Of a stretch of DNA of 52,031 nt, positions 1 through 52,031 are shown piece after piece. Where the stretch lies: the sequence record DRR723986_2279. One strand, written 5' to 3'. Position numbers and translations under genes: made by a program. Below the pieces are notes generated by a model, which was not told the DNA's origin, made no database searches, and was given only the letters and a program-made list of their open reading frames with translations. How positions within the stretch are numbered: the first letter of the stretch is position 1; the number at the start of each line of letters is the position of its first letter.

Positions 1-265
1 TATCCAGAACAAGATCCACCCTGGCGATGCGGCAGACAAAGATCTGTACGACCTGCCTGCAGAAGAAGCGGCTGAAATCCCGACTGTTGCGTCTAGCCTC
101 GAGCAAGCGCTGCAAGCACTGGATGCAGACCGCGCCTTCTTGACCGCTGGCGGCGTATTCGACGACGACATGATCGATGCTTACATCGAGCTGAAGTCTG
201 AGGAAATCGAGCGCCTGAACATGACAACTCACCCCGTTGAGTTCGACATGTACTACAGCGTTTAA
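1..265 (+). CDS. glnA: Glutamine synthetase type I, 3' end (partial)
   Basis: Frame from nt 2 reads [19 protein letters not shown]...[13 protein letters not shown], the typical GSI C-terminus; lies upstream of ntrBC. Confidence 0.97.
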
Positions 266-278
266 TACGCCTTGTGCG

Positions 279-307
279 AAAAAGCCCGCTTCGGCGGGCT
301 TTTTTTT
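279..307 (+). terminator. Rho-independent terminator after glnA
   Basis: AAAAA-GCCCGC-TTCG-GCGGGC-T8. Confidence 0.92.
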
Positions 308-382
308 GCCTGTCATTTTTTAAACCTTGCCGCGCCTATCAACTCGTCGCAAACTACAGAAAAGTGATAGCGAGGGCTTTTT

Positions 383-883
383 ATGTATCGTCTGCTGAGC
401 CTTATTTGCGTAGCGAGCGTGCTCTGCAGCCCACTGCATGCAGAAATCTATCGTCATACCGACGAACAGGGCCGCACCGTTTACAGCGACTCTCCCCGCG
501 ACGGCGGCAGCCCGGTCGATCTACCCCCGGTAAACACCACGCCGGCTGTGTCGCCACCGCCACCGGCCAAGCTGGACCGACATGCCACCCCCGTACCGGC
601 CTCAGTCAAGGTACAAATCATCCAGCCGCGCGACGGCCAGGTATTCCCCAATGGCCGCATTCCCACCACTGTTAATGTAAAGCTTGAGCGCCCCCTGCGC
701 GGCGACGAGAGCCTGCGCATCGCCGTCAATGGCAAAACCCTTAGCCGGGGAAGCGCCACCTCTGCACGCATTGAGCGCCTGAGCCGCGGCCGGCACCAAA
801 TCAGCGCAGAAGTCCTCGGCCCCAACGGGGAAAAGCTGAGTCGAGACACTGTTTCAGTCGTGGCCCACTGGCCAAACAACTGA
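383..883 (+). CDS. DUF4124-family exported protein with Ig-like C-terminal domain
   Basis: Signal peptide, then AEIYRHTDEQGRTVYSDSP motif and Pro-rich linker; usual position between glnA and ntrB. Confidence 0.8.
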   Translation: MYRLLSLICVASVLCSPLHAEIYRHTDEQGRTVYSDSPRDGGSPVDLPPVNTTPAVSPPPPAKLDRHATPVPASVKVQIIQPRDGQVFPNGRIPTTVNVKLERPLRGDESLRIAVNGKTLSRGSATSARIERLSRGRHQISAEVLGPNGEKLSRDTVSVVAHWPNN

Positions 884-906
884 CCCTCCAGCCAAGCTAT
901 ACACAA

Positions 907-923
907 AGCACCAAATTGGTGCA
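907..923. promoter_or_regulatory. NtrC binding site
   Basis: AGCACCA-AAT-TGGTGCA matches TGCACCA-N3-TGGTGCA. Confidence 0.85.
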
Positions 924-1050
924 CACTAAGACAATAGCGGCGGTCGCGCGCGCCATCGCGGGGCCAGCCTCAGCGGCGCAGCACCGCGCCACGCCATATA
1001 CAACGCCCAATTAGCGCCCACTCAATAACAACGCCCCCATTCCGGGGCAC

Positions 1051-1066
1051 TGGCCTAATTATTGCT
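1051..1066 (+). promoter_or_regulatory. Putative sigma54 (-24/-12) promoter of ntrBC
   Basis: TGGCCTAATTATTGCT (GG-N10-GC), ~130 bp downstream of the NtrC site. Confidence 0.65.
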
Positions 1067-1101
1067 TTGCAATGAACCATAATGAAGACAGTGGCGAGCC
1101 C

Positions 1102-2175
1102 ATGCCCCCAGCGAATTTGCACCACCACATACTCGACAACCTGAAAACGGCGATCCTACTGGTCGAGCCCAACCTCACCGTGAGTTATATCAACCCGGCG
1201 GCAGAGTCGCTGCTGGCGGTGTCTGACCAGCGCATCCACGGCGAGGCCATCACCCACCTTTTTCACGAAGACGAAGACACCGTTGTGAAACTGCTGGACG
1301 CCATCAACAACCGCGAGGCATTCACTAAACGGGAAACAGTATTAACCCTGCGCTCCGGCGACGAAATCACGGTGGACTATGCAGTAACGCCGATCGTGGA
1401 ACACCCGCGAACGTCTCTTATCATCGAGCTGCAGCCACTGGATCGACTGCTTCGCATCAGTCGCGAAGAAGGCCTGCTATCTTCCCAGCAAAACAGCAAA
1501 GCGCTGCTGCGCGGCATTGCCCACGAAGTGAAAAATCCGCTCGGCGGCTTGCGCGGTGCGGCGCAACTTCTGGCACGCGAACTCGACGACCCCCGCCTGC
1601 ACGATTACACCAACATCATTATCGAAGAGGCCGACCGCCTGCGAAACCTGGTCGACAATATGCTGGGGCCCAATAAGATGCCCAACCAGCTGCCCACCAA
1701 TATCCATGAAGTGCTGGAGCGCGTGCGCCAGCTAGTGGAAGTTGAGGGAGGCGAGGAGTTAAGCATCGTCCGCGATTACGACCCCAGCATCCCCGACATC
1801 ATCGGCGATCGCGAGCAATTAATTCAGGCGGTGCTCAACATCGTCCGCAACGCGCTTCAGGCACTGAAACAATCCCCTCCTGAAGGCGGCGCACAAATTA
1901 CCCTGCGCAGCAGAACGCTGCGCCAATTTACCATTGGCTCTCACCGCCACCGACTGGTGTGCCGCGTGGACATTATCGATAACGGCCCGGGCATACCCGA
2001 AGACCTGGCACCGTCGATATTCCTGCCAATGATCAGCGGCCGCGCCGACGGCTCTGGGCTTGGACTGTCGATCTCACAGTCCATTCTCAACCATCACCAA
2101 GGCCTTATTGAATGCCACAGCGAACCCGGTCGCACGGAGTTTTCGCTGTTTATACCCGTGGAGCAAAACCGATGA
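1102..2175 (+). CDS. ntrB: Nitrogen regulation sensor kinase NtrB (GlnL)
   Basis: PAS domain, H-box AHEVKNPLGGLRGAAQLL, DNGPGIP, GSGLGL; ORF opens at 1072, but 1102 fits the sigma54 promoter. Confidence 0.95.
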   Translation: MPPANLHHHILDNLKTAILLVEPNLTVSYINPAAESLLAVSDQRIHGEAITHLFHEDEDTVVKLLDAINNREAFTKRETVLTLRSGDEITVDYAVTPIVEHPRTSLIIELQPLDRLLRISREEGLLSSQQNSKALLRGIAHEVKNPLGGLRGAAQLLARELDDPRLHDYTNIIIEEADRLRNLVDNMLGPNKMPNQLPTNIHEVLERVRQLVEVEGGEELSIVRDYDPSIPDIIGDREQLIQAVLNIVRNALQALKQSPPEGGAQITLRSRTLRQFTIGSHRHRLVCRVDIIDNGPGIPEDLAPSIFLPMISGRADGSGLGLSISQSILNHHQGLIECHSEPGRTEFSLFIPVEQNR

Positions 2176-3590
2176 GCTATAGCAACACCGTATGGATTGC
2201 CGACGACGACAAATCGATTCGCTGGGTACTCGAAAAAGCCCTCAACCAGGCCGGCATTGAAACCCGCAGTTTCGAAAATGGCGATGCCCTGCTTGCTCAG
2301 CTGGAGTCGGGGGTGCCCGACGCCGTTATCAGCGACATCCGCATGCCGGGTATCGATGGCTTAAAACTGCTGTCGCGCATCAGCGACATCCACCCCGGCT
2401 TGCCGGTGATTATTACCACTGCCCATTCAGATTTGGATAGCGCCGTTGCCTCCTATCAAGGTGGCGCCTTTGAATACCTGCCCAAACCCTTCGACGTCGA
2501 CGAGGTATTGGCAACAACCCAGCGCGCCCTGCAACACGCCAATAAAAACCGCCCGGTACTGCCCGAGGAAGTGCCGCTGGAGAGCACCGAAATTATCGGC
2601 GAAGCACCCGCGATGCAGGAGGTGTTTCGCGCCATTGGCCGCTTGTCCCAGTCCAATATCACGGTACTGATTAACGGCGAATCCGGTACCGGTAAAGAGC
2701 TTGTCGCCCAGGCCCTCCACCGCCACAGCCCGAGGGCCAGCAAACCTTTTATCGCGCTGAATATGGCTGCGATCCCCAAGGACCTGATGGAGTCGGAACT
2801 CTTTGGCCACGAAAAAGGAGCCTTCACCGGCGCCACTGCCCAGCGTCGCGGACGCTTTGAGCAGGCCGATGGCGGTACGCTTTTTCTGGACGAAATAGGC
2901 GATATGCCCGCCGAAACCCAAACCCGCCTGTTGCGGGTACTCGCCGACAGTGAGTTCTACCGCGTGGGGGGGCATACCCCGGTGAAAGTCGATGTTCGCA
3001 TTATCGCGGCCACCCACCAAAACCTTGAAAAGCTGGTGCAAGACAACAGCTTCCGCGAGGATTTATTTCATCGCCTAAACGTTATCCGCATCCACCTCCC
3101 CAAACTTGCCGAGCGCCGGGAAGACATCCCCAAGCTGATGCAGCACTTCTTTACCATTGCCGGCAATGAACTCAATGTCGAGCCCAAGCGCCTGCTGCCC
3201 GACACCGAGGAATACCTCAGCCAACTCGATTGGCCCGGCAACGTTCGGCAATTGGAGAACACCTGCCGCTGGCTAACGGTGATGGCATCGGGGCGGGAGA
3301 TTCACCTTAATGACCTGCCCCCCGAATTGCTGGAGCACAGCGACAGCGAAGCGGCGCCCGCGGCTAACTGGCAGGAGAATTTACGCCGCTGGGCCGACCA
3401 AGAATTACTACTGGGCAGGGATAAGCTGCTGGATCGCGCGGTACCGGAGTTTGAGCGAATCATGATCGAAACGGCGCTCAAGCACACCCACGGCCGACGT
3501 CGCGATGCCGCCAACTTACTCGGCTGGGGGCGCAACACCCTCACCCGCAAAATCAAAGAACTGGATATGGGTGGCGATGAGGACGAGTAG
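2172..3590 (+). CDS. ntrC: Nitrogen regulation response regulator NtrC (GlnG)
   Basis: Receiver domain, GESGTGKE, ESELFGHEKGAFTGA, HTH LGWGRNTLTRK; ATGA overlap with ntrB. Confidence 0.97.
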   Translation: MSYSNTVWIADDDKSIRWVLEKALNQAGIETRSFENGDALLAQLESGVPDAVISDIRMPGIDGLKLLSRISDIHPGLPVIITTAHSDLDSAVASYQGGAFEYLPKPFDVDEVLATTQRALQHANKNRPVLPEEVPLESTEIIGEAPAMQEVFRAIGRLSQSNITVLINGESGTGKELVAQALHRHSPRASKPFIALNMAAIPKDLMESELFGHEKGAFTGATAQRRGRFEQADGGTLFLDEIGDMPAETQTRLLRVLADSEFYRVGGHTPVKVDVRIIAATHQNLEKLVQDNSFREDLFHRLNVIRIHLPKLAERREDIPKLMQHFFTIAGNELNVEPKRLLPDTEEYLSQLDWPGNVRQLENTCRWLTVMASGREIHLNDLPPELLEHSDSEAAPAANWQENLRRWADQELLLGRDKLLDRAVPEFERIMIETALKHTHGRRRDAANLLGWGRNTLTRKIKELDMGGDEDE

Positions 3591-3610
3591 TCCTGGCTAG
3601 CGCAATACCG

Positions 3611-4078
3611 CTACCGAAGCGCGCCGGCAAACCCCTGCTGGCGCCATGCTTCATAGCTGACCAGAGCCACCGTATTTGACAGATTTAAGCTGCGCGCGCC
3701 CTCCATCATGGGCACCCGCAGGCAGTGATCGGGACCGAGTTCATCGCGAATCTCAGCGGGCAGGCCCGCTGTTTCAGAACCGAACAGCAACACATCGCCG
3801 GGCTGGAATGCCACATCGGCATAGTTGCGCTGCCCCTTGGTCGTCAACGCAAAAATGCGTTGCCCCGCCACCGCCTGGCAAAACGCGGCATAGTCGGCGT
3901 GGCGGCTAACCCGCGCCATGTCGCTGTAATCCAAGCCCGCACGCCGCAGTTTTTTCTCTTCCAAGTCAAAGCCCATGGGCTCGATCAAATGCAGATGGCA
4001 GCCGTTGTTCGCCACCAAGCGAATGATATTGCCGGTATTCGGCGCGATCTTGGGTTCGTGCAAAGCAATATGGAACAT
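3611..4078 (-). CDS. trmL: tRNA (cytidine/uridine-34-2'-O)-methyltransferase
   Basis: [33 protein letters not shown] motifs. Confidence 0.93.
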
Positions 4079-4168
4079 GGCGCATTCACCACAGCAGCAG
4101 GAAAGAAACAGGCCGAGACAGACATCCCGGCCTCGCCGCGCAGGGAGCGCGGCTGATATGCAGAGAGT

Positions 4169-4654
4169 TTAGTGAGTGGTCTCTTCAGCGGCAGCTTTTT
4201 CATCCGCCTGCGCTTTGGCCTGGCGGTAAAGCGCCTCAAAATTCACCGGCTGCAGTGCCAGCGCCGGGAAACCGCCTTTTACTGCCAGCGCATCAACAGA
4301 CTCACGCACGTAGGGGAATAGCATATTCGGACAGGCTATGCCCAGCAGCTGGCGCAGCGCCTCACCTTCAATGCCCTCTGCGACAAACAGGCCAGCCTGC
4401 TGCACTTCAACCAAAAACGCGGTCTCGTCTTCTTCCAGCTTGGCAGTCACTGTCACCGTCAGCGTCACTTCATAGCTGTTTTCACCCACGGGCTGGCTGC
4501 GCGTGTTGAGGTCCACGTGCATTTTCGGCTTCCAGCTTTTAGTGAACACCACAGGGCTGGACGGCGACTCAAAGGAAGCATCTTTTATGTAAATGCGCTG
4601 CAATGCGAACTTGGGCGTATTGTCTTGTGCTTGGGCGTTTTCTTGTTCAGCCAT
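4169..4654 (-). CDS. secB: Protein export chaperone SecB
   Basis: LQRIYIKDASFESP, CPNMLFPYVRE, PVNFEALY. Confidence 0.97.
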   Translation of the reverse strand: MAEQENAQAQDNTPKFALQRIYIKDASFESPSSPVVFTKSWKPKMHVDLNTRSQPVGENSYEVTLTVTVTAKLEEDETAFLVEVQQAGLFVAEGIEGEALRQLLGIACPNMLFPYVRESVDALAVKGGFPALALQPVNFEALYRQAKAQADEKAAAEETTH

Positions 4655-4692
4655 TGTCGGGTCTCGACTCCTGATAGGTAAATTTTCGTTAT

Positions 4693-4950
4693 TTAACTGG
4701 CTGCCAACAGGCGATCCAGCTTGCCGCCACGCTCCAGCGCAAACAGCTCGTCACAACCGCCAACATGGGTTTCACCCACCCATATCTGCGGCACTGTGCG
4801 CTGCCCCGTACGGGACAACAATTCTTGGCGCAGGTCGCTGCGGCCGTCTACCGGCACTTCGTCGTAGGCAACCTGTTTGTGCTCAAGCAAGTGCTTGGCG
4901 CGCACACAGAAAGGGCAAAAGCGAGTGGTATAAATAGTGACCTTCGCCAT
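4693..4950 (-). CDS. grxC: Glutaredoxin 3
   Basis: CPFC, TVPQIW, HVGGCDEL; adjacent to secB. Confidence 0.95.
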   Translation of the reverse strand: MAKVTIYTTRFCPFCVRAKHLLEHKQVAYDEVPVDGRSDLRQELLSRTGQRTVPQIWVGETHVGGCDELFALERGGKLDRLLAAS

Positions 4951-4956
4951 AAGCCC

Positions 4957-5373
4957 TTAGCCTTTCACCAGCGGCATCTGCAGTGCCTGCCATTCGCTAA
5001 CACCACCTTTTAAACGGTGCACATTGCTGTAGCCCAGCGCCGCCAGCTTTTTACCCGCCGCACTGGAGTGCTGACCCAATTTACAGATCAACACCAAGGG
5101 CTGCTCCTTGTCACCCGCGACGCGGTCAATCTCCTTGTCCAACTTGGCAAAGGGCAGGCTCACCGCATCTAAAATGTGGCCCTTGTTGTACTCTGCCTTG
5201 TCGCGCAGGTCGATCATCAAGGCCTTCTCTTGATTGACGAGGTTCACCACCTGCTGTGGCGTCAACGCGCGACCTGCTCGGCGTGACTCGTGAAAGCTCA
5301 ATAGCATAAGGCACGACAGCAGAGCAGCTACCAGCAGCCACTGTTCAGCGATAAATAAAATCAGTTTTTCCAT
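4957..5373 (-). CDS. Rhodanese-like membrane-anchored protein (YibN-like)
   Basis: N-terminal TM helix, IDLR..EY..GHI, LKGG..W...MPLVK; conserved context. Confidence 0.88.
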   Translation of the reverse strand: MEKLILFIAEQWLLVAALLSCLMLLSFHESRRAGRALTPQQVVNLVNQEKALMIDLRDKAEYNKGHILDAVSLPFAKLDKEIDRVAGDKEQPLVLICKLGQHSSAAGKKLAALGYSNVHRLKGGVSEWQALQMPLVKG

Positions 5374-5584
5374 GAATTCTCTCGAATCACTCGTGTGAAC
5401 ATCGTCAAAAAAGCCGTAGGCCGGCGCGCGAAAAGGCCAGAGTATACACCGCTAAACGGGAATTCTCACCACGCCAAGCGTGGCCGCCTCCCAAAGGAAA
5501 AGTTACAATGCCTTATTTCGTTTTCACCGCGCTACACGCGAGCGGCGATGAGACCTCAACGACTTAAGAATGGATTTTCTACGC

Positions 5585-7138
5585 ATGGCTGACCCACAGG
5601 TAAAACAACCCGTCGTTCTGATTATTCTGGATGGCTTCGGCTACCGGGAAGCACCGCAGGACAACGCCATTTACCACGCCAATACGCCCAATTGGGACGC
5701 ACTGTGGAAAAACCAGCCGCACACCCTGATCTCAGGCTCAGGGCTGGATGTTGGTTTGCCAGACGGCCAAATGGGCAATTCGGAAGTCGGCCACATGAGC
5801 CTGGGGGCGGGCCGCATCATCTACCAAAATATTACCCGCATTGACAAAGAAATTGCCGATGGCAGTTTCTTCGACAACGACGTTTACAAAGCCAATATCG
5901 ACAAAGCGGTCGCCGCTGATAAAGCCGTGCACATTTTCGGCCTGCTATCCCCGGGCGGCGTCCACAGCCACGAAAACCATATACTGGCAATGATCGATAT
6001 GGCCGCTCAACGCGGCGCCAAAAAGGTGTATGTACACGCCTTTCTAGACGGCCGCGACACACCGCCACGCAGCGCCCAGGCCTCGCTGGAAAAAGTCGAC
6101 GCCAAATTTGCCGAACTCGGCTGTGGCAGGATGGCGTCAATGATCGGCCGCTACTACGCCATGGATCGCGACAACCGCTGGGACCGCGTTGAAAAAGCCT
6201 ATCGCCTGCTGACCGAAGCAGAGGCCGAGCACCGCTACAGCGCTAGCCAAGACGCCCTGAGCGCCGCCTATGCTCGCGACGAAAACGATGAATTTGTCGC
6301 CGCCAGCGTTATTCAAGCCGAGGGCCAGGACAGCGCCGCCATTGCCGATGGCGATACCGTCATCTTTATGAACTTCCGTGCCGACCGCGCTCGTGAAATT
6401 ACTCGCGCGTTTGTGGAAAACGATTTCGATGGCTTTGAGCGCCGTGTTCGCCCGGCGCTTGCCGGCTTTGTTATGACTACCGAATACGCCGACAGCATCG
6501 ACGCGCCCGTGGCCTACCCGCCGGAGAATATCCAAAACAGCCTCGGTGAACTGCTGGAGAAACACGGCAAGACACAGCTGCGGATCGCCGAAACGGAAAA
6601 ATATGCCCACGTTACGTTCTTCTTCAGTGGCGGCCGCGAAGCACTCTATCAGGGTGAAGAGCGCAAGCTGATCAACTCCCCCGACGTTGCCACCTACGAC
6701 TTAAAGCCGGAAATGAGCGCCCCGGAAGTCACTGAAGAGCTGGTCGCGGCCATACGCAGCGGCAGCTACGATGCGATTATCTGCAACTATGCCAACGGCG
6801 ATATGGTGGGCCATACCGGCGTTTTCGACGCCGCCGTAAAAGCCGTGGAAGCACTGGACGACTGCATTAAACAGGTTACCGATGCCGTTCGTGAGGTCGG
6901 TGGCCACTGCCTGATTACCGCGGACCACGGCAACTGTGAGCAAATGCTCGACTACGACGCCGACCAACCGCACACTCAGCACACCACCGAGTTGGTGCCG
7001 CTGGTGTACGTGGGCGACGACACCGTAACCCTGACAGCCGAAGGCGGGCGCCTCGCTGATATCGCACCGACGATGGTCGCGCTGCTGGGCATTGCTCAGC
7101 CGGAAGAAATGACCGGCAAGAACCTGATCAGCCACTGA
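5585..7138 (+). CDS. gpmI: 2,3-bisphosphoglycerate-independent phosphoglycerate mutase
   Basis: [37 protein letters not shown]; alternative start 5570. Confidence 0.97.
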
Positions 7139-7142
7139 GGAA

Positions 7143-8303
7143 TTGCGAATTAGCAGCAAGCTGGCACATCTAGGGATGCCGTTCATCGTCCTGCTGTTCG
7201 CTGGCCTGCTGGCCAGTGCCAGCCTTGCTGAGGATGAAGCCGCCACCCGCCAACAGCTGAAAGACCTCAGCCAGCAGCTTCATTCGCTGAAAAAACAGCT
7301 TGGCAGTACCCAGAAAGAACGCAGTCGTGCCGCGCGGGAGCTTCGCGAGGTTGAGGTCGAGATCGGCAAAATCGCGGCTAAACTGCACAGCACTCGCGCA
7401 GAGCGCGACCGCCGCCAGAGCAAATTGACCGCCCTTCAGGGCGAACAACAAACCCTGCGCCAGCGCCAAAGCCAGCAAAAAGCACTGATTGCAGAGCAAA
7501 TTCGCAGTGCGTACACCTTGGGGCAAGAGCGGCAGATCAAAATGCTGCTCAATCAGGAAGACCCTCAATCGCTCAGTCGGCTGATCACCTACTACGACTA
7601 TTTCAATGCCGCCCGCAGCCAACAACTCGACAGCTATCGCGAAACACTCACTGCCCTCAACGCGCTGATCCCCGAAATCAGCGCGCAAACCGAGGCACTT
7701 AGCGCCACAGAACGCCAGCTGGCCCAGCAGCGCCAGCAACTGGAAGTTCAGCAGCAACGCCGCCAGCGCAGTGTCGCGAAACTCGACCAGGAGCTGAAAC
7801 AGCAACAGAGCAGCATTGGCTCGCTGGACAAGCAACGCAAGAGCCTGGAGAGCATCCTCTCGGCAATTGAGCGCGAAATTACCGATATCGCCATTCCATC
7901 GAGCTACCGCCCCTTCAAACAAATGCGCGGTGCCATGCCCTGGCCTGTTGCCGGTAAGCGGCTGAATCGTTACGGCGCGCCGCGCCAAGGCAGCGCGGTA
8001 CGGTGGCAGGGAGTGCAAATTGCCGGTGAAGAGGGCAGCCCGGTGCGCACCATCCACAATGGCCGCGTTGTCTACGCCGACTGGCTGCGTGGGGCCGGCC
8101 TACTGATTATTGTCGACCACGGCAATGATTATATGAGCCTCTATGCTCACAACCAGAGTCTGCTCCGCCAGGAAGGCGACTGGGTGCGCGGTGGCGAGGC
8201 GATTGCCACACTGGGCAACAGTGGCGGTCAGCGGCGCAGCGGACTGTATTTTGAGATTCGCCACAAGGGCCGCCCTACTGACCCCGCCCGCTGGTGCCGC
8301 TGA
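7143..8303 (+). CDS. envC: Murein hydrolase activator EnvC (coiled coil + degenerate M23 domain)
   Basis: Signal peptide, long coiled coil, IIVDHG..YMSLYAHN, LYFEIR; gpmI-envC-ctpA synteny. Confidence 0.9.
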   Translation: MRISSKLAHLGMPFIVLLFAGLLASASLAEDEAATRQQLKDLSQQLHSLKKQLGSTQKERSRAARELREVEVEIGKIAAKLHSTRAERDRRQSKLTALQGEQQTLRQRQSQQKALIAEQIRSAYTLGQERQIKMLLNQEDPQSLSRLITYYDYFNAARSQQLDSYRETLTALNALIPEISAQTEALSATERQLAQQRQQLEVQQQRRQRSVAKLDQELKQQQSSIGSLDKQRKSLESILSAIEREITDIAIPSSYRPFKQMRGAMPWPVAGKRLNRYGAPRQGSAVRWQGVQIAGEEGSPVRTIHNGRVVYADWLRGAGLLIIVDHGNDYMSLYAHNQSLLRQEGDWVRGGEAIATLGNSGGQRRSGLYFEIRHKGRPTDPARWCR

Positions 8304-8422
8304 ACGCGGCAGCCCACATTTAGAGGTAGCGACAAATCCCGACAAAGCTGGCTACAATGGGTGCTTTGTTTCTGTCGGCGGGCGCAGGACGCCCCGCCGC
8401 ATGTTGTATCGGGAAGCTGATA

Positions 8423-9760
8423 ATGCTGCGTCATCTTAGTCGAGCCGCCGTGCTCAACCTTGCTCTGCTCTCTCCCTTTTGCCTGGCCGAGGCACCCGCC
8501 TCGCCACACAGCGCGCAAGGCGAGCTGCCCCTTCAGGCGCTGCGAAACTTTGCCGACGTTTTCAACCAAATTCGCCGTAGCTATGTCGAAGAGGTGGACG
8601 ACGAAACGCTATTGGAAAACGCCATTCGCGGTATGCTCAGCGGCCTGGACCCGCACTCCGACTACCTGGACTCCGACTCCTTCGACAACCTTCAAACCCA
8701 CACCACCGGCGAGTTCGGCGGCCTGGGTATCGAAGTGGGCATGGAAAATGGCTTTGTCAAAGTTGTTAGCCCCATCGATAACACGCCAGCACAACGGGCG
8801 GGTATTCAGCCCGGCGATCTGATTATCCAGATCGACCAACAGCCCATCAAAGGCCTTAGCCTGCAAGAGGCCATCGAGCTGATGCGCGGCCCCAAGGGCA
8901 GCCCCATCACCCTCACTATTTTGCGCGAAGGGGTAAAAGCGCCGATAGAACTGGAACTGAAGCGCGACATTATCACCGTCGCCAGTGTGCGCGGCCGCAT
9001 GCTCCAGCCCGGCTATGGCTATCTGCGTATTTCGCAGTTCCAAAGCCGCACCGGCGAAGACCTGCGCAGCGAATTGGCAAAACTTAAGGCCAACCGCAGT
9101 GGCTTGCGCGGAGTGGTACTGGACCTTCGCAACAACCCCGGCGGCCTGCTGCAGGCTTCCGTACAGGTGGTCGACACCTTTTTAAACGACGGGCTTATTG
9201 TCTACACCGAGGGGCGCCTACCCAACGCCTTTAGTCGCTATATGGCCAGCGACACCAATAACGCCGACGACACCCCTCTGGTGGTGTTGATAAACGGCGG
9301 CTCGGCCTCCGCATCAGAAATTGTTGCCGGCGCACTGCAAGACCACCGCCGCGCTATTATTCTGGGCACCCAGAGCTTTGGTAAAGGCTCGGTCCAAACC
9401 GTGCTGCCACTGGCTGAGGACAGCGCCATAAAACTAACCACCGCCCGCTACTACACCCCCAGCGGCCGTTCGATACAAGCGCAGGGCATCGTGCCGGACA
9501 TTATTGTCGAGCGTGCTCGCATTGAATCTCTGGGCGCAGAAAAAATGGTTACCGAAGCTGACCTGGCTGGGCACCTGGGCAACGAAAGCGGAAAAGAAAA
9601 CAACGGCAGCAACCGCATTGTCGACAGTGCTGCCAACGAACTTGCTGCCACCGATAACCAGCTTTACGAGGCACTCAACCTGCTAAAAGGCCTGCATATT
9701 ATGTCGGCCAATAGTCAGCGTTTGGCCAAGCAAAAACTGGAGGCGCCAAACGCTCAGTGA
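8423..9760 (+). CDS. ctpA: S41 carboxy-terminal processing protease
   Basis: LDPHS, GEFGGLGIEV PDZ, LDLRNNPGG, SASASEIVAGALQD, SFGKGSVQ; ORF opens at 8357. Confidence 0.92.
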   Translation: MLRHLSRAAVLNLALLSPFCLAEAPASPHSAQGELPLQALRNFADVFNQIRRSYVEEVDDETLLENAIRGMLSGLDPHSDYLDSDSFDNLQTHTTGEFGGLGIEVGMENGFVKVVSPIDNTPAQRAGIQPGDLIIQIDQQPIKGLSLQEAIELMRGPKGSPITLTILREGVKAPIELELKRDIITVASVRGRMLQPGYGYLRISQFQSRTGEDLRSELAKLKANRSGLRGVVLDLRNNPGGLLQASVQVVDTFLNDGLIVYTEGRLPNAFSRYMASDTNNADDTPLVVLINGGSASASEIVAGALQDHRRAIILGTQSFGKGSVQTVLPLAEDSAIKLTTARYYTPSGRSIQAQGIVPDIIVERARIESLGAEKMVTEADLAGHLGNESGKENNGSNRIVDSAANELAATDNQLYEALNLLKGLHIMSANSQRLAKQKLEAPNAQ

Positions 9761-10470
9761 GCGCTTTCCGCTTCAACACGCAGGGACTCGGCCAGGGCCT
9801 TAATCACGCCCTGGCCAAGAGGCAGCAGAAAAATATCGCCATCGCTGACGCCGTCCACCGACACTCCTAGTACATAGCGCTCACTCACGATGTACTCACG
9901 CAGCGCATTGTAGTTAACAGAGGTGTGCCAGAAGCGCTCTCCCTGACCATTCACCCCCTCGACTTCCAGCGACAGCTTTGGCGACACCCTCACCACCAGC
10001 CCTTCCACAATCCCGATGCCGGCACGGGTAATATCGCTGGAGGGATAGGACAAATAGCCGCGCAAATTCATATAGGCTCTGCCGGCGTCCACAGGGTACT
10101 CAAAGCGGATGGCCGACAGCTCATTGTGATCACCGTACACCATTACCATTTCCGACTCCCCAGCCTGCACCACGGGCACACCTGACACCTCGCGCACGCC
10201 GTCAACAATCAGGCGTTCAAAGCGGCGCAACTGCGCATCCAGCTGAGCACTGGCGGCCGGGTCGAGAGCGCGCTCCACAGCTTGAAAAACGCGCTGCCAA
10301 GAGTTGATGCGCCGCTGATCCTTGCCCTCTGGCTCCGTCAATGCGCTGAGCGATTCAAAGTCTACCGTCAGGCTACGTATCTGCACGTCACCCTGATAGT
10401 TGTGGGTCAAAGGCTGATTGGCACAGGCGGCCAGCAGCACTATAGAAATAGCGAGTATCGCTCGCAGCAT
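9754..10470 (-). CDS. Hypothetical lipoprotein
   Basis: MLRAILAISIVLLAAC lipobox, GAGGA RBS upstream; no family recognised. Confidence 0.7.
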   Translation of the reverse strand: MLRAILAISIVLLAACANQPLTHNYQGDVQIRSLTVDFESLSALTEPEGKDQRRINSWQRVFQAVERALDPAASAQLDAQLRRFERLIVDGVREVSGVPVVQAGESEMVMVYGDHNELSAIRFEYPVDAGRAYMNLRGYLSYPSSDITRAGIGIVEGLVVRVSPKLSLEVEGVNGQGERFWHTSVNYNALREYIVSERYVLGVSVDGVSDGDIFLLPLGQGVIKALAESLRVEAESAH

Positions 10471-10660
10471 GATGGATTCCTCAAAGCTCGCACCCGCCGG
10501 ATGGCGCGTACATTGCCGCAGATAATAGCGCAATACTCGAAGTTGGGAAGTAGCCGCAGCGCCGCGAGTCGCAAACTAACAGCAGCGCTCTCCCAGCACG
10601 GGCGCATTTGCCCGCGCGGATGCGTTATGCTGCGATTTTCCTTCTCGGATATTTAGGATA

Positions 10661-10906
10661 ATGATTCGCTGCGAGCTGCACGATTACATAGAAATTGCCT
10701 GCACCTTTCGCTACCCCGTGCGCTTAACCATGCGAACCGGAGAGGTACTAGACGGTGTGGCGGTAGACACCAGGCGCGACGCACAGGGCGAGGAGTGTAT
10801 CGCCATCCGCGTGGATGGCGCTGAATGCTTGGTGGTACTGGATAAACTGGCGAGCATGAAAGCGGGCGTACAGAACCCGCATTTCGACACAGTTTCCTTT
10901 GACTAA
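10661..10906 (+). CDS. rof: Rho-binding antiterminator Rof (YaeO)
   Basis: I.CELHDYIEIAC...LTMRTGE...LDKL pattern; AGGA RBS. Confidence 0.82.
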   Translation: MIRCELHDYIEIACTFRYPVRLTMRTGEVLDGVAVDTRRDAQGEECIAIRVDGAECLVVLDKLASMKAGVQNPHFDTVSFD

Positions 10907-10966
10907 GCGGCGCTCATTGCACCCGGCAAGGCCGTGAAACAAAGGCCTGGGGGCCTTGGCAATGCC

Positions 10967-11743
10967 TTACAGCCGAACCTCAACACCTTTGTCGGCCATA
11001 TACGCCTTGGCTTCGGGCACTGTGTGCTCGCCAAAGTGGAAGATGCTGGCCGCCAACACCGCGTCGGCTTTACCGGCGGTTACCCCTTCGACCAGGTGGT
11101 CCAGGGTACCGACACCACCCGAGGCAATAACAGGCACAGAAACCGCGTCGGCCACCGCGCTGGTGAGCGCCAGGTCGTAACCGGCCTTGGTGCCGTCGCC
11201 ATCCATACTGGTCAGCAAGATTTCGCCAGCGCCCAGCTCAACCATTTTTGCCGCCCACTCCACCGCATTGATGCCGGTAGGCTTGCGGCCACCGTGGGTA
11301 AATATCTCCCAGCGCGGGCTGCCATCGGCCTCATCGTCGACGCGCTTGGCATCGATCGCCACCACAATACACTGCGAGCCAAAGCGCTCGGCGGCGTCAC
11401 GCACAAAGTCGGGGTTGTGAATAGCTGCAGAGTTGATCGCTACCTTATCCGCCCCCGCATTCAGCATGGTGCGAATGTCTTTGATCTCGCGAATACCGCC
11501 GCCCACGGTGAGGGGAATAAACACCTCGGCAGCAATCTGCTCAACCGTGTGCACGGTCGTCTCACGTCCCTCGTGGGTGGCCGTGATGTCGAGAAAGGTG
11601 ATTTCGTCGGCGCCCTGTTCGTTGTAGCGCTTGGCGACCTCAACCGGGTCGCCCGCGTCGCGAATACCGACAAAGTTCACGCCTTTTACCACGCGTCCTT
11701 TATCAACGTCCAAACAGGGAATAATGCGTTTTGCCAGAGCCAT
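10967..11743 (-). CDS. hisF: Imidazole glycerol phosphate synthase cyclase subunit
   Basis: [33 protein letters not shown]. Confidence 0.97.
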
Positions 11744-11771
11744 TGCTGTGCTTACCTTGTTGTTAAGGGGC

Positions 11772-12503
11772 TTATTCGCCGTCGCAGTAGCGCTGCGCTT
11801 CTGCCAGATCCAGCTCGCCTTCATAAATCGCGCGACCGGTAATCGCACCGAGAATCCCGGCATCGGCCACGGCCTTCAGCGCACGAATATCATCCATATT
11901 CGTCACGCCGCCAGAGGCAATAACTTTCAGGCCAGAGGCCTGGGCCATGGCAACCGTGGCATCGATATTCACGCCCTGCATCATGCCGTCGCGGGCAATA
12001 TCGGTATAAACAATGGACGACACACCGTCTTGCTCGTAGCGCTTGGCCAGCTCTGTTGCCTGAATATCAGACACTTCGGCCCAGCCGTCGGTGGCCACCA
12101 GGCCATTTTTCGCATCCAGACCAACAATTACCGCACCGGGGAAGGCTTTGCAGGCCTCGGTAACGAAGGCGGGCTCTTTCACCGCCTTGGTACCGATAAT
12201 CACGTAGTTCACACCGGCATCCAGGTATTGCTCAATGGTATCGAGCGAGCGGATGCCACCGCCAATTTGTATTGGCAGATCAGGATAGGCCTTGGCGATC
12301 GCCATCACTGCCTCGCCATTTACAGGCTTGCCGTCAAACGCGCCGTTCAGATCAACCAAATGCAGGCGGCGAGCGCCCTGCTCTACCCAGCGGGCAGCCA
12401 TTTCTACCGGGTCGCTGCCATAAACGGTGGCGTCGCCCATTTCACCTTGGCGAAGGCGCACGCACTGGCCGTCTTTCAAATCAATTGCGGGAATCATTAA
12501 CAT
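11772..12503 (-). CDS. hisA: ProFAR isomerase
   Basis: [31 protein letters not shown]. Confidence 0.97.
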
Positions 12504-12524
12504 AATTACAAAACCTGATAACGC

Positions 12525-13193
12525 TTAGGATACGGGCCGGAAGGTCGGTTGCCCGCCATCCCAGCGCAGAAAATTACTGAGCAGACGCAGACCGGTCTCG
12601 CCGCTCTTTTCCGGGTGAAACTGCACGGCAAACACATTCTCACAACTCATTGCGGCATGTATCTCTACCCCGTAGTGAGCCGTGGCGGCAACAAATTCAG
12701 GCGCGTCGATATAGTAGCTGTGCACAAAGTAGAAACGGCTATTATCGGCAATACCTTCCCACAGCGGGTGGTCGATGGTTTGGCTAACCGTGTTCCAGCC
12801 CATGTGCGGCACTTTCAGGCGCTCGCCGTTTGCCTCGCGCAGGTCTTTACCGAAAAACTTTACCTGGCCCGGTAGCACGTCCAAGCACTCGACGCCGCCG
12901 TTCTCCTCACTGTTTTCCATCAGCGCCTGCATACCCACGCAAATACCCAGCAGGGGTTTAGTGGCCGCCACTTCCTGAACAATTTCATCCAGGCCGCGGT
13001 TTTTCAGCTCAGCCATGCAGTCGCGAATCGCGCCCACACCGGGGAAAATCACCCGGTCGGCAGCAAAGATGGTATCCGGGCAATCGGTAACCTGTACCTC
13101 AACGTCGTCGCCACCGACCTTGTGCAGTGCACTGGCCACCGAGTGCAAATTACCCATGCCGTAGTCGATAACGGCAACGGTTGATTTAGTCAT
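12525..13193 (-). CDS. hisH: Imidazole glycerol phosphate synthase glutaminase subunit
   Basis: [25 protein letters not shown]. Confidence 0.97.
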
Positions 13194-13205
13194 ATCGCAG
13201 AAATC

Positions 13206-13799
13206 CTAGAGACACCCTTTAGTCGACGGGGTAATGCCCGCCATACGCTCATCCACCGACAAGGCCATACGCAGGGCACGACCGAAGGCTTTAAACACCG
13301 TCTCGGCCTGGTGGTGAGTATTGGTGCCGCGCAAATTATCGATATGCAGGGTGACCTTGGCGTGGTTGATAAAGCCGTGGAAGAACTCTGAGAACAGGTC
13401 TACGTCGAAACCACCCACGCTGGCACGGGTATAGGGCACGTGGTATTCCAACCCGGGACGCCCAGAGAAGTCGATAACGACACGCGACAGGGCTTCATCC
13501 AGCGGCACATAGGCGTGGCCGTAACGGGTGATGCCTTTTTTATCGCCCACCGCCTCGGCAAAAGCCTGGCCCATGGTAATACCGATATCTTCCACGGTGT
13601 GGTGGTCGTCGATATGTAAATCGCCCTTGGCCTGCACAGCCAGGTCAATCATGCCGTGGCGGGCAATCTGATCCATCATGTGATCGAGAAAGGGAACTCC
13701 GGTCTCAAAGCTGGACTGGCCGGTGCCATCCAGATTTACACTGACCGTGATTTGGGTTTCCAGGGTGTTGCGGCTGATACTCGCCTTGCGCTCTGTCAT
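13206..13799 (-). CDS. hisB: Imidazoleglycerol-phosphate dehydratase
   Basis: [23 protein letters not shown]; monofunctional type. Confidence 0.97.
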
Positions 13800-13880
13800 C
13801 GACGTCTCTACTGAAGATTGCGTACAATACGCCATTATAAAAAATCCCGACCCGTATTACAGCCAGCAGAGTGCGGATAA

Positions 13881-14282
13881 ATGCCCGTATATTCAGAATA
13901 CATTCGCGATCCTGCCCCAGAGGACCGCGTAGACCTAGAACGTCTGTATGCCGACGACGCCGAAAAACTGATCAGCGCCGCGCAAAGTGAGCAACTCTTG
14001 CTGATTGGTGGACGCTTTAATGACCGCCTGATTGCCGCGATGACCTTAACGCCGATCCACAATGGCGACTACCAGTTGGCCAGGCTCACCGTTCGCGATA
14101 TCACCCGTCGACGCGGTGCAGCGCGCCAGCTATTGATCCAGGCGATGAAAGCATTGCCTGAGGACCTGCTCAGCATGTCGGCCGACATCTCCAGCGCGCC
14201 GGAACTCAGCCCGCTGCTGACCGAGCTGGGGTTTCAAAATCAAGGATCGACGTGGCAGTGGCAGCGCCCCAGCGGTGAGTGA
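13881..14282 (+). CDS. PanZ/PanM-family GNAT-like acetyl-CoA sensor
   Basis: DL..LY, GRFNDRLIAA, VRDITRRRGAA motifs. Confidence 0.75.
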   Translation: MPVYSEYIRDPAPEDRVDLERLYADDAEKLISAAQSEQLLLIGGRFNDRLIAAMTLTPIHNGDYQLARLTVRDITRRRGAARQLLIQAMKALPEDLLSMSADISSAPELSPLLTELGFQNQGSTWQWQRPSGE

Positions 14283-15345
14283 CAGCGACTTCAGCCGCCG
14301 CCTGCTGAACTGGTTCGACCAGCACGGCCGCAAAGACCTGCCCTGGCAGCAAGACATCAACCCCTATCGGGTGTGGGTGTCTGAAATTATGCTCCAGCAA
14401 ACCCAGGTCACCACGGTCATCCCCTACTATCAGCGCTTTATGGCCCGCTTCCCCAGCGCAGAGGCGCTGGCGCAGGCAGATATCGACGATGTTCTCGCCC
14501 TCTGGACGGGGCTGGGCTACTACGCCCGGGCGCGCAACCTGCACAAAGCGGCGCAAACCATTGTGAACGAGCACAACGGCGAGTTCCCGCAAACACCGGA
14601 GACTATCGCGTCACTGCCGGGTATTGGTCGCTCCACGGCCGCCGCAATATTCAGCATTGCCTGCGGCGGCAGCGCCGCCATTCTCGATGGCAACGTCAAA
14701 CGCGTGCTCAGCCGCCACAGCGCCATCGATGGCTGGCCGGGCAAGCGCGAGATTGAACAACGGCTTTGGCAGCTCGCCGAGGCTTACACCCCACAACAAC
14801 GGGCCGCCGACTACACCCAGGCCATCATGGACCTCGGCGCCACCCTTTGCCGGCGCAGCAAACCCGAGTGTGATCGCTGCCCCGTCAGTGACGATTGCAA
14901 GGCCAAGGCCATGGGCCGCCAGAGTGATTACCCCGGTAAAAAGCCACGCAAAGCCCTGCCGGTAAAAACCACCCATATGCTGTTGATTGAAAACCCTCAA
15001 GGGGAGATCCTGCTGGAAAAGCGCCCCAGCAGCGGCATTTGGGGCGGCCTGTGGAGCCTGCCGGAGCTGGACAGCGACGGTGATATCGACGACTACCTCG
15101 ACGCGACGGTTGGCCACAGTGGCGTTGCCGAAGCACTGAGCCCCATGCGCCACACCTTTAGTCACTACCACCTGGACATTCAACCGCAGCACATCCGCCT
15201 GCAGCGAGAGCCGACGCGGATCATGGAAGGCACTCGCCAGCTTTGGTATAAGGGTGGGCAACAACAGCTCGGCCTCGCGGCGCCCGTCAAAAAACTGCTC
15301 GACAGCCTGCTGCAAAACGACTTATTTACGGAATCCCAGCCATGA
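14275..15345 (+). CDS. mutY: A/G-specific adenine glycosylase
   Basis: [22 protein letters not shown] HhH, DGNVKRV, [4Fe-4S] CX6CX2CX5C. Confidence 0.97.
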
Positions 15346-15614
15346 CACGCACCGTTTTCTGCAAGAAATACCAACAAGAACTCGAAGGCCTGGCAAAGCC
15401 GCCCTACCCCGGCGCGAAAGGTCAGGAAATTTACGAAACCGTTTCCAAAAAAGCCTGGGAAGAGTGGCAGGCCCACCAAACCATGCTCATCAACGAGAAA
15501 CAGCTGAGCATGATGGACCCCGGCTCGCGAAAATTCCTCCAGGCGGAAATGGAAAAATTCTTTGCCGGCGAAGACTTTGAACAAGCCGAAGGCTACGTGC
15601 CGCCAAGCGCGTAA
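15342..15614 (+). CDS. yggX: Fe(II) trafficking / oxidative damage protection protein
   Basis: [21 protein letters not shown]; overlaps the mutY stop. Confidence 0.95.
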
Positions 15615-15623
15615 GCGCTACAT

Positions 15624-16574
15624 TCAGCCCGCCGCCCCGCGACGCCCGTCGAGCAGTGCCATCACCGTCGCGGTATAGGCGGGCTCATGGCCCAGTGCGC
15701 GACAGCGCGCCACCACTGCGCCGCAAATCGCCGCCACCTCGAGTGGTCGCTGCTTTTCAGCATCCACTAACATCGAGGTTTTAATCGCATTAAACTGGCT
15801 GATCACCTCGAACATCTCATCGAGGTCAGTTGCGGTCAGCTCGACGTGATCCGCTGCCGCTGCCACGACAACCTCATTCATCATTCCCAAAACAATGCGC
15901 TTGTAGTCCGGCTGGTGGGTTAACGTGCGCGTGTCCAACCCGGTCAGGGCCGACAGCGGATTGACGCCATTGTTGATAATTAACTTTCGCCACAGCGAGT
16001 ACTGAATGTCCTCGCTTATCTCGGCGGGGATATTCGCAGCATCGAACACCCGCTTCATCTTTTTCAGCAGGACAAGGCGGCGTTCCGTTGCCCCCTTTGC
16101 GCTGGGCCAGCAGCCCATCACCACACGCGCCTCACCCTCAGCCTGAATAACACCCGGCGAAACGATGTGGCCGCCAATTTTTATCGCCAACCCACCCAGC
16201 GTTCGCTCGTTACCCAGGTGGCGGGCGATGATCGGCTCATTGTCGACGCCATTTTGCAAAGACAGCACCGGCAGCTCTGCCGCGCTCAGCCAGTGGTTCA
16301 GCGTCGTCATTACCGATGCGGTTGCTCCGGCTTTAACCGCAAGCACCACAACATCAAAATCGTCGGCAGCATAGCCATCAACAAGCGACTGCTGGTCGAC
16401 CGCCACCACGGGCGGGTGTAGCTCTCCCCCCTCCCAGCGCACAATCAACCCCGCCTGCTGAATGGCCTGCAAGTGCTCGCCGCGTGCGCTCACCGTGACG
16501 TCTTCGCCTGCCTCGGCAAGTCGGGCCGCATAGTAGCCACCAATGCCGCCTGCCCCGATAATCAGCCAACGCAT
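15624..16574 (-). CDS. 2-dehydropantoate 2-reductase family protein (PanE/ApbA)
   Basis: GAGGIGG Rossmann motif, LQNGV, WRKLIIN, SMLVD, E..AICG. Confidence 0.85.
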   Translation of the reverse strand: MRWLIIGAGGIGGYYAARLAEAGEDVTVSARGEHLQAIQQAGLIVRWEGGELHPPVVAVDQQSLVDGYAADDFDVVVLAVKAGATASVMTTLNHWLSAAELPVLSLQNGVDNEPIIARHLGNERTLGGLAIKIGGHIVSPGVIQAEGEARVVMGCWPSAKGATERRLVLLKKMKRVFDAANIPAEISEDIQYSLWRKLIINNGVNPLSALTGLDTRTLTHQPDYKRIVLGMMNEVVVAAAADHVELTATDLDEMFEVISQFNAIKTSMLVDAEKQRPLEVAAICGAVVARCRALGHEPAYTATVMALLDGRRGAAG

Positions 16575-16592
16575 TGCTTCGCCCTCGTCACT

Positions 16593-17216
16593 TTAGGCCC
16601 AGGCGCAACCGCTCAGGACCGCGCGCCCCGACTCAGAGCGACTGTCAAATATTCGGGAAGGCGCCTGACTTCCGGCCAACCCAACCGCCGCGCAAATCAG
16701 TGCCCGAGACTCGGCAACCCCCGCCGCACTGCGAACACTCTCACTCTGCAATTGCCTTATCGCTGCCAGCATTTCTTGCTGACTTGCGGGGCTGGCCCTG
16801 CTGGCCTGGCGGTCAAAACACATCACTGCCAAGCCAGGTGCTAGGCCCTCAGCAAGCTGTGCACCGAACTGCTGATAATCAACCGCTGGATAATCTGCCG
16901 GCACGTGGAGCTCCATCACCGACACCGAGCGATGCGGTAGCAACAAGCCCGCCAGCAACGTTAAGCGCGAGGACACATGCCGCTGAACATCCACCTTTAG
17001 AACGGCAGCGCACTTCGCCTTTAACTTTGAGGCGTAAGCGGCGCTAGCCACGCTGTGGCAAATTCGCAGCGCGCGCCGCTCGGGACTGCGGCTAATCACC
17101 AGCAAGGCATCGATATCCGGCAGCGCAGCAAACCACTGGCTCACCGGCGAGCAGGCGGTAATCCTTAGCAGCGCTTCCATGCTGGACGAGAGGTAGATAA
17201 CCGGCACTCTTTGCAT
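16593..17216 (-). CDS. Hypothetical protein, possibly degenerate LigB/DODA-fold; paralogue of 40959-41645
   Basis: Co-oriented directly after dmpI; shares colinear blocks with the ORF at 40959-41645; TTG start at 17222 also possible. Confidence 0.65.
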   Translation of the reverse strand: MQRVPVIYLSSSMEALLRITACSPVSQWFAALPDIDALLVISRSPERRALRICHSVASAAYASKLKAKCAAVLKVDVQRHVSSRLTLLAGLLLPHRSVSVMELHVPADYPAVDYQQFGAQLAEGLAPGLAVMCFDRQASRASPASQQEMLAAIRQLQSESVRSAAGVAESRALICAAVGLAGSQAPSRIFDSRSESGRAVLSGCAWA

Positions 17217-17254
17217 CGCCAACGCCCCTTTACCTCTGATAGCCGCGAGCTGAT

Positions 17255-17446
17255 TCAGCGCCCCAGCTTTTTCGCCGACTGCCCCGCAATGCCAAAGTGC
17301 TGCTTTGGCATCTCAGTGATCAATACTCTGATGCGCTCCATCGGCGCATCCAATGACCGCGACATCGCCTCGGTGACTTCGCGAATCAACGTTTCCTTCT
17401 GTTCGTCGCTACGGCCTTCAATAATATAAAGTTGTGCTATCGGCAT
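17255..17446 (-). CDS. dmpI: 4-oxalocrotonate tautomerase
   Basis: (M)[23 protein letters not shown] with catalytic Pro1. Confidence 0.96.
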
Positions 17447-17457
17447 AGTGGTCTCCT

Positions 17458-18252
17458 TTATTCAAAACGCGCCGAAACAGAGCCAAGCCCCTGGTAGCGC
17501 ACACAGATATTGTCTCCCGCCTCAACCGCAATCGCGGCGGTAATACCACCGGTCATAATGAAAGTGCCGGCGGGAATGTGCTCGCCGCGCTCCGCCAGCA
17601 GGTTGGCTAACATCGCCACACTGGAAGCGGGGTGACCAAGCACCGCTGCGCCAGCGCCCACTTCAACGATTTCACCGTTTTTCTCAACGACAACGCCCAG
17701 TGTTTTCAGGTCCACATCAGAGACATCAGCCATCTGCCCGCCGGTAATAAAACGGGTCGAAGACGCGTTGTCGGCAACCACGCTAATGAGGTCAAATTTG
17801 AAATTTTCATAGCGCGAATCGATCACTTCCACAGCGGGAATCACAAAGTCGGTAGCGGCCAACACATCGCCAATATGGCAACCGGGGCCTTTTAGTGGCG
17901 CCTTGGTTACAAAGGCGATTTCCGCTTCAATCTTGGGGTGAACCAATTCTTTGGTATTTACCACGCCGCCGTCGGCGACGCTAAAATAGTCGGCAAGGAA
18001 GCCGTAAATCGGCGTTTCCACACCCATCTGCGCCATTTTTGCCCAGGAGGTTAGGCCCATTTTCAAACCGACGATTTTATTGCCCCGCGCCTCTTTGCGG
18101 CGGCGGATTTCCCACTGCACGTCATAGGCATCCTCGAAGCTCATATCCGGGTACTGATTCGTCACCTTGGTAATATCGTGAGCTTGGAGTTCAGCATTTT
18201 CGATATGCTCAGCAAGCGCCAATACCTGGTCGTTAGTTAGTGTTTTTGTCAT
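17458..18252 (-). CDS. dmpH: 4-oxalocrotonate decarboxylase
   Basis: [31 protein letters not shown]. Confidence 0.93.
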
Positions 18253-18255
18253 CGC

Positions 18256-19284
18256 TTATCCCTCTTGTGCGGCGAGCAAGTCCAGCGCCACATCCACAAT
18301 CATGTCTTCTTGACCACCCACCATCCGGCGACGGCCCAGCTCTACTAAAATATCCACGGTTTTCAGGCCGTATTTCTTCGCCGCCACTTCTGAGTGACGC
18401 AGGAAGCTTGAGTAAACCCCCGCATAGCCCAGAGCCAGCGTTTCGCGGTCTACCCGTACCGGGCGGTCCTGCAGGGGACGCACAATGTCGTCGGCCGCAT
18501 CCATCAGGGCGTAGATGTCGGTGCCGTGTTCCCAGCCCATTTTGTCGAAGGCGGCAATGCACACTTCCAGCGGCGCGTTACCGGCACCCGCACCCATGCC
18601 CGCCAGACTGGCATCCACCCGGTCGCAGCCTTCTTCTACCGCAACAATGGAGTTGGCCACGCCCAGCGCGAGGTTGTGGTGGGCGTGAATGCCGGTCAGG
18701 GTGTCGGGCTTGAGGACGTCTTTGAGGGCCCGGAAGCGGTCGCGGATGTCGTTCATGTTCATGGCGCCGCCAGAGTCCACCACGTACAGGCAGGTCGCGC
18801 CGTAGTCTTCCATCAGCTTGGCCTGCTGCGCCAGGCCCTGCGGGGCTTGCATGTGGCTCATCATCAGGAAGCCAACGGTGTCCATGCCCAGTTTGCGGGC
18901 GTGTTCAATGTGCTGGCGGGAGACATCGGCTTCGGTGCAGTGGGTGGCGACCCGCACGATGCGGGCACCGGCGTTGTAGGCGGCGTCGAGGTCGTGAACG
19001 GTGCCGATGCCGGGCAGCAGCAGGGTGGCGATCTGGGCGTATTCAACCACTTCGGCCACGGCTTCAATCCACTCCAGGTCGGTGTGGGCGCCAAAGCCGT
19101 AGTTGAAGCTGGAGCCTTGCAGGCCGTCGCCGTGGGCCACTTCGATGCTATCGACCTTGGCCTGGTCGAGGGCGCGGGCGATGTCCTGCACATTTTTCAG
19201 GGAGTATTGATGGCGAATGGCGTGGCTGCCGTCGCGCAGGGTCACGTCGGAGATATACAGCTTTTTGCCGCGAGTAAATGTCAT
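18256..19284 (-). CDS. dmpG: 4-hydroxy-2-oxovalerate aldolase
   Basis: [25 protein letters not shown]. Confidence 0.96.
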
Positions 19285-19294
19285 GGTGTGCTCC

Positions 19295-20230
19295 TCAGTT
19301 GACCAGCGATTCGGCGATGCGCTCAGCGGTACCCATTGCCGCCGAGGTCATAATGTCGAGGTTGCCTGCGTAGGCAGGCAGGTAGTGGGCAGCGCCTTCC
19401 ACTTCAAGGAAGATGGAGGTTTTCAGGCCGCTGAAGCGGCCAAGGCCGGGCACGTTCATGGGCTGGTCGGCGGGAATGTCGTCAAACTGGACTTTTTGTT
19501 TGAGGCGATAGCCGGGCACATAGCTGTTCACTGCCGCGACCATGGCCTCCACGGAGGCTTCCACTTCGGCTTTGTCGGCGGCCTCGGAGAGCACGTACAC
19601 AGTGTCGCGCATCAGCAGCGGTGGCTCGGCGGGATTGAGAATGATGATGGCCTTGCCTTTTTGGGCGCCGCCCACCACTTCAATGGCCTTGGAGGTGGTT
19701 TCGGTAAATTCGTCGATGTTGGCGCGGGTGCCCGGCCCGGCCGACTTGCTGGAGATGGAGGCCACAATCTCGGCGTAGTGGACCTTGGCAATGCGCGATA
19801 CCGCGGCCACCATCGGAATGGTGGCCTGGCCGCCACACGTCACCATGTTGACGTTACCCTCACCCAGATGTTGTTCCAGGTTAACCACCGGCACGCAGTA
19901 GGGGCCGATAGCTGCCGGGGTCAGGTCGATAATTTTAAGATTCGGCTTGCGGCTGCGCAGAAACACTTCGTTGTGCATGTGCGCCTTGGCCGAGGTGGCA
20001 TCAAACACGATGTCGATGTCGGCAAACGTCGGCATGTTCACCAGTCCCTCCACCCCTTCGTGGGTGGTGGCCACGCCCATGCGGGCGGCGCGGGCCAGGC
20101 CGTCGGAGTCGGGGTCGATACCGACCATCGCGCCCATTTCCAGGAACTGGCCCTTGCGCAGAATCTTGATCATCAGGTCGGTGCCGATGTTGCCCGAGCC
20201 GATGATTGCGGCTTTGAGTTTCTTGCTCAT
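19295..20230 (-). CDS. dmpF: Acetaldehyde dehydrogenase (acylating)
   Basis: [32 protein letters not shown]. Confidence 0.96.
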
Positions 20231-20259
20231 AATACTTCCTCGATAGATTGCCAGCGGCC

Positions 20260-21045
20260 TTACACAAACCGCACGGAGGCGCTGCCGATACCACCAATGT
20301 CCACCCGCAGGCTGTCGCCCGCCTGCACCGGCTCCAGAGGCACCAGCGAACCCGACAGAATCACTTCGCCAGCCTTGAGGGAAATACCGAATTCGCCCAG
20401 CGTGTTTGCCAGCCAGGCCACACAGTTCACCGGCGAGCCCAGCGCGGCACCGCCAGCGCCGGTGCTGATGAGCGCACCGTTCTTTTCCACCACCATGCCG
20501 CAGGTAACAAGATCAACCTTGCGTGGCGATACCGCTTCGTCGCCCAGCACAAACAAGCCGCATGAGGCGTTGTCGGCCACAGTGTCCTGAATGGCAATAT
20601 TCCAGTCCTTGATGCGGGAATCGACAATCTCGAAGCAGGGCATCACGCACTCGGTAGCCGCCAGTACATCGGCGTTAGTCACGCCCGGACCACACAGGTC
20701 TTTCTTCAGGATGAAGGCAATTTCCCCCTCGGCACGCGGCGCAATAAGACGCTCGCTGATCGGCATCACTTCACCGCTGTTAAACACCATGTCGTCGGTC
20801 AGATAACCAAAATCCGGCTGATGTACGTTCAGCATGGTTTGCACCGCCTTGCTGGTGACACCGATTTTTTTGCCGATGACCCGTGCGCCCGCCGCTTGAC
20901 GGCGCTCCAGCATACGCAGGGAAATGTGGTAAGCATCTTCAATGCTGATGTCTTCACCACGGCTGGTCAGAGGTGAGACCGCTTCACGGGCGAGCATCGC
21001 CTCGTAGAGTTCATCACCGAGTAACTGAATTTTTGACGGCTCCAT
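20260..21045 (-). CDS. dmpE: 2-hydroxypenta-2,4-dienoate hydratase
   Basis: [34 protein letters not shown] coupling to dmpD. Confidence 0.93.
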
Positions 21046-21902
21046 CAAGCCCCTCCTGTCGCCGTGTTATCGGCTTCGTTAAGAAAATCATTCACCAGCC
21101 GCGCAAAGCGGTCGGCGTGTTCGATCTGAGTCCAGTGTCCGCAGCGCCCGAACACATGCAGCTGAGCGCGGTCGATCAGTTCGGCAAGCCGCAGCGAGGC
21201 GCTGAGCGGAATCACCTCATCCTCGCGTCCGTGCAGAATCAGCGTGTCGTGGGGCAGTGCGCGGATGGCCTCTTCCGGGCTGCCGAGCGCATCCACCCAG
21301 CGTTGGCGCGGCGCTGGAAACATCGCCGCAAAAGACTCCTGAAAGCCGGGGCGAATACTGGCCTGATAGCGCAGCTCGGCCAGCTCGTCAGTTACCAGGC
21401 TGCGATCGTAGGCAAACACGTCGAGCAGCTTGCGCATGGCCTCCAGCGACGGTTCATAACCCCATACGGCATCCAGTCCGGCGGTAAGCGGAAAGCTCAC
21501 GCCCACCGACCCCATCAGCACCAGACGGCGCACCCGCTGCGGGTACGCAATAGCCAGTGCCAGTGCCAGTCCACCACCAAAGGAATTGCCGACCAGATCC
21601 ACCTGTTCCAGTCCCAGCGCATCCATTACGCCGATGGCATGGTCCACCCAGCGTTGGCGGTTGTAGACGCCATCTGCCGGGCGCTCGCTGTAACCAAAGC
21701 CGAGCATGTCGGGGGCAATAACGCGGCGCGAGGTTGCCAGCGACGGCATGACCAGTCGCCAGTTGGCCCAGGCGGTAACGCCGGGACCGGAGCCGTGAAT
21801 CAGCATCACCGGAAAGCCTTCGCCCACATCATGCAGATTGGTGCGATAACCCGCCGCGCTGATTTCCCGGCCCAGTTCAGGGCTTTCTATGGCAGCACTC
21901 AT
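21045..21902 (-). CDS. dmpD: 2-hydroxymuconic semialdehyde hydrolase
   Basis: HGSGPGVTAWANWR, GNSFGG, CGHWTQIEH. Confidence 0.95.
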   Translation of the reverse strand: MSAAIESPELGREISAAGYRTNLHDVGEGFPVMLIHGSGPGVTAWANWRLVMPSLATSRRVIAPDMLGFGYSERPADGVYNRQRWVDHAIGVMDALGLEQVDLVGNSFGGGLALALAIAYPQRVRRLVLMGSVGVSFPLTAGLDAVWGYEPSLEAMRKLLDVFAYDRSLVTDELAELRYQASIRPGFQESFAAMFPAPRQRWVDALGSPEEAIRALPHDTLILHGREDEVIPLSASLRLAELIDRAQLHVFGRCGHWTQIEHADRFARLVNDFLNEADNTATGGA

Positions 21903-21909
21903 CAGCACC

Positions 21910-23370
21910 TCACAACTTGATGCACACGTTTTTCATTTCGGTGTAGAACTCCAGCGAGTGAACCCCACCCTCGCGGCCGATTCCCGACTGCTTGCTGCCA
22001 CCGAACGGTGTGCGCAGGTCGCGCAGGAACCAGCTGTTCACCCAGACGATGCCCGCTTCAACCTGTCCGGCAACGCGGTGGGCGCGGCTGACGTTCTCTG
22101 TCCAGATTGCCGATGCCAGACCATAGGGGAGGCTGTTCGCCAGGGCGATGGCCTCTTCTTCGGTGTCGAAGGGACGAACGTGGCAACAGGGGCCGAATAT
22201 TTCTTCGGTGACAACGGCGGAGTCATCCGGCAGGCCTGTCCAGATCGTCGGCTGCACCCAGGCGCCTCCCGCCAACGCGGCGGGCATATCCGGCACGCCA
22301 CCACCCGTAACGACCGTAGCGCCGTCTTCTACCGCTTTCTGGTAGTAAGACATCACCTTGTCGCGGTGTTTGTGGCTGACCAGCGGGCCGAGGTTGGCAG
22401 CCGCGTCCTCCGGCGGGCCAATTTTCAGCCCCTCCGCCGCCGCTTTCAGCCTGGTGACAAACTCGTCAAAAATGGCGCGCTCAACATAGACGCGCTCGGT
22501 GCCCAGACACACCTGCCCGCAGTTGGCGAAGGCGGAGCGCATGGTGCCTTCAATGGCCTTGTCCATATCACAGTCGGCAAATACCAGCCCGGCGTTTTTA
22601 CCACCCAGCTCCAGCGAAATATCGCGAATGCCTCTGGCAGCCGATTTCATAATGACTTCGCCTGTGCTGGTTTCGCCGGTAAAGGTAAACCCATCCACAT
22701 CCGGGTGCTCGGTTAGAAACGCGCCCGCCGAATCGCCGCCAAAGCCGTGAACCACGTTGTACACGCCTGCGGGCACACCGGCTTCGTTCATCACCTCACC
22801 CAACAGCGCGGTGGTGGTGGGGGTTTCCTCCGAGGGCTTCACAACCACGGTGTTACCGCAGGCCAGTGCCGGACCGACCTTCCAGGTCATCAGCAGCAGT
22901 GGCAGGTTCCAGGGACTGATCACGCCGATCACGCCCTTGGGACGACGCACGGCATAGTTGAGCGCGCCGGTACCGTCTGGGGTCGCCATCTCGAAGGACT
23001 CTGTCGGCACGTTCTTCACCATGTCGGCAAACACCTTGAAGTTGGCCGCGCCACGAGGAATATCAATATGGCTGGCCATCGACCGGGGTTTGCCGGTATC
23101 GCGGCACTCGGCCTCCAGAAACTCTTCGAAGCGGGCGTTAATGCCGTCGGCCACCTTGTGCAAAATCCGGGTGCGTTCATCCAGAGTCATTCGCCCCCAG
23201 GGGCCGTGCAGGGCCGCGCGGGCCGCTTTCACAGCGGCATCCACTTCCTCGCGCCCGGCTTCGTGAACCCGGCTGATCAGCTCGCCGTTGGCCGGGTTCA
23301 CATTGTCGAACAGCTGCCCGCTGGCGGAGCCGACATACTGTCCGTTGATGAAATGCTTAACGTCATTCAT
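21910..23370 (-). CDS. dmpC: 2-hydroxymuconic semialdehyde dehydrogenase
   Basis: SPWNLPLLL, LELGGKN, NCGQVCL, EEIFGP. Confidence 0.95.
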   Translation of the reverse strand: MNDVKHFINGQYVGSASGQLFDNVNPANGELISRVHEAGREEVDAAVKAARAALHGPWGRMTLDERTRILHKVADGINARFEEFLEAECRDTGKPRSMASHIDIPRGAANFKVFADMVKNVPTESFEMATPDGTGALNYAVRRPKGVIGVISPWNLPLLLMTWKVGPALACGNTVVVKPSEETPTTTALLGEVMNEAGVPAGVYNVVHGFGGDSAGAFLTEHPDVDGFTFTGETSTGEVIMKSAARGIRDISLELGGKNAGLVFADCDMDKAIEGTMRSAFANCGQVCLGTERVYVERAIFDEFVTRLKAAAEGLKIGPPEDAAANLGPLVSHKHRDKVMSYYQKAVEDGATVVTGGGVPDMPAALAGGAWVQPTIWTGLPDDSAVVTEEIFGPCCHVRPFDTEEEAIALANSLPYGLASAIWTENVSRAHRVAGQVEAGIVWVNSWFLRDLRTPFGGSKQSGIGREGGVHSLEFYTEMKNVCIKL

Positions 23371-23398
23371 TACTGAATAATCCTGTGCTGGTTCTTGA

Positions 23399-24322
23399 TC
23401 AGGTGAGTACGGTCAGGAATCGCTCGTTCAGCTGGCGGTCGTGATAGAAGATCGCCTTGCCCAGTTGCTCCGCCTGCCAGGTGGTGGGCTTGTGATCGGG
23501 GTAGATGTAGTCACCGCCGCAGAACACTTCGTTGCGGTTGCCCGAAGAGTCGAAGAAGTAAATGGTTTTGCCGTGAGTCAGGCCGTGGCGGGTGGGGCCG
23601 ATATCAATCGAGGTATCGGTCATGGTAATCAGATCGGCCGCGCGCAGAATGTCTTCCCAGGTTTCGAGGAAAAACGACGCATGGTGGAACATGCCTTTTT
23701 CCTCGTGGTGGATAAACGCCACATCGTGCGCCTTGGTAGACAGGGTCAGGAACTGGGCAATGCGGTTGCCGTCCGGTTCCAGCACCTGCTCGGCCAGATA
23801 AAAGCCCAGTACATCCACAAACAGATCGTAGGTGGCCTGCAACTCGGGGCCATACAGCAGGCAGTGGTCAAAACGCACCGCTTTCATGCCTTTCAAACCA
23901 CGCGGCCAGGCCTCGGGGTTGATCTCGCTCACACCCCACTTGCCCAGATATTTCTTCTCACAGAACAGCTCAAAGCTGTGGCCTGAGGGCGATACAAAAC
24001 GCACCCGGCGCCCGCAGTCTTTCAAGTCGCCTGCCGGTACCTGTTCCAGCTCGACGCCATAGGCCTCAAGGTCGCGCTCCAGTTGCTGCAAGCTGGCTTC
24101 GTCTACCACCTTGAAGCCCATAAAATCCATGCCCGGTTCGTCGGCCGGACGCAGGACTACCGAAAACTTGTCTACTTCAGTCCAGGCTTTCAGATACACC
24201 CGGCCCTGTTCGTCGCGGTCGGTTTCGATCAGCCCCAACAGCTCCGTGTAGTGTTTGACTGCCGCATCCATATCAAGAACGCGAATTTGAACGTGCCCTG
24301 GGCGCATTACACCTTTTTTCAT
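23399..24322 (-). CDS. dmpB: Catechol 2,3-dioxygenase (XylE/DmpB, subfamily I.2.A)
   Basis: [42 protein letters not shown]. Confidence 0.97.
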
Positions 24323-24327
24323 ATCAG

Positions 24328-24660
24328 TTACCTCAACGCTTTTATTGTTGTGTGTTTCTCAAAGGACGCCGCCGCTTGGGGACGGCACTCAATAATCAGA
24401 TCAGTCAGCGGGTAGACGCGGCAGGCCAGCACTTCGCCCTGCTCCACAGCCTCGGGAGGCGCGTGAACCCGACTCATTTTTCCGCACTCGAACTGGCCTT
24501 CCAGCACCTTGACCTTGCAGAAGCCGCAGCCACCGCCCCGGCAACCTACCGGCACGCAGCGCATACCGTTTTGCTCCATTGCCTTGAGCACGCTCTGCGC
24601 CGCCTCGCAGTCAAAGCTCTGGCCGCTGCACTGTTCTAAAACGCGAAATACTCTGCCCAT
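24328..24660 (-). CDS. dmpQ: XylT/DmpQ [2Fe-2S] ferredoxin (C23O reactivation)
   Basis: [10 protein letters not shown]...LAC, directly upstream of C23O. Confidence 0.92.
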
Positions 24661-24671
24661 GACGGCTCCCG

Positions 24672-25733
24672 CTATATCTTCTTGAACAGGGCTGAACGCT
24701 GGGCCTCACCCGCGCCATCAGCGGCGGTCAGGAAGCGCTCCATGAAAATGTCGCGCTCGAACAACCGCCCCTGCATCAGCGCGGTAATCGCAGCATCAAT
24801 CATGGGCGGCGGGCCGCAGAGGTAAGCTTTATGACCGGCAAAGCGCCCATCGAAATGCGCCTTGGCAGCTTCGTGAACAAAGCCCTTAAAGCCCTGCCAT
24901 TCACTCCCCTCGTCGACATCGCTTAACGCCGGTACATAGCTAAAGTTTTCATGCTCGCGTTGCAGCGCCTCGAACAACTCGCGGTTGTAGAGTTCGTCGA
25001 GGTTGCGCGCCCCCTGGAATAACGTGATCTGACGGGAATCATTGCTCTCGAGTAATTCAAGAATCATCGACTGCGGGCTGGATAGCCCCGAGCCGCCGGC
25101 AATGAAAATCAGGTCGCCGTCCTGGGAATTACGCACAAAGAACTGTCCGTAGGGGCCCGACAGATTTACCTCGTCGCCGACCTTTAATTGATTGTGCAGG
25201 TAACCCGTTGCCGCGCCGCCTTCAACAAGACGTATATGCAGCTCCACTTCGTCGGCCTTGCTAGGCGGGTTTGCAAGGGAAAAGGCTCTGGGTCCATCGA
25301 CACCCGGTAGTTCGAGGTTGATGTACTGCCCGGCCTGAAACGTCATGCCACGATCCAGCTTTAGGTGAATGCCTTTTATCGTTGGCGACAGGTCGACAAT
25401 GCGGCTAACCGTTGCGCAATAATCCTCAACGGCGTAGCCCTCAAAATCCGGATCGACATCGATATCCGCTTCGATCACCACATCACTTTCTACGGTGGCG
25501 CAGCACGCTAATACCTTGCCTTCGTCTCGCTCCACATCCATTAGCGCGAAGGGCGAGGCGTCACCCACTTCGACATCGCCCTCCAGCACCTGTACCTTGC
25601 ACGTTGCACAGGTGCCGTGGCCGCAGGCGAAGGGCAGCCAGACACCCTGGCGCAACGCGGCTTGAAGAATGGTCTGGCCTTCTTCGACATCAATCTGTTC
25701 ACCAATAGGTTCGATGGTTACGGTATGCGTCAT
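24672..25733 (-). CDS. dmpP: Phenol hydroxylase reductase
   Basis: CGHGTCATC, RAFSLAN, GGSGLS, YLCGPP. Confidence 0.95.
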   Translation of the reverse strand: MTHTVTIEPIGEQIDVEEGQTILQAALRQGVWLPFACGHGTCATCKVQVLEGDVEVGDASPFALMDVERDEGKVLACCATVESDVVIEADIDVDPDFEGYAVEDYCATVSRIVDLSPTIKGIHLKLDRGMTFQAGQYINLELPGVDGPRAFSLANPPSKADEVELHIRLVEGGAATGYLHNQLKVGDEVNLSGPYGQFFVRNSQDGDLIFIAGGSGLSSPQSMILELLESNDSRQITLFQGARNLDELYNRELFEALQREHENFSYVPALSDVDEGSEWQGFKGFVHEAAKAHFDGRFAGHKAYLCGPPPMIDAAITALMQGRLFERDIFMERFLTAADGAGEAQRSALFKKI

Positions 25734-25743
25734 GACAATTTCC

Positions 25744-26103
25744 TCACGAAGCCGAGCCATCGATGCCATTAAGGCCGTCGGTGCGCACAGTCAAAATACT
25801 TTTGTGATCAATGCCACTTTCACTCAACGATGCCGACATATCCGGAGAAAACGGCGCATCATTCAGCGTCCACTGCGCATTCGCAAAATCTGCTTTTGCA
25901 GCGTCGGGGTGCGCGGCAACCGCAGGTGAAAGAATCGTTTCGACAAAGTCACCGAACGGCATCTCCGGTGGCACCAGAAAGGCAAAAGGTGCGCAAAACA
26001 GTAAGTGATTGGGCCAACAAACATAGAGCAACTGCATGCCATGAAAGTTGTCGACCTTGTCCTTGGGTTCAAACGTGTAGTCGTATTTAGCTTTTACGCT
26101 CAT
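25744..26103 (-). CDS. dmpO: Phenol hydroxylase gamma subunit
   Basis: D..DNFHG.QLLY..W..HLLFCAP. Confidence 0.92.
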   Translation of the reverse strand: MSVKAKYDYTFEPKDKVDNFHGMQLLYVCWPNHLLFCAPFAFLVPPEMPFGDFVETILSPAVAAHPDAAKADFANAQWTLNDAPFSPDMSASLSESGIDHKSILTVRTDGLNGIDGSAS

Positions 26104-26127
26104 AGGGGTCACCATTTTTATTGTTTC

Positions 26128-26169
26128 AAAAGGCGATTGCCCGGCATCGCTCCATACCGGGCAGCCGCC
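26128..26169 (-). terminator. Intra-operon hairpin / weak terminator between dmpN and dmpO
   Basis: Minus strand GGCGGCTGCCCGGTAT-GGAGCG-ATGCCGGGCAATCGCC followed by TTTT. Confidence 0.5.
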
Positions 26170-26172
26170 AAA

Positions 26173-27723
26173 TCAGGCCGCGTCCTGGCCGGATGAATCC
26201 GCGTTATTGTTACCGGGAGCTTGTCCCTTGATAGAGAGCCAGCGACGATAGTCCGGCGAGTCGAGGTACTCGAAATTATCGGCACCCGGTTTGATGTGGT
26301 AGTACTCAGAGACCACCGTCTCCACATCGGCCCCACCGCAGTTGCCCTGATAGATTTGATGAACGGGGAGCCAGGCCTGAATATATTTCTCAGGCTCGTT
26401 GTTGAAGATGTCGCAGCAGCCATCTGAACAGAAGTGGTATCTCTCACCTTTATATTCTGTCTGGCGGATGCTGAAAGTGGTCGGTTCGTCTTTCTCGGTA
26501 AAGATGACGGGGATCTGGCAGACCTGACACAGCTGCGGCAGGGTGTTGTTGTAGAAACGGCGCCCCTCGGCATGCTCGTTTCTCAAATACTCGAAACGCG
26601 GGCGGTAGTACTTGTCGAAGGTGTCGGGATACTTCTCTGACAGCCAAGCCATTTCCTCTTCGTCGGGCATCCAGGTGTGGAAGTTGGTGGCATGACTGTA
26701 CTGGTAGAAAGTCGACCAGGTTTGGTGGCTGACGTGGTGCTTGGCGTCGTTGGCAACATCCTGATAGTTGGGCGGACGAATGCCGTAGCGCTCAAGGTCT
26801 TTGAACAGGGCGCCACCATTTTGCTCGTAGTACACCTCCCAAGCCTCCGCCCAGGACATCACTTTGTTCGGCAGCATGTAGTCCATCATCATGCCTACCA
26901 GGCTCAGCAGGCGGAATCCGCGCCAGAACCACTTGTCGATCCACTGCTGAATAATCGGCACGTTGTCTTCGTGCTGCTCAAGAATGAACTTGATGACTTC
27001 CAGCCCCAGCGTCATGTGACGCGCCTCATCCGACTGGGCAGAGAAGCCGAAGGTAACGGTTGCCATGTCGCCGTTGTAGGCCGCACCCGACATAAAGGGC
27101 ACAAACAGCAGGTTGGTCAGCACATATTCGAAGGAGAAAGAAATCGCCGTCAGGAACTCGAAGGGACCTGCGGAACGGGCATCGTCAAAGAAAGACTTTG
27201 GCACTGACAGGAACCACACGCGGTCGTGCATGTGCGCGCCGTCGTGCAAGCCGTTAAAGTGCTTGTTGTAGTGACTCATGGCGTGCTGCTGAGTCTGTGA
27301 GTGGCGCAGCTCGTCGATGGCCTGCATCTGACAGGCAACACGGGCACCGGCGCCGCTGAACTGACGACCCACTTTTGCATAACCCTGAAAAGCGGCGTGT
27401 TCAAGGGGCGATACCCCGCTGAGGAACAGTTTCAGCGCGTTTACATAGCGGGCATCGGAAATATTCTGGTGGCCGTTGTTCTGGGCAAAGGCGTCAAAAA
27501 TGGCGTACAGCTTTTTCTCTTTTTCCGCCTGGTATTTCCAGTAGGCATCCATCGTCAGGCGGAACGGGTCTTCCCACTGCGACCAGTCGGTAATTTTGAT
27601 CCCTTCAAACTGTTCGTCGGGGAAAATATCTTCTTTCTTCTGGTAGGACGGCTCCCAGGCCATGTCCCGCGTCAGGTACTGGTATTTGTCTTTAAGATTC
27701 AGTTTCTTCTGCTTGATGCTCAT
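26173..27723 (-). CDS. dmpN: Phenol hydroxylase alpha (large, diiron) subunit
   Basis: WEDPFRLTMDAY, DELRH and DEARH diiron motifs, YHFCSDGC. Confidence 0.97.
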   Translation of the reverse strand: MSIKQKKLNLKDKYQYLTRDMAWEPSYQKKEDIFPDEQFEGIKITDWSQWEDPFRLTMDAYWKYQAEKEKKLYAIFDAFAQNNGHQNISDARYVNALKLFLSGVSPLEHAAFQGYAKVGRQFSGAGARVACQMQAIDELRHSQTQQHAMSHYNKHFNGLHDGAHMHDRVWFLSVPKSFFDDARSAGPFEFLTAISFSFEYVLTNLLFVPFMSGAAYNGDMATVTFGFSAQSDEARHMTLGLEVIKFILEQHEDNVPIIQQWIDKWFWRGFRLLSLVGMMMDYMLPNKVMSWAEAWEVYYEQNGGALFKDLERYGIRPPNYQDVANDAKHHVSHQTWSTFYQYSHATNFHTWMPDEEEMAWLSEKYPDTFDKYYRPRFEYLRNEHAEGRRFYNNTLPQLCQVCQIPVIFTEKDEPTTFSIRQTEYKGERYHFCSDGCCDIFNNEPEKYIQAWLPVHQIYQGNCGGADVETVVSEYYHIKPGADNFEYLDSPDYRRWLSIKGQAPGNNNADSSGQDAA

Positions 27724-27737
27724 TATTCTTCTCCCGA

Positions 27738-28007
27738 TCAATTCCACTGCAAAATAAAGTGGTCGTCGTCTTCGTCCACGTTGCCGCCGATACTGATGAC
27801 ATCCACCAGCATTTCCTGCACATCCCAGTCGCGGCCGAGTTTTTCTTCCATCGTCTCACGGTTAATCACCAGTCGTTTTTCCGCCTGAATACGGATCATT
27901 GCGGGCTGGTACTGCACCTCGGCGTGGGGGTTGTCCTCAACCACGGCATCCACCAGATAACGGGCGTTGTCGTTGTCCTGAAAGGCGATAAATACGAGCT
28001 GGCTCAT
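27738..28007 (-). CDS. dmpM: Phenol hydroxylase regulatory/effector component
   Basis: VFIAFQDND.AR..V.A...DNP MmoB/DmpM pattern. Confidence 0.94.
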   Translation of the reverse strand: MSQLVFIAFQDNDNARYLVDAVVEDNPHAEVQYQPAMIRIQAEKRLVINRETMEEKLGRDWDVQEMLVDVISIGGNVDEDDDHFILQWN

Positions 28008-29005
28008 GCGGAAACTCCCTGGCTGTTGAGACCGAATTTACTGAGGCGCGCCGCAAGCTGGGCGCGGGTTTCGTCCAGTGCCTCAAGGCCGGAAGTGGCT
28101 TCGGCAAGAGGGGTGAGGGCCTGGTAGATTTGCGGTTCCCACTGATTGATCCAGGCTTGCAGCTGCTCGCGGTTGGCATCGCTTTCGCCAGCAACCGCCT
28201 TGACCATAGCGTTAGTCCAGCGCAGCGAATCCTTGTACCAGTCGCGCATAAACTCGGTGAGCATCGACACATCTTCCGCGCCCTGCTCTCCCAGCCATTG
28301 ATCCATCTTGTCGTACACCAGCGGGTAGAGCAGGCCGTCGATCAGCACGTTCTGCACCAGCGTCAGCTCAAACCAGTCGTGAACCACCAGCGTGTCTTCC
28401 ACCAGCTTGCGCAAGGGCTGCCACAGCGCGTCATCCATCCAGAAGGTTTTGGATTCATCCAGACCCGCGCCGGTGCTGCCGTCAATCAGCAGCGCAATGC
28501 GCGACAAGTACTGACCAATCCCCAGCCGGTCCATCGCCTGATACATGTGCAGCTGCGCCACAGTGGTAGCGGTAGCATCACCGGCTACCATGCTGTTATT
28601 CATATTCGCGCCCAGTTCAACGTGGCGCAGTGGCACCAGCAAACGTAGCAGCTGCTGCTGGGTGGCGTCCGGCAGGCGGCCCAGCAGATTGCGCTTGTCG
28701 CAGAAGGCAAAGCTACTTTCCGCCGCTTCCTGCATTTTGGCGCGGTTGCCCACATAGGCGCCGTAGTAGAACTGGCGCGGATCAGACACGGCATACCAGT
28801 CTTCCATACGAATGGCCGTGCGCTCAGGGTCGTTGAGGGTGTGCTCGGCATCCCACAGCGGGCGGTAGTGGAAGTTGGTCTTCGCCTCCAGATCGTAGCT
28901 GGCCTCCTGATAGCGGGTAGCCGGCTTGTCGCCAAAGCGACGGGCAATATGGGCATACGTCTGGCGGATCGGCTCCACCGCGTGCGTCTTGATTTCTATA
29001 CTCAT
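28004..29005 (-). CDS. dmpL: Phenol hydroxylase beta subunit
   Basis: RRFGDKPATRYQEA, NFHYRP, DPRQFYY. Confidence 0.95.
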   Translation of the reverse strand: MSIEIKTHAVEPIRQTYAHIARRFGDKPATRYQEASYDLEAKTNFHYRPLWDAEHTLNDPERTAIRMEDWYAVSDPRQFYYGAYVGNRAKMQEAAESSFAFCDKRNLLGRLPDATQQQLLRLLVPLRHVELGANMNNSMVAGDATATTVAQLHMYQAMDRLGIGQYLSRIALLIDGSTGAGLDESKTFWMDDALWQPLRKLVEDTLVVHDWFELTLVQNVLIDGLLYPLVYDKMDQWLGEQGAEDVSMLTEFMRDWYKDSLRWTNAMVKAVAGESDANREQLQAWINQWEPQIYQALTPLAEATSGLEALDETRAQLAARLSKFGLNSQGVSA

Positions 29006-29064
29006 GCTAAATCCCGTTATTGGTTTTATGGTTTTCAGTATGTTGAAGGCTTAATCGCGGTAAT

Positions 29065-29322
29065 TTAATAACGTTTGCCTTTCTCCCCAAAACGCCACTT
29101 GATCATGTCTTCATCAATCTGGCGAATGGTGTCGGAGTCCATGTGAACAACTTTATTACGACGACAGAATTCGCCGAAGGCTTCTCTGGGCAAAACCAGC
29201 TCAACGAACAGCTCTGGATGACCAATCGCGAAGTCAAACTCAATAAAATTGTCGGACAAGTTATTCTTAACCCGGACGTACTTAGTTATATCATCAAACC
29301 GCTTAATCAATTTTTGCCTCAA
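29065..29322 (-). CDS. dmpK: Phenol hydroxylase assembly subunit
   Basis: KYVRV, FIEFDFAIGHPELFVELVLP, KWRFG; TTG start. Confidence 0.9.
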   Translation of the reverse strand: MRQKLIKRFDDITKYVRVKNNLSDNFIEFDFAIGHPELFVELVLPREAFGEFCRRNKVVHMDSDTIRQIDEDMIKWRFGEKGKRY

Positions 29323-29351
29323 AAAATTCCAGCTCTCAACAACAGAGGATT

Positions 29352-29368
29352 AGCAAAATCCAGGCCAA
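29352..29368 (-). promoter_or_regulatory. Sigma54 promoter of the dmp operon (Po-like)
   Basis: Minus strand TTGGCCTGGATTTTGCT; IHF-like AATCATATGGTTG at 29383-29395. Confidence 0.8.
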
Positions 29369-29459
29369 CAAAAAAATAATTGCAACCATATGATTTAAAA
29401 GGATTTTATTAAAAATAAAGGAGGGAGATATATGAAAATTCAGGATTACAAAGCTTTTT

Positions 29460-29506
29460 TTCACCAAATGAAAGTCTTATGAATTTTATTTTCATCATTT
29501 GATGCA
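29460..29506. promoter_or_regulatory. Two DmpR/XylR-type UAS
   Basis: TTCACCAAATGAAAGT (29460) and TTCATCATTTGATGCA (29491), 31 bp apart, resembling TTGATCAATTGATCAA. Confidence 0.65.
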
Positions 29507-29541
29507 ATACGAGACTATCATTTTTTAGATTTGAAGATTCC

Positions 29542-29574
29542 AAAAAAAGCTTGGCCGACTAAGTCGGCCAAGCT
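29542..29574 (-). terminator. Rho-independent terminator of the tmo-transport operon
   Basis: Perfect inverted repeat AGCTTGGCCGACT-A-AGTCGGCCAAGCT with a T7 run on the minus strand. Confidence 0.85.
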
Positions 29575-29584
29575 CGGTTATTTT

Positions 29585-30991
29585 TTAACGATAATCTCGA
29601 AGACGATCAATATTAAATAACGCTGGAGCAGGTTCGCCTTTATTAACGGCATCCCAATCACTCTCCACAATCAGATGGGTCAACCTTTTGTTGATTGGGT
29701 TCCATTCGATAACGTTTTTCCACATAGCTCTACCTGTACTTGGCTCAAAATCGCGAGCGTCATCCCACACCCGCCACAGATTGCCTTTTTTATCGTACAT
29801 TTCCTCGTATTGGGCATAGTAATTTTCTTTATCCAAATAAATTACACGTTTTGAATATTGGTACTTGCCCTTCTTATCAACAACTTCAAGCTTCCAAACT
29901 GGACGAAGCTCAAGCTCAATTTTTTTGACATGGCATGATGATTCGTCCATTTCTGCGGGATCGTAAGCGTGCCCTGTTTCAGGTTGCGCCAAGATGAACC
30001 CCTCACCTGTTAAGTTATATTCAAAGTTTTCAGGATCAGTTTTCAACCAGTATGAACGCCACTCGTCCCAGGTGATTTCAAGACCTGCGGCCAGAGGGTC
30101 TTGCCCATCTGAGCCAGTCAAAGTCCGGGTGCGTCTCAGACTTGGAACAAATGCTTTAAAATTATCGTCCTTTTTCGAGTCAGCATAGCGAATCCGCACA
30201 GCAGAAAGACCCGCGATGTCGAAAGGTTTAGTAAAGTAAACAGCCCCTCCTTCGATTGCATCTTTTTGTCCATTTACGCTACCCAGCGGCTCAACTTGAG
30301 TACGTCCATGGAATTTTTGCCAAAAAAGATGTGCTTCATATTGGCGTTCAAGAGAATCAGAAGAGTCACAAACATTAAACCTAACCGGTTTAAACGCCAA
30401 GTTATCAATACTAACACCATGAGCAATGAAATCCCAGTTAGCTTCCAAACCGTTTTTTGGCTTAATAAACGGCAAAGCTGCGCTTTGCGTTAAAAGATGT
30501 TTACCATCCGGAGTTAGTAGATTGCCATCGGCTGTTGCATTGTACTGGATATTATTATCCACAGCCTTTTTTGTCTGCTGAAGAGTACCTTCAGGCATAT
30601 AATAGGAAGAGGTAGGAACAATAACTATTTTATTCCATTTAAACCAATCATTTGACTTAATTCTATCCAATGTAGCTTTCGGTACATATTCTTCCAACCA
30701 TGGGAAGTTTTGATAATTGGATGAATTAATCTCCAGACCAGGCTTCAATTCCGGAGGAAGGTTAGCGTCTTTTACCAATTGGGGAGCGTTGTAACCACGC
30801 AGTTTTGTCCATTCTTCAGACAACGCAACTGCTTTCGGTTGAGAAATCATCTCAACCCATTTCGCATGCCCCTTATCACCTGTTTTTTTTGCAAATTCAC
30901 TCCAATTTTCAACATACTCAGGCAAAGAATATGCATTAATACTGAAAGAGATCGTTGATACTACCAAAAGGTTACGAAATGTATTTATCAT
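29585..30991 (-). CDS. DUF1329-family periplasmic protein (LolA-like), copy 1
   Basis: Signal peptide; PSLRRTRTL, YSKRVIYLD, YDKKGNLWR motifs shared with 49762-51084. Confidence 0.8.
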   Translation of the reverse strand: MINTFRNLLVVSTISFSINAYSLPEYVENWSEFAKKTGDKGHAKWVEMISQPKAVALSEEWTKLRGYNAPQLVKDANLPPELKPGLEINSSNYQNFPWLEEYVPKATLDRIKSNDWFKWNKIVIVPTSSYYMPEGTLQQTKKAVDNNIQYNATADGNLLTPDGKHLLTQSAALPFIKPKNGLEANWDFIAHGVSIDNLAFKPVRFNVCDSSDSLERQYEAHLFWQKFHGRTQVEPLGSVNGQKDAIEGGAVYFTKPFDIAGLSAVRIRYADSKKDDNFKAFVPSLRRTRTLTGSDGQDPLAAGLEITWDEWRSYWLKTDPENFEYNLTGEGFILAQPETGHAYDPAEMDESSCHVKKIELELRPVWKLEVVDKKGKYQYSKRVIYLDKENYYAQYEEMYDKKGNLWRVWDDARDFEPSTGRAMWKNVIEWNPINKRLTHLIVESDWDAVNKGEPAPALFNIDRLRDYR

Positions 30992-31007
30992 TATTTAACT
31001 CCTGCCA

Positions 31008-32891
31008 TTAAAACTGAACTGTCAATGATGCTTCAACATAATCAGACTTATTAAAAATACCTATTACACCTTGCTCATCTTCACCATCTACGTGGACCCA
31101 CTCAATTCTTGGCCTAACGGAGTCACCGAAAAAGTTAAAGTCCAAGCGAGCTCGATGTTGATAGCCGTCAAAATCAAGATCCCAAATACTTAAACTCTCC
31201 ACTGCTAGCTTTTCATTAAAGAAACCATGGCTCCAAAGCAAAGTTGCATAATTATGGTTTTCAGGAAGCCTTGATCCAGATGCTGAATAAGGTGCTTGAT
31301 AAAATAGTTCCTCCCCATTTTCCGTGTATATATTAAAGAATTGGAATGATGTAAATATTGACTTACGTTGAGAATCCCAACCAGGAATCCAAAGAAAATA
31401 GTCAAAACCTATCATCAACGAGTACTGATCACGGTAAGTCACGGAGTTACTTGGTAGAGCGACAAGTGCTGTAGTCCCTTCTTCTTCAACACCAAAGGAG
31501 TTAATAACAATGGCCTTATTAAATGCCTTGTCATTCTCCTTAGAAAACTCTACCCGCAGTACCGGTGATACATTTCTAGGCCCAAATCCGATTTCTGATA
31601 TATCGCGAATAAAGCTAAAGCCATATATCTCCTGAGTATTAGTGTAATCCAGGTCAAAATTGAGATTAATTGAGCAACTAACCAAACTAGTTACTGGATT
31701 AGCACAGGGGACCGGATCTACTGAAAGATTTCCTCCGAGAAGCGGGCTAATAAGCGGATTGAGTTGCCCCAATAGATCATTTGCACCTGCAGTTGCTCTT
31801 AGAGAATTCAAATATACTCCTTGAGCTAGGGCCTCTGTTTGCTCGGCATTGAAGGACAATACCGTCAACGCTTTGCTGGGATCATTCAAAGAGTTCCCTA
31901 CGATCAAATCCATACCCGTAAGATTTAGAACGGGCAGGTCCTGATAACCCTTAAAGGCAATCAACGCCCAATCTGCACCTAAGGCATTAAATTTAAAGCG
32001 CAGCCCATATTCTCCATCCCGATGAGTGGACTCTTCATCAATGATCTTGTCTGTAAGGTTTACACCAATGAAAGCTAAACCTTTTTGAGACTTGCTATCT
32101 AGCAACTCAGGGAATGGAAGACCCCATAACCCCCCCGAAGTAGCTGAAGAAGGCGTTGGATTATTAACGATAAACTCACTATGCCTAACTTCGTATATCC
32201 CAATCAGTTCAAGTTCAGGTCGATGTATGCCGAAAAACTCAAAAGGAGCAGCAATCCCTAAACGCTCAAAGTCTAAGTCAACCGCAGCCATCCAGGTCGG
32301 AATTCGGATATCTTGAGCATCTCTCATTACAAAACGCTCTCTGAGGTCTTGAGGATTTAGCACATCTATCAATCTAAGCCCATCAGACTGCCCCCACCCA
32401 CGCTGAAACTTACCAATTTTTGCAGCAAAACGCCCATCAATATCAGTATATTTAATAGACAGCTCTCTAATGATTTCATTATCAAAATCATCAAGTTTTT
32501 TAAGTTCGTTTTGCTCGGACCCAAAAGGCTCATCTGGAAATCCGGCCCCAGCTCCGTTAACGTTAAATCCAAATCTGTTCAGATAATTTTTACTCGTATA
32601 GTCCATCAACCCATACTGACGCATATTATCGCCATTATTTGAGTTGGCATCGCCTCTATACCAAAAGCTAGCAGCAACTACGATCGAGTCCGAAGGAAAC
32701 CAGTTAAAATTTGCCTCAGCCAGGTAGCTTTTTGGACCAGATACATTGTCTTCATTATCCAGGTCATACGCTATCGACTCTCCATATTTAACCCGGCCAT
32801 TCAGCGACCAGTTGCTACCGCTAAGGGCGCTTGCATTGGCAGCCATCAACGATAATGAAACACCAACTAGAAAAATTTTATTTTTATTCAC
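31008..32891 (-). CDS. DUF1302-family outer-membrane beta-barrel protein, copy 1
   Basis: Signal peptide; IRELS...GKFQRGWGQSDGLRLIDVLNPQD...RIPTW; C-terminal Phe; GTGA overlap with the MMPL gene. Confidence 0.78.
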   Translation of the reverse strand: MNKNKIFLVGVSLSLMAANASALSGSNWSLNGRVKYGESIAYDLDNEDNVSGPKSYLAEANFNWFPSDSIVVAASFWYRGDANSNNGDNMRQYGLMDYTSKNYLNRFGFNVNGAGAGFPDEPFGSEQNELKKLDDFDNEIIRELSIKYTDIDGRFAAKIGKFQRGWGQSDGLRLIDVLNPQDLRERFVMRDAQDIRIPTWMAAVDLDFERLGIAAPFEFFGIHRPELELIGIYEVRHSEFIVNNPTPSSATSGGLWGLPFPELLDSKSQKGLAFIGVNLTDKIIDEESTHRDGEYGLRFKFNALGADWALIAFKGYQDLPVLNLTGMDLIVGNSLNDPSKALTVLSFNAEQTEALAQGVYLNSLRATAGANDLLGQLNPLISPLLGGNLSVDPVPCANPVTSLVSCSINLNFDLDYTNTQEIYGFSFIRDISEIGFGPRNVSPVLRVEFSKENDKAFNKAIVINSFGVEEEGTTALVALPSNSVTYRDQYSLMIGFDYFLWIPGWDSQRKSIFTSFQFFNIYTENGEELFYQAPYSASGSRLPENHNYATLLWSHGFFNEKLAVESLSIWDLDFDGYQHRARLDFNFFGDSVRPRIEWVHVDGEDEQGVIGIFNKSDYVEASLTVQF

Positions 32892-35233
32892 TTACTCATC
32901 CCCTTTACGAAATTTTCCGAATTCAAACAATCTTCTTTTTTTTCAAAAAACCTCCTTGGCTTAAATTCCAGAAGCAGTGCTGGCACAAAAATCAAAGCAC
33001 CAACCATATTTAGGAACAACACAAGCCCCAACAACAGACCCATTTCAGCTTGGAATTTCATTTCCGAAAGGAAGAACCATGGGGTTAGCGGAATAATCAT
33101 TGTAATAGCCGTTAAAAACACAGCATTACCGGATGTAGCAATCGCCTTACTGATAGCACCATAAGGAGAAAGTCCCTCATGAACCTCTTCTTTTATCCTA
33201 TCTAGTACATAAATAGAGAAATCCACACCCATGCCAATACCTAATGCTGCAAGAGGCAAAGTGTTAATACTCAAACCGATTCCCTTATATGCCATAAACG
33301 CATAAGTTAGGAAGTTAGATACAGCCAAGCTAAGAACTACGATAATGCTGATGCTCGCAGACCTATAGAGAATTGATACGCAAACAATAATCACCAATGT
33401 AATAATAGACATTACCTTATAGTTGGAATTTTTAATCTCACGATTAATAGATTCAGCTAAGCCTATTTGCCCACCAGTGAATTCGAAATTATTCGAATAA
33501 CTCCCCGCTGGAAGAGAATCAAAGTATGAGCTAACAGCACCTATAGCATCTTCAACGGTTCGAGAAGAGTGGTCTTTAAGTGGGTATGAAACGCTACCTA
33601 TTTCCCAATCTTTATTGGTATAGGCCGCAAAATCTCCGGGCTCCCCTTTAGATCTAAACAAGTAAATATTAAATGCTACAGCTTGCTCATTATCTGGAAC
33701 AAATTCATAACTTGGATCTCCTTCGTACAAAACTTTATTAACATTTTTTATAATAGGAACCAGGCTTTGCGAAGATGTAGAAGATTCAACATTTTCATAT
33801 ATGTATCTGTTCAAGCCTTCGATAGTTTCATATGTTTTAGGATCTAGCATGGTTTTTTCGTCGCCATTGATAAAAACCTGCATCAGATCTGTACCAACAC
33901 CGCTGAAAAGGGAGTTTATATTCTGCGTATTTTTGTTGAAATCGTGATCTTCCCAGAAAATTGGACTGCCTGTTTTATCCCCTATCGTCAAACTCCCCGC
34001 ACCGTAAATACCCATAACGAGAAATACCAGACCAACGAAAACAACCCCTCTGTAGTTATCTTCAAGATTTATTCTTTTCCAGAAGGCTGATAGCGATTTA
34101 ATTCCTGTCCGAAGTTTTTTGGGTTTATCAAAAAATGAAACCAACGATGCGCAAAATATGATGGCAGGGAAAATTGCTAGCAGCCAAACAGTACAAATCG
34201 TAGCCAACGCTTGAATACTAGGAATTCCAACTAGCACCAATACCGTGAATCCGGCAGCATCTGTTGTAATAGCACCAACACTTGGGAAGAGGATTTTTCT
34301 TAAACTAGTCTCTACACACTCACGCCGCTCCAGTCCTTTATCATAGTAATCAAAAACCCGTGTGATAAATTGAACGCAATGAGATAGAACAATAGCGAAT
34401 ATGAATGCAGGCAGTAATATCAGGAGAGGGTCAAGGTTATACTTTTTAACACCCATAAACCCAAGACCCCATACCGTAGCTGAACAAGCAACTGCCAGTG
34501 GAGCCAGAACGCCTACGAATGAATTAAAGTACAACCATAGAATCCCACTAATAAGCAACAACGAAAGACCTAAAATAAGCACAGTCTCGTCTAGATTCTG
34601 ATAGATATAACCCATTAATACAGGTCGGCCAGAAAATGACATTTCAATATCATTTAAATCAAGCTCACTTTTAATTTTTATAAGCTCATTCAAAAGTCCT
34701 TCATAATCTATATTATCGTCGAAATCTGCAACAATCAGCGACGCTGTTTCATCATCAGAAACCAACAATCCTCTATATTGATTTCTAACATTATGTTTGA
34801 ACTCCTCCATCTCCTCAGGTCCCTGAGGTACGTTAGGCCACATCAGAGCATTTATTTCAATTCGCCCTGCTGCACCTGCTATTGATTTAGTTTTTCTTAA
34901 TGCCAGGCTTTGAATAAGATGCCTTTTCGCACCAGCATAAAAATAAATCTTTTCGGAAGTTTCTGCGTATTTTTTTAGATAGTCCTCTGAATAAATATTT
35001 CCATTTCTATTCCTCAGAGATATCAAGGTAGTGTTAGCCCCACCAAACTGCGCACCATATTTCTGAATGAGTTTTACATTTTCAGAGCTAGCCGGCAGCA
35101 TTTCTTCCAATACCACCCTAATAGATAATCCATTTATTGCGAAATAGAGCATTGCAATTGTAGCAATCATGAAACCAATAAATATTTTTCGGGGATTTGA
35201 CGCTACGTACTTCGAAAGGCTTGAAGACTTCAT
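32888..35233 (-). CDS. RND-superfamily / MMPL inner-membrane transporter, copy 1
   Basis: Two repeats of TM + periplasmic domain + TM bundle; FGGAN, GIGMGVDFSIY..DRI.EE. Confidence 0.88.
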   Translation of the reverse strand: MKSSSLSKYVASNPRKIFIGFMIATIAMLYFAINGLSIRVVLEEMLPASSENVKLIQKYGAQFGGANTTLISLRNRNGNIYSEDYLKKYAETSEKIYFYAGAKRHLIQSLALRKTKSIAGAAGRIEINALMWPNVPQGPEEMEEFKHNVRNQYRGLLVSDDETASLIVADFDDNIDYEGLLNELIKIKSELDLNDIEMSFSGRPVLMGYIYQNLDETVLILGLSLLLISGILWLYFNSFVGVLAPLAVACSATVWGLGFMGVKKYNLDPLLILLPAFIFAIVLSHCVQFITRVFDYYDKGLERRECVETSLRKILFPSVGAITTDAAGFTVLVLVGIPSIQALATICTVWLLAIFPAIIFCASLVSFFDKPKKLRTGIKSLSAFWKRINLEDNYRGVVFVGLVFLVMGIYGAGSLTIGDKTGSPIFWEDHDFNKNTQNINSLFSGVGTDLMQVFINGDEKTMLDPKTYETIEGLNRYIYENVESSTSSQSLVPIIKNVNKVLYEGDPSYEFVPDNEQAVAFNIYLFRSKGEPGDFAAYTNKDWEIGSVSYPLKDHSSRTVEDAIGAVSSYFDSLPAGSYSNNFEFTGGQIGLAESINREIKNSNYKVMSIITLVIIVCVSILYRSASISIIVVLSLAVSNFLTYAFMAYKGIGLSINTLPLAALGIGMGVDFSIYVLDRIKEEVHEGLSPYGAISKAIATSGNAVFLTAITMIIPLTPWFFLSEMKFQAEMGLLLGLVLFLNMVGALIFVPALLLEFKPRRFFEKKEDCLNSENFVKGMSK

Positions 35234-35251
35234 TTAAACTCCCCCCAGGAG

Positions 35252-36286
35252 TTAATTAATATCTTTAAAATTATTGTAACTGTTTGGAAAATTACTACTT
35301 TTTCCCGCCAACATACTCCCAGCTCTCCCTACTGCGAATATATTTCCATTAAAAACTTGAACTCCGTAAAGCCAGGAATATCGGCTATCAAAGTTTTTAT
35401 CCACATAAACAAGATACTTTTTATTCTTATTAGAAAGCCTCAGAATAATTGAGTCCCCAACAACAATTACATCTTTTCCATCAAAATCAACATCAAACAA
35501 GTGTTGATCACTGAATTTACTGATTTTTTTAACAACGACATTCCCATCATTTAATATGATCTGACGAATAATCCCATCCAATCCAACAGCTATAGCAAAA
35601 CTACATCCATCGCATCCCTTAACTGCTGTAAATGTGTTCTCGTCATCGCTATTTATACTTATCCAATCTTCGCCATCTTCGCTGTATATAAGCGCTCCAA
35701 ATTCACCAACAGCAATAAAACCAGTCCCAAGTTTAGAAACTCCGTTTAAAGTAGGTATATCTCTACCTGGATATCCGACGATATCTTTTTTTCCCCACGT
35801 CTCACCATAATCATGGGAAATATAAATTCCGCCATTTTTTCCAACAACCACCAAGTTATTACCGCCATATGAATACACATCTCTCAGATAGCCAGTATCC
35901 ACTTGATATATTTTTTTATAAGTTCCAGTTTTAGGATATATTTTGTATATGCCACCTTTGTGTCCTACAGCGACAGCAACCCCGTCTTCATTAACAGCCA
36001 CCCGTCGTAAAAGCTCATTACTATCTACTTTTATTCTTCTCCAGGAATTTCCGTTGTTATTACTGTGAAATACTGCCGAATGATAACCAACAGCCACTAG
36101 ATCTGACCCAGAATTTGCCCCTATACCATACATATTATCGGGCATGTTCCTTGTTTTACTTGGAACCAAACCGTCGCCATCTTTAGAAATATAATTTCCA
36201 GAAAGCAACAGCACACACAGGGTCAAACCAAAGATCTGCCATCTCTTACTTAAAATTGAACTAATTATTTTCATTATTATTTCCAT
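35252..36286 (-). CDS. YCF48-like BNR/Asp-box beta-propeller protein, copy 1
   Basis: Repeated AVG..G.I..S.D.G.TW motifs; N-terminal hydrophobic anchor; start may be 36274. Confidence 0.82.
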   Translation of the reverse strand: MEIIMKIISSILSKRWQIFGLTLCVLLLSGNYISKDGDGLVPSKTRNMPDNMYGIGANSGSDLVAVGYHSAVFHSNNNGNSWRRIKVDSNELLRRVAVNEDGVAVAVGHKGGIYKIYPKTGTYKKIYQVDTGYLRDVYSYGGNNLVVVGKNGGIYISHDYGETWGKKDIVGYPGRDIPTLNGVSKLGTGFIAVGEFGALIYSEDGEDWISINSDDENTFTAVKGCDGCSFAIAVGLDGIIRQIILNDGNVVVKKISKFSDQHLFDVDFDGKDVIVVGDSIILRLSNKNKKYLVYVDKNFDSRYSWLYGVQVFNGNIFAVGRAGSMLAGKSSNFPNSYNNFKDIN

Positions 36287-36300
36287 AACATGAGCCTTAA

Positions 36301-37281
36301 CTAGAAAAATCTATCAAAATGCAACTGATCGAAAGGTACAGATTTCTCCAACATCAGTAGTTTTTGCACAGCTGACGTCATCAAGGGAGGCCCACAAAAG
36401 TAGTATTCCTTCCCTAAATAGTCAGTAATATGTTTTTGAACCACATCATGAATAAATCCGCGCTCGCCACTCCATTTTTCGTCGGCCTCTGACACTGCGG
36501 GGATAAAGTTAAAATTCTCGATTCCAGATGTGATATTTGACAGGTAGGATAAATTTATTTCTTCGCTTGATCTGACGCCGTAGAAGAAATCTATACTAGA
36601 TACATCTTTTCCTTGTATATATTTTAGTATTGATACTATGGGGGAAAGCCCCGCACCGCCCGCTATTAATACCAACCCCTTATCCGATTCTTTATAATAG
36701 GAATTCCCATATGGACCATCTAAAACAATATCTCTTAAATTCAGCTTTCGATCAAAGAGATGCTCTGAAACCAATCCCCCAGGCTTTTTTTTAATTATAA
36801 AACTAATTTTATTTTCATCACTTTGAATAGAAGATACCGAATAAGCCCGCTCCCCGACCCCTGGTATATCTAGCATGTAATACTGTCCTGCCTTGTAGGA
36901 AGCAGGCCTATCAATAGAAAAAATGAACTCAGCGACATCTTCGCTTATATCAACAACCCCAAAAATACTCGCACTGCATCTCTCCGGCGGAATAATTTCC
37001 TTCGGATTAGAATTTATATCTTTTTCAATTTTTATATCTGTGGTCGGAATAGACTGACAGGCTAAATAGTTACCTTTCCTTATATCCCTGCCTGACAAAC
37101 CACTAAATTCACCTTCTTTCCTAATGAGTTCGCCTTCAATCAATTTCACTTTACACAAACCACACCCCCCGGAATTACATTCGTAATCCAAGGGGATAGA
37201 TCGCCTAAGCGCTGACCGTAAAACCGTGTCGCCCTCATCACAGACGTAAGTGATATTATTATTAATTTCTATGTTAGGCAT
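36301..37281 (-). CDS. tmoF: Toluene monooxygenase NADH:ferredoxin oxidoreductase
   Basis: YECNSGGCGLC, RAYSVS, GGAGLSP, YFCGPP, HFDRFF. Confidence 0.9.
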   Translation of the reverse strand: MPNIEINNNITYVCDEGDTVLRSALRRSIPLDYECNSGGCGLCKVKLIEGELIRKEGEFSGLSGRDIRKGNYLACQSIPTTDIKIEKDINSNPKEIIPPERCSASIFGVVDISEDVAEFIFSIDRPASYKAGQYYMLDIPGVGERAYSVSSIQSDENKISFIIKKKPGGLVSEHLFDRKLNLRDIVLDGPYGNSYYKESDKGLVLIAGGAGLSPIVSILKYIQGKDVSSIDFFYGVRSSEEINLSYLSNITSGIENFNFIPAVSEADEKWSGERGFIHDVVQKHITDYLGKEYYFCGPPLMTSAVQKLLMLEKSVPFDQLHFDRFF

Positions 37282-37282
37282 T

Positions 37283-38275
37283 TCACGACCCTCTATTTGT
37301 CACAGAGTCCATTAGATTTTCGTATTTAGATATAATTTCATCCTTATTGAATGAGCTAGACTCAAATCCGTCTAGGTAAGCCAAAATAGCGTCCTTACCT
37401 AGAGGCTTCCATTTATCTGTCCATTCATCTATGGGACCAACGCCCCCCCCATTAGAAGATTTATAAAATTCAGTTAACTTTCTTGCCCATTTAATGTGTC
37501 GTTCCACATCCTTAATCTGGGAATCAATGACAAGCGAAAGAAGTAAATCGTTGTTATTTTTTGACTCTTCAGAAAGCGGCTTTAGAACACCTTCCATAAC
37601 TGCAGGAATAATTACGCCTGAAAGAGATACAAAACACTCGCCCCAATCATAAGTAATTAAATTCTTTTCAATTAACTTTCTAAATCCTTGGTAATATTCA
37701 GATTTTTCCCAAGCCTCCCTTTCACATGAATTGAAATTTATGTCGGGATGATTTTGAGAAAGCTCGTATGTGCGATAAGCCGTATGCGTAGTAAACCTCA
37801 GATAATCCGATGTTTGAAAGGTAGCGCAGTTTGTAATGGTGCTGGCAGGCGCCATTTGTGCTAAGTATGAAGATGACATCTGCACCCCATGGTAGAGATA
37901 TCTGAGGGGAGTGTAGATTTTTGCTAGTAGGCTTACCCACTCTTTTTCAATTTGGAAATCATGACCTCTCTCGCTGAATTGATCAAAAAGGCTGAATACA
38001 TGACTTTCTTGACCATCCTGCATAAGGTTATATGTGCGATAGACGAGCTGATCTGGGTCAGAAAAATCATCCCAATTCTCTGCTTTAAGCTTTGAATTAT
38101 TACGGTAATTTTTGTACCAGCTATTCATAGGCGAACTTGGTGAAAGCTCCCAAGGCGCATCTTTATTGTTAGTACTGTAATGAAGTTTTTTTGTAACCAC
38201 ATCGTATTCACTCGGCTTCTTTCTATTACCCGAGAGGTGGCTCCATGTTTTCAATGTTTTTTGATGTTGTTCCAT
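37283..38275 (-). CDS. tmoE: Toluene monooxygenase hydroxylase beta subunit
   Basis: LKTWSHLS..RKKPSEY, DPDQLVYRTYNLMQDGQE, YDWGE. Confidence 0.92.
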   Translation of the reverse strand: MEQHQKTLKTWSHLSGNRKKPSEYDVVTKKLHYSTNNKDAPWELSPSSPMNSWYKNYRNNSKLKAENWDDFSDPDQLVYRTYNLMQDGQESHVFSLFDQFSERGHDFQIEKEWVSLLAKIYTPLRYLYHGVQMSSSYLAQMAPASTITNCATFQTSDYLRFTTHTAYRTYELSQNHPDINFNSCEREAWEKSEYYQGFRKLIEKNLITYDWGECFVSLSGVIIPAVMEGVLKPLSEESKNNNDLLLSLVIDSQIKDVERHIKWARKLTEFYKSSNGGGVGPIDEWTDKWKPLGKDAILAYLDGFESSSFNKDEIISKYENLMDSVTNRGS

Positions 38276-38290
38276 TATTTTCACCTTAAA

Positions 38291-38608
38291 TCACAAAGAA
38301 CTTACATAATAGAATCGTGCTTTTTCGGACGACATTTCTATTCGCCCAGCAAACGAAGCTAAATTTACTTCCAACTCGTTCATGTTAAATGGACGACCGA
38401 GTTCCTCCTCAATTGTCTTCCGGTAAAGCACCAATTCTGATTCGGTATAAATCCGAACATATGCGATTTTGTCTTCAACGGTGATTATTTTATCTACGTT
38501 ATCTATTGCTGCCGCTTCTGCGACAGCGGAAGCGAGTTCCCCAGCCCTCATAATTGGCCCAACATTGTTATTGTTAAGTGCTTCCTCAGCGGTTTTATTT
38601 TTATTCAT
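38291..38608 (-). CDS. tmoD: Toluene monooxygenase effector protein
   Basis: [35 protein letters not shown]. Confidence 0.92.
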
Positions 38609-38618
38609 TTTTTTAACC

Positions 38619-38957
38619 TTATTTAGCAGCCATGTAAGGTTCGACTCCATCTATATCCACGTAGATGTTGTCGTCTATAATTTTTGTTGGATATTCAGCC
38701 AAATGACAATCTTTAGGATTAACTCCTTCGCCGGTATCACATTTAAAACTCCACAAATGTGCCCTGCAAATTATCAACCCATCCTCATAAGAACCTTCTG
38801 ATAGAAGAATTTTTTGATGAGGGCACATTGCCTGAAATGCCTTAACCCCCCCATCTTCTACCCCAACAACTAGTATTTCTGTTCCATTAGATGTTTCAAA
38901 GGTATCCATTTCGCCTTCCCAAACATCGTCTAAGCTCGCAATTTTTTCGTAAGCCAT
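38619..38957 (-). CDS. tmoC: Toluene monooxygenase Rieske ferredoxin
   Basis: QAMCPHQ...CRAHLW.F. Confidence 0.93.
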
Positions 38958-38961
38958 ATAC

Positions 38962-39216
38962 TTATCCGTCGTAAACAATATCAAGAACTTCTGTAGGTTT
39001 AATCCCACTTTCCGCCACTGTGATATCTCTAGGGAATAGAGTTTTATCTTTATGCTTTCTTACTCTAAGAACCCCGGACCGCTCCTTTACTCGCCGCCCT
39101 AACGAATGATAAGCACACTTCTTTGCAACTTCGTCCATAGTGTCTTCAGTATCAACAGCAACAAGCTGCACTACGAAATCACCCTGAAAATTCGAGTGGA
39201 TAGGAAACATAGACAT
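38962..39216 (-). CDS. tmoB: Toluene monooxygenase hydroxylase gamma subunit
   Basis: FP...[18 protein letters not shown]...AYH...RRV. Confidence 0.92.
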
Positions 39217-39235
39217 CTACTTCTCCTTATTATAA

Positions 39236-40741
39236 TTAAATTGCATTTTTTAATTTTTCTTTGAACTCATTTACCCATTCATAGTTATGGGCATCTTTAC
39301 CAATTTCGGCGTCGCCTTCAAAACCCATATACTTCAAAGCGCCTTCAAGATTCATTGGCTGAATATCCCCACTTAAAAACCTGTCAATCACACTTTTATG
39401 ATCTGCATATTGCTCTGGATATTCTTCAAAAATCCATTTATCCACTTCGTTAGAAAAATGATACAGTCGGCCATTCTTCTCTACGCTGTATACACTCATA
39501 TCCCAATGTTCGTGCCCAGGGATTCCACAAACCGGCAACTGATTCATGTTATCTACGAGCGGGAGGGTTTCAGGCAAAGTTAGGCCCTCCTTACCCTCAA
39601 GGAGATTTGACGTAATTACATCCCAGCACTCCCCCCATCGTTCATTCCAACCAGGGTATTTTTCTTCCAGCCACTCCCTTTCCTCAGGCGTAACGCCAGC
39701 AGCAGGATTCCACCATACTGTTGGACGCCAATACCAAACTCCTAAGTGATACCCGTGATGGCAGGTATCCAGCTCTTCAATGAACTTGTCCCAGTACCAA
39801 GGTTTATCCAAACCAAGGTCGATTAATGAGCGCTCAAACTGCCCTACAATCCACTCAAGCATGAATTCCTTGAACGACATATTCCGATGCTCAATAGGCG
39901 TGTAGTAATCCATCATCGGGCCTGTTAAGACTGCAAACAGGCGCCAAGACCTCCAGATCGCAACATCTACCTTTTTTTGCGCTTCTTCTTTCTTTCCATT
40001 TTTTACAAGAATTTCCAAGATAGGAGCGCCTTGCTGAGCGTGACGGGACTCATCTGTTTGGATACTTGAAATTAAGCTTGAGAACGTATAATCGCCGGCC
40101 TCAGCCGCATCTGCGGCCAAGCCAAGAAATTGCATATTGGTAAACCCACTTTCAAAACTGAAAGTAAGCATGATTGCGACACTCATTGCGTCCCGGCCAG
40201 CGATGATGTCATCGAAAAGCGATCTAGCCGCTATTGCAGCCCATTCATTCTGATGGTAAGCCTTCCAGGCCCAGTCAAATTGACGGTCTTTTTTGCAGTG
40301 TTCATGCGGAAAAAATAGCTGGAGTTGAGCATGCCTTGTTTCATCCAGCATACCAAATACAGCCATGTTCCTATTTCCAGGTGCCTTGGAAAAACGCGCC
40401 ATACGAGCCTCACCTGTCACAGCGGTGTATTCACCTACAGCGATTGCTCCATAGTGCGCCTTAAGAACACTCACCCAGCCTGGATCAGAGTTTTCTACAA
40501 TACTCGCTCTTTCCAATGCCGCTTTAATTGAGTAAGCCCCAGCATCTTTTTCACGCTGTACTTTTACATATTCGGGGAAGGATATTTTATATGGCTCGTC
40601 AAATTGTTCCCAAGCCGCCATAGATATCCCTTGGCTACCCGACATACTCTCCGGATACAACTCTTCTTCACTTACATATTTTGGCGTCCAGTTAACATCT
40701 CTAACGATGTCATACCATTTTTCTCTAGCGTGTATAGCCAT
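39236..40741 (-). CDS. tmoA: Toluene monooxygenase hydroxylase alpha (diiron) subunit, T4MO-like
   Basis: QREKDAGAYS, YGAIAVGEY, DETRH, FESGFTNMQF, DESRH; alternative start 40747. Confidence 0.95.
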   Translation of the reverse strand: MAIHAREKWYDIVRDVNWTPKYVSEEELYPESMSGSQGISMAAWEQFDEPYKISFPEYVKVQREKDAGAYSIKAALERASIVENSDPGWVSVLKAHYGAIAVGEYTAVTGEARMARFSKAPGNRNMAVFGMLDETRHAQLQLFFPHEHCKKDRQFDWAWKAYHQNEWAAIAARSLFDDIIAGRDAMSVAIMLTFSFESGFTNMQFLGLAADAAEAGDYTFSSLISSIQTDESRHAQQGAPILEILVKNGKKEEAQKKVDVAIWRSWRLFAVLTGPMMDYYTPIEHRNMSFKEFMLEWIVGQFERSLIDLGLDKPWYWDKFIEELDTCHHGYHLGVWYWRPTVWWNPAAGVTPEEREWLEEKYPGWNERWGECWDVITSNLLEGKEGLTLPETLPLVDNMNQLPVCGIPGHEHWDMSVYSVEKNGRLYHFSNEVDKWIFEEYPEQYADHKSVIDRFLSGDIQPMNLEGALKYMGFEGDAEIGKDAHNYEWVNEFKEKLKNAI

Positions 40742-40782
40742 TTTCATTCACCTATTATCTTTAAAATAATGCATCTCTACAA

Positions 40783-40799
40783 AGCACGCATCGTGCCAA
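40783..40799 (-). promoter_or_regulatory. Sigma54 promoter of the tmo operon
   Basis: Minus strand TTGGCACGATGCGTGCT; IHF-like 40816-40828; UAS-like TTTACCATATGATCAC 40853-40868. Confidence 0.8.
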
Positions 40800-40958
40800 C
40801 AAAAAAACCCATGCTTTTCAATTAGTTACACTCCTATCACGACGACAAAACATTTACCATATGATCACCAACATTGTTTTTTTATTATTTCATCACTGCT
40901 TTTCTGAAAAATCTAAATCAAAAAACACTTAGCTTGGAAGGAAGCTAAAAAATTATAT

Positions 40959-41645
40959 TTATTTCCAATAATATCCATGGAAAGAATTATTGCTTGGGGT
41001 ATCAAACAATCCAAATATTTTACTTGGGGTAACATACCCCCCCAACCCAAAAGCAATTCGCAAAATATGAAGTGATGGCATAGAATTTTTGAATTTATTA
41101 TTCTTACTCCCCCCAATATTTGATTTACCGAACGTAGAGTTCCAAAGCTTCTCACTCTCCCATAATTTCATACAATTTCTGCAGTATTCCTCTCTCTCCC
41201 CAAGCCCCCAACCAACCCTTTTTTTATAGGCAGATGAAATCCTATCCACACAGACTACTAAAACCCCCCCAACCCCCAGGGAGTCAATGTGCTCTATAAC
41301 TTTGTCATAAACATCGTCAGTCATCCCTGGCTTTATTTTTAACTCAAAGATGTTTTTTTCATTATCCCGAAAGACAAATTCCTTCAAAATTTCCGCTATC
41401 GCAAACCCACTAAACTCACTTCCCACCGTTCTATCACCTGTGACACCAGGATCTTCAAAGAGGCGTATATCTACTATATTGTTTAAGTATGTTACGGAAT
41501 TGACTGAACCATTCTCTTGAGAGCTTATTATTAAAATCTTTTTGAACTTCCTGTTATTAACTAACCTCTGTAAACTTGACCTTACACGCGCCTCGTTAAC
41601 AATTTTCTCATCACAGTTAAGATACAAAATACTTTTATCCAGCAT
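40959..41645 (-). CDS. Hypothetical protein, possibly degenerate LigB/DODA-fold; paralogue of 16593-17216
   Basis: 228-codon ORF in AT-rich DNA, G-rich RBS, own sigma54 promoter (which argues against the 41750 start). Confidence 0.7.
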   Translation of the reverse strand: MLDKSILYLNCDEKIVNEARVRSSLQRLVNNRKFKKILIISSQENGSVNSVTYLNNIVDIRLFEDPGVTGDRTVGSEFSGFAIAEILKEFVFRDNEKNIFELKIKPGMTDDVYDKVIEHIDSLGVGGVLVVCVDRISSAYKKRVGWGLGEREEYCRNCMKLWESEKLWNSTFGKSNIGGSKNNKFKNSMPSLHILRIAFGLGGYVTPSKIFGLFDTPSNNSFHGYYWK

Positions 41646-41724
41646 CCACCCCCCCTTATCCCAACTTAAGTCATCTATGTACCACCCCCAAAAAATGACT
41701 AGATCACTGCTTCGGCAAGGTAAT

Positions 41725-41740
41725 TGCAATAGACATACCA
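41725..41740 (-). promoter_or_regulatory. Sigma54 promoter of the 41645 ORF
   Basis: Minus strand TGGTATGTCTATTGCA; IHF-like AATCAAGAAATTC at 41778-41790. Confidence 0.7.
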
Positions 41741-41808
41741 CCCTTATCAACCGTGAGCTATCTAACTGTTTTTAGGAGAATTTCTTGATTTACAGCACAT
41801 TTGGCTAT

Positions 41809-41871
41809 TTCACCATTTGACAACTTTGCCCAATTAATTGATCAATTGGTAAATCTTCAGCAGATGATCAA
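41809..41871. promoter_or_regulatory. Cluster of DmpR/XylR-type binding sites upstream of the regulator gene
   Basis: TTCACCATTTGACAAC (41809), TTGATCAATTGGTAAA (41838), TTCAGCAGATGATCAA (41856). Confidence 0.75.
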
Positions 41872-41922
41872 ACGCCCAAGCAGCGATCACGTACATATAA
41901 AAAAATATAAAAGAGGCTATCC

Positions 41923-43623
41923 ATGGCGGCAAAAAACAAAATTCATCCTATCGACTACTCCAACTTTCAGGACCTTACCCAACAAATACGATTTCAGAGT
42001 ACTGAAGGCAAAATCTGGCTAGGGGAACAACGAGTTCTCCTAATGCAAGTTAGCGCTATGGCTGCATTTCGGCGGGAACTCTTAAACACGATAGGCGTAG
42101 AGAGATCAAAAGGGTTCTTCTTAAGGCTTGGCTATCAATCAGGGCTCAAAGATGCTGAGCTTGCAAGGAACCTGAGGCCAGAAAGCTCCGAAATCGACAT
42201 TTTCTTAGCTGGCCCACAGCTACACTCGCTTAAAGGTATGGCGAAAGTCATTCCTCTGGAAGTTAGCATCAACCAAGAAACAGGCCATTTTTATGGGGAG
42301 TTCGAGTGGATTGATTCGTATGAAGTTGAAATTTGCCAAACAGAAGTTGGCCTAATATCAGAGCCAGTTTGCTGGTCACTTTTGGGATATGCTTGTGCCT
42401 ATGCTTCGTCCTTTATGGGAAGGGAAATATTATTCCAAGAAACCTCTTGCAGAGGAGCCGGCGATGAACGCTGTATTATAGTCGGAAAACCTGCCGAAAA
42501 CTGGGAAAACCCCACCCAGTTCCGCAACTACTTTAAATCAGATCCTGTAATAGAGGAGCTTTATGAACTTCAGTCTAAGATCTGCTCGATAAGAGAAGAT
42601 GTAAAAAATCAGGAAGGTAGGTTTTATGGTATTGGGCAGTCTCAATCTTATATTCAAATGTGCGAGACAATTGATAAAGCTGCGAAGAGTAAAGTTGCCG
42701 TATTACTTCAAGGTGAGACTGGAGTAGGTAAAGAGGTTATCGCGAAAAGCGTTCACCTTAGAAGTGACCGCGCAGATCACCCCTTTGTCGCGGTTAACTG
42801 CGCCTGCATACCCCCGGACTTGATAGAAGCGGAACTTTTTGGCGTTGAGAAGGGAGCCTATACAGGAGCCCACCAGTCCCGACCCGGTCGTTTCGAAAGA
42901 GCTAACGGCGGAACAATTTTTTTAGACGAAGTGATAGAACTTAATCCAAGAGCTCAAGCGAGCTTGCTGCGCGTGCTTCAAGAAGGCGAACTAGAACGTG
43001 TCGGTGACAGTCAAACTAGACCTATAGACGTTAGAATCATCGCCGCTACCAACGAGGACCTTTCTGATGCAGTCAAAAATGGCCGCTTTCGTGCCGATCT
43101 TTATTTTCGATTGAATGTATTTCCGGCCTACATCCCTCCCCTGAGAGAACGCCTCGAAGACCTTCCGTTGTTAATTGAGCATTTTGTATCTAAATTTCAT
43201 CAAGAATATAATAAACGCACCCTAGGGCTTTCAGACAAAGCACTAGAAGCATGCCTTAATTATTCTTGGCCAGGAAACATACGCGAATTAGAAAATGTAA
43301 TAGAACGAGGAATAATTTTAACCAATGAAAATGACAGCATTAGCAGAAATTCGTTATTTTCTACAATATCTCAAACAACTAATTCGGCAGATGACGTAGT
43401 TAACAAAGAAGGTGAACTTATCAACACCTTAACTTCATTGCCAGAGTACAACTGGGTTGATCATATCATTGAAGAAGGTATAAGTATTGAAGAAGTAGAG
43501 CTAACATTGATACGGTCTTCAATGGATAGAAACAATAATAATGTCTCTGCCGCTGCCAGACTACTAGGGCTTAGCCGCCCAGCCTTTGCATATAGACTCA
43601 AAAAATTCGGTTTATTAGAATAA
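41923..43623 (+). CDS. DmpR/XylR/TouR-family sigma54-dependent aromatic-sensing activator
   Basis: XylR_N (GKIWLGEQR), V4R cysteines, GETGVGKE, GAYTGA, Fis-type HTH. Confidence 0.95.
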   Translation: MAAKNKIHPIDYSNFQDLTQQIRFQSTEGKIWLGEQRVLLMQVSAMAAFRRELLNTIGVERSKGFFLRLGYQSGLKDAELARNLRPESSEIDIFLAGPQLHSLKGMAKVIPLEVSINQETGHFYGEFEWIDSYEVEICQTEVGLISEPVCWSLLGYACAYASSFMGREILFQETSCRGAGDERCIIVGKPAENWENPTQFRNYFKSDPVIEELYELQSKICSIREDVKNQEGRFYGIGQSQSYIQMCETIDKAAKSKVAVLLQGETGVGKEVIAKSVHLRSDRADHPFVAVNCACIPPDLIEAELFGVEKGAYTGAHQSRPGRFERANGGTIFLDEVIELNPRAQASLLRVLQEGELERVGDSQTRPIDVRIIAATNEDLSDAVKNGRFRADLYFRLNVFPAYIPPLRERLEDLPLLIEHFVSKFHQEYNKRTLGLSDKALEACLNYSWPGNIRELENVIERGIILTNENDSISRNSLFSTISQTTNSADDVVNKEGELINTLTSLPEYNWVDHIIEEGISIEEVELTLIRSSMDRNNNNVSAAARLLGLSRPAFAYRLKKFGLLE

Positions 43624-43647
43624 AAATAGGAGCATTTCATACCTTAC

Positions 43648-43673
43648 GCCCATCTTAAATTATTTAGATGGGC
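43648..43673 (+). terminator. Hairpin after the regulator (possible weak terminator)
   Basis: GCCCATCT...AGATGGGC, poor U-tract. Confidence 0.4.
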
Positions 43674-43800
43674 AATATTTGACAGGTCAGAATTTACCAT
43701 TTGACCCAATTCGTTTACGACCTCACTAAATAAACAGCCCCCCCACTAAAAAGAATATAAATTTCACATAACTTTCAAACAGTTAACCGAAATAAAAAAC

Positions 43801-43816
43801 TGGCATGAATTGTGCT
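43801..43816 (+). promoter_or_regulatory. Sigma54 promoter driving a short, apparently non-coding transcript
   Basis: TGGCATGAATTGTGCT; IHF-like 43773-43785; UAS-like TTTACCATTTGACCCA 43693-43708. Confidence 0.72.
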
Positions 43817-43826
43817 TATTTTGAAC

Positions 43827-43956
43827 ATTATCTGCAGTCTTTCGGGACGTTAGACCGTAGGTGCGGCTAGGTGGGGGCAAATGCTGCTTGTCACCGCCTT
43901 GGAGAGTTACCGCACTCTCACCTCTTGGGGCTACACATTCTGTAGCCCCCTTTTTT
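43827..43956 (+). ncRNA. Candidate structured sRNA, copy 1
   Basis: Between a sigma54 promoter and terminator GGGGCTACA-CATTC-TGTAGCCCC-C-T6; homologous to 51085-51220. Confidence 0.65.
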
Positions 43957-44263
43957 ATCAGCCTCAATGTTAAGTAACATAATTATAATTTCAGCTATCC
44001 ATTTTCGTTTAACACCCACAATTCATCGACATTCGTGAATTTCTATCAGGAAACATGCGCCCCAGCATACACACCACAACAAGATTTGATTAGCAATAGG
44101 CGACTAACACAGTAAAAATATCTCCCATATTTCACCCTTCCAGAAAAACCTCACCATATCGTAAAAAATTTCCTCACCCCGCCCTCCAACAACAGCGGGC
44201 AACGGGCTGCTTTTATTCAATATTCTCCATATATTTCAGTGCGTTAAAATAATAATAACGTCA

Positions 44264-44279
44264 TGGCATAGCCATTGCT
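44264..44279 (+). promoter_or_regulatory. Sigma54 promoter of the second envelope module
   Basis: TGGCATAGCCATTGCT; UAS-like CTCACCATATCGTAAA 44150-44165; IHF-like 44234-44246. Confidence 0.75.
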
Positions 44280-44326
44280 GATACCGCCTTGCCGATACTT
44301 TCAAATAACAACGACGGTAATCATTC

Positions 44327-45316
44327 ATGACGCAGAATTGTGCGCGAGCTGTAAGCCCGCGATCTATCGTACCCACCTGTCTCGCACTAAGTGCCGCGCT
44401 CCTTGCCGCCTGTGAGGCACCGCTGGAACTGGACGCTGTGAACGAGCATGCGCAGCAAGCCATACAGCGCACCGACTATTACCAGGCCATGGCCGGCAAC
44501 AGCGAGCGGACCCTGCTGGTGGGAAACCGCGGCACCTTGCTCGCCAGCGAGGATCACGGCCAACACTGGCAGCGCGAAGCGGTGAACACCAACGCCAGTT
44601 TCATCGATATAGCCAGCTGCCCGAACAATAGTTTTGTGGCGCTGACCTTTGACAACCACGTCTGGCACGGCACCGACCAAGGCTGGCAACAACACGCCCT
44701 ACCCAGCAGCGAGCAGATGATGACCATCACCTGCAGTAGCGATAATCACTGGTGGGTTGCCGGCAGCTTTACAACCTTCCAGCACTCGAGCGACCAGGGT
44801 TTAACATGGCAGACATCCAGCCTGGATGAAGACGCCATCGTCACCAACCTGCAATTTCTGGGTTCCAATCACGCTGTTGCCACCGCCGAGTACGGCATGA
44901 TCCTCACCACTGCAGACAACGGAAAAAACTGGCAGGTATCGGGGTATTTACCTGATGAGTTCTACCCCCATGCCAGCTACTTCCGCTCGCCAAACGAAGG
45001 CTGGGTGGGCGGCCTAAACGGCTTCATCTACCACACCCGCGACGGTGGCGACTCCTGGCAGCGCCAGAGCACAGACACTCAAGCCCCGATTTTTAATTTT
45101 ATACACCATCCGCAGGGACTGTTTGCAGTCGGGGATAACGCCACCGTACTCGCGCTCAACGGTCAGCAATGGTCATCACTGGAAACCCCGAGCATTCCTC
45201 TTTACTTGCGCGCTGTTGCCGCCGACGGGGACACGCTGGTGGCCGCCGGCGGCCGGGGCCTAATGCTTCGCATCGCGACATCACCATCCGCAACTAGCGC
45301 TACCAATAATAAGTAA
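44327..45316 (+). CDS. YCF48-like BNR/Asp-box beta-propeller lipoprotein, copy 2
   Basis: LLAAC lipobox; S.D.G..W repeats (SEDHGQHW, SSDQGLTW, TADNGKNW, TRDGGDSW). Confidence 0.85.
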   Translation: MTQNCARAVSPRSIVPTCLALSAALLAACEAPLELDAVNEHAQQAIQRTDYYQAMAGNSERTLLVGNRGTLLASEDHGQHWQREAVNTNASFIDIASCPNNSFVALTFDNHVWHGTDQGWQQHALPSSEQMMTITCSSDNHWWVAGSFTTFQHSSDQGLTWQTSSLDEDAIVTNLQFLGSNHAVATAEYGMILTTADNGKNWQVSGYLPDEFYPHASYFRSPNEGWVGGLNGFIYHTRDGGDSWQRQSTDTQAPIFNFIHHPQGLFAVGDNATVLALNGQQWSSLETPSIPLYLRAVAADGDTLVAAGGRGLMLRIATSPSATSATNNK

Positions 45317-45331
45317 TCAAGGAACACTATC

Positions 45332-47758
45332 ATGGCACTGCACCGATTTACGCACGCCCTGCACCTGCTGGAGCTGTGGATTTTCAATAACCCGCGCAAA
45401 GTGCTCGTGCTGATCGCATTGCTCACGGTGTTTTTTGCCCTGCGCATTCCGGGGCTAAAAATCTACACCGACTTTGCTGACCTGCTGCCGCAACAGCACC
45501 CCTACATACAACTGCACAACAGTATTAAGGACGATTTTGGCGGGGCGAATGTGCTTGTGGTTGGCATCGAATTCGACGACGGCGACCTCTTTACCAATGA
45601 GCGGCTCGCGCTGATCGACCGCGTCACCCAGGCGGTGGACAACCTGCCCGGCGTGAACCACAACCTGGTATCCAGCGTGACTCACCGCAACTCGCGCAAA
45701 ATCTGGCTTACAGAAGTCGGCAGCATTAACTCCCAGCCGTATTTCGACGCCACAAAAGGCCCCTACAGCAGCGACCAATTAGCCAGCATGAGAGCAGATG
45801 TGAGCGCTAACCCACGCGTATTTGGTCCGCTGGTTGCGCCCGATTTAAAGATGGCGCTGGTAAAAGCGCAGCTCATTGAAGGGCAACTCGACTACGAAAA
45901 CACCTTCAAACAATTGCGGGAATTACGCGATGAGGTGGCGGCACAGGGCGTCACCCTATACGCCACAGGCCAACCAGTACTTGTGGGCTGGGCCTACACC
46001 TACATGGACCAGATCCTGCAAATTTTTGCCTTCACGGTACTCACCATGCTGGCGCTGCTGATTTTTCACTTCCGCAAAGCCTATGGCGTGTTGATCCCGC
46101 TGGGTGGCGTGTTGATCTCGACGATCTGGGGTCTGGGCATTATCAGTCTGCTCGGCTACAACCTTGATCCGCTCGGCCTGGTGATCCCGTTTCTCATCGC
46201 CGCGCGGGCAATGAGCCACGGTGTGCAGCTTGTCGAACGCTACTACGCCGAGGCGGCAACGCTGGGCAACGGCTCGGCGGCAGCCAAAGCCACCTTCGAC
46301 AGCTTGTTCCGCCCCGGCTCACTGGGTGTGGTCTCAGATGCCATCGGTCTGCTGTTAATTTCCGTGGGATCGATCCCCCTGAACACCCACCTTGGCATCT
46401 ACGCCTCACTCTGGGCGATTACCGTGGTATTCAGTGTGTTGGTGGGCGTGCCCCTGCTGCTATCGATTCTACCCACACCGCGCGAACCGCGCCTGAAAGA
46501 AACCGTTTTACGCCATATCGGTGCGAGCAGCTCACGCATTGTGAGCCAGCCGGGAAATGCGACGAAGCTGCTATTTGTCGCCGCGGTCGCTGTTGTACTG
46601 GGCATGGCCGCCGCGTCCCAGGTTCAAATTGGCGACTCCGAACCTGGCTCGCCAATTCTCTACCCCGACCACGACTACAACATTTCCTCTCGCGTGGTGA
46701 ACGAGCGCTTCCCCGGTTCGGAAGAACTCTATGTCGTCGCCGAGACAGATAAAAAAGGCGGATTAAAACGCCCCGATGTTCTGAAGGCACTGGCTGACTT
46801 TCAAGCCCATATGCTCACCGACCCGGGCGTTGGCGGCGCGAAAGGCTTGCCCGATCTGATCAAGCAGGTGAATCGCCTGATGCATAACAACGACCCCCGT
46901 TGGTATCAGATCCCCCACGATGAACGCTACGTCGGCGGCTTGATGTTCACCTATATGGCCTCCAGCCCCATCCCCGGCGCACTGGACGAATTTAACAACA
47001 CCGACGACCAAGTGGCGAACCTGGTCTTCTATTACAAGGACCGCCAGGGCGAGACCATACGTCGCGCCATTCATATGGCCAAGGAATGGATTGCCCAGCA
47101 CGGCAATGACGTCGAGGGCCTTACCATCAAACTCGCCGGGGGCACACTGGGCGTTGCCGCGGCCATGAATGAGTCGGCCTACCAGACCAACCTGATCGTA
47201 CTGCCGCTGGTGTTCTTACTCATCTTTGCCTTTGTCACGCTGTTTTATACCTCCTGGCACGCCGGTGTGATGATGCTGCTGGCAATGTTATTTGCCACCA
47301 CCCTCACCTACGCCTACATGGGATTGTCCGGGCTGAATATCGACATCAACACCGTGCCGGTAATCGCGGTGGGTATCGGCGTGGGCATCGACTACTCCAT
47401 CTACATGATGGATAGAATTCGCGAGGAAATGGCCAAGTGCCAGAACCTGGCCAAGTCCGTACAGCGTGCAATCTCCACCACCGGCATGGCTATTAGCTTT
47501 ACTGCACTAACCCTGATGGCAGGCATTGTCATGTGGGTGATCTTTTCCGACCTGCGCTTTCAATCGGACTCCGCGCTGCTGCTTTGCGTGATGATCGTCA
47601 TTAACGGCATTACCGCCATGCTGCTTGTTCCCTCCTGGGTGCTGCGCTTTAAACCCCGCTTTATTACCGCCGTGTATGCCGACGAAGACGGTGTGCTCCA
47701 CGCGGATTCAACAACCGCAACTTCTGTGGAAAACGCCCTCGGCGTTTCTCAAACCTAG
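45332..47758 (+). CDS. RND-superfamily / MMPL inner-membrane transporter, copy 2
   Basis: FGGAN, GIGVGIDYSIYMMDRIREE; two-repeat TM architecture. Confidence 0.88.
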   Translation: MALHRFTHALHLLELWIFNNPRKVLVLIALLTVFFALRIPGLKIYTDFADLLPQQHPYIQLHNSIKDDFGGANVLVVGIEFDDGDLFTNERLALIDRVTQAVDNLPGVNHNLVSSVTHRNSRKIWLTEVGSINSQPYFDATKGPYSSDQLASMRADVSANPRVFGPLVAPDLKMALVKAQLIEGQLDYENTFKQLRELRDEVAAQGVTLYATGQPVLVGWAYTYMDQILQIFAFTVLTMLALLIFHFRKAYGVLIPLGGVLISTIWGLGIISLLGYNLDPLGLVIPFLIAARAMSHGVQLVERYYAEAATLGNGSAAAKATFDSLFRPGSLGVVSDAIGLLLISVGSIPLNTHLGIYASLWAITVVFSVLVGVPLLLSILPTPREPRLKETVLRHIGASSSRIVSQPGNATKLLFVAAVAVVLGMAAASQVQIGDSEPGSPILYPDHDYNISSRVVNERFPGSEELYVVAETDKKGGLKRPDVLKALADFQAHMLTDPGVGGAKGLPDLIKQVNRLMHNNDPRWYQIPHDERYVGGLMFTYMASSPIPGALDEFNNTDDQVANLVFYYKDRQGETIRRAIHMAKEWIAQHGNDVEGLTIKLAGGTLGVAAAMNESAYQTNLIVLPLVFLLIFAFVTLFYTSWHAGVMMLLAMLFATTLTYAYMGLSGLNIDINTVPVIAVGIGVGIDYSIYMMDRIREEMAKCQNLAKSVQRAISTTGMAISFTALTLMAGIVMWVIFSDLRFQSDSALLLCVMIVINGITAMLLVPSWVLRFKPRFITAVYADEDGVLHADSTTATSVENALGVSQT

Positions 47759-47760
47759 TG

Positions 47761-47787
47761 GGTGCCGGGTGGTCGACACCCGGCACC
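47761..47787 (+). other. Intergenic perfect 11-bp hairpin
   Basis: GGTGCCGGGTG-GTCGA-CACCCGGCACC then TCTTT. Confidence 0.7.
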
Positions 47788-47814
47788 TCTTTCGCTCTAC
47801 AACGAGGATCTGCT

Positions 47815-49743
47815 ATGAAAAAAACAATAAAAGGCCTGCGATTCTGGTGTGCTGCTCTCAGTGGCGCCGCCGGCATATCAATGGTGGGAGGCACTGTGCA
47901 AGCCGACGATAGTACGCATATCGCCGGCTTCTACGAGAACGCGACCTTTGTTCGCGACGGTGTGGGACTGTCGAAGTTTCGCAATACCGTACAACTGGAA
48001 GCGGAGAAGCTGTTTGGTGATGTTGGCAGCTTCAGCAATGTCAGCATCAACGCCACATTTCGCGGCAGCTATGACGGCGTCTACGACCTGAATGACGACG
48101 AATACGGCAAAAATGCGGGCGGCCCAATTCGTCTTCAGGATGCCGTGCGCGGCTACGTTGATCATGGCGATGGTCTCTCCACCTCGAATACGCCGCTTCC
48201 GCCGGGGGCAACGCTGGAGTTCGACAATAACCGCAACCCCAACGACGGCATGGTGGTACTCGGCGAGCACCTGCACAAGCAAAATGGTGGCGTCGCCTTT
48301 GGCGTTCCTGTTCGCCCCTGCGATGTAGACAGTCGCGGCTGTATTGATGACTACCTGGACAAAGACCGCGACGAGCTGCGCTACCAGGAATTCAACGATC
48401 GCTATGACTTTATTCGCGAACTCTACGTCGACTTTGACTTGAACTTCGACAATGGCGACATCCTCAGCACCCGCCTTGGTAAGCAGCAAGTCATCTGGGG
48501 AAGAACCGACTTATTTCGCGTGTTAGATGTTATCAACCCCGTTGATTACTCGCGCAATAATATCTACGACGAGCTGGAAGATATTCGCATCCCCATGTGG
48601 ATATTAAAAACTGACTACCGCATGGGCCCAACCGAGATGTTCGACGGTTTCGCCTTTGACGATCTAAACGTTCAGTTGGTTTGGAACTTCGATAAGTTCC
48701 GCCCACACGATATTGGTCAGTGCGGCCAGCCCAACGTTATTCTCGATGCGGGCTGTTTCTTCCGCGGCATGAACAACCTTTGGGAAAATGGCGGCACCGT
48801 TGCCAACTTCGCTGGCGCTGACCCCAACGGCGGTGTTGCCACCGACTTCGGCCCCGGCCAGATCGGTATTCGCAAAGCCCACATGCCCAGCTGGAGCTTG
48901 TCCAACACGCAAGTCGGCCTGAAATTCGAAGGGGTGTACGGCGATTTGGGCTTCTCACTCAACGCCCTTAACTTCCGCTCACAGCTTCCCTCCCTGCGCG
49001 GCGGCATCCCCGCCGAAAACGGTTTCACCGGGCAGGTTGGCGTATGGCCATCATTGATCGCCTTTGATATTCACTTCCCCCGCGTCACGCTGTTGGGCGG
49101 CTCGCTGGACTATTATGCCCAAAGCATCGACACCGTGATTCGCGCCGAAGTGGCCCACACCAGCGGTGAAGAATTTGCCAATACGCTGCGCAGCGAACTG
49201 TACTCAGAGTCAGATGTGCTGCGCTACGTACTAGGTGCGGATAAAAATATCTTCATTCCCTTCCTCAACGAGCGCCGAGCATTTCTGTTCTCAGGGCAGA
49301 TCTTTGGTCAGCACATCCTCGACCACGAGAGCGAGCACCGCTTGTATGGTGAAGCAGGTATTCCCGACTGGGAACAAAACTGGACCGCAACACTGCTGAT
49401 TAAAGGCTGGTGGATGAACGACCGCCTGAGCCCACAGATCATTGCGGCGCACGATATTCGCGCAGGCTCTTCCACCATTGCCCCCAGCATTGAGTGGCTG
49501 GTGAATGACCAACTCCGCCTCACTGCTGGCTTCAACATCAAAGTTGGCGAAGGCGCTCAGAAGTTTGATGACTGCCGAACCTGTAACCCCTGGGCACCGT
49601 TTACAGAAGCCTATCCCGGCCAACCCGCGGGCGAAACGGCAGGCCTGGGTGGCTACGAGCCACTGGGGCGCTTCCGCGCTGGCCCAATCGGCATGGCCCA
49701 AGAAGAAGATGAATTCCAACTGACTGTTCGCTACAGCTTCTAA
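47815..49743 (+). CDS. DUF1302-family outer-membrane beta-barrel protein, copy 2
   Basis: GAGGA RBS, signal peptide, RELYVD...GKQQVIWGRTD.FRVLDVINPVD...RIPMW, C-terminal YSF. Confidence 0.82.
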   Translation: MKKTIKGLRFWCAALSGAAGISMVGGTVQADDSTHIAGFYENATFVRDGVGLSKFRNTVQLEAEKLFGDVGSFSNVSINATFRGSYDGVYDLNDDEYGKNAGGPIRLQDAVRGYVDHGDGLSTSNTPLPPGATLEFDNNRNPNDGMVVLGEHLHKQNGGVAFGVPVRPCDVDSRGCIDDYLDKDRDELRYQEFNDRYDFIRELYVDFDLNFDNGDILSTRLGKQQVIWGRTDLFRVLDVINPVDYSRNNIYDELEDIRIPMWILKTDYRMGPTEMFDGFAFDDLNVQLVWNFDKFRPHDIGQCGQPNVILDAGCFFRGMNNLWENGGTVANFAGADPNGGVATDFGPGQIGIRKAHMPSWSLSNTQVGLKFEGVYGDLGFSLNALNFRSQLPSLRGGIPAENGFTGQVGVWPSLIAFDIHFPRVTLLGGSLDYYAQSIDTVIRAEVAHTSGEEFANTLRSELYSESDVLRYVLGADKNIFIPFLNERRAFLFSGQIFGQHILDHESEHRLYGEAGIPDWEQNWTATLLIKGWWMNDRLSPQIIAAHDIRAGSSTIAPSIEWLVNDQLRLTAGFNIKVGEGAQKFDDCRTCNPWAPFTEAYPGQPAGETAGLGGYEPLGRFRAGPIGMAQEEDEFQLTVRYSF

Positions 49744-49761
49744 TAATAGAGAGGACACACC

Positions 49762-51084
49762 ATGTTTAACTATCAACGTTTAAAACGCACCGTGCTTGCC
49801 AGCTGCGCGGCCTGCCTGCTGGCGGGCAACGCAATGGCCAATGATGCGCTGATCAACAACTCCTTCCACCCTTACAAGGAGTCACTGCCCAGCCACCCAG
49901 GCCTTAGCGCTGGCACTGTCATTAACAAGGACAATGTTGCCCAGTTTAAAGACCTGCTCGACCCCGCTTTTCTACATTTTGTCGAGCAAGGCTGGACAAC
50001 CATAACCGTAGGCGAGACCACCTCCTTCGACCTGCATAGCAGCTATATTGACGCCACCCGCGCGTCACTCGGCAAGGTAACGCTCGGCGAGAAAGTGGGT
50101 GAAATCAGCGGCTGGCACGCCGGCCGCCCCTTCCCGGAGGAACCCAAGGCCGACGACCCACGCGCGGGTGAAAAGCTGGCGTGGAACTACAAATACGGCT
50201 ACAACTGGGGCGACAGCGCCGCGATCTACCCCTTCTACTGGAAGTACCGCGACATGAATACCGCAGCGGTGGAGCGCACCATTAAATTCAATTTCCATTT
50301 CTTGAACTTTAAAGGTCGCGTTAACCAGCAACCCACCCCCGAAATTACGCCGAACCCGTCAGACCTGTTCCGCGCAATCTATGTGCAGGTGCTAGACCCC
50401 TACGATGTGCGCAACACGCAGTTGTTGATCCATCGCGCTGCCGACGACCTCAAGCGTGATAACTCGTGGTTGTACCTCGGCTTTCAGAGACGCGTTCGCC
50501 GCCTCGCTACCGGCCAGGTTACCGATGCCTTCCTCGGCTCCGACCTAATGATCGAAGACTTCGAAGGCTATAACGGGCGCATCTCCGACATGAACTGGAA
50601 GTACAAAGGCACCCGCTACATGTTAATGCCGTTCTACAACCACAATGCCCTGCAGCTGGACAGCGAAACCCATAGCGATGATGACGGCTACCAAGTGGTC
50701 GCCTTCAGCGGCAAGGGCGGCTGCTTCCCAAACATCACCTGGCAGCTGCGCAAAGTGTACGAAGTGGAAGCCACCCCGGTCGACGAGGGGCACCCTCTTT
50801 CGAAGCGTATTCACTTTATGGATGCACAAACCTTCACGATTCCGCGCACCGTGTCCTACGACCGCAAGGGCAGCCTGTGGAAGACCTTCACCATCGGCCA
50901 GGCCCACCCCGACCATCACCTGCCGCAAAACAAAGGCAGTGGCGTTTCGATCGACGACAGCTTCAGCATGATCGACGTGCAAGCCAGTCACTGCACCACC
51001 GGGCAATTCAAAGGCCAAGTGGATCCCTCACTCTCACCCGCCAGCATGTTTAGCGTTCAACACCTGCGCGCTACCGGCAGCTAA
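49762..51084 (+). CDS. DUF1329-family periplasmic protein (LolA-like), copy 2
   Basis: Signal peptide; G.PFP, WLY..QRRVRRL, YDRKGSLWK. Confidence 0.85.
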   Translation: MFNYQRLKRTVLASCAACLLAGNAMANDALINNSFHPYKESLPSHPGLSAGTVINKDNVAQFKDLLDPAFLHFVEQGWTTITVGETTSFDLHSSYIDATRASLGKVTLGEKVGEISGWHAGRPFPEEPKADDPRAGEKLAWNYKYGYNWGDSAAIYPFYWKYRDMNTAAVERTIKFNFHFLNFKGRVNQQPTPEITPNPSDLFRAIYVQVLDPYDVRNTQLLIHRAADDLKRDNSWLYLGFQRRVRRLATGQVTDAFLGSDLMIEDFEGYNGRISDMNWKYKGTRYMLMPFYNHNALQLDSETHSDDDGYQVVAFSGKGGCFPNITWQLRKVYEVEATPVDEGHPLSKRIHFMDAQTFTIPRTVSYDRKGSLWKTFTIGQAHPDHHLPQNKGSGVSIDDSFSMIDVQASHCTTGQFKGQVDPSLSPASMFSVQHLRATGS

Positions 51085-51220
51085 TGGCGTCCCTGTCGCT
51101 GCGCTTCGGGACGTTGCGCAGCGGCATTAGCGGGTCTGTCGTCGATAAGCCCTCTTATCGACCCCGCTGAGAGTCACCATGCTCTCGCTCCTTGGGGCTG
51201 CATTACGCAGCCCCCTTTTT
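51085..51220 (+). ncRNA. Candidate structured RNA element, copy 2 (3' UTR of the DUF1329 gene, ending in a terminator)
   Basis: Same loop TTCGGGACGTT, GAGAGT hairpin and GGGGCT...AGCCCC-C-T5 terminator as 43827-43956. Confidence 0.6.
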
Positions 51221-51244
51221 ATCGACAACAACGAGGCCGTCAGA

Positions 51245-51829
51245 ATGCCGCAAGAAACAACGACCGACCAAAGTCAGGCACTCACCGTGGTGGTCTCCCG
51301 CCGCGTTAAACACGGCAAAGAACAGGAATTTGAAGCCCTCAGCAACGAAATGACCAGTCGCGCCAGCCACTTCCCCGGCTACCTTGGCGCCACCATGTTT
51401 CGCCCCGCTTCCGCCGACGACCCGGAATACCGCATCGTGTTCAAATTCAGCGACCCAGCCACCCTCTCCCACTGGGAGCAGTCCCCACGCAGGCTGGACC
51501 TGCTGCAGGAAATTGAACAGCTTCTCGTCACGCCGAGCGAACGGGAAATCACCGAGGGCATTGTCACCTGGTTTACCCTGCCGGGGCACAACCCCGTGCT
51601 GCCGCCACCGCGTTACAAGATGACCCTCGTCAGCTGGCTGGCACTCTACCCCGCCGTCACCGCCATCTTCTTCCTGTTGGGCGACTGGCTCGCCACCCTG
51701 CCACTCCCCCTGCGCACACTCATTGTCACCGCCACCGTAATGCTGCTGATGAGCTACGTGCTAATGCCCCGCATGACGCGCTGGTTCTCGCGCTGGCTTT
51801 ACCCTAAATCGAACACCAATACCCGATGA
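51245..51829 (+). CDS. ABM-like (dimeric alpha/beta barrel) domain protein with two C-terminal TM helices
   Basis: V.RRVK.G.E.EF, FPGYLG, F..W..SP.R, PPRYKM..V.WLALYP; GAGG RBS; the 51179 start lies inside the RNA element. Confidence 0.8.
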   Translation: MPQETTTDQSQALTVVVSRRVKHGKEQEFEALSNEMTSRASHFPGYLGATMFRPASADDPEYRIVFKFSDPATLSHWEQSPRRLDLLQEIEQLLVTPSEREITEGIVTWFTLPGHNPVLPPPRYKMTLVSWLALYPAVTAIFFLLGDWLATLPLPLRTLIVTATVMLLMSYVLMPRMTRWFSRWLYPKSNTNTR

Positions 51830-51917
51830 AAGCGCGCACTCAACCCCGACAAGGCATGAAAAAGGTCGACCAACACCCCTCCACACCAATACAAGCTAAC
51901 TTACTGTTTTCAAGGAC

Positions 51918-51946
51918 TTGACTCACCGAATCGGAACAGGTTTAAT
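51918..51946 (+). promoter_or_regulatory. Sigma70 promoter of tRNA-Phe
   Basis: TTGACT-17 nt-TTTAAT followed by GC-rich discriminator ACGCGCC. Confidence 0.8.
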
Positions 51947-51984
51947 ACGCGCCTCTTGCGAAGTACATCAGTGACCTCGCCTAC

Positions 51985-52031
51985 GCCCAGATAGCTCAGT
52001 CGGTAGAGCAGTGGATTGAAAATCCTCGTGT
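51985..52031 (+). tRNA. tRNA-Phe(GAA), truncated by the window end
   Basis: GCCCAGATAGCTCAGTCGGTAGAGCAG...TTGAAAA anticodon loop, near-identical to enterobacterial tRNA-Phe. Confidence 0.95.

Follow-up and report, generated by a model that had tools for sequence, protein, structure and literature searches.

A putative sigma-54 promoter joined to an operon 3′UTR at the edge of a low-GC catabolic island: a candidate aromatic-inducible structured RNA

Several stand-alone sRNA genes depend on sigma-54, among them CrcZ/CrcY with CbrB, Qrr with LuxO, GlmY and NrsZ. The Pu/Po-type promoters of XylR/DmpR have a UAS ~100 nt upstream, a −24/−12 box and an IHF-like site between the two, and in leader-peptide attenuators of the pyrBI type a short ORF spans the terminator. 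Other sRNAs derive from 3′UTRs: GlnZ is described as originating from the glnA 3′UTR of a sigma-54-controlled operon under NtrC (bioRxiv 10.1101/2022.04.01.486790), and the flagellar sRNAs of C. jejuni as RpoN-linked and 3′UTR-derived (PMC11187230). Sigma-54-dependent sRNAs and 3′UTR-derived sRNAs are both, then, already known. Our literature search, which is weak evidence of absence, found no sRNA under an aromatic-sensing activator of the XylR/DmpR type.

We analyzed a short unit in a 52,031-nt stretch of DNA from sequence record DRR723986_2279 (hereafter, “the window” refers to this whole stretch). An initial annotation had read positions 43693–43956 as a stand-alone sigma-54 transcription unit with no credible ORF and a likely aromatic-inducible sRNA as its product, and had named as the alternative a deleted operon whose promoter was fused to its own 3′UTR. 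Our comparison of the locus with its relatives favours a selected, structured and probably aromatic-inducible RNA, and the alternative very probably describes where that RNA came from.

The unit and its control sites

The unit sits at the edge of a block of low-GC DNA. GC content is 38–47% from ~29.1 kb to 44.15 kb of the window and 53–63% on both sides. A genome of the same genus as the nearest genome compared (G040) matches the window up to 29254 and again from 44146, and carries its phenol hydroxylase genes, a GC-rich homologous regulator and a BNR-MMPL-DUF1302-DUF1329 operon contiguously. Because only 2.17 kb separates the two match boundaries in G040, the 14.9-kb segment 29255–44145 is, by this comparison, an insertion or replacement (hereafter, the island) that brought its own regulator in place of a 2.17-kb resident regulator region. 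The unit lies at the island's right end. At the left end, a sigma-54-like box with one mismatch (~29353–29368, minus strand; found by eye) points toward the resident phenol hydroxylase genes, and the island may be a promoter source for them.

The island's regulator gene (41923–43623, plus strand) encodes a 566-aa sigma-54 activator of the XylR/DmpR type with the Pfam domains XylR_N, V4R, Sigma54_activat and HTH_8, in agreement with the DmpR-type activator that had been proposed as the unit's neighbour. It points away from the sigma-54 box found at 40783 (minus strand), which heads a six-gene operon for a toluene/phenol-type multicomponent monooxygenase. After this operon, still inside the island, comes a divergent BNR-like/MMPL/DUF1302-like/DUF1329 set, whose DUF1329 gene ends in a plain terminator. 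In the literature, DUF1302/DUF1329/RND sets are tied to the handling of hydrophobic substrates (AmeABCD; PMC6394551) and, in Zoogloea, adjoin a sigma-54 regulator and phenol hydroxylase genes (PMC7012976). A 263-aa ORF (40959–41750, minus strand) with no Pfam match, many G-runs and a strong strand skew occupies the space between an inverted UAS-like pair (41809–41853) and the box at 40783, which lie ~1 kb apart; it differs at 1 of 792 positions from the metagenome contig L085, a second copy of the locus described below.

Directly 3′ of the regulator's stop codon stands a terminator-like hairpin (43648–43673; −13.6 kcal/mol, z −4.4), the regulator's own, whose stem is kept in L085 with three changes in the loop. 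The control sites of the unit follow it. A UAS-like site had been proposed at 43693–43708, and a recurring motif does lie there: with up to two mismatches allowed, the core 14-mer (43693–43706) of the UAS-like block at 43687–43709 has just three further occurrences in the window (40853, 41809 and 41840), each of them next to the regulator gene and the promoter divergent from it. These four matches (the query included) compare with 0.30 expected, and none of 100 shuffles reached four. The proposed IHF-like site (43773–43785) is present with one mismatch to the consensus, but sites of this kind are common (55 in the window versus 38.4 expected), which makes this one weak by itself and statistically unremarkable alone; yet its offset is shared with its counterparts in the promoter of the downstream operon and in that of G040.

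The −24/−12 box at 43801–43816 (hereafter, P1) also held up. It has GG at −24 and GC at −12 at the fixed spacing, with no mismatch, and it is one of three matches to TGGCAY-N5-KTGCW in the 52 kb of the window, two on the plus strand (43801 and 44264) and one on the minus strand (40783), versus 0.44 expected; two of 100 shuffles reach three. The predicted start site lies at ~43827, and there is no sigma-70-like site between 43622 and 43954. P1 would be a sigma-54 promoter that also requires the XylR/DmpR-type activator encoded beside it.

From this start site to 43956 extends a predicted RNA body that forms an islet of 54% GC amid DNA of 33–37% GC. It ends, ~130 nt past the promoter, in the strong intrinsic terminator that had been predicted there (43927–43956), a GC-rich hairpin followed by a U-tract: the stem at 43927–43949 has nine pairs (six of them G-C) and a loop of five, the tail reads CTTTTTTATC, and none of 200 shuffles folds as well as its −16.3 kcal/mol (z −4.9). 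The remark that this RNA lacks AANAANAA was equally accurate, with none in 43827–43956.

Beyond the terminator, an AT-rich spacer (43957–44145; 37% GC) forms the right end of the island and is absent from G040, where homology begins at 44146. It contains an imperfect palindrome, AATTCA-N10-TGAATT (44019–44042), that L085 keeps intact amid variable spacer positions, the closest differences being at 44019 and 44043, and that may be a binding site. Resident DNA then resumes with the second plus-strand sigma-54 box (P2, 44264–44279), which carries its own UAS-like and IHF-like sites, and with the BNR-MMPL-DUF1302-DUF1329 operon (44327–51084, plus strand; Pfam matches, 80% nucleotide identity to G040), on the same strand as P1 and 500 nt from it. 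The region of P2 (44146–44326) is 83% identical to G040, and on this similarity the box is the promoter of the resident operon, as the initial annotation had held. Because P2 is that promoter, the unit is not a leader of the BNR operon in the ordinary sense, and its description as a stand-alone unit stands.

The first gene of the resident operon departs from the rest. When the window is compared with G040 or L085, identity is 67–69% for the BNR lipoprotein (44327–45316) and 92–93% for the MMPL, DUF1302 and DUF1329 proteins, which suggests a different history for the first gene. One sequencing run contains the entire stretch and is probably its source; the comparison with runs covered contigs of four of them. 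Contigs from runs X2 (DNA) and X14 (an RNA library) match the BNR gene and have unrelated AT-rich sequence upstream of 44259; this switch, at the edge of the −24 box of P2, is a third variant of the junction. An X2 contig also covers 43610–43852 with no differences and then ends. The contigs of the RNA runs X14 and X15 cover the BNR gene only, from 44259 or 44312 onward, and are uninformative on the expression of the unit.

Relation of the RNA body to the operon 3′UTR

A tblastn search of the window with the unit's small ORF gave a weak match directly 3′ of the stop codon of the resident DUF1329 gene. Aligned as DNA, the unit and this resident 3′UTR have in common the loop word of the first hairpin, a GAGAGT...CTCTC hairpin and a CTTGGGGCT...AGCCCCCTTTTT terminator. 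A covariance model (R2) built only from two resident 3′UTRs, those of the window (51085–51228) and of G040, matches 43821–43961 over its full length at 65.6 bits (E 9e-19) and L085 over its full length at 64.4 bits (6918–7058), with no further match anywhere in the window. The RNA body is thus a homologue of the 3′UTR of the operon 7 kb away, with its three hairpins, terminator and invariant loop, recognized by a model to which the unit had contributed nothing.

The limits of the match are informative. It starts where the resident stop codon ends and stops just beyond the U-tract, and P1, whose −12 GC is at 43814–43815, is joined to it within a few bases: from the −12 element to the first base of the 3′UTR there are ~5 nt in the window and ~21 nt in L085. 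Missing between them are the whole 5′UTR and four genes, which amount to ~6.8 kb in the resident copy.

P1 in turn resembles the promoters of such operons. In Pseudomonas sp. WN033 (L002), which has the most similar regulator of 78 genome loci (71% identical), the regulator gene is followed by a 262-nt spacer with a UAS word and a −24/−12 box and then by BNR-MMPL-DUF1302-DUF1329, and in G040, too, a homologous regulator stands directly 5′ of the BNR operon. Ahead of the −24 box, P1, P2 and the G040 promoter all have an ACCAT-type word, an A-rich run and TTTCA-N5-GTTAA, the last at equal offset from the box in all three. Because the UAS word recurs with one mismatch upstream of the BNR-operon promoter in L002, and TTTCA-N5-GTTAA and the A-rich run recur in P2 and G040, we take P1 to be the island's counterpart, by orthology, of the promoter of the BNR operon. 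Given the R2 match and this likeness, the unit very probably originated as a promoter fused to the 3′UTR of its own operon after gene loss, which is what the initial annotation had offered as its alternative. The ancestral P1 would have driven a BNR-MMPL-DUF1302-DUF1329 operon for envelope transport, whose four genes would have been lost in the low-GC catabolic island.

Outside the window, the searches recovered the three-hairpin element from L085 and G040 only. Among 40 genomes of the family it occurs in one, G040, which was itself a training sequence of the model. DUF1329 orthologues gave 29 loci from 22 of 401 genomes (48–92% identity); four of these loci produced a score at all, and only that of G040 has the element. 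Three orthologues at 83–84% identity gave terminator-only matches of 14–19 bits, and the L002 genome likewise has a terminator without the three hairpins. Another model, R1, produced nine weak matches (18–31 bits) in 151 genomes of the order; the best five of the nine alignments proved to be generic terminators without the hairpin-1 loop and were set aside. DNA searches were similarly sparse: no match to 43625–44326 in plasmids, none in G001, only the resident promoter part in the family (in G040, 1 of 40 genomes), and in the order 5 of 401 genomes with short AT-rich matches (23–42 nt) that leave the RNA uncovered. Searches of 79 loci with blastn and tblastn (the regulator loci L002–L079 and L001), later extended to 139 loci, matched only L085. 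An Rfam search of 43400–44500 and 50950–51400, which takes in the fused and the resident copy, found nothing near a gathering score; the best match of the unit reaches 18.9 bits where the gathering score is 41, and consists mostly of the terminator, as does a similarity to suhB/mmgR (E 0.39) that we rejected.

Fold, divergence and competing readings

The fold was compared across four sequences, the two fused units and the two resident 3′UTRs, which represent effectively three lineages; the consensus structure was predicted from the same four sequences in which pairs were counted. RNA identity is 56–59% between the fused and resident classes and 68% between the two resident 3′UTRs. The four helices comprise 32 pairs, in which 96.9% of cells are paired; both sides have changed in 10 of the 32. 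Hairpin 1 (43829–43863) contributes 6 of these among its 13 pairs, hairpin 2 (43869–43899) contributes 3 and the terminator 1, a compensatory pair relative to the resident copy; hairpin 3 (43902–43919) has 6 pairs and 100% of its cells paired. The fold covaries: none of 500 shuffles reaches the observed value, and slid controls give 0–2 such pairs.

The 11-nt loop of hairpin 1 (43841–43851), which carries GGA, is invariant in all four sequences. This loop word is not a dispersed repeat: it has three copies in G040 and none in three other genomes. The two additional places where it occurs in G040 do not belong to copies of the element. Its complement has 11 matches at up to two mismatches versus 13.3 expected, none of them at a start region, and duplex energies between the whole RNA and targets are uninformative against a background mean of −51 kcal/mol; neither analysis pointed to a target or partner.

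The two fused units are the only independent copies known. L085 is a metagenome contig collinear with window 36923–45036 that keeps the whole unit; its resident flank and G040 share 97.6% identity, which places it in a different host background from the window. The two are 100% identical over 36923–42597 and diverged beyond. The switch, at 42597/42598 inside the regulator gene, is sharp (from 100% identity to ~7% divergence) and looks like a recent recombination breakpoint. Past it, the 3′ part of the regulator gene has pS 0.235 and pN 0.020, and non-coding DNA differs by 18.1% (43624–43800), 13.7% (43971–44145) and 19.3% (44146–44326). For comparison, between the window and G040 the resident 3′UTR differs by 32%, less than the synonymous sites of the adjacent gene (pS 0.655).

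Against this background, the RNA body differs at 7 of 130 positions and the flanking non-coding DNA at 91 of 533 (Fisher p 4.8e-4). The lower divergence belongs to exactly this segment, beginning at the predicted start site and ending at the terminator: there is no difference at 43826–43867, and the 27 nt after the U-tract have seven. All seven changes in the RNA fit the fold, three being one-sided changes in hairpin 2 that keep pairing and four lying in unpaired positions. The 23 nt of the UAS block are identical amid ~18% flank divergence, the −24/−12 box and the terminator are kept, and the IHF-like site has one change at an N position. L085 also has 16 extra nt directly after the −12 element (~6898–6913, corresponding to window 43817/43818) with a 6-nt direct repeat at the flanks, which gives a predicted RNA of ~146 nt; it looks as if either the window had undergone a slipped-strand deletion from the state seen in L085, or L085 a duplication. 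Because the RNA body differs less than its flanks and the limits of the block are the start site and the terminator, we read the pattern as purifying selection on the transcribed segment, in what is a single pairwise comparison within a mosaic region, where a local recombination patch could mimic constraint.

Purifying selection in L085 and the covariation of the fold lend support to our preferred reading, that the unit is an aromatic-inducible structured RNA under selection, for which we consider the chances evenly balanced. In this reading the RNA would be made, would be aromatic-inducible and would act as RNA. With an aromatic effector present, the activator would bind the UAS, IHF would bend the DNA between the UAS and P1, and transcription would start near 43827 and stop at the terminator near 43956. 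The product would be a ~130-nt RNA with three hairpins and a terminator hairpin, and it may act via the invariant hairpin-1 loop with its GGA, by pairing with a target or by binding a protein. Going further, one may tentatively see here the birth of an sRNA gene, though this is less likely than not. The structured 3′UTR domain of a sigma-54-driven transporter operon would have been freed by the near-exact loss of four genes and would now be transcribed straight from that operon's former promoter under the aromatic-sensing activator; acting in trans via the hairpin-1 loop, as an RNA or as a protein-binding decoy, it would couple a horizontally acquired toluene/phenol monooxygenase island to the physiology of its host.

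The unit may instead be an inert relic, a reading that we think rather unlikely: the fusion would be a by-product of losing a redundant operon copy, P1 may fire, and the RNA would be idle. Its starting point, origin by gene loss, is well supported, the unit is confined to the island lineage among the sequences searched, and the target search found none. By the same reading the conservation would stem from a recombination patch, in a region that is a mosaic, identical up to 42597 and diverged beyond, or from lower mutability of a GC-rich hairpin block. Such explanations sit poorly with a low-divergence block whose limits match the predicted start site and the terminator end, with the contrast to the flanks at the p value given above, with seven of seven changes fitting the structure, and with the persistence of the promoter, UAS and IHF-like site amid surroundings that have diverged by ~18% and acquired indels.

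A small-protein gene is improbable. By this reading the selected product would be the peptide of a 30-codon ORF (43881–43973, plus strand), and the claim of no credible ORF was indeed too strong. This is the only ORF of at least 25 aa kept in both the window and L085 (a minus-strand ORF of 67 aa and a plus-strand GTG ORF of 38 aa are not kept), and 29 of its 30 residues are identical. Codons 1–29 have five synonymous and no non-synonymous changes (pS 0.254 versus 0.235 in the regulator gene), an SD-like purine-rich run precedes the ATG by 4–6 nt, and the in-frame codons just 5′ of the ATG have residue-altering changes. The ORF, however, runs through the −16.3 kcal/mol terminator to a stop codon beyond the U-tract, so that terminated transcripts would lack a stop codon; only three of the five synonymous changes fall before the terminator end, and the last 14 nt carry four changes, including the sole residue change. 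Constraint thus gives out at the terminator, short of the stop codon; judged from this one comparison, it tracks the boundaries of the RNA, not those of the ORF. The SD-like run and the ATG lie inside hairpin 2, in its stem and loop respectively, where pairing is kept by the three changes noted above, and the resident 3′UTR homologues have no ATG or ORF at the corresponding place. The exact peptide is absent from a collection of 15 billion proteins, and its three matches among 1.84 billion representatives are repeat or low-complexity proteins with no real homologue among them.

Very improbable, finally, is an attenuator or second promoter, by which partial read-through from P1, possibly as ribosomes translating the small ORF cross the hairpin, would put the BNR operon under the island regulator: the island did replace the 2.17-kb resident regulator region and P1 does face the operon on the same strand 500 nt away, with an ORF overlapping the terminator, but that terminator is strong and fully conserved, P2 comes with a −24/−12 box and UAS-like and IHF-like sites of its own, and the 190-nt spacer diverges near the flank rate.

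Comparison with known systems

If the RNA is active, the locus would be a dated, sequence-level example of a stand-alone sRNA gene arising from the promoter and tail of an operon, with the ancestral state, a resident operon with the same 3′UTR, 7 kb away in the window for comparison, and the 3′UTR of the resident operon would itself be suggested as a functional RNA. Should the unit be inert, it would still be a clean promoter-terminator fossil, liable to be miscalled by an sRNA predictor.

Like the Pu/Po promoters, P1 has a UAS-like site ~100 nt upstream, an IHF-like site and a −24/−12 box beside an activator gene and a multicomponent aromatic monooxygenase operon; unlike them, it stands before no catabolic or transport gene, and just 130 nt and a terminator follow it. 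The short ORF that crosses an intrinsic terminator upstream of a same-strand operon recalls pyrBI, whereas the downstream BNR operon has its own promoter, the sensing logic of an attenuator is not evident and constraint ends at the terminator instead of the stop.

With CrcZ/CrcY, Qrr, GlmY and NrsZ the unit shares a −24/−12 promoter and a short predicted transcript that runs to an intrinsic terminator with no annotated protein gene, together with a candidate enhancer-binding-protein site. It differs from them in its activator, which is of the aromatic-sensing XylR/DmpR type, in having no A-rich Hfq/Crc motifs (0 AANAANAA), and in an RNA body that derives from an operon 3′UTR and comes near the threshold of no Rfam family, CrcZ/CrcY included.

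As a class of product, the unit stands nearest to the sigma-54-dependent sRNAs and to the 3′UTR-derived sRNAs of sigma-54 operons. With GlnZ and the C. jejuni flagellar sRNAs, as they are described, there is a parallel in RNA origin: here, too, the RNA body corresponds to the 3′ end of an operon under sigma-54, whose terminator it shares. The position of such an sRNA, directly after a stop codon and ending at the mRNA's terminator, is held exactly by the resident copy at 51085–51228. The fused unit has a promoter and no gene in the upstream place, and it is in this that it departs from the GlnZ-type arrangement: its coding genes are gone and its promoter abuts the UTR, so that processing would be unnecessary.

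Follow-up and report, generated by a model that had tools for sequence, protein, structure and literature searches.

Two paralogous copies of a structured RNA around an envelope-gene module: a candidate small regulatory RNA in a 3′UTR and behind a sigma54-type promoter-like site

CpxQ, SroC, and DapZ are 3′UTR-derived small RNAs of enterobacteria. Other small RNAs are sigma54 dependent and lie beside activator genes: CrcZ after cbrB, NrsZ after ntrC, and Qrr beside luxO. CrcZ carries CA-rich motifs, and NrsZ is built of modular repeats. The BNR-RND-DUF1302-DUF1329 envelope modules are widespread and poorly understood, and in literature searches on DUF1302/DUF1329 and on Marinobacter small RNAs, no listed title or abstract opening concerned an RNA at the locus described here. 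We analyzed a stretch of 52,031 nucleotides (the window) in which two related elements, copies A and B, recall one or the other of these arrangements.

Copy A (43827 to 43960, plus strand) was delimited by its fold, a covariance-model match, and terminator prediction, and copy B (51091 to 51225, plus strand) by folds and terminator prediction. Both are about 135 bases long and have four hairpins, the terminator being the last. In A, hairpin 1 spans 43829 to 43863 (loop 43841 to 43851), hairpin 2 spans 43865 to 43898, and hairpin 3 spans 43902 to 43919, followed by a C/U-rich linker (43920 to 43926) and the terminator (43927 to 43949; T-run 43951 to 43956), all on the plus strand. The same parts of B, also on the plus strand, lie at 51094 to 51126 (loop 51105 to 51115), 51129 to 51168, and 51169 to 51186, with the linker at 51187 to 51193 and the terminator at 51194 to 51214 (T-run 51216 to 51220). 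The MFE fold gave the four hairpins in both copies, at −50.4 kcal/mol for A (z −2.8; 3/200 shuffles equally good) and −69.8 kcal/mol for B (z −5.8; 0/200). With B as its only input sequence, a covariance model retrieved A at 57.8 bits (E ~1e-12), while all other matches in the window reached 17 bits at most; the window thus contains these two copies and no more. The 11-nt hairpin-1 loop, TTCGGGACGTT, is identical in A and B, and searching the 52-kb window with its reverse complement as the query returned no further exact loop. The two intrinsic terminators (9 pairs and 6 T in A, 8 pairs and 5 T in B) were the two top-listed terminator-like sites in 43500 to 52031, and they differ by one compensatory pair (U-A/A-U vs U-G.../G-C, columns 111/121).

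The initial annotation had described A and B as homologous and colinear around the second envelope module (module 2), with a common 11-nt loop and a corresponding hairpin 3, 7-nt linker, and terminator with one compensatory change. We recovered all of these features. It had also placed B from 51085 onward; the element is there, but its structure begins at 51094, and 51085 to 51093 is unpaired spacer 3′ of a stop codon. From the sequences, A and B are best explained as paralogous copies of one structured RNA of ~130 nt that would end at an intrinsic terminator.

A covariance-model scan of ~190 genomes and a strict-pattern scan of metagenomes found the element as three sequence types: that of the window, that of one genus genome (G009), and that of four near-identical metagenome contigs. 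Among 28 genomes of the genus and 40 of the family, one in each set had a match. There was no real match in 151 order genomes, where the four weak ones (20 to 23 bits) were terminators only. At 80 orthologous DUF1329 loci, none had a full match; 26 gave weak matches (12.6 to 27.8 bits), all at the stop codon and terminator, and at B's place these other loci have just a C/U-rich linker and terminator. No element follows module 1, whose DUF1329 gene is succeeded by a plain terminator. BLAST of A in 41 relatives yielded just short matches to its promoter or terminator part. Two pattern matches in viral contigs were due to chance, one scoring 6.9 bits and the other having no full-length match, and no match was found in plasmid DNA.

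With Rfam 15 at gathering thresholds, the sole match in the whole window was a truncated tRNA at 51985, and permissive scans of A and B gave nothing with E <0.1. The best subthreshold family was mmgR/suhB (RF00519), whose model scored 18.9 bits (E 0.14) on A at 43885 to 43964, short of its gathering score of 41, and did not match B. These scans agree with the earlier statement that the family is not recognized, and a multicopy repeat, which the initial annotation had named as a refuting outcome, did not appear: there was a single match in G009, which is 100% complete, and two in the window. The proposal of a new noncoding RNA family stands in part, in that there is no Rfam match and the homologues are real; against it, the three sequence types come from one narrow lineage. 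This is probably a lineage-restricted small regulatory RNA and not a widespread new family.

Because the three sequence types belong to one narrow lineage, about three independent lineages underlie the covariation; the alignment, fitted to the model, comprised six distinct sequences. Across it, 93.9% of cells were paired and 13 of 42 pairs had changed on both sides, 7 of the 13 in hairpin 1. None of 500 shuffles reached the observed level, and slid controls had 0 to 3 both-side changed pairs. Between B and its G009 counterpart, differences were few in the loop (1/11), the hairpin-3 arms (0/12), the linker (1/7), and the terminator arms (2/16, one compensatory pair), as opposed to 8/13 in the loops of hairpin 3 and the terminator and 194/441 (44%) at third codon positions of the adjacent DUF1329 gene. 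The hairpin-1 arms differed at 8 of 22 positions in this comparison, which is ordinary compensatory drift; between A and B they differed at 16 of 22, so the “unrelated stems” of the initial annotation hold for the paralogues and not for the orthologues.

Copy A was compared with its counterpart in metagenome contig L103. The two differ at 8 of 134 positions (6%), compared to 65 of 363 (18%) in the intergenic DNA flanking them (Fisher P = 5e-4). Hairpin 2 contains six of the eight differences and still folds in L103 (z −4.1); on our reading of both sequences, four of the six keep or create a pair. None falls in hairpin 1, the hairpin-3 stem, the linker, or the terminator. Taken together, the covariation, the conserved loop, and conservation above the flanks support selection at the RNA level, as had been proposed, acting on the fold, the hairpin-1 loop, and the block of hairpin 3, linker, and terminator.

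Copy B is the 3′ end of the module-2 unit. Module 2 (44327 to 51084, plus strand; open reading frames and Pfam) consists of BNR/YCF48-like, MMPL/RND-like, DUF1302, and DUF1329 genes, in the same order in G009, behind a sigma54-type promoter at 44264 to 44279 (plus strand) that was identified by pattern match and is conserved with G009. In both the window and G009, B lies on the same strand between the DUF1329 stop codon (51082 to 51084 in the window) and the operon's intrinsic terminator, starting no more than 10 nt from the stop codon. Near-identical copies are found in L104 and L105. An ABM-domain gene (51245 to 51829, plus strand; Pfam) starts 25 nt past the T-run of B and can be reached only by read-through or from a promoter 5′ of B's terminator.

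Copy A has a different setting. Directly upstream is a XylR/DmpR-type sigma54 activator gene (41923 to 43623, plus strand; Pfam XylR_N, V4R, Sigma54_activat, and HTH_8), closed by a predicted terminator-like hairpin (43648 to 43673). Between this hairpin and A is a sigma54-type (−24 GG/−12 GC) promoter-like site at 43801 to 43816 (plus strand). The site is recognized by consensus alone, and the pattern TGGC-N8-TGCT gave 10 matches, this one included, where 3.2 were expected. Its spacing fits the 5′ end of the element and predicts a start at ~43827, 2 nt before hairpin 1. Both the −24 GG and the −12 GC are kept in L103 despite 16 to 20% differences in the flanks. Neither the site nor the neighboring activator gene had been noticed in the initial annotation. 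Copy A is a stand-alone unit in an AT-rich stretch. For B, the initial account falls short, since this copy is the 3′UTR of the DUF1329 operon and not a free-standing gene.

The closest homologue of the activator had 71% identity among 401 order genomes, and the best plasmid match had 70.9%; among 401 class genomes, no homologue passed E 1e-200. No A-like element was found beside activator homologues in the order genomes, class genomes, or plasmids, and a search for binding sites common to the four sigma54 promoters turned up nothing convincing. We also considered A, which lies 300 nt upstream of the module-2 operon's sigma54 promoter, as a leader, attenuator, or riboswitch of module 2. This was rejected, since G009 and L105 have the same operon and its sigma54 promoter with no copy of A.

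We propose that the elements encode a small RNA that responds to aromatics and is produced by two routes, as a 3′UTR (B) and from its own promoter (A), a reading to which we give just under an even chance. For B, the sigma54-driven BNR-RND-DUF1302-DUF1329 transcript would carry the RNA at its 3′ end, from which processing could release it in stable form. A would be transcribed alone from the sigma54-type promoter downstream of the aromatic-sensing activator gene. Aromatic substrates would switch on sigma54 activators and so raise the RNA through both routes. The RNA would most likely act in trans as a small regulatory RNA, with the invariant hairpin-1 loop, the single-stranded C/U-rich linker before the terminator, or both recognizing mRNAs or a protein. 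In this proposal, homology, fold, covariation, conservation above background, the 3′UTR position, the promoter-like site, and the terminators are established, while the transcription start, processing, trans action, and inducer are inferred. Several results count against it: the very narrow distribution, the small number of lineages behind the covariation and the fitting of the alignment to the model, the operon without A in G009 and L105, and the loop complementarity, since matches to the loop in the window with up to two mismatches (11, compared to 13.3 expected) were not above chance. The linker, suggested in the initial annotation as a possible anti-Shine-Dalgarno block, could pair with almost any Shine-Dalgarno sequence and so points to no target. 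More tentatively, B may have been copied and the copy then captured by a sigma54 promoter beside a XylR/DmpR-type activator; toluene or phenol would then induce one small RNA both from the hydrophobic-substrate envelope operon and independently, with the invariant loop tuning envelope or catabolic genes. We regard this history as rather doubtful.

The alternative that survives best is a purely cis-acting 3′-end module, in which hairpins and terminator keep 3′ exonucleases off the upstream mRNA and govern how much read-through reaches the ABM gene, with A doing likewise for the activator transcript and no function in trans. We consider it possible but on the unlikely side. Both copies are downstream of a gene on the same strand, the linker and terminator persist alone at B's place in other DUF1329 loci, and the proximity of the ABM gene means that B's terminator must be leaky or bypassed. 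RNA data bear on this last point. Module 2, including B, was present in metatranscriptome contigs of four runs, which is in keeping with the small RNA reading, and one contig spans 50484 to 51461, bridging B into the ABM gene. This contig counts against the small RNA reading; as the data are assembled contigs, which cannot show transcript ends, read-through or DNA carry-over fits it as well as a small RNA does. No RNA contig covered 43000 to 44258; the runs contain a strain with a different sequence upstream of 44259, so these contigs allow no inference on A. However, what blocks an exonuclease is the stability of the stems, which calls for neither an invariant loop of 11 nt nor an invariant hairpin-3 sequence, and A, which has its own promoter-like site, lies beyond the terminator-like hairpin of the activator gene.

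It is less probable that the element works as a protein-binding RNA, with the hairpin-1 loop, closed by C-G and carrying GGA at its tip, serving as a site for CsrA/RsmA or another protein that the element titrates or recruits. In favor of such a site, the loop that presents GGA is conserved while its stem varies, and the shape resembles the CsrA/RsmE hairpin site, yet the loop falls one base short of the consensus for that site. This GGA is the one conserved in A, B, G009, and L103; a second in A (43901 to 43903) has no counterpart in B or G009, and L103 has lost it. A single conserved GGA argues against a CsrA/RsmA sponge, and there was no Rfam match to CsrB, RsmY, or RsmZ.

Slightly less probable again is that only B matters: a partial duplication or a recombination event would have brought a DUF1329 3′ end next to the activator gene, leaving A as an inert remnant whose promoter-like site arose by chance. 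Consistent with such an origin, A has 53% GC inside flanks of 34 to 39%, the 17 bases before it match the DUF1329 gene end before B at 9 of 17 positions, and G009 and L105 do without it. An inert A would hardly have diverged from L103 only one-third as fast as its flanks, with hairpin 1, the hairpin-3 stem, the linker, and the terminator unchanged, hairpin 2 foldable, and both promoter dinucleotides kept.

A DNA-level element, such as a REP/MITE-like repeat or a recombination site bracketing module 2, is very improbable. Direct repeats around a 7-kb gene module in a mosaic region would suit it, but the complete G009 genome has one copy and the window no further one, neither terminal inverted repeats nor target duplications were apparent, the breakpoints of recombination (~42600 and ~44226) do not fall at A or B, viral contigs and plasmids gave no real match, and variable arms around a conserved center are the opposite of a dimeric DNA-binding site. 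Least credible of all is a small peptide: plus-strand open reading frames of 21 codons in A and 28 in B both read the loop as F-G-T-L, and B's ATG overlaps the DUF1329 stop codon, but the G009 loop has one extra base that loses the frame, the sequences are unrelated outside the loop, and A's ATG, being part of the promoter-like site, precedes the point at which the transcript is predicted to start.

Were the two-route small RNA to be expressed and to work in trans, the BNR-RND-DUF1302-DUF1329 envelope modules and aromatic-hydrocarbon catabolism in marine degraders would gain their first associated regulatory RNA, although the very narrow distribution limits the weight of this candidate. The pair would illustrate how a 3′UTR element becomes a free-standing, activator-controlled small RNA gene. 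Should the capture by a sigma54 promoter prove true, it would be the birth of such a gene from a 3′UTR caught in the act and linked to hydrocarbon degradation.

Among described RNAs, the resemblance to CsrB/RsmY/RsmZ, the sponges for CsrA/RsmA, is limited to a GGA exposed in a hairpin loop, since those RNAs have many such motifs. With mmgR/suhB, an alphaproteobacterial small RNA with a C/U-rich anti-Shine-Dalgarno motif, the element shares a C/U-rich stretch before a GC-rich terminator; the phylum is different, and the match of A was driven by the terminator. Like CpxQ, SroC, and DapZ, B sits between an operon's stop codon and its intrinsic terminator, changes more slowly than neutral sequence, and leaves a stretch immediately 5′ of the terminator single stranded. 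Unlike them, it has a paralogue with a promoter-like site; there is no sequence or Rfam relationship, and processing and Hfq dependence are hypothetical for B. Copy A resembles CrcZ, NrsZ, and Qrr in lying directly downstream of a sigma54 activator gene with a −24/−12 site and a terminator. It has no Rfam match to them and contains neither the CA-rich motifs of CrcZ nor the modular repeats of NrsZ. Its neighboring activator is of the XylR/DmpR aromatic-sensing type, on which A would putatively depend.

The element described in the initial annotation is real, and its sequence observations were correct. Both stretches, copy A (43827 to 43960, plus strand) and copy B (51091 to 51225, plus strand), match that description. 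Each folds into four successive hairpins, and the 11-nucleotide loop TTCGGGACGTT of hairpin 1 sits at 43841 to 43851 and 51105 to 51115, with no other exact occurrence in the window. Folding energies were −50.4 kcal/mol for copy A (z = −2.8) and −69.8 kcal/mol for copy B (z = −5.8, with none of 200 shuffles as good). The two final hairpins are the top-listed intrinsic-terminator-like sites between 43500 and 52031. When the window was scanned with a covariance model built from copy B alone (R1), copy A was found at 57.8 bits (E of about 1e-12), while the rest of the window gave 17 bits or less and no third copy. Thus, the copies are homologous, and the window holds exactly two. At gathering thresholds, Rfam 15 returned for the whole window only a truncated tRNA, the gene at 51985 to 52031 that is cut by the window end. 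Permissive Rfam scans of both copies gave no match with E below 0.1; the best was mmgR/suhB on the linker-terminator half of copy A, at 18.9 bits (gathering score, 41). These scans bear out the view that the element belongs to no known family.

Pfam-based gene calls place a phenol-hydroxylase cluster (24672 to 29005), a first BNR/RND-like/DUF1302/DUF1329 set (module 1, 29585 to 36286), and a six-gene toluene-monooxygenase-type cluster (36301 to 40747) on the minus strand. The plus-strand order is a XylR/DmpR-type sigma54 activator gene (41923 to 43623), copy A, module 2 (the second such set, 44327 to 51084), copy B, and an ABM-domain gene (51245 to 51829). The monooxygenase cluster is separated from the activator gene by a 1.1-kb stretch of 37% GC (40748 to 41922); the only long open reading frame there (40959 to 41750, minus strand, 263 amino acids) matched nothing in Pfam and probably does not represent a gene. 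Hairpin 1 of copy B starts 10 nucleotides past the DUF1329 stop codon, so copy B is, judged by position, the 3′ UTR of the module-2 operon. Copy A stands apart as its own unit; a terminator-like hairpin belonging to the activator gene lies between that gene and the promoter-like site of copy A.

The sigma54 promoter consensus consists of a GG and a GC at set spacing. The site TGGCATGAATTGTGCT (43801 to 43816), upstream of copy A, has both at this spacing, and its predicted start is at about 43827, roughly 12 nucleotides past the GC and two bases short of hairpin 1. Across the window, the pattern TGGC-N8-TGCT occurs 10 times versus 3.2 expected, with at least 4 of the 10 directly upstream of genes or of copy A. 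Sigma54-type −24/−12 matches lie just upstream of the gene at 1072 (1051 to 1066, plus strand), the phenol-hydroxylase cluster (29352 to 29367, minus strand), and the toluene-monooxygenase cluster (40783 to 40798, minus strand), and the sigma54-type site of the module-2 operon (44264 to 44279, plus strand) is conserved in a relative. The region appears to be largely sigma54 controlled. A second sigma54-like match, TGGCGTCCCTGTCGCT at 51085 to 51100, overlaps the 5′ arm of hairpin 1 in copy B; its predicted start falls inside the loop, and the site is not conserved in G009, a complete genus genome with the element.

For covariation, 7 sequences, of which 6 are distinct and which represent about three independent lineages, were aligned by fitting to the model. 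Standard pairs filled 93.9% of the alignment cells, and both sides had changed in 13 of 42 pairs, including 7 of the 13 pairs in hairpin 1. None of 500 shuffles reached the observed pairing values, and sliding the partners by 1 to 3 columns left 0 to 3 both-side-changed pairs. Between copy B and the G009 copy, differences were found at 1/11 positions in the hairpin-1 loop, 0/12 in the hairpin-3 arms, 1/7 in the C/U-rich linker, 2/16 in the terminator arms (one compensatory pair), 8/22 in the hairpin-1 arms, 14/41 in hairpin 2, and 8/13 in the hairpin-3 and terminator loops; third codon positions of the neighboring DUF1329 gene differed at 194/441. Copy A and its counterpart in metagenome contig L103 differed at 8/134 positions, versus 65/363 in the flanks (Fisher P = 5e-4), with hairpin 1, the stem of hairpin 3, the linker, and the terminator all unchanged. 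Hairpin 2 holds six of the eight and still folds in L103 (z = −4.1); 4 of these 6, read by eye, keep or create a pair. The both-side changes, the conserved loop, and the divergence of copy A below its flanks support the proposed selection at the RNA level.

With a model from both copies (R2), 1 of 28 genus genomes gave a real match (G009, 94.8 bits), and the 1 real match among 40 family genomes was again G009. A further model (R3) gave none in 151 order genomes, its four weak matches covering terminators only. Gene order in G009 is that of the window (activator, BNR, RND, DUF1302, DUF1329, element, and ABM gene), with 92% protein identity in DUF1329 and a single copy, at the B position, without copy A. 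When metagenome contigs were scanned with a strict pattern, four proved to carry the element: L104 and L105 (B type, 98.6% identical to the window at the element), L106 (G009 type), and L103 (A type). Viral contigs and plasmids held no real match to it. No A-like element lay beside the 20 best activator homologues from 401 order genomes or the best plasmid one, and among 401 genomes sampled at class level, none had a close homologue of the activator. For the candidate new noncoding RNA family of the initial annotation, the lack of a known-family match and the support for RNA-level selection hold, with the qualifications that it is very small and lineage restricted and that one copy is, by position, a 3′ UTR.

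We also inspected 80 loci with the closest DUF1329 relatives (69 to 85% identity; Marinobacter, Halopseudomonas, Paraglaciecola, and others). None carried the full element; the 26 weak matches (12.6 to 27.8 bits) all fell at the stop codon and terminator. Most Marinobacter DUF1329 loci, in the regions read, retain a short 3′ UTR in which a C/U-rich motif directly precedes a GC-rich terminator, and TGCTYYY occurred within 70 nucleotides of the DUF1329 stop in 26 of 59 loci (L022 to L080, whose kin are not independent) versus 3.3% of control windows. Since these loci keep the motif and terminator and lack the full element, hairpins 1 to 3 look like a one-lineage addition upstream of an older linker-plus-terminator. 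The C/U-rich motif of the Marinobacter loci may itself constitute a conserved anti-SD-like 3′ UTR element of older origin.

L103, which begins at window position 30254, is nearly identical to the window (0 to 0.3% differences) up to a recombination breakpoint that falls within the activator gene, at about 42600. Past it, divergence is 6 to 9% in the remainder of that gene, 16 to 20% in the intergenic DNA around copy A, and about 29% in the BNR gene; the L103 form of this gene is of G009 type. L105 has window-type module 2 and copy B yet a G009-like activator and no copy A; thus, copy A travels with the window-type activator gene. GC content is 34 to 43% in 29585 to 43826 versus 56 to 61% in the rest, and copy A itself has 53%. 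The stretch 29256 to 42600 is a low-GC island (about 40%, minus strand) that holds the toluene-monooxygenase-type cluster and module 1 and is absent from G009 and L105. The −24 GG and −12 GC upstream of copy A are kept in L103, where 16 extra bases flanked by repeated TGCTTA (about 13560 to 13592, versus window 43807) separate the site from hairpin 1. These extra bases appear to stem from slippage and would extend the 5′ end of the RNA by 16 nucleotides.

Assembled contigs from four metatranscriptome runs, which show no ends, strand, or level, covered module 2 from 44259 to 51619 at about 95 to 99% likeness. One spans 50484 to 51461, through copy B into the ABM gene, and the strain in one run differs in sequence upstream of 44259. 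These contigs therefore bear on copy B and not on copy A, and for copy B they show only that its region occurs in RNA libraries.

Our preferred reading, to which we give slightly less than an even chance, is one structured small RNA with two routes of production. It would be released from the 3′ end of the module-2 operon (copy B) and transcribed from the putative sigma54 promoter of copy A, adjoining the aromatic-sensing activator gene. Its proposed regulatory action would be in trans, by way of the invariant loop, the C/U-rich linker, or both. A purely cis-acting 3′-end element, serving as a stabilizer or as a valve on read-through into the ABM gene, accounts for the position of the element but leaves the invariant loop unexplained, and we consider it rather unlikely. 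A protein site of CsrA type is improbable, as only one GGA is conserved, and a shade less probable is that copy A is an inert relic, given divergence threefold lower than in its flanks. We hold a DNA repeat or recombination site to be very improbable, since the complete G009 genome has one copy, contrary to a genome-wide repeat, and the breakpoints lie elsewhere. Least credible is a small peptide: plus-strand frames through hairpin 1 (51084 to 51170, 28 codons; 43805 to 43870, 21 codons) translate the loop as F-G-T-L in each copy, but one extra base breaks the frame in G009. The 28-codon frame begins at an ATG that shares bases with the stop codon of DUF1329, in the sequence TAATG.

The small RNA with two routes has parallels in known systems, as a likeness of kind and not of membership. 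CrcZ is encoded after cbrB and NrsZ after ntrC, a gene arrangement like that of copy A, and CpxQ is a 3′ UTR-derived small RNA that, with others of this origin, resembles copy B in position.
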